In this document: in pieces, positions 1 through 22,617 of the stretch | Layout: each line of letters opens with the position of its first letter | Numbering within the stretch: position 1 is the stretch's first letter | NCBI GenBank assembly: GCA_030019325.1 | Contig: JASEFB010000019.1 | Coordinates: forward strand, 1 to 22,617 | DNA from: an archaeon | GTDB taxonomy: Archaea; Halobacteriota; Syntropharchaeia; Alkanophagales; Methanospirareceae | Direction: 5' to 3' | Length of the DNA stretch: 22,617 nucleotides | Notes under the pieces: generated by a model | Seen by the model: only the letters and a program-made list of their open reading frames with translations | Told to the model about the DNA's origin: nothing | Databases searched by the model: none | Position numbers and translations under genes: made by a program

Positions 1-144
1 GACCTCTTACGGGTCATGTTTAGCACGGGCCAGCCGATGCACATTCTCCACCTATTGCAATAAATCCAAAAAAGTTTTTCATATCGTCAAATACAACAAC
101 GTATAATCCAATCATAGATTTTTTGGGCAGGTCGAGCGTTATCG

Positions 145-1452
145 TCAGATAAATTCCACTAAAAAGTAAACGCCAACAATGACTAGTATGATGCCACATG
201 CTCTATTTATGTAGGGTACCATCTTTCTCACGCGTTCCAAGATAGTCATCTTCGCCGTTCCCACGATTACACTGAGGGTAAGCATCGTGGTTCCCATTCC
301 TACCGAAAAAGAGAGAAATATTAAGAGAGCTTCCAAAGCTCCGCCTGAGGCTAAGCCCGCAAATATAAGTGCAATGAAGACCGGAGCCTGGCAACCCATG
401 GAAGCCAAACCATACCCCACACCGTACAAAAAGAGTCCAGAGTATCGTGCCCCTCCGCCGAGTTTCGATGAGTACGAGGATAGTATTCCTCCTCTCCAGA
501 ACCTGTCGAAGATTTCAGTCTTTCCAAAGACCATTGCAAGCCCTAAGAGAATGATTGCAAAGCCAACCCCTGGTGCGAGATACATAAGGTACGATTTGAC
601 TGCAGCGCCTCCCACAGCCACAGCAGCGCCTATTAATGCAAATATTCCATTTATTCCCGTTGCTGAAGCTATTCCAGCCTTCACCGAGCCTCTCAACGTC
701 GGCCCACCTTCGTATCTACCAAGATAGTAGCTTATATAGCCCGGCATTAACGGGAACGCGCATGGAGCAAAGAAGCTCATAACCCCCGCTAATAGTGCTA
801 ATAGGTATAAGCCCGTAACGGGGGGCACCGCCTTCCCTGGTCGTTCTGGTTCCTCCGGTTCCTCAATACCTCCTGAGTAAGCTTTTTCAACTTCTAACGC
901 GAGCTCTTCTGTTGATACAAGGGCTGCCTTCCGAAAGCTTATGTACCCCTTGGGATCGATAACCACAATGGTTGGTAGGGTAAAGGCCCAGTACTTATCC
1001 AAAACTCTATCTGTATCGCGCACAAATAGCCAGTCTGCATTGTATTTTTCCTTGAAATCCCTCAGATTATCGTCTGTCTCGAGCGGGTCAACTGATACGG
1101 TTAGGATGACCACCTCGGTCTTCTCCTGCCTCAGCTGTGCGAGCTCCTTCATTTCAACTTGGCAGACGGGGCACCATGTCGCCATTAAGTCTAATACCAC
1201 GACCTTCCCCTGGTAGTCAGTGAGGTTGAAGGTCGTTCCATTGATGCCTGTGAGTGTAAAAGGTGGCGCCTCACTGCCCGCGGCCTGAGCTACGGGGGAT
1301 AACGCAGCGGCGCTAATCCCGCCTATAACAATGAGCGAGAGTATGAAGAGCACAGTACCCCACTTTAAGTTCCATGATGTGAACCTTCTGCCAGCAAAAC
1401 AGTACTCTACGCATCCAGGCGCTTCAAAATGGGATTTCGATGTTGTATACAT
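145..1452 (-). CDS. ccdA: Membrane thiol:disulfide oxidoreductase fusion: signal-anchor helix + TlpA/ResA-like thioredoxin-fold domain + CcdA/DsbD-beta-type six-helix reductant-transfer domain
   Basis: 435-aa ORF. It has an N-terminal hydrophobic anchor (VLFILSLIVIGGISAAAL) and a redoxin domain with a WCPVC active site (DLMATWCPVCQVEMKEL). An E/P-rich linker (EEPEEPERPG) follows. The polytopic C-terminal domain carries the two CcdA signature Cys blocks, FAPCAFPLMPGYISYYLG and MGCQAPVF. Confidence 0.8.
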   Translation of the reverse strand: MYTTSKSHFEAPGCVEYCFAGRRFTSWNLKWGTVLFILSLIVIGGISAAALSPVAQAAGSEAPPFTLTGINGTTFNLTDYQGKVVVLDLMATWCPVCQVEMKELAQLRQEKTEVVILTVSVDPLETDDNLRDFKEKYNADWLFVRDTDRVLDKYWAFTLPTIVVIDPKGYISFRKAALVSTEELALEVEKAYSGGIEEPEEPERPGKAVPPVTGLYLLALLAGVMSFFAPCAFPLMPGYISYYLGRYEGGPTLRGSVKAGIASATGINGIFALIGAAVAVGGAAVKSYLMYLAPGVGFAIILLGLAMVFGKTEIFDRFWRGGILSSYSSKLGGGARYSGLFLYGVGYGLASMGCQAPVFIALIFAGLASGGALEALLIFLSFSVGMGTTMLTLSVIVGTAKMTILERVRKMVPYINRACGIILVIVGVYFLVEFI

Positions 1453-1495
1453 GAGACGAACACAGCAAATTCATTCGTTTTTGCGTCCTCTATTT

Positions 1496-1903
1496 TTAAA
1501 ACATTTCATGTATTTTTTTAGTCTCTTCTTTCAGTTTTTTTATCTCTTCTTCCTTATTCTTTACCTCTTTATCAAGGATATCAATAAAGAGAAGAAGCTT
1601 CTCTCTGTCTTCCTCACTTGCCGTAATCAGTTCTTCCCGGGATATTGAGGGTTGTTTAGTGGTAAAAGCCTCTATTGTCTTGTCGACCGGAAAGAAATAG
1701 CGCTTGACAATTTGCGCTTCACATGCTTTGAGCTCCTCGGCCAATTTCTCGAGGGATTCCGGTCGAGCAAATACAGTTTGCACCCACAAGTGCAATTTCC
1801 GTAGAATTTCAAGAAATAATGCCTCTCTTTCAAGAAGCTCTTTTAGTTCCCTCTTACCCCAATCCTCCTTGTTAACCTTCATTTCTAATGTGTAGAATGC
1901 CAT
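1496..1903 (-). CDS. Hypothetical small, predicted all-helical K/E-rich protein (128-135 aa); no recognisable family
   Basis: ORF on the same strand as the ccdA fusion and 44 nt upstream of it. The C-terminus is heptad-like and charged (KEVKNKEEEIKKLKEETKK). The minus-strand TATA box at 1911-1918 is too close to the first ATG (1903) but correctly spaced for Met8 (ATG at 1882-1880), so the true start may be 1882. Confidence 0.5.
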   Translation of the reverse strand: MAFYTLEMKVNKEDWGKRELKELLEREALFLEILRKLHLWVQTVFARPESLEKLAEELKACEAQIVKRYFFPVDKTIEAFTTKQPSISREELITASEEDREKLLLFIDILDKEVKNKEEEIKKLKEETKKIHEMF

Positions 1904-1910
1904 GCGGATT

Positions 1911-1918
1911 TATAAACC
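1911..1918 (-). promoter_or_regulatory. Candidate TATA box (TTTATAAA read on the minus strand) for the 1496-1903 gene
   Basis: Matches the archaeal TATA consensus. It lies about 28-32 nt upstream of the Met8 ATG at 1882, consistent with a leaderless or near-leaderless transcript. Confidence 0.4.
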
Positions 1919-2097
1919 TATCTGTATTATTACCCTTCGGGGGCACTAATTTTTATCTTACCCAAATTCCCATCCCCTCTTTTGCAAGGGTAAACACATC
2001 TACGCTCAATTTATCAAATTCCCACTTTCACCGCCCGGTCTTAGTAACTCTCGCCCTTAACCGTTCGGGTATCGAAGGTAGGAGGAGGTGATAAGCA

Positions 2098-2138
2098 GGG
2101 CACTAAAAAATAGCAAAGTTTATATAATGCCAGTGCCC
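2098..2138. promoter_or_regulatory. Inverted repeat GGGCACT-N27-AGTGCCC bracketing the TATA box of the molybdoenzyme operon (candidate operator)
   Basis: Perfect 7-bp arms at 2098-2104 and 2132-2138. The TATA box (2119-2126) lies between the arms. A third copy of GGGCACTAA is at 1941-1949. Confidence 0.4.
2119..2126 (+). promoter_or_regulatory. TATA box TTTATATA with purine-rich BRE-like AGCAAAG upstream; promoter of the molybdoenzyme operon
   Basis: Consensus archaeal TATA 56 nt upstream of the ATG at 2182. The predicted leader contains GGAGGT and GAGGTGA ribosome-binding sites. Confidence 0.55.
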
Positions 2139-2181
2139 GAACCTATTAGCGGAGGTAAAATAAAGAGAAAGAGGTGAAATA

Positions 2182-2304
2182 ATGGCGACAAGTACAAACT
2201 CGATTGGCAAAAATAACGGTATCAGAATGTCAAGGCGGACGTTTACCAAACTGACAGCTTTGGGAACCGCAGCGGCTCTGAGTGGGATCAGCAGTGTCAG
2301 TGCA
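2182..2304 (+). other. Twin-arginine (Tat) signal peptide of the molybdoenzyme
   Basis: The n-region is followed by SRRTFTKL (consensus S/T-R-R-x-F-L-K), a hydrophobic stretch (TALGTAAALSGISSV) and an AxA-like site (VSA|IQ). Confidence 0.8.
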
Positions 2305-4992
2305 ATTCAAGATAAGTTCCCCCTGATTGAATCCGCGAGTGCATCCCCCGAGGAGCCCGGTGTAACGCTCGTGAAATCTACCTGTTCTCACTGTGCTGTG
2401 GGATGTGGATTCCAAGGTAAAATCCAGAAGGGGGTATGCATCGGTATCGAGCCATGGCTGGAGAATCCGATAAACCGCGGTTCGATGTGTTCCAAGGGAG
2501 CATCAATAGCAGAGATACTCAACTCTCCGCTCAGGCTGAAATATCCGATGGAAAAAGTCAATGGCCAGTGGAAGCAGATCTCATGGACCGAAGCTCTGGA
2601 TAAGATCGCCAACAAGATGAAGGAGATAAAGGCAACGTACGGGCCCGATTCGATCTTTTATATGGGGTCCGCCAAGGTGAGCAATGAAGAGTGCTACTTA
2701 TTCAGAAAATTTGCGGCATTTAACGGCACGAACAATGTAGACCATCAGGCGCGGATATGCCATTCCACAACTGTTGCTGGTTTGGCAAACACCTGGAGTT
2801 ACGGTGCGATGACCAACCCGTGGAACGACATGCGCCACTCAGGGGTGATTCTGTTCTGCGGTGAGAATGCAGCCGAGTCACACCCCGTTGCGATGCTGCA
2901 TATCCTTGAGGCGAAGAGAAGAGGTGCAAAGTTCATCGTGATGGATCCGCGATTCACAAAGTCAGCAGCAGCAGCAGATATGTACGTGCGGTTCAGGTCA
3001 GGAACAGACATTCCATTGATATGGGGAATATGTAATGTAATTGTGAATAACAACTGGCACAACAAGGATTTCATCGCAAAGAGAACATATGGGTTTGACA
3101 AATGGTGGGACGTGGTAAAGGAGTACACACCGGAAGTTGTGGAGGACATCACCTGGGTTCCGGCAGATACCATACGGCAGGTCGCTTATGATTGGGCATT
3201 CCCGCCACGTGGTGAAGGGTACGCTAATTGTATATGCTGGGCAATGGGTGCAACGCAGCACACTGTTGGCACGAATAACATCAGGTCGTTTGCCTGCCTT
3301 AGCTTGCTTATGGGCTATGCTGGCAGACCCGGTGGAGGAACCAATGCATTCAGAGGCCATGATAACGTGCAGGGTTCAACCGATATGTGCGTGCTTTCGC
3401 ACTGGCTTCCAGCATACTACGGGCTCGACGAGGGCTCGTGGAAGCACTGGATTGGCGTCTGGAATAGGCATGCACCAATAACCTACGAGGAGATGAAGGC
3501 GAAGTTCGCAGAGCACAATGGCAAGTCGCTGATGCACGTGAAAGGTATCACGGTCTCACGATGGTATGAAGGAGTACTCAATAGGGAATTCCCGATTAAT
3601 CAGCCAAACCCGATCAAGATGGCGTTTGTGTGGGGCCATTCGCTGAACTCGATCTCCGAGATGAAGCGTATGAAGGAGGCGATGGAACAGGTCGAATTGC
3701 TTGTTGGCGTCGACCCGCATGCGACGATTGCAGCATCCCTTGCAGACCGCCCCGACGGGATCATAATACTGCCTGCATCTACGCAATTTGAGGAAGAAGG
3801 AAGCGTTACGAACAGTGCGAGACAGGTGCAGTGGAGAAACAAACTGGTGGAACCCTTGTATGAGAGCAAGCCTGATTGGTGGATTATGCAGGAGCTTGCA
3901 AAGAGGCTTGGGTTCGGTGAGCACTTCACCTATACGAATATGGAGGATGTGCTCCGGGAGATTAACCTTGGATCTAACGTCATCATGATGCGCGAGTCCC
4001 CCGAGCGGCTCAAGCGACAGCAACTTCAATGTACAACAGAATGCAGCGTGTTCTCGTGTGAGGATTGCCAGGCAAAAAGTGGTCCTCTGAAAGGAGAATA
4101 TTGGGGACTCCCATGGCCCTGCTGGAATGATGAACATCCAGGAACACCGATATTATACCGAAATGATATACCGGTCTCAGAAGGGGGCAACGAATATAGA
4201 ACGAGATTCAGAGGTCCTGACTCCACACCCGGTAATCCATTATCGGACGATGGCGAGAGCATGTTAGGTGCGGCATACGGATACCCAGAAGGCTATGACG
4301 AAAAGAACTCTGATGGCACTGATGGTCCTGGATGGAAATTTGAGATTGATGCTGATTTCAAGGCGCTGATTGCGCAGAACATCTGCCCGTCAGGAGCAGG
4401 AAGAGCGAGATTCAGAGCCTGGAACTTGCCAGACCCTGTTCCCGTACACCGAGAACCGATAGAAAGTCCAAGACCTGATCTGGTTGATAAATATCCGACG
4501 TATGATGATGTTGCAGACCACTTCCGTGTCAAGTGCTTGTATAAGACGATACAGCAGGAACGGAAGAACCTGGTGAATGACTATCCCTACATACTCACTA
4601 CGGGAAGACAGGTGGAGCACATGGGTGGTGGCGCTGAGACACGGTCATGTGAATACCTTGTGGAGCTTCAGCCAGAGATGTATGCGGAGATAAATCCAAC
4701 AACAGCTTTGGAATTGGGTATCACGCATTGGGACTACATCTGGGTAGAGACGCTGAGAGGAAAATGCAAGGTGAGAGCGTATGTGACGGAGCGTGTGAAC
4801 GAGCAAACAATATTCATGCCTTACCACTGGGCAGGCTGGTTGGAAGGCGAGTCGTATGCGGACAGATGGCCTGAAGGAACAGGAGAACTCGCATATGGTG
4901 ATTCGTGTAATGTCATCACGGTAGACGGCTACGACAGGTCAACGAACATGCAAGAGACGAAAGTATGCTTGTGTAAGGTGTACAAGGCTTAG
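2182..4992 (+). CDS. fdhA: Tat-exported molybdopterin (bis-MGD) oxidoreductase catalytic subunit, FdnG/FdhA-type (formate-dehydrogenase-like), Cys variant
   Basis: 936-aa ORF with a GAGGTGA ribosome-binding site. It has a twin-arginine signal and an N-terminal [4Fe-4S] motif (CSHCAVGCGF...MCSKG). The block HQARICHSTTVAGLANTWSYGAMTNPW matches the FdnG active-site block, with Cys193 (TGC 2758-2760) then His where Sec enzymes have U-H. It also has the RGHDNVQG block (Arg391) and the FdnG-like Cys-rich insert (CTTECSVFSCEDC). Formate as substrate is inferred. Confidence 0.8.
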   Translation: MATSTNSIGKNNGIRMSRRTFTKLTALGTAAALSGISSVSAIQDKFPLIESASASPEEPGVTLVKSTCSHCAVGCGFQGKIQKGVCIGIEPWLENPINRGSMCSKGASIAEILNSPLRLKYPMEKVNGQWKQISWTEALDKIANKMKEIKATYGPDSIFYMGSAKVSNEECYLFRKFAAFNGTNNVDHQARICHSTTVAGLANTWSYGAMTNPWNDMRHSGVILFCGENAAESHPVAMLHILEAKRRGAKFIVMDPRFTKSAAAADMYVRFRSGTDIPLIWGICNVIVNNNWHNKDFIAKRTYGFDKWWDVVKEYTPEVVEDITWVPADTIRQVAYDWAFPPRGEGYANCICWAMGATQHTVGTNNIRSFACLSLLMGYAGRPGGGTNAFRGHDNVQGSTDMCVLSHWLPAYYGLDEGSWKHWIGVWNRHAPITYEEMKAKFAEHNGKSLMHVKGITVSRWYEGVLNREFPINQPNPIKMAFVWGHSLNSISEMKRMKEAMEQVELLVGVDPHATIAASLADRPDGIIILPASTQFEEEGSVTNSARQVQWRNKLVEPLYESKPDWWIMQELAKRLGFGEHFTYTNMEDVLREINLGSNVIMMRESPERLKRQQLQCTTECSVFSCEDCQAKSGPLKGEYWGLPWPCWNDEHPGTPILYRNDIPVSEGGNEYRTRFRGPDSTPGNPLSDDGESMLGAAYGYPEGYDEKNSDGTDGPGWKFEIDADFKALIAQNICPSGAGRARFRAWNLPDPVPVHREPIESPRPDLVDKYPTYDDVADHFRVKCLYKTIQQERKNLVNDYPYILTTGRQVEHMGGGAETRSCEYLVELQPEMYAEINPTTALELGITHWDYIWVETLRGKCKVRAYVTERVNEQTIFMPYHWAGWLEGESYADRWPEGTGELAYGDSCNVITVDGYDRSTNMQETKVCLCKVYKA

Positions 4993-5007
4993 GAGGCAAG
5001 GTGAAAG

Positions 5008-5550
5008 ATGGTAACCTATAAGTTCCTGAATGTGATTGAGAAATGCATAGACTGCGGAGCGTGTTTTGCGATCTGCAAGGACCAGAACAAGGTTCCTCAT
5101 GGAACAGCCAGAGTGCAGGTGGTGACAATTAACGAGGGGAGGCCCGGAGAGAAGAATATACCAGTCTCCTGTATGCACTGCACGGAACCTCCCTGTGAGG
5201 CTGCGTGTCCCGTGAAAGCGATCTACAAGCGAGAGGAGGACGGTATCGTTCTCATGGATAAGAACAAGTGTATAGGCTGCGGCTATTGCGGGTGGGCATG
5301 CCCGTTCGGAGCACCCCAGTATCCCCATGGCCTGCATGGTGACCTCAAGGAATGGGAAGGGATAATGGACAAGTGCACCTTATGCGTGCAGCCTTTTGTG
5401 CCACTGGAGAAGGAGAGAGAACCGAGCCCGAGGTGTGCGCTGTTCTGCTCGACAAAGGCTCGTCTTGGAGGGGATATAGCGGCAATATTACCAGTGTATA
5501 GAGAGAAAAAGGCGATATATACATCTCGCTGGCAAGAGCGTGTGCTATAA
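5008..5550 (+). CDS. Four-cluster [4Fe-4S] electron-transfer subunit (DmsB/PsrB/FdnH-type, without a C-terminal membrane helix)
   Basis: 180-aa ORF starting 16 nt after the catalytic gene, with a GGAGG ribosome-binding site. It has four Cys groups: CIDCGACFAIC, CMHCTEPPCEAACP, CIGCGYCGWACP and CTLCV...CALFC. There is no hydrophobic tail. Confidence 0.85.
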   Translation: MVTYKFLNVIEKCIDCGACFAICKDQNKVPHGTARVQVVTINEGRPGEKNIPVSCMHCTEPPCEAACPVKAIYKREEDGIVLMDKNKCIGCGYCGWACPFGAPQYPHGLHGDLKEWEGIMDKCTLCVQPFVPLEKEREPSPRCALFCSTKARLGGDIAAILPVYREKKAIYTSRWQERVL

Positions 5551-5572
5551 AGGAAAGGAGGAAGAGAGAACA

Positions 5573-6568
5573 ATGAGTAGTGCAGTTACCTCATACGTGA
5601 TATTCACGGTATTCAGTCAGATGTCGGTGGGTGCGTTGATAGCGATGGTCATCGCCGACTTCCTTGCAAAGGGTAAGGAGGATGCCAAGTTCTTTGAGAC
5701 CGGGGCATGGGTCAGTGTCCCGGTTGCCGTTATCGGCTTGATTGGTATACTTTCACACGAGGCACGACCGATGCTAGCAATGATGACGATGAATACAAAC
5801 CTAGCTACATCGTGGTTGAGCAGGGAAGTACTGTCATTAACGATTTTTGTCATCTTGGCGGTGATATATACCATAATGTGGCTCTTAGAGCCTGAATACG
5901 GTAGTCTCAAGAAATTTCCAGCAATACCATCGATCGTGGGGAAATTGATAGCACTCAGGAAGCCTGTTGGAGTCTTAGCTGCCATTGTGGGATTTGTATT
6001 CCTCGGTGTAAGTGCGAGAGCATACATGATGCCCACGCTCCCTGCATTAAATAATCCGACGACACCGTTGTTCTTCGTCGTTACCGCTCTGCTCGCGGGC
6101 ATAACGGCGGTAGCAGCAGTTCTTTCACTGAAATACCTGATAAAAAAAGAGGGCGACGAACCGTTAGCGCGCATGCTCTGGATTACGATGGGGATCGCAC
6201 TCGTAATGGTGATTGTGCTGATCGCGGGACTGCTTGCAAACAAGAGCATGTTAGCAGGCCCAGCCCCGACGAGATACGCAGGTGTTGCACTTGAGAAAAC
6301 GCTTGCAAGTATGTTAGAGGGCGATTACGCCACGCTCTACCTGGCACGATGGGTGATAGGCGTTGGTCTGGCACTCATCTTCACCGTAGCACTTGCATTG
6401 CCGCTGAAGAAGAGAAGTATGGCAGTGGCATCAGCACTAGCAATTTTGCTGTTTATCGTCGTGCTCATCGGTGAGATTATGGGACGGACAGTGTTCTTCG
6501 GTACAAACGTGCCCCTTCGTGAGGTATTTCCCAATATCGAGGCATTCTATACCGGAATAGGACTATAA
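5573..6568 (+). CDS. Integral membrane anchor subunit, DmsC-like (eight predicted helices, no obvious heme-ligand pattern)
   Basis: I prefer the ATG at 5573 (GGAGG upstream) over the track's GTG at 5540, which overlaps the previous gene. Eight hydrophobic segments. The N-terminal block VIFTVFSQMSVGALIA and the C-terminal block LIGEIMGRTVFFG resemble E. coli DmsC as I recall it (IFTVFGQCVAGGFI, LAGELIGRGVFYG). Confidence 0.65.
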   Translation: MSSAVTSYVIFTVFSQMSVGALIAMVIADFLAKGKEDAKFFETGAWVSVPVAVIGLIGILSHEARPMLAMMTMNTNLATSWLSREVLSLTIFVILAVIYTIMWLLEPEYGSLKKFPAIPSIVGKLIALRKPVGVLAAIVGFVFLGVSARAYMMPTLPALNNPTTPLFFVVTALLAGITAVAAVLSLKYLIKKEGDEPLARMLWITMGIALVMVIVLIAGLLANKSMLAGPAPTRYAGVALEKTLASMLEGDYATLYLARWVIGVGLALIFTVALALPLKKRSMAVASALAILLFIVVLIGEIMGRTVFFGTNVPLREVFPNIEAFYTGIGL

Positions 6569-6581
6569 TAAAATAAAAAAA

Positions 6582-6637
6582 TGGTTGTGGAGTCAAACTT
6601 TAAGAAAGTTTGAAAGTTTGGCGACAATCCACAACCA
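6582..6637. terminator. Bidirectional terminator-like nested hairpin between convergent genes
   Basis: The outer stem TGGTTGTGG (6582-6590) pairs with CCACAACCA (6629-6637). The inner stem CAAACTTT (6594-6601) pairs with AAAGTTTG (6605-6612), and AAAGTTTG repeats in tandem at 6613-6620. An A-run lies upstream (6571-6580) and a T-run downstream (6645-6655), so either strand reads hairpin then oligo-U. Confidence 0.55.
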
Positions 6638-6761
6638 ACTGCTCTTTTTTTATTTTCGATTTCTTAGAATGTGACGCCTCTGTCTTACTCTACGTAGATT
6701 TGAATTTGAAAATTCAATGGCTAGTTTTCCCTTTTCCTTTCGAGACGAGAGATTTTCAATC

Positions 6762-7094
6762 CTACTTAGAAGAGGATTCCACCTTTGCCTTAACTTCCGC
6801 TTCTAACTCCTCGTCGGTCTTCCCTTCGGTATCTATACCCAAGTACGCAGCCACTTCCCTTATGTTGAGATCTGCAGTCTTGGCCTTCGGTTTTGCCTTC
6901 GTTTTCGGTACTGCTTCTTCCTCGCCCACAGATTCTTCGAATTTTTTTAAGTCGAGTTCCGCCTCTCGTTTTGCTTTTTTGAACTCGCCCATTGCCTGTC
7001 CGAAAGACCGCGCAAGCTGTGGCACCTTCGCTGCACCGAATAACAAAACAATCGCCACGATTCCTATTACAATCATCTCCGTTGTACCTATCAT
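6762..7094 (-). CDS. tatA: Sec-independent (Tat) translocase subunit TatA/E
   Basis: 110 aa. It has a single N-terminal helix followed by an amphipathic helix (MIVIGIVAIVLLFGAAKVPQLARSFGQAMGEFKKA) and a charged tail. There is a strong GGAGGAG ribosome-binding site (complement of 7105-7111). Confidence 0.85.
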   Translation of the reverse strand: MIGTTEMIVIGIVAIVLLFGAAKVPQLARSFGQAMGEFKKAKREAELDLKKFEESVGEEEAVPKTKAKPKAKTADLNIREVAAYLGIDTEGKTDEELEAEVKAKVESSSK

Positions 7095-7144
7095 TGCCTT
7101 TTTACTCCTCCTACGAGTGGTATATTTATAGAAGAAATAAGGTG

Positions 7145-7152
7145 TATATAAA
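7145..7152 (-). promoter_or_regulatory. Candidate TATA box (TTTATATA on the minus strand) for tatA
   Basis: Consensus TATA about 51 nt upstream of the tatA ATG (7094). The ribosome-binding site would fall in the predicted leader. Confidence 0.4.
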
Positions 7153-7216
7153 GATTAATGAGTGAAAAGCTGTGCAATTGTCGCTGGAGGAGTTCATTAT
7201 TTTTCCTCTGATCGTT

Positions 7217-7966
7217 CTACCTATCCTTACGCCCGATATATCGTGTCATGAGTAATCCGAGCTCGAACAGTGCTATTGAAACCACGGCCATGATCATCGA
7301 AATACCCGTGGGATCGGAGAAGACGAAGATAGCGATTCCTATTATCAGCCCGTAGATTATCAATCGCTTATCCTTGAGCCATGAATACGTGACGAGCTTC
7401 ATCTTTACCGCTAAAGTCATTATGAAGGGTATTTGAAAGATCAACCCGAATCCCACCGCAGTATAAAGGATGATTGAGAAAATCCGTTTTGCGGAAAGCG
7501 CAACCCGTGCAATGTCTCCTGAGTAAGCGATGAGGTAACTGAAGATCAGCGGAAGGACGAAGAGATAGGCGAAGACTGCACCGAGACCATAACAGCAGAG
7601 CGAAGGAATGGTAACCATCAGGAAAAATTTTCGCTCTGAGGGATATAAACCAGGTCGCATAAATGCGAATGTCTCATATACTAACAATGGTATCGTTACA
7701 GAAAGAGCGCATAAGAAGGAGAACAAAAGCCTCACGCTTATCCATTCCATCGGGCTGTACACGAATATGGAGATATCTTCGGAGAATAGATTGATAAATA
7801 AGAAGCGAAGAGAGATATTTGAAAGAGGGAAGATGATAAGAGTAACAACAGCGAGGGGGATTAAAAGAATGATGAGTCTTCTTCGTAGTTCGATGAGATG
7901 CTCTATTAGTGGAATCTCTTCATCTCCTATCGGTCCACTTACTCTATCATTTCCGATTCTTTCCAT
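7217..7966 (-). CDS. tatC: Tat translocase subunit TatC (paralog 1)
   Basis: 249 aa with six hydrophobic segments. It has the canonical N-terminal TatC block IPLIEHLIELRRRLI. The usual TPPD..SQ block is divergent (FSDPTGISM). An AGGGGGAA ribosome-binding site precedes the ATG. Confidence 0.8.
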   Translation of the reverse strand: MERIGNDRVSGPIGDEEIPLIEHLIELRRRLIILLIPLAVVTLIIFPLSNISLRFLFINLFSEDISIFVYSPMEWISVRLLFSFLCALSVTIPLLVYETFAFMRPGLYPSERKFFLMVTIPSLCCYGLGAVFAYLFVLPLIFSYLIAYSGDIARVALSAKRIFSIILYTAVGFGLIFQIPFIMTLAVKMKLVTYSWLKDKRLIIYGLIIGIAIFVFSDPTGISMIMAVVSIALFELGLLMTRYIGRKDR

Positions 7967-7992
7967 TTTTCCCCCTTTAGGAGCGATTGAAG

Positions 7993-8736
7993 ATGGCGAG
8001 CATTACTGAGGAATTTGGGTATATATTAGTGGCGATAAAGAGAAAAATCCTGCTCATTCTTGCCGTTATATTTGCTGGTTTCATTGGTTCATTTCAATTT
8101 TTAGACCCCGTGTTACGAAAGATAACACAAGACCTCCTCCCTGAAGGTGCAACCCTCATCTATATCTCACCCGTGGAGGTAATAATGCTCAAGTTAAAAA
8201 TGGCTTTTTTCATAGGCATAATACTCGCCTCCCCTCTTGTATGCTATTATGTGTATAAGACATTGAAAGTGAGATTTGGGATACAGAATCCAATGAAAAA
8301 ATCCCGGCTCATCATATTGCTGACTTCCGCCATTACTTTGTTTATTTTAGGGATAAGTTATGCTTATTTCCTTATGTTACCTCTTGTTTTAAATTATCTC
8401 CACTACCTGTCAGCATCAGTTGGAGTTGTCGCCACCTACTCCATATACGAATTTATATCGTTCGTCATCATACTAACGCTCATACTGGGAATAGCCTTTG
8501 AAGTCCCTATCTTTATCGTCTTTGCGGTTCAATCCGGTCTTGTCCAGATAGCGACCCTGAAGGAATATAGGCGGTACGTGATTGTGGCAATGTTTGTTCT
8601 CGCTGCACTTGTTACACCTCCTGACGTGGTGAGCCAGCTCGTCGTCGCATTCCCGCTGGTAATTTTCTATGAGATTGGGATTACCGTTGCGAGCATGGTC
8701 ACGCGGAAACGTTCAGTTCCGATTCAAGCTTCTTAG
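7993..8736 (+). CDS. tatC: Tat translocase subunit TatC (paralog 2, divergent N-terminus)
   Basis: I prefer the ATG at 7993 (AGGAG at 7979-7983, 9-nt spacer) over the track's TTG at 7987. Six hydrophobic segments. It has the canonical TatC block LVTPPDVVSQLV, but the N-terminal block is degenerate (ILVAIKRKILLIL instead of HL.ELR.R). Confidence 0.8.
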   Translation: MASITEEFGYILVAIKRKILLILAVIFAGFIGSFQFLDPVLRKITQDLLPEGATLIYISPVEVIMLKLKMAFFIGIILASPLVCYYVYKTLKVRFGIQNPMKKSRLIILLTSAITLFILGISYAYFLMLPLVLNYLHYLSASVGVVATYSIYEFISFVIILTLILGIAFEVPIFIVFAVQSGLVQIATLKEYRRYVIVAMFVLAALVTPPDVVSQLVVAFPLVIFYEIGITVASMVTRKRSVPIQAS

Positions 8737-8824
8737 ATTTAAAATTTGATCCACCATCCCTAAAAGAAAAACAAACTTTGTTGTATTTTGAAATTTTCAA
8801 GGCAGAATTTTTTAAACCATTTCA

Positions 8825-10579
8825 TTACCTTTGTTTTAGGTACTCGAGTATCGCTGCCTTGAGAAGAGGAAAGATCCTTAAATTCCGCTTTGCAGCTGGC
8901 CAACTCATGTGCATCTTCTCGTTGATGACCGCATTGAGCATCATATCGAACTCCGGTTTCAATTGCATTAATCGTTCTCGTTGGGCGGATTCGTCATTTA
9001 TCTCCTTTATCTTGTCTATTACGGTTGTAAGGTCAATTGCGAGCTTTATCCGCTCTTCCGTTCTCTTGAATGAAGCATAGTCAATCAATCCGTATTCCAT
9101 CTTCAATCTGTTCAGTCCAAGCCCAGCTCGATACGTGCAATCTACAATCTCGTCTCGTGTCATCCAGTTGGTCTCGTAATTCAGCGCGTATTTCCAACTC
9201 GGCGATAGCAGTGCTTTTCGATGGTCCTCAAACGTGTTAAAAAGAATCTTATATCCAAACTTTTCGGGATGCTCGTATAAGCTGCATCCGGGGTCAAGAA
9301 AGGGGGAATAAGGTAAAATAAATGGTACAACGCGTGTACCAAATTTCTCCATCAGATACCCACACCAATCCACCGTCTCCATGACCGATTCGCGGGTCTG
9401 GAAAGGGAGACCAATCATGAAGAACAAATCAAATCTGTTGCACCCCGAATCCAAAGCCCACCCTATATTCTTCTCAACCACTTCATTCGTATACCGCTTC
9501 CCCTCTATCGCTCTTATCCGCTCGTCATGGCTATCTGGCGATAGTTCAAAATTGAAGTTTTCAACAGATTCCGCCATGAGTTCAAAATAGTCCTTCGGTG
9601 CAGCATTGAACAACTCAAACACGAGATGATTGTTGAATTCCGCCTTTTTCAAGACTTCCAAGACGGTGTAAGCGTATTCTTCGCCTGGCTGGAGGAGGTC
9701 ACCGATAACGAATATGGGTGCTTTCGTATATTTCGTGATTTTTAGAATGTCCTCGGCAATTAATTGCGGGTCCCGAAAAGCGGGTTTCTTCCGATTGCAG
9801 TATACTGCAAGTGCATTCTTGGAACCTCCACAGAATGTGCAATTATGGATACAGCCACGACAGGTTATCACCGGCGTGATCGGGTAGTCCAACCACTCGT
9901 GGGAAGACCAGCCTTTCCATGGGCTCAGACTTCCGACATCACGGTATTTCAGAGCCGATTTGAAAACAGGGAGGTAATTATTAGAAAATTCGTTCAATTC
10001 GGTTGGAACATGAGTGAGGGGGTTTATATGCACCTCCCCGCTGCTATCCCTCCATACAAGGTTTGGGAGTGTGCTGATGGTGGAATAAGAATGGTGAATA
10101 ATCGCTTTCATGAGCTGGAGCAGGGGCTCTTCGGCTGAATCCCCCCTTATGATAAAATCCACCTCAGGATAGCGAATCAACTCTTCATGGAAGTACGTTG
10201 CGGAAAATCCACCGAAGATGATGGGTATGCAGGGATGATATTTCTTGCAGAGCTTCGCTACTTCGAGGCTCCCCTGTGCATGAGCAAGCCAATGGAGATC
10301 AATTCCAAAAGCCACTGGTTTAAGCCTGCGTATCATCTTTTCTGGATCAAAACCATCGTTACTGAGCATTCTCACCGCTAAATTGATGATCCTTACCCCT
10401 ATCCCATTTCTCTCCAGATGTTCCACGATAGAGAAAAATCCGATCGGATACATCTCGAATACGGGAGTTGAGGGGACCCCATCAGCAATCGGACCGAACA
10501 TTATGGGATACTTCCGAAAATCATACACGGTTGGTGCATGGAGTAAGATTAAATGAGGATTGGAGGGCACGATGCTCAT
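8825..10579 (-). CDS. B12-binding-domain radical SAM protein (class B-like), function unknown
   Basis: 584 aa. The N-terminal region is Rossmann-like and resembles a cobalamin-binding domain (FGIDLHWLAHAQGSLEVAKLCKKYHPCIPIIFGGFSATY). The radical SAM motif is CRGCIHNCTFCGG (CxxxCxxC). The start ATG overlaps the stop of the upstream protease gene (ATGA at 10576-10579). Confidence 0.75.
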   Translation of the reverse strand: MSIVPSNPHLILLHAPTVYDFRKYPIMFGPIADGVPSTPVFEMYPIGFFSIVEHLERNGIGVRIINLAVRMLSNDGFDPEKMIRRLKPVAFGIDLHWLAHAQGSLEVAKLCKKYHPCIPIIFGGFSATYFHEELIRYPEVDFIIRGDSAEEPLLQLMKAIIHHSYSTISTLPNLVWRDSSGEVHINPLTHVPTELNEFSNNYLPVFKSALKYRDVGSLSPWKGWSSHEWLDYPITPVITCRGCIHNCTFCGGSKNALAVYCNRKKPAFRDPQLIAEDILKITKYTKAPIFVIGDLLQPGEEYAYTVLEVLKKAEFNNHLVFELFNAAPKDYFELMAESVENFNFELSPDSHDERIRAIEGKRYTNEVVEKNIGWALDSGCNRFDLFFMIGLPFQTRESVMETVDWCGYLMEKFGTRVVPFILPYSPFLDPGCSLYEHPEKFGYKILFNTFEDHRKALLSPSWKYALNYETNWMTRDEIVDCTYRAGLGLNRLKMEYGLIDYASFKRTEERIKLAIDLTTVIDKIKEINDESAQRERLMQLKPEFDMMLNAVINEKMHMSWPAAKRNLRIFPLLKAAILEYLKQR

Positions 10580-11061
10580 TTTTTCCCGATCTCTCCCAAA
10601 ACGAGATTTACCACTTTAGGAACCGCTTCTTTTACCTTTGTAGTCATTTCCTCGGTGAACTTCTCTATCTCCTCGACTTCTATCGCAAATATCACGATCT
10701 CACGAGGCATCTCCTCAGGCATAAGCTTGTTGCCTACTTCTATTACCGTTGGAAAGTTCAGATCATGCATTGACGTCGCGAGATGTACAGACTTGAAAAA
10801 GTCTTCTGGTCTTAGCCGGTATATTTCCCCTGGTTCACCTCCTTCTGTCTTTATCGCATCTATTATAACCACCTTGTCGTATCCCATGATGATGTCGAGC
10901 ACATTCAAACCACCCGTGCATGCATCTTCGATATCTATCGCGTCATCCCTTATCAGCCTCGCCAATTTCTGGGCTACATGAAAGCCTACGCCATCATCTC
11001 CTAAAATCGGATTCCCTATACCCAAAATAAGTATCTTCACTGTGCCGCACCTTTTTATCAT
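10576..11061 (-). CDS. [NiFe]-hydrogenase maturation endopeptidase (HycI/HyaD/FrhD family)
   Basis: 161 aa with ILILGIGNPILGDDGVGFHVAQKL, VVIIDAI and SMHD blocks, typical of the metal-binding Asp/Asp/His protease. An alternative GTG start at 11040 (AAAGGTG ribosome-binding site) would give the usual MKILILG N-terminus. Confidence 0.85.
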   Translation of the reverse strand: MIKRCGTVKILILGIGNPILGDDGVGFHVAQKLARLIRDDAIDIEDACTGGLNVLDIIMGYDKVVIIDAIKTEGGEPGEIYRLRPEDFFKSVHLATSMHDLNFPTVIEVGNKLMPEEMPREIVIFAIEVEEIEKFTEEMTTKVKEAVPKVVNLVLGEIGKK

Positions 11062-11221
11062 AGGAACGTTTTGTTTATTAAATGTCTAAGTGATTTATTA
11101 CTCAATCTGCTAATTAATAATAAAAAGTCCATACAAATTAACAAATGGTAAAGGAGTTCAAAAACGAAAAGCTGTAAACATATGTTTTAATCTCCAATGA
11201 ACAGTGATAAAAAGGGAGTTT

Positions 11222-11237
11222 CAAAGACATGTCTTTG
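11222..11237. promoter_or_regulatory. Perfect 16-bp palindrome CAAAGACATGTCTTTG in the divergent control region
   Basis: Read directly from the sequence. It lies in the 391-bp AT-rich spacer between the protease/radical-SAM operon and the mvhDGA-hdrA operon. Confidence 0.35.
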
Positions 11238-11363
11238 GCCATTATGTAATACACTCCCTCTGCTACAATTTAAACAAATGTAAAAATAGAAGATTTAAGG
11301 CGTGACTTACCTTTTCATTCCTTTTTATCCCAGCTTCTGGGGCATATCTACATATACTTCTGT

Positions 11364-11375
11364 ATGTACGTACAT
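11364..11375. promoter_or_regulatory. Perfect 12-bp palindrome ATGTACGTACAT just upstream of the mvhD promoter
   Basis: Read directly from the sequence. It ends about 16 nt upstream of the TATA box at 11391-11400. Confidence 0.35.
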
Positions 11376-11390
11376 GTCGTTTTAATACCC

Positions 11391-11400
11391 TTTTATATAA
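11391..11400 (+). promoter_or_regulatory. TATA box (TTTTATATAA) of the mvhD-mvhG-mvhA-hdrA operon
   Basis: Consensus TATA about 55-60 nt upstream of the ATG at 11453. GAGAGGGAG is a ribosome-binding-site-like element in the predicted leader. Confidence 0.55.
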
Positions 11401-11452
11401 AGGTCGAATAAAGAATGTTCATATATATTATAGTAGTAGAGAGGGAGAAAAA

Positions 11453-11878
11453 ATGGCAACAGAGAAGGAGGAATTTGAGCCTTTGATAGTAGGGATCACA
11501 TGCAATTGGTGCACATATGCAGCTGCGGACCTTGCAGGGACATCTCGTCTGAAATATCCGCCGAATATCAGATTGATACGGGTGATGTGCAGTTCGAGGA
11601 TACATCCTTCGTTCATACTGTATTCATTTGCGAGAGGTGCGGATGGTGTTTTTATTGGAGGCTGTCATCCCAAGGAGTGCCATTACATAAGCGGTCCCGA
11701 AAAAGCGTTACGAAGAATCGAATTGCTGAGGAGAATGATAGACCAATTTGGAATAGAGCCTGAGAGATTGAGATTGGAATGGTGTTCAGCGGCTGAAGGC
11801 GCGAAATTTGCACAGGAGGTGACTAATTTTACCCATAAGCTGAAGGAGTTAGGACCAAGCCCATTAAGAGGTCAATAG
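11453..11878 (+). CDS. mvhD: MvhD (F420-non-reducing hydrogenase / Hdr-associated [2Fe-2S] delta subunit), paralog 1
   Basis: 141 aa with the MvhD signature: CNWCTYAAADLAGTSR, RVMCSSRI and GGCHPKECHY. Confidence 0.9.
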   Translation: MATEKEEFEPLIVGITCNWCTYAAADLAGTSRLKYPPNIRLIRVMCSSRIHPSFILYSFARGADGVFIGGCHPKECHYISGPEKALRRIELLRRMIDQFGIEPERLRLEWCSAAEGAKFAQEVTNFTHKLKELGPSPLRGQ

Positions 11879-11900
11879 CGAGGAAAGGAGGAAAGAAGAG

Positions 11901-12950
11901 ATGGAGGAAGAGAAAAAGGAACCGAAAAAGAAGATAAAAATAGCATTATATTGGGCTGCAACCTGTGGAGGCTGTGATGTAGCAACGTTAGATATCGAAG
12001 AGAAGATACTGGATGTGATTAACATTGCTGATATCGTTCTGTGGCCCGTGGCAATGGACTTCAAGTATGAAGACGTGGAGAAGATGGAGCCGAAGAGCAT
12101 AGATGTATGTTTGTTCAACGGTGCAGTGCGGAATTCAGAGCATGAGGAGATAGCAAAGATGCTGCGAGAGAAATCAAAGGTGATGATCGCGTTCGGAAGC
12201 TGCGCGTGCTTTGGCGGGATACCAGGTCTGGGGAATGTAGCAAACAGAGAACAGATATTTAAGGTGGCATATAAAGACACACCTTCTACCGTGAACCCCG
12301 AGTTCGTCACACCGCAGACGGAGATGATGACGAATGGGGGAGAGAAGTTAACCCTTCCTGAATTCTGGAACACCGTGAAAACATTGGATCAGACGGTGGA
12401 TGTTGATTATTACGTTCCTGGCTGTCCGCCCACGGTGGATAGGATAAACGATGCGGTGGGAATATTAGCGAAATTTGCAGAGACAGGAGAACTTCCTCCA
12501 AAGGGTGCAGTTGTTGCTTTTGACAAAAACCTATGTGATGAATGTGAACGCAAGAGAGACGAGGAGAAGAAGATTAAACGTATATACAGACCTCATGAGC
12601 TCAAAGAGATAGATCCAGAGAAATGTCTATTGGACCAAGGGATCTTATGTATGGGACTTGCAACACGTGGGGGTTGTGGTGCTCGATGCGTAAACGCGAA
12701 CATGCCCTGCCGTGGTTGTTATGGCCCCTCGCCTGAGATAAAAGACCATGGTGCTGCGGTTTTGTCAGCAATTGCTTCTATCTTAGGAGTGGAAGATGAA
12801 GCTGAAATGATAGATATAGGGACACCAGAAGAGGTTGAAGAGTTGCTCAACCAGGTAAAAGACCCACTTGGCACCTTTTACCGGTTTACTCTGCCGAGTA
12901 GCATGTTAAAACGCGTGATTATAAAACCAGAGAAAGGAGGGGAGACGTGA
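11901..12950 (+). CDS. mvhG: [NiFe]-hydrogenase small subunit, MvhG type (group 3c)
   Basis: 349 aa. Proximal-cluster motifs are WAATCGGCDVA, GSCACFGGIPG and PGCPP. Distal and medial Cys groups are CDEC...C and GGCGARC...CRGC. There is a GGAAAGGAGG ribosome-binding site. Confidence 0.85.
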   Translation: MEEEKKEPKKKIKIALYWAATCGGCDVATLDIEEKILDVINIADIVLWPVAMDFKYEDVEKMEPKSIDVCLFNGAVRNSEHEEIAKMLREKSKVMIAFGSCACFGGIPGLGNVANREQIFKVAYKDTPSTVNPEFVTPQTEMMTNGGEKLTLPEFWNTVKTLDQTVDVDYYVPGCPPTVDRINDAVGILAKFAETGELPPKGAVVAFDKNLCDECERKRDEEKKIKRIYRPHELKEIDPEKCLLDQGILCMGLATRGGCGARCVNANMPCRGCYGPSPEIKDHGAAVLSAIASILGVEDEAEMIDIGTPEEVEELLNQVKDPLGTFYRFTLPSSMLKRVIIKPEKGGET

Positions 12951-12953
12951 AAA

Positions 12954-14552
12954 ATGGAGAAATTGAAGAGTTTATTCAGAAAGAAGGAAGAGCCAACGGT
13001 CGAAGAAGCAGAAAAGGAGCCAACAGTTGAAGTAGCAGAAAAGAAGCCAGAGGTCGCAGTGGAAGAAAAGAAACCAAAGGTTCCAGTGGCAGAAAGGAAG
13101 AAGGAAATAACGATTTCTCCTATAACGAGATTGGAAGGACATGGTAAGATATGTATATTCCTTGATGACGAAGGAAACGTGAAGGATGCTTACTTTCAGG
13201 TAGTAGAGCTAAGAGGATTCGAGCGATTCTGTATAGGTCGACCGGTAGAAGAAATACCTCGGATCGTGCCACGCATCTGTGGCGTATGCCCGTGGGCGCA
13301 TCACATGGCATCGACAAAAGCAAACGATGCGGTGTTCAATGCTGAACCAACGGATGCCGCGAAGAAATTACGTGAAATGGCGTATAATGCCCATATGATG
13401 CATTCCCATCAGCTCCATTTCTATGCATTAGGAGCTCCCGATTTCGTTCCTGGGCCAAAAGCAGACCCGGCAGAAAGGAACGTGGTGGGATTAATAGGAA
13501 AGGTTGGCGTAGAGTTAGGATTGGAAGTGATTAAGCACAGGGGATATGCGCAGCGGATACAGGAGATCGTCGGCGGTAAGGCGACGCACCCAGTCTGTGG
13601 TCTCCCAGGCGGCATGTCAAAGGCGTTGTCAGCAGAGGAACAAGCTGAGATAGAGGAAAAGGCGAAGAAGCTTTTAGATTTCAGTAAGAATACCCTTGAG
13701 ATATTCGACGACGTGGTATTGAAGAACAAGGACTACGTGGATATAATAACGGGCGATGTTTACTACCACAAGACCTATTACATGGGTTTGGTGGACAAGA
13801 ACAACAAGGTGAACTTCTACGAGGGCGACCTAAGGGTCGTGGATCCGAATGGTAACGAGTTTGTGAAATTCGTTCCGAAAGATTACCTGGATCACATATC
13901 AGAGGCTGTACTGCCGTGGTCGTATCTGAAATTCCCCTATTTGAAGGCCGTGGGCTGGAAAGGACTTGTAGACGGTCCGGAGAGCGGTATTTACCGGGTA
14001 GCTCCGTTAGCACGACTCAATGCCGCAGACGGCATGGCGACGGATGCAGCACAGGAAGCGTACGAAAAAATGTATGATGTCCTTGGTGGTAAGCCAGTAC
14101 ACAACACGCTCGCATTCCACTGGGCTCGGCTTATAGAGAATTTATACGCTGCGGAGCGGTGCTTGGAGTTGATACAGGACCCGGAGATTACCTCGAAGGA
14201 TGTACGAGGCGAGTTAGGAGAACCGGGAGAGGGCGTAGGAGTCGTAGAAGCCCCTCGCGGGACCCTGATCCACCATTACTGGGCGGATGAAGATGGAATA
14301 GCGAAGAAACTGAACATAATCGTTGCAACCGGGCACAACCATGGAGCAATGTGCATGTCGGTAAAAAAAGCGGCGCAGAATTTAATCAAGGATTGGCAAG
14401 TAGACCAGGGATTGTTGAATATGGTGGAGATGGCTTTCCGTGCATACGATCCCTGCCTCGCATGTGCAACGCATACACTACCAGGACAGATGCCTCTGGA
14501 GGTCAGTATATACGATGAAAAGGGAGATCTCTACCAGAAGCTGAAGAGGTGA
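12954..14552 (+). CDS. mvhA: [NiFe]-hydrogenase large subunit, MvhA type (group 3c), with an unusual N-terminal repeat extension
   Basis: 532 aa with RLEGHG, the N-terminal Ni-Fe motif RICGVCPWAHH and the C-terminal motif DPCLACATH. A 25-aa tail after the His is the expected endopeptidase substrate. About 51 extra residues precede the usual ITISPITRLEGHG start. An alternative GTG at 13086 is possible. Confidence 0.9.
   Translation: MEKLKSLFRKKEEPTVEEAEKEPTVEVAEKKPEVAVEEKKPKVPVAERKKEITISPITRLEGHGKICIFLDDEGNVKDAYFQVVELRGFERFCIGRPVEEIPRIVPRICGVCPWAHHMASTKANDAVFNAEPTDAAKKLREMAYNAHMMHSHQLHFYALGAPDFVPGPKADPAERNVVGLIGKVGVELGLEVIKHRGYAQRIQEIVGGKATHPVCGLPGGMSKALSAEEQAEIEEKAKKLLDFSKNTLEIFDDVVLKNKDYVDIITGDVYYHKTYYMGLVDKNNKVNFYEGDLRVVDPNGNEFVKFVPKDYLDHISEAVLPWSYLKFPYLKAVGWKGLVDGPESGIYRVAPLARLNAADGMATDAAQEAYEKMYDVLGGKPVHNTLAFHWARLIENLYAAERCLELIQDPEITSKDVRGELGEPGEGVGVVEAPRGTLIHHYWADEDGIAKKLNIIVATGHNHGAMCMSVKKAAQNLIKDWQVDQGLLNMVEMAFRAYDPCLACATHTLPGQMPLEVSIYDEKGDLYQKLKR
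12987..13103 (+). repeat. Four degenerate 9-10-codon tandem repeats (EPTVEEAEK / EPTVEVAEKK / PEVAVEEKK / PKVPVAERKK) within the 5' end of mvhA
   Basis: The periodicity is visible in both the protein and the DNA (gagccaacggtcgaagaagcagaaaag / gagccaacagttgaagtagcagaaaagaag / ccagaggtcgcagtggaagaaaagaaa / ccaaaggttccagtggcagaaaggaag). Confidence 0.7.
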
Positions 14553-14569
14553 AAAGGAGGTGAAAAGAA

Positions 14570-16705
14570 ATGGCGGAAGAGAAAGAAGAACCTGAAAAAG
14601 AAGAGGTTAAAGAAGAAGAGCCTATAGAAGAGCCTAAAATTGGTATATATGTATGCCATTGTGGGATAAATATAAAGAATACCGTAGATGTGGATGCAGT
14701 AAGGGATTATGCGGCAACGCTGCCAAACGTGGTACTCGCCAAGGACTACATGTATGTGTGCTCAGACCCCGGACAGGAGATAATAAAGCAGGATATCAGA
14801 GAAGGAAGGGTAAACAGGGTGATAGTAGCTGCGTGCTCTCCTCGATTACACGAGCCCACTTTCAGAAAGACCTGTATCTCGGAGGGTCTTAATCCCTTCT
14901 TCTTTGAGATGGCGAACATACGAGAGCAGTGCAGTTGGGTATGGGAAGATAAGGCAACAAACACTGAGAAAGCGAAGGATATCGTAAGAAGCACGGTTGC
15001 TCGATCAAACCTTCTGGAGCCACTTGAGGAGAAGGAAGTGGATGTTGTTCCAGAGACACTGGTTATCGGAGGCGGGATATCAGGGATGTATGCTGCTCTG
15101 GATATCGCAAATGCAGGCTACACAGTTCATCTCTTGGAGAGACTGCCATCAATTGGCGGGCACATGCTTCAATTTGATAAGACATTCCCAACGCTCGATT
15201 GTGCCGCCTGTATTCTGACGCCGAGGATGGTAGATGTTGGAAAGCATCCTAACATAGACCTGTTGAGTTACTCGGAAGTGGAGGAAATCGGAGGCTCGGT
15301 CGGTAATTTCACGGTAAAGGTAAGGAGAAAGCCGAGATATATAGTTGAGAAGGACCCTGTTACAGGCGCAATAGTTTGCACGGGGTGCGGTTTATGTGCG
15401 ACTGCATGCAGGATGAAAAAAATCCCAAATGAATTTGACCTCGGGTTAGGGATGAGAACTGCTGCCTACTTGCCTATGCCACAAGCAGTGCCTGCATGTT
15501 ATACTATTGACCCGGAGAAATGTATAATGCTGACGAAAGGAAAATGTGGGAAAGCAACGCTTGAATCTACAGGGGAAGCAATTAAAAGAATAAAGAGTGG
15601 AGAAGTTACTGTAGAAGAAGTTAAAGATGAAATTCCTCTCTGCGTAGCTACCTGTGGTCCGAACTGTATCGACTTCGACATGAAAGACGAGATTGTGGAG
15701 CTAAACGTCGGAACAATTATTGTAGCAACAGGCACAGATGTTATAGACCCGGCGCTGCAGCCCGAATACAAATATGGCGTATATCCAAATGTCATTCACG
15801 GATTAGAGATGGAAAGACTGCTGGCTCCTAATGGTCCCACACAGGGTAAGGTCATCATAAACGGTAAAGAGCCAAAGGATATTGTGTTCATACAGTGCGC
15901 TGGTTCGAGGAACAAGCAAACGGGGTATGAATACTGCTCTCGTGTATGTTGCATGTATTCAATAAAGCATGCACATCTGATCAAAGAGCGGATACACGAT
16001 GCCAACATATCAATCCTCTATCAGGACATCAGAGCTTATGGAAAGGCTTTTGAGGAGTTCTATGATAGAATCAAAGGCGAAGGTATCAACTTCCGAAGAG
16101 GACTTGCATCCGAGGTATATCAAAGACCTGGCAGTGATCGACTGGTGGTAAGAGGAGAGGATACGATGCTTGGCGAACCGTATGAGTTAGAGGCAGACCT
16201 TGTGGTGCTTGCTACCGGATTGAGACCGAGTGACGGCGTGGAAAAGGTGGTAAGGCTGACAAAACTCTCGCAATCCGCTGACAAGTTCTTCTTAGAAGCG
16301 CATCCAAAGCTCAGACCTGTTGATACCGCAATAGACGGTATATTTGTTGCAGGGTGTTGCCAAGGTCCCAAAGATATTCCTGATAGCGTTGCCCAGGCGA
16401 AAGCCGCATCTTCTGCTTCGCTTATCTACTTAGGCACGGGAAAAGCGAAATTAGAAGCGATAACATCCGAGATAAACGAGGAGCTCTGCACAGGATGCAG
16501 GACTTGCGAAGCACTTTGTCCGTATGACGCTCTCGAATTCGATGCAGAGGAAAAGGTAATGAGAGTAAACGAGGCTATTTGTAAGGGATGTGGATGTTGC
16601 AATGGAGCATGTCCATCCGGTGCAGCCTCAATGCGGCATTTCAGGGATAGACAGGTATATGCACAAATAGAGGCATTAACAGAAGCGTTAGCTCCGCCCT
16701 CATAG
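14570..16705 (+). CDS. hdrA: Heterodisulfide reductase subunit A (HdrA), full-length canonical architecture
   Basis: 711 aa. The N-terminal domain reads IGIYVCHCGINI...VAACSP...REQCSWVW. The FAD fold is LVIGGGISGMYAALDIANAGY. The inserted ferredoxin domain begins CTGCGLCATAC. The Cys block is FIQCAGSRNKQTGYEYCSRVCCMY. The C-terminal ferredoxin has 2x CxxCxxCxxxCP (CTGCRTCEALCP, CKGCGCCNGACP). Confidence 0.9.
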   Translation: MAEEKEEPEKEEVKEEEPIEEPKIGIYVCHCGINIKNTVDVDAVRDYAATLPNVVLAKDYMYVCSDPGQEIIKQDIREGRVNRVIVAACSPRLHEPTFRKTCISEGLNPFFFEMANIREQCSWVWEDKATNTEKAKDIVRSTVARSNLLEPLEEKEVDVVPETLVIGGGISGMYAALDIANAGYTVHLLERLPSIGGHMLQFDKTFPTLDCAACILTPRMVDVGKHPNIDLLSYSEVEEIGGSVGNFTVKVRRKPRYIVEKDPVTGAIVCTGCGLCATACRMKKIPNEFDLGLGMRTAAYLPMPQAVPACYTIDPEKCIMLTKGKCGKATLESTGEAIKRIKSGEVTVEEVKDEIPLCVATCGPNCIDFDMKDEIVELNVGTIIVATGTDVIDPALQPEYKYGVYPNVIHGLEMERLLAPNGPTQGKVIINGKEPKDIVFIQCAGSRNKQTGYEYCSRVCCMYSIKHAHLIKERIHDANISILYQDIRAYGKAFEEFYDRIKGEGINFRRGLASEVYQRPGSDRLVVRGEDTMLGEPYELEADLVVLATGLRPSDGVEKVVRLTKLSQSADKFFLEAHPKLRPVDTAIDGIFVAGCCQGPKDIPDSVAQAKAASSASLIYLGTGKAKLEAITSEINEELCTGCRTCEALCPYDALEFDAEEKVMRVNEAICKGCGCCNGACPSGAASMRHFRDRQVYAQIEALTEALAPPS

Positions 16706-16743
16706 CGAAATCATTAAGGCAATACATAGATAGGGAGTCCCAC

Positions 16744-16762
16744 TTTTTTAAAACTCTTTTTT
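16744..16762 (+). terminator. Oligo-T termination signals after hdrA (two T6 runs)
   Basis: T6 runs at 16744-16749 and 16757-16762, within 60 nt of the hdrA stop and preceded by a small GGGAGTCCC stem. A 217-nt AT-rich spacer follows before the next gene. Confidence 0.5.
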
Positions 16763-16780
16763 ATTGCTCTTTTAATATAG

Positions 16781-16799
16781 TAAAAATAGTTAAAAATAG
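16781..16799 (+). repeat. Direct repeat TAAAAATAG x2 with 10-bp period upstream of the second mvhD operon
   Basis: Exact 9-mers at 16781-16789 and 16791-16799. The same 9-mer is at 11281-11289, and AAAAAATAGCAA is at 2105-2116 in the other two promoter regions. Confidence 0.4.
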
Positions 16800-16922
16800 C
16801 AAGGCGGGAAGCTTTAAGATGAAAGATATATGTAGGTGTATATGTATAGAGCGGTTTTTAGTAAAGCTTTTATGGCTTGCTATAGTTACCATGTATATTA
16901 GCTCAAGAGGAAGGTGAGATAA

Positions 16923-17351
16923 ATGGAAGAAGAGAAAGGGGATTTTGAGCCAAAAATCGTCGGATTCACCTGTAATTGGTGTACTTATGCCGGTGCAGAC
17001 CTAGCAGGGACGTCTCGAAAGAAATATCCACCAAATATCCGGTTAATACGGCTTATGTGCTCAGGGAGGATAGATCCGATGTTTGTGCTCAAAGCGTTAT
17101 TAAACGGTGCAGACGGTGTCTTCATTGGGGGTTGTCATCCAGGGGAGTGCCATTACATAAAGGGGAACTTCTATGCCAGACGAAGAATAGCAGCATTGAG
17201 AACCATCCTGAAGCAGTTTGGACTGGATAACCGGGTTCGATCAGAGTGGATCAGCGCGTCGGAGGGGGATAAATTTGCTCGAACGATGAAGGAGATGGCA
17301 GAAGAGATTAAACAATTGGGGCCAAATCCTATGAGGGATAAGATACTATGA
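16923..17351 (+). CDS. mvhD: MvhD paralog 2 (Hdr-associated [2Fe-2S] protein)
   Basis: 142 aa with CNWCTYAGADLAGTSR, RLMCSGRI and GGCHPGECHY. By eye it is roughly 60% identical to the 11453-11878 copy. GAGGAAGGTGAG ribosome-binding site. Confidence 0.9.
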   Translation: MEEEKGDFEPKIVGFTCNWCTYAGADLAGTSRKKYPPNIRLIRLMCSGRIDPMFVLKALLNGADGVFIGGCHPGECHYIKGNFYARRRIAALRTILKQFGLDNRVRSEWISASEGDKFARTMKEMAEEIKQLGPNPMRDKIL

Positions 17352-18409
17352 AAGGAACAGAGCTCAAATATGAGGATTTAGAAGGCTTTTTTAAGGGATT
17401 GCTCGAGAACAACGTCGTGGATGCCCTGATCATGCCGCATAGAGTGGGAAACAAGGTATCCTACATGCTCGTGAGGGACAAGGAAAGGATAGCATCGCCA
17501 GAGTCCGTCATCTTCGCACCGTCGTTCGGTGTAAACGCTGCGAACGTCGTCAAAGGATGGATGATAGATAACAAAGTAGGAATCGTAGCCAAACCCTGCG
17601 AGATACGAGCTGCGATAGAATTGATAAAATTGAAACAACTCAATGAAGAGAGTGTGCTTCTCATAACCGTGGATTGTTCGGGTGCCTTTAAGAACGAAGA
17701 TTATGCAGAGCATTATCCGGAGATAGGCAACTTGGTGGACAGTGCAAAGATAAAGGAACTAGAGGGGAAAGGGATCTCGATGCGGGAGGCCTGTGCAATC
17801 TGTGAAAACCGGCTTGCTGATATTGGAGATATTATTATTGCACGGGTTAATGGAAAGGTGGGAGTTGCAGGGCTAACTGACATGGGTGTTGAGGCGTTGT
17901 CCGCCGTGGAGTTACCGCTGGAAGACAAGGACCTGGAAAGAAAAGAGGAAAAAGAGAGGATAGTAGCAGAAGCGAGAAAGCGGTTAGGGGAATTGCCAAG
18001 GATAGACAGTGTGGAGGCGTTAGAAGAGTTTCTACGGGACTGTATATTATGCAAGAACTGCAGAGATGTGTGTCCGGTATGTTATTGCAAGGAATGTTTC
18101 TTTGACCAACCGTTAGGAAACCCTGCTGGCGGCGATTTATTGAACTTAGCAGAGTTACGGGGTGCGATAGAAGTACCGGCAAATCAACTGCTTTACCATC
18201 TTACGCGGGTTTACCATGTCTGCACGACCTGTGTTGCCTGTGGTGCGTGTGAAGATGCATGTCCGAAGGGCATTCCATTGACGAGATTCTATCCGGTGCT
18301 TGCGCAAAAGGTGCAAGAGATTTTCGAGTATGTACCAGGAAAGGATGCAAAGGAGCCACTACCGTTCACGACATACGAAGATGAAGAGCTCGAAGAGTGT
18401 TTAAGATAA
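17348..18409 (+). CDS. FrhB/FdhB-like iron-sulfur (putative flavin/F420-interacting) subunit with C-terminal 2x[4Fe-4S] motifs
   Basis: 353 aa. The start overlaps the mvhD stop (ATGA). The N-terminal half follows the FrhB/FdhB pattern as I recall it: GLLENNVVDALIMP..., VGIVAKPCEIRAAIELIKL (compare GTPCQI.AL) and LLITVDCSGAF. The C-terminal half has CILCKNCRDVCPVCYC and CTTCVACGACEDACP. The family assignment is from memory and is not verified. Confidence 0.5.
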   Translation: MKGTELKYEDLEGFFKGLLENNVVDALIMPHRVGNKVSYMLVRDKERIASPESVIFAPSFGVNAANVVKGWMIDNKVGIVAKPCEIRAAIELIKLKQLNEESVLLITVDCSGAFKNEDYAEHYPEIGNLVDSAKIKELEGKGISMREACAICENRLADIGDIIIARVNGKVGVAGLTDMGVEALSAVELPLEDKDLERKEEKERIVAEARKRLGELPRIDSVEALEEFLRDCILCKNCRDVCPVCYCKECFFDQPLGNPAGGDLLNLAELRGAIEVPANQLLYHLTRVYHVCTTCVACGACEDACPKGIPLTRFYPVLAQKVQEIFEYVPGKDAKEPLPFTTYEDEELEECLR

Positions 18410-18410
18410 A

Positions 18411-19037
18411 ATGCCGATAAAGACCTGGGAACTGGACCCGAACTTTAAATATGAGATCATGAATGAGCCGGGGGGAGAACACCTCACGGCATGTTACCAG
18501 TGCAGTACCTGCACCTTAGGATGCCCGATTACCGAAATCATTCCGAGTTACAACCCGAGGAAAATCATCCAGATGAGTCTGTTGGGGATGCGTAAGGAAG
18601 TATTGTCAAATGCTGATTTATGGATTTGTGCTCTCTGTCAGACGTGCACGGCGCGTTGCCCACAGGATGTAATGATTTGCGAGCTAATGGGTGCGATAAG
18701 ACGAATAGCAGAAGAGGAGGAGGCAGCAGGGAATATAAAGATAGAAAGCGCCAGACCACTGTTTGAGAAGGCTTTCCTGCATACGTTGCAGAAGTACGGT
18801 CGGCTCTATGATATGGGGCTTGCACTGGAGTATTACCCGAATAGGGAGGGGTCTAAAATCAAGGGGATGAAAGCGATGATGAAGGATTACAAAGATTTCG
18901 GAATGCGGATGTTTAAGAAGGGCAAAATGGGTCCACTCGGTGGTGGCGGAGTATTCAAAGGAATGCGCCCAGAGAAAATAAAGGAAAGGGAAGTGCTGAA
19001 GAAGATCTTCGAGAAGGTGGAGGAGAAGGAGAAATGA
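18411..19037 (+). CDS. hdrC: Heterodisulfide reductase subunit C (HdrC)
   Basis: 208 aa with two ferredoxin-type motifs at HdrC spacing (CYQCSTCTLGCP ... NPRKII ... WICALCQTCTARCP). The tail is K/G-rich. It starts 1 nt after the previous stop. Confidence 0.85.
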   Translation: MPIKTWELDPNFKYEIMNEPGGEHLTACYQCSTCTLGCPITEIIPSYNPRKIIQMSLLGMRKEVLSNADLWICALCQTCTARCPQDVMICELMGAIRRIAEEEEAAGNIKIESARPLFEKAFLHTLQKYGRLYDMGLALEYYPNREGSKIKGMKAMMKDYKDFGMRMFKKGKMGPLGGGGVFKGMRPEKIKEREVLKKIFEKVEEKEK

Positions 19038-19900
19038 GCGAAAAGAAAATCGCATACCATCCCGGGTGCCCATCAGCGACGACCGCGATGGAACAGGATA
19101 TGTCAACCAAAGCAGTGTTTGAAAAGCTGGGTATCGAACTCGAAGAGCTCGAGGATTGGAACTGCTGTGGCGCGTTAGAAGCCGAAGATCCAAAGTTAGT
19201 TATTGCGCTCAATGCGCGGAATCTCGCTCTTGCTGAGAAGAAAAGACAGGATATTGTCACACCGTGCAGTATCTGTTATTATAATTTAGCGAGGACTGAT
19301 AAAGCGTTAAGGGAAGATGAGAAGTTACGTGCGGAATTAAAGGAGATTGACGGTTCGCTTGACTATAAGGGAACAGTAAAGGCGAAACATATACTGGATG
19401 TCCTCGTAAACGATATTGGCTTGGCTGAATTGTCAGGTAAGATAGCAAAGAAAGTAAATCTGAAGGTTGCACCGTATTATGGTTGTTATTTAGGAAGACC
19501 GCCGGAAACCGCTTTTGATGACCCTGACGACCCTGTTTTGATGGACCAATTGATAGAGCTGATCGGGGCAGAAAATGTTCCGTTCAGTTACATGAAGACG
19601 AAGTGCTGTGGAGGACCTTTGATGATGACGAGAGCGGATATAGCATTTGAGATGGCGAGGAAGATACTGGAGTCGGCGAAGAAGGCTGGTGCAGACTGTA
19701 TTGCACTTGCCTGTCCACTGTGCGGCATGATGCTGGATGCGAAGCAGCCTGATGTAGAAGCGGCATTCAAGATCGAGATCGATATGCCGGTGATTTATAT
19801 AACCCAGTTGTTGGGTTTGGCGCTCGGAATAGAGCCGAAAAAACTCGGGTTTAACAAAAATATCATAGACACGAAGAAAATTCTTGAGAAGGTGATGTGA
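19034..19900 (+). CDS. hdrB: Heterodisulfide reductase subunit B (HdrB), two CCG domains
   Basis: 288 aa. The first CCG domain is KIAYHPGCPS...DWNCCGA...TPCSICY. The second is YYGCYLGRP...KTKCCGGP...LACPLCGMM. The start overlaps the hdrC stop (ATGA). Confidence 0.9.
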   Translation: MSEKKIAYHPGCPSATTAMEQDMSTKAVFEKLGIELEELEDWNCCGALEAEDPKLVIALNARNLALAEKKRQDIVTPCSICYYNLARTDKALREDEKLRAELKEIDGSLDYKGTVKAKHILDVLVNDIGLAELSGKIAKKVNLKVAPYYGCYLGRPPETAFDDPDDPVLMDQLIELIGAENVPFSYMKTKCCGGPLMMTRADIAFEMARKILESAKKAGADCIALACPLCGMMLDAKQPDVEAAFKIEIDMPVIYITQLLGLALGIEPKKLGFNKNIIDTKKILEKVM

Positions 19901-22617
19901 AAATGGGAATAGCGGTTATTGGGGGAGGCGTTGCTGGTATCACAGCAGCTCTTGACCTTGCAGATTCTGGGTATAAAGTTTATTTGATAGAGAAGAACGC
20001 GAAACTTGGTGGTAAGGTTGCGGAGCTTGCGGAATGTGAAACAGGTATAGCACCACGGATAGTTAAAATCGAAAACCATCCGAACATTGAACTGATGCTC
20101 TCGAGCGAGGTTGAAGGGTTATCAGGCTCCGCAGGTGATTTCAAGTTGAAGGTGTCAGGGAAGGAGATAGATGTGGAGAGCGTGGTGCTTGCACCGGGAT
20201 ATGATGTTTTTGATACCATAGCAAAGAGCTATGCGATCGGGCACCCAAATGTTGTTACCGCTTTGGAGTTTGAAGGCATGCTCCGGGCTTGTACTGCAAG
20301 TGAGACCGGAGAACTGTTACGACCTTCAGATGGAAAGCCAGTGAAAAGAATAGGATTCATCAAGTGTGTCGGGTCGAGGGGCAAGGAGAATGAAATTTGT
20401 TCGACGGCATGTTGCGCATACACGGCGAAAGAGGCATGGGAAGTGAAAGAGCGATTCCCGGAGATGGAGGTTTACATCTTCTACATGGACATACGCGTAT
20501 TTGGACGAGATGAGGAGCTGGTGGCGAAGTTAAAGGATAAATACGGTGTGAATTATATAAGGTCAAGAGTTCCGGAGGTGATACCTGGGGAAGGGACTCT
20601 AACAGTTAAGTTTGAGGATTTAAAGAAAGGCACGGTTGAACGGTTAGACCTTGATATGGTGGTTCTTGCGGTTGGTCTTCTCCCCTCAAAGACGATAGGA
20701 AGACTTGCAGAAATAATGGGAGTGAAAACTGATACCTATGGCTACATTGAGACGAGCCTAACGAAGCCACTGGAAACGAATGTCCCCGGTATATTAGCCT
20801 GTGGAACGGCAACCGCACCGATGAAAGTTAGGGAAAGTGTTGCGCAGGCGAGCGGTGCCGCATTAAAGGCTTCACAGTTTTCAGCAAGGACAGAGCTGAT
20901 TCCAGGGCAGGAGGAGAGGAAATTTATTGATGTGGCTGATAAGCCGCTGAAGATAGGCGTCTTCATTTGCGGTTGTGAAGGAGAAGTGGCGAATTCGGTG
21001 GATATACCTGTGGTGGCGGAGCGAGTGAAACAACTGAGAAATGTTGTCTCTGTGAATGGAGAGACAAACACAATGAAAGAGGCGATGGAAGCGATAGAGA
21101 GTGGAATAGTAGACCAGGGACTGAACAGGATTGTAGTTGCAGGATACTCGCCGCGAGCATATGAAGATCTCTTCAGGGATGCGTGTGCGAAGGCAGGCTT
21201 AAATCCTTATCTGCTTGAGATGGTGAACTTGAGGGAACAATGTGCGTGGGTGCACGGGAAGGAGGAGGCGACGAATGCCGCAGTTTACCAGATGACCATG
21301 GCGGTAGAGCGAGCACGGTATCTTGAAGAGATCCCGATTGAGAGGTATCCCGTGATACCGAAAGCACTTGTTATTGGTGGTGGTGTGGCAGGGATGAATG
21401 CAGCGCTTGGCATCGCAAATGCGGGATATGAGGTCTATTTAGTGGAGAAAGAACCGGAATTAGGTGGCGGTTTGAGGGAAACCACTGAGTTACAGAGTGG
21501 AGAGAAAGCTTCTGACGTTTTAAGAGAGTATGTTGATAAAATAGGCAGTAATGAGAAGATAAGAGTGTATACAGGTGCAACGGTAGAGGATGTTAGGGGA
21601 AGAGCTGGTTCGTTTAGAGCGCGGATGAAGGGGGAAGACGTAGATGAAGAGATAGACTTCGGAGCTGCGGTGCTCGCAACCGGTGCGAGGGAATTTGTAC
21701 CTGAAGGATGGTATGGATATGGACAGGATAAGAAGGTGGTAACGCAATCTGATTTTGAGAAGATGCTTGCGGGGGGGCATATGGATGCTACCACAATCGT
21801 TATGGTTCAAGATGGGATACCGGGCCATAGGTCAAAGTACAGCAGTATCCAAGTGGTGAGTAATGCATTAAAAGCGAAGGAGCTTAAACCCGATTTGAAT
21901 GTATTCGTGCTTTACCAAGAGATAAAAACGTACGGTAAGTGGGAAGTGTTATACAAAGAGGCGCGAGAAAAAGGCGTGATATTCCTCAGATACGATGAGT
22001 GGAGACCACCAGAATTTAAGGATGGAATTATATCGGTCCATGATGTTATATTCAACGATGAGATACAGATAAAGCCCGATTTGGTGGTGCTCAGTCCCGC
22101 AATGCTGCCTGCAGAAGAGAACGAGCAATTAAGCAAGATGTTCATGATTCCGCTTAAAAACGGGTTCTTCTTAGAGGAGCAGGAGCGACCAAAGCTGGTA
22201 TTAACGCCGGTTGATACGGTGAACGAAGGGGTTTTCATCTGTGGTTCTGCGGTTTATCCCGCAATGATAGATGATGCCATTGCAATGAGTAGTGCAGCAG
22301 CCTCGAGGGCATGCGTGTTGTTAGCAAAGAATTTCCTCGAGACGCCTGGTATCGTTTCCGTAGTTGACGAGGCTATATGTTCAGGGTGCGGTGTGTGTGT
22401 GGAATTATGCCCAGTTGAGGCGATAGAGCTGGTGGAGGAGCCGATATCTGCGGTTACTTTCGGTGTGATGACCGTGATAAGTGGTAAGAAGAGGATTGCG
22501 AGGGTCGTCGAGGGCTGTATAGGCTGCGGAAGTTGCGCTTCCTATTGCCCATCAGGAGCGATGTCGTTACAGAATTTCAAGGACCGACAGTTGTTTGCTC
22601 AGTTGGATTATGCGTAG
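19897..22617 (+). CDS. hdrA: Tandem HdrA-HdrA fusion flavo-iron-sulfur protein (compact QmoA-like HdrA module + N-domain/FAD/C-terminal-ferredoxin HdrA module)
   Basis: 906 aa, complete (the TAG is at the last three bases of the window). The start overlaps the hdrB stop. There are two GxGxxG folds (VIGGGVAGITAA at aa 7-18, VIGGGVAGMNAA at aa 492-503). The HdrA Cys block occurs only in the first half (FIKCVGSRGKENEICSTACCAY). An HdrA N-domain-like segment is at aa ~352-470. The C-terminus has CSGCGVCVELCP and CIGCGSCASYCP. Confidence 0.85.
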   Translation: MKMGIAVIGGGVAGITAALDLADSGYKVYLIEKNAKLGGKVAELAECETGIAPRIVKIENHPNIELMLSSEVEGLSGSAGDFKLKVSGKEIDVESVVLAPGYDVFDTIAKSYAIGHPNVVTALEFEGMLRACTASETGELLRPSDGKPVKRIGFIKCVGSRGKENEICSTACCAYTAKEAWEVKERFPEMEVYIFYMDIRVFGRDEELVAKLKDKYGVNYIRSRVPEVIPGEGTLTVKFEDLKKGTVERLDLDMVVLAVGLLPSKTIGRLAEIMGVKTDTYGYIETSLTKPLETNVPGILACGTATAPMKVRESVAQASGAALKASQFSARTELIPGQEERKFIDVADKPLKIGVFICGCEGEVANSVDIPVVAERVKQLRNVVSVNGETNTMKEAMEAIESGIVDQGLNRIVVAGYSPRAYEDLFRDACAKAGLNPYLLEMVNLREQCAWVHGKEEATNAAVYQMTMAVERARYLEEIPIERYPVIPKALVIGGGVAGMNAALGIANAGYEVYLVEKEPELGGGLRETTELQSGEKASDVLREYVDKIGSNEKIRVYTGATVEDVRGRAGSFRARMKGEDVDEEIDFGAAVLATGAREFVPEGWYGYGQDKKVVTQSDFEKMLAGGHMDATTIVMVQDGIPGHRSKYSSIQVVSNALKAKELKPDLNVFVLYQEIKTYGKWEVLYKEAREKGVIFLRYDEWRPPEFKDGIISVHDVIFNDEIQIKPDLVVLSPAMLPAEENEQLSKMFMIPLKNGFFLEEQERPKLVLTPVDTVNEGVFICGSAVYPAMIDDAIAMSSAAASRACVLLAKNFLETPGIVSVVDEAICSGCGVCVELCPVEAIELVEEPISAVTFGVMTVISGKKRIARVVEGCIGCGSCASYCPSGAMSLQNFKDRQLFAQLDYA

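Follow-up and report, generated by a model that had tools for sequence, protein, structure and literature searches.

The analysed window (22,617 nucleotides of contig JASEFB010000019.1) belongs to the genome of a methane-oxidising ANME-1 archaeon, in agreement with the archaeal context assumed in a preliminary description of this DNA. It contains a three-gene operon encoding a catalytic subunit (FdhA), an iron-sulfur subunit (FdhB) and a membrane anchor of the DmsC/NrfD family, and all three open reading frames are found at the coordinates given here, next to a group of tat genes:

2182 to 4992, forward strand: fdhA, catalytic Mo/W-bis-PGD subunit of the Shewanella FdhABC type (936 aa)
2182 to 2304, forward strand: twin-arginine signal peptide of FdhA, residues 1–41, read from the translation
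5008 to 5550, forward strand: fdhB, four-[4Fe-4S] electron-transfer subunit (180 aa)
5540 to 6568, forward strand: DmsC/NrfD-family membrane anchor (342 aa from GTG 5540; 331 aa from ATG 5573)
6762 to 7094, reverse strand: tatA (110 aa; Pfam TatA_B_E, 54.5 bits), converging on the fdh operon
7217 to 7966, reverse strand: tatC copy 1 (249 aa; Pfam TatC, 141 bits; TIGR00945, 136 bits)
7987 to 8736, forward strand: tatC copy 2 (249 aa; Pfam TatC, 151 bits), divergent from copy 1

Database gene calls start the anchor gene at ATG 5573 rather than at the earlier GTG 5540. The best NCBIfam match of tatC copy 2 is TatC-Arch, at 179 bits just under the cut-off of 192.6. The tatA gene had been overlooked in the earlier reading of the DNA; an open reading frame on the forward strand (6610–7131), for which a Pfam search returned no match, is probably a shadow of it.

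FdhA starts with the motif S17-R-R-T-F-T-K-L and a hydrophobic stretch reaching to VSA41, after which the signal is predicted to be cleaved; R18, R19 and F21 are near-invariant in the family alignment. The protein displays the Pfam domains Molybdop_Fe4S4, Molybdopterin and Molydop_binding, four cysteines for the cluster FS0 (C68, C71, C75, C103), and an active site composed of Cys193-His194 (in ICHSTT) and Arg391 (in RGHDNVQG). These active-site residues align in BLASTP with SeCys140, His141 and Arg333 of E. coli FdhH, and they are invariant among 15 diverse members. Tat export (SRRTFTK at residues 17–23) and the active-site signature of formate dehydrogenases, both proposed in the preliminary description, are thus supported. 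The closest solved structure is Shewanella FdhA (9VAP_A; E 1e-248, 831 bits, residues 14–936), with which FdhA shares about half of its residues over the full length. The next 23 PDB sequence matches belong to the formate dehydrogenase family, one of them deposited as probable oxidoreductase YjgC, and the first clearly different enzyme is NapA (182 bits vs 831 for 9VAP_A). In a quick tree with long outgroup branches, FdhA falls among FdhA proteins of formate dehydrogenases, within a 52-member clade (SH-aLRT 99) that includes Deferribacter-, Ferrimonas- and Vibrio-type FdhA and leaves out E. coli FdnG, FdhF, NapA and DmsA, with FdnG on a long outgroup branch. All NCBIfam matches stay below their curated cut-offs (Fdh-alpha 549 vs 666). 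The original reading of an FdnG-type enzyme wired to DmsB/DmsC partners can hence not be maintained, as an E. coli FdnG type is contradicted by the score against the Fdh-N alpha model TIGR01553 (387 bits, cut-off 814.2), by the tree and by the match to 9VAP_A.

FdhB contains 16 conserved cysteines in four ferredoxin motifs. No hydrophobic helix and no signal peptide were found in it, and its alignment stops about 100 residues short of the C-terminal FdnH helix; presumably the protein is exported bound to FdhA (piggy-back). The anchorless four-cluster subunit described earlier is therefore confirmed, but it is not DmsB-like by descent: FdhB matches 9VAP_B in the PDB nearly end to end (E 3e-40), its best NCBIfam match is FDH3_beta (171 bits, under the cut-off of 240), and it is 45–56% identical to FdhB of the same clade, compared with 34% to DmsB and 32% to FdnH. 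FdhB of the Shewanella-type clade is always anchorless, so that this property is unremarkable. Judged by their sequences, FdhA and FdhB belong together as partners within the Shewanella-type FdhABC clade. FdhA carries the Tat signal, the four FS0 cysteines and the Cys/Sec-His and Arg residues that characterise this type; the cytochrome b FdhC (Pfam Ni_hydr_CYTB), which also belongs to it, is replaced by the DmsC/NrfD-family protein as third gene, and a tblastn search of this genome with two FdhC queries found no FdhC. Of the unusual partners originally proposed, the membrane subunit is indeed exchanged, while FdhB is cognate to FdhA.

The membrane subunit exceeds the cut-offs of both relevant Pfam models, with 70.1 bits for DmsC (22.3 required) and 45 bits for NrfD (25.8 required). 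DmsC and NrfD form one superfamily, and since both models match, a match to NrfD/PsrC is no real argument against a DmsC-like protein. Eight helices are displayed by a hydropathy scan and by an AlphaFold2 model (pLDDT 87.3, pTM 0.86). Read from the ATG start, the protein contains one histidine and no cysteine, which excludes bis-His haem binding; the GTG form adds one cysteine in its extra N-terminal residues. The haem-free, eight-helix, DmsC-like anchor of the preliminary description is thereby supported, and it should contact a membrane quinone. Alignment with E. coli DmsC extends over nearly the full length (28% identity) and places H62, E85, S80, E301 and R305 (ATG numbering) at DmsC His65, Glu87, Ser82, Glu267 and Arg271. 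These positions have been assigned to the quinol site and the gate, and mutations support the assignment of His65 and Glu87 (PMC8076601). Across 29 family members and E. coli DmsC, Glu85 and Arg305 do not vary, and conservation of His62 and Ser80 is at least 90%. A menaquinone site is predicted in the anchor. Compared with DmsC, proteins of the ANME-1 family are extended at the C-terminus and carry about 25 additional residues between helices 3 and 4. Foldseek ranks chains of ActC, the quinone-binding subunit of alternative complex III (6LOD_C, 8K9E_C, 6BTM_C and 6F0K_C), as best matches of the model (E 7.5e-6 to 1.9e-4, TM 0.62–0.68), with PsrC (2VPW_C) in 13th place; the predicted fold is NrfD-like, with two four-helix bundles. 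The positive-inside count (9 vs 5 Lys and Arg) lends modest support to a DmsC-like topology.

The cassette of FdhA, FdhB and DmsC-like anchor is present in 31 of the 68 species genomes of the order, covering 9 of 15 genera. Among the related loci of the same order, 29 extend beyond the 5′ end of the anchor gene, and each of them has this gene directly 3′ of fdhB; the cassette is followed by tatA, or by tatA and tatC, in 20 of 30 related loci. Linkage to the cassette holds for tatC copy 1 throughout the order, and the divergent tatC pair recurs in one related locus (L001). The partner of FdhA proteins that are 80–83% identical is in some cases DmsC-like, in others a cytochrome b or a cytochrome of the c type, which provides evidence for a recent exchange of partners. 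Ni_hydr_CYTB was detected in all six cytochrome-b-type partners tested (L003, L015, L020, L029, L054, L076).

Maturation genes are present elsewhere in the genome. FdhD is encoded on contig C299, and an FdhX-like Fe-S protein together with a TorD-family chaperone (FdhT) on contig C209 (16030–18838), unlinked to the fdh operon; this pair is 65–72% identical to its counterparts adjoining fdhA in loci L001 and L002. The preliminary description had left the choice between a quinone and a methanophenazine pool. The MqnA/MqnD family is present in 57 of the 68 genomes of the order and has been reported for ANME-1 (Chadwick et al., 2022; PMC9012536), which makes methanophenazine unlikely and favours a quinone. 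In this genome, which is 88% complete, MqnA/D, McrA and multihaem cytochromes (c3-type included) were not found; an Fqo-type complex-I H subunit is present.

Based on this dataset, we consider it likely that the product of the operon is a membrane-bound formate:quinone oxidoreductase that faces outward, with menaquinone as the most likely acceptor. The genes present and their linkage, their homology, the conserved residues and the fold are observed, and from these we infer substrate, quinone type, direction and the lack of charge separation. FdhA would fold in the cytoplasm with its Mo/W cofactor, helped by FdhD and the FdhX/FdhT-like pair, and would be exported together with FdhB by the adjacent TatA/TatC. 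The haem-free DmsC-type subunit would then serve as dock for the FdhAB pair. Formate would be oxidised at the Cys-ligated metal site of FdhA, and electrons would pass via FS0 and the four FdhB clusters to a quinone site formed in the anchor by the equivalents of DmsC His65 and Glu87. Formate site and quinone site would both lie on the outer face of the membrane, and the reaction is therefore expected to separate little charge or none. As a di-haem cytochrome b is lacking, no electron transfer across the membrane would occur. In contrast to E. coli Fdh-N and to the form of this enzyme that has a cytochrome b, the reaction should be electroneutral, or no more than weakly coupled via an NrfD-type proton path. 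With CO2/formate at about −430 mV and menaquinone at about −75 mV, the standard potentials are in favour of the oxidation of formate.

An operation in reverse in vivo, in which methane-derived quinol would reduce CO2 to extracellular formate, driven by the proton-motive force, with formate as carrier to the sulfate-reducing partner, appears unlikely. Reduction of CO2 by menaquinol is some 350 mV uphill by textbook potentials (about 68 kJ/mol per two electrons), far above what 1–2 protons per electron pair cover, and a P-side quinone site without a transmembrane electron path provides no obvious coupling. On the other hand, Mo/W formate dehydrogenases are reversible, including Shewanella FdhAB with its CO2/formate activity (PMC13066108), the conserved Glu301/Arg305 pair corresponds to the position proposed as gate in NrfD-like proton paths, and the cassette is common in this syntrophic order (see above). 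Formate was considered a possible intermediate, and the enzyme was set in that context (Chadwick et al., 2022; PMC9012536). However, published tests speak against formate as main intermediate in AOM consortia (PMC9012536), and cultures of Ca. Alkanophaga were not stimulated by added formate (PMC10322722).

It is similarly improbable that the DmsC-like protein acts as a docking anchor only, with FdhAB handing its electrons to c-type cytochromes outside the cell or to some other carrier instead of a membrane quinone. Such a route would be consistent with locus L001, which encodes an FdhA of 78% identity, lacks a membrane subunit and carries the gene of a multihaem c-type cytochrome beyond the tat genes, and with locus L023, where the gene immediately 3′ of fdhB encodes a small c-type cytochrome that has a PGF-CTERM anchor; as cited in PMC9012536, Meyerdierks et al. 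(2010) drew the enzyme free or cytochrome-anchored. However, the (near-)invariant residues His62, Glu85, Ser80 and Glu301/Arg305, common to bacterial DmsC, are ill-suited to a passive anchor, a c3-type multihaem cytochrome was not detected in this genome (see above), and FdhB is shortened at its C-terminus in the cytochrome c-paired versions, which suggests a different docking mode there. That FdhA acts on another substrate than formate in spite of its Cys-His/Arg signature appears highly unlikely: the sub-cut-off NCBIfam scores, the occurrence, in other ANME-1 genomes, of the same FdhB-like and DmsC-like pair with a PhsA/ArrA-like catalytic subunit, and the caution of Chadwick et al. that it is not known what other FdhA homologues of ANME act on (PMC9012536) are outweighed by the full-length match to a demonstrated formate dehydrogenase (9VAP_A), by PDB matches above NapA that, except YjgC, are all named formate dehydrogenase, by the monophyly of the FdhA clade and by the invariant active site.

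The formate:quinone oxidoreductase proposed here represents an arrangement that is already known. Chadwick et al. (2022) described five ANME-1 genomes that encode secreted formate dehydrogenases, with DmsC-like genes in four of the five clusters, and proposed that the DmsC-like proteins anchor the enzyme and link it to membrane quinol (PMC9012536). Our system does not differ essentially from theirs, and the fifth genome (fosmid-based, with no DmsC-like gene noted) resembles locus L001. Newly added here are the counts across genomes and genera, the tight linkage to tatA/tatC, the exchange among three partner types by closely related FdhA, the conservation of the quinol site and the fold model.

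Shewanella oneidensis FdhA1B1C1 (So_4507-4511; 9VAP, PMC13066108) is alike in its Cys-type FdhA with Tat signal, its anchorless four-cluster FdhB and its FdhX-like and FdhT (TorD-family) accessory genes. In contrast, its third subunit is a cytochrome b instead of a haem-free DmsC-type protein, and the accessory genes of this ANME-1 genome lie on a separate contig. E. coli FdnGHI (1KQF) shares the outward-facing Mo-bis-PGD enzyme, the Tat signal and the four-cluster beta subunit, and reduces menaquinone. FdnG, however, is a selenocysteine enzyme and a distant outgroup (264 bits vs 831 for 9VAP), the C-terminus of FdnH forms a membrane helix that FdhB lacks, and FdnI is a di-haem cytochrome b leading to an inner-face quinone site in a proton-motive redox loop, a path that is absent from the ANME-1 operon. 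E. coli DmsC is likewise an eight-helix, haem-free anchor of the same Pfam family with the same five site residues. It serves S-/N-oxide reduction, whereas the ANME-1 anchor would serve formate oxidation, and its quinone site would therefore be a reductase and not a quinol oxidase.

Calisto and Pereira (2021) proposed, as a general type, formate dehydrogenases with NrfD-type anchors, and predicted from genomes an uncharacterised formate:quinone oxidoreductase FqoABC, in which FdnGH-like peripheral subunits are likewise placed on an eight-helix NrfD-like subunit (PMC8076601). The FqoC group comprises Chlorobi, Actinobacteria, Crenarchaeota, Chloroflexi and Deltaproteobacteria, and its signature is Tyr16, Asp65, Ser81, Tyr147 and Thr148 (PMC8076601). 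By this description the ANME-1 anchor appears to belong to a different NrfD subgroup: at the helix-2 position of Asp65 it carries a histidine, within the His/Glu pair that characterises DmsC and SoeC, and it is therefore probably a recruitment separate from FqoC.

The fdh operon consists of three tightly packed genes in the window of 22,617 bases (G+C about 47%), alongside the following features.

145-1452, reverse strand: fusion of a ResA/TlpA-like thioredoxin fold with a DsbD-type transmembrane part, 435 aa, upstream of fdhA with a small ORF between
1496-1903, reverse strand: 135-aa ORF, divergent from fdhA
2182-4992, forward strand: fdhA, 936-aa ORF
5008-5550, forward strand: fdhB, 180-aa ORF
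5540-6568, forward strand: anchor gene, from a GTG start at 5540; database gene calls begin at ATG 5573 (331 aa)
6762-7094, reverse strand: tatA (Pfam, 54.5 bits)
7217-7966, reverse strand: tatC (Pfam and NCBIfam search)
7987-8736, forward strand: second tatC, divergent from the other (Pfam and NCBIfam search)
8825-10579, reverse strand: B12-binding radical SAM protein (TIGR04190, 629 bits), flanked by the tat genes and the hydrogenase protease
10576-11061, reverse strand: HycI/HybD-type maturation protease
11453-16705: complete mvhD-mvhG-mvhA [NiFe] hydrogenase with hdrA

FdhA displays the three molybdopterin-oxidoreductase domains of Pfam, a twin-arginine motif (S17-R-R-T-F-T-K-L) with a hydrophobic stretch behind it that runs up to VSA41, and the FS0 cysteines C68, C71, C75 and C103. 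BLASTP aligns its Cys193-His194 and Arg391 exactly with SeCys140, His141 and Arg333 of E. coli FdhH. FdhB comprises 16 cysteines, four ferredoxin motifs and no hydrophobic helix, and in the alignment ends well short of where E. coli FdnH has its C-terminal membrane helix. Together with the eight hydrophobic helices of the anchor, these features bear out the three-gene operon of a preliminary description, which had further assigned FdhA to the FdnG type and likened FdhB to DmsB.

These two assignments have to be given up. The best PDB match of FdhA is FdhA of Shewanella oneidensis (9VAP; residues 14-936, E 1e-248, 831 bits), and matches 2-24 all belong to the formate dehydrogenase family, including HDCR FdhF, the F420-dependent enzyme, FdhH and Desulfovibrio FdhA. 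FdnG reaches 264 bits among the PDB matches, one further match is deposited as probable oxidoreductase YjgC, and the first clearly different enzyme is NapA (182 bits). On the Fdh-N alpha model FdhA reaches 387 bits, below the cut-off of 814. In a quick IQ-TREE run of 56 sequences, which with four very long outgroup branches supports the monophyly of the clade and leaves the outgroup order unreliable, FdhA falls inside a 52-member clade (SH-aLRT 99) that also takes in sequences of Deferribacter, Ferrimonas, Vibrio, Archaeoglobaceae, Halodesulfurarchaeum and Methanonatronarchaeia; E. coli FdnG, FdhF, NapA and DmsA lie outside on long branches. An FdnG that exchanged FdnH and FdnI for other partners is ruled out by the Fdh-N alpha score and the tree. 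FdhB matches 9VAP chain B (E 3e-40) and, among NCBIfam models, FDH3_beta best, and its identity is 45-56% to FdhB of the FdhABC lineage versus 32% to FdnH and 34% to DmsB, which rules out a DmsB-type partner. Judged by the 9VAP matches, the tree clade and the sub-cut-off Fdh-N alpha score, the window enzyme belongs to the FdhABC lineage, whose FdhB is as a rule small and anchorless. The structure 9VAP represents the FdhAB portion of S. oneidensis FdhA1B1C1, which interconverts CO2 and formate, and the S. oneidensis cluster encodes the chaperone FdhT, the accessory protein FdhX, FdhA, FdhB and the cytochrome b FdhC (PMC13066108). Whereas the third subunit of Shewanella FdhABC is a cytochrome b, a DmsC-like anchor occupies the same position in the window.

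On Pfam the anchor scores 70 bits for DmsC (cut-off 22.3) and 45 bits for NrfD (cut-off 25.8), in agreement with the DmsC-type membrane subunit claimed before. The alignment with E. coli DmsC spans nearly the entire protein (28% identity, E 2e-9). In ATG numbering (+11 for the GTG start), His62, Glu85, Ser80, Glu301 and Arg305 align with DmsC His65, Glu87, Ser82, Glu267 and Arg271; 29 family members show no change at Glu85, Glu301 or Arg305 and at least 90% conservation of His62 and Ser80. These very DmsC residues have been assigned to the quinol site and to the helix-8 gate (Calisto and Pereira, 2021; PMC8076601), and according to mutational work cited there, replacement of His65 blocked quinol oxidation and Glu87 is important in quinone/quinol coordination. 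A search of the PDB by sequence returned no match for the anchor, which was recognised by fold search only: its AlphaFold2 model on the family alignment (pLDDT 87.3, pTM 0.86) is structurally closest to the quinone-binding ActC of alternative complex III (E 7.5e-6 to 1.9e-4, TM 0.62-0.68), with ActF and polysulfide reductase PsrC as lower-ranked matches. Lys+Arg counts of 9 versus 5 modestly favour a DmsC topology with the His/Glu loop outside. The anchor contains a single histidine, and therefore two haems cannot be ligated.

We infer the substrate, the quinone, the direction and the absence of charge separation, all four, as follows. Formate would be oxidised outside the cell by FdhA, and electrons would pass along five Fe-S clusters and reach a quinone site close to the anchor's outer face. 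Fdh-N of E. coli conserves energy via a transmembrane haem pair; without such a pair, both half-reactions would occur on the same side of the membrane, so that the enzyme itself would conserve little or no energy. By standard potentials, the reverse transfer, from menaquinol to CO2, would have to overcome about 350 mV, which favours formate oxidation as the direction. The carrier is probably menaquinone. Genes of the MqnA/D family occur in 57 of the 68 genomes of the order, in agreement with Chadwick et al., and the genome of the window encodes a complex-I H subunit. Of the quinone or methanophenazine pool proposed previously, the quinone part is thus supported; methanophenazine appears unlikely given the Mqn genes across the order, less firmly so for this strain, as MqnA/D was not found in its 88% complete assembly. 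Other genomes of the genus do carry Mqn, and its absence here is probably due to assembly.

The slot 3′ of fdhB appears to be exchangeable. A Ni_hydr_CYTB cytochrome b (5-7 helices, 8-11 histidines) fills it in each of six tested relatives, from Deferribacter, Chromatiaceae, Nitrospirae, Ferrimonas, a Methanocellaceae MAG and Halodesulfurarchaeum; the window and the Methanophagales locus L002 have the DmsC-like gene there. Within the genome of the window, tblastn with two of the FdhC-type cytochromes b gave no match, and the anchor gene is the sole NrfD-family match. The loci compared are as follows.

L002: DmsC-like anchor as partner
L054: cytochrome b as partner
L023, 8799-9837: no membrane subunit; C-terminally shortened FdhB, and a small c-type cytochrome (175 aa) with PGF-CTERM anchor as partner
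L001, 6066-6530 and 9454-10521: no membrane subunit; C-terminally shortened FdhB, and a 355-aa multihaem c-type cytochrome encoded beyond the tat genes
L124 (G031:C75), 2546-6327, reverse strand (also L102/L125, G065): PhsA/ArrA-like, FdhB-like and DmsC-like subunits
L120 (G083:C2), 6323-10994, reverse strand: DmsC-like anchor (41% identical), Tat-signal four-cluster Fe-S protein, and tungsten enzyme with AFOR_N and AFOR_C

FdhA of L002, L054 and L023 are mutually 80-83% identical and pair with three different partners, and FdhA of L001 is 78% identical to that of the window; by these sequences, partner exchange is recent. In both cytochrome-c versions FdhB ends ~25 residues short at the C-terminus, which hints that the missing tail docks on the membrane subunit. 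The mosaic operon L123/L086 (G052:C24) combines an FdhA only ~51-58% identical to that of the window with FdhB at 89% and anchor at 82-83%, which implies that recombination took place where fdhA meets fdhB. Two further ANME-1 genera (the L124 set) carry a 754-aa PhsA/ArrA-like subunit with Tat signal (PhsA model 484 bits, ArrA 250 bits, both below cut-off) ahead of an FdhB-like and DmsC-like pair (49-50% and 65-67% identical). In G031 (L124), ACR3, ArsF-like and ArsG-like genes adjoin this set. The set may form a reductase of sulfur or arsenic compounds that employs the same electron-transfer cassette. The pair of FdhB and DmsC-like anchor in ANME-1 might be a portable electron-transfer cassette that has been re-coupled time and again, a reading that seems improbable to us; if the DmsC form were in addition pmf-coupled and ran towards CO2 reduction, it would let ANME-1 release formate at the expense of the quinol pool while oxidising methane.

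Across the order, 31 of 68 species-level genomes encode the anchor, among them 12 of the 23 high-quality ones, and 9 of 15 genera are represented; FdhA at E ≤ 1e-100 occurs in 30 of the same 68. The anchor lies directly 3′ of fdhB in all 29 loci extending past its 5′ end, fdhB lies 3′ of fdhA wherever the contig reaches, and tatA, usually then tatC, converges on the cassette in 20 of 30 loci. This proximity of tat genes suggests a dedicated export unit. Immediately beyond the operon of the window stand tatA and two divergent tatC, and the same trio follows the L001 cassette. An ORF at 6610-7131 (forward strand) was rejected as a gene, with no family match and an overlap with tatA on the opposite strand. 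As to maturation genes, FdhD is present, unlinked to the operon, on contig C299; an FdhX-like Fe-S/MvhD-domain protein and a TorD-family chaperone are likewise unlinked, on contig C209. Beyond the order, 400 genomes sampled from the phylum yielded one more family with the full cassette (L121: FdhX-like, TorD, FdhA, FdhB, anchor) and another with a homologous anchor beside a different enzyme (L120). The tungsten enzyme there belongs to the aldehyde:ferredoxin-oxidoreductase family, an AIR-carboxylase-like ORF lies between anchor and Fe-S gene, and the cluster looks like an exported, membrane-anchored AOR-type enzyme. The sequencing-run listing for the window locus gives small DNA shares (≤0.08) and no RNA runs.

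For the questions of how ANME-1 hand methane-derived electrons on to their partners, and of whether formate is taken up or released, an outward-facing formate dehydrogenase on the quinone pool counts among the few candidates for a place where a diffusible carrier could enter or leave. A haem-free DmsC-type anchor in place of a di-haem cytochrome b should alter the energy yield, since the redox loop is lost, and may free the enzyme from the need for haem b. The arrangement is real and unusual relative to E. coli, and it is already known: of the secreted formate dehydrogenases described in five ANME-1 genomes, four have DmsC-like genes in their cluster, which probably anchor the complex and link it to membrane quinol, the enzyme having earlier been drawn free or cytochrome-c-anchored for a fosmid-based genome (Chadwick et al., 2022; PMC9012536). 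A formate:quinone oxidoreductase with NrfD-like subunit, 'FqoABC', was proposed independently for other phyla (Calisto and Pereira, 2021; PMC8076601). In Ca. Alkanophaga, formate dehydrogenases were moderately expressed, without stimulation by formate (Zehnle et al., 2023; PMC10322722). Our additions are incremental: they confirm the system, extend its census, with about half of the species genomes in the order positive, and name concrete residues and constructs for biochemical testing.

Among public loci, that of an ANME-1 MAG comes closest (FdhA 78% identical), ahead of that of a Methanophagales MAG, and the rest of the window fits an ANME-1 host, with mvhD-mvhG-mvhA-hdrA and a second cluster of mvhD, frhB-like, hdrC, hdrB and fused hdrA. 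MvhA and MvhG are missing from most ANME groups (Chadwick et al., 2022; PMC9012536), so the complete mvhDGA places the genus in a hydrogenase-bearing minority. In the genome of the window (88% complete, 327 contigs), McrA, a c3-type multihaem cytochrome and a FocA-type formate channel were not detected. We read the missing McrA as an assembly gap, since the three other genomes of the genus all encode it, as do 47 of 68 in the order, and it often sits at contig ends. The 135-aa ORF had no Pfam or NCBIfam match and no usable Atlas neighbour, and the adjoining ResA/TlpA-DsbD fusion presumably supplies extracytoplasmic thiol-disulfide reductant.
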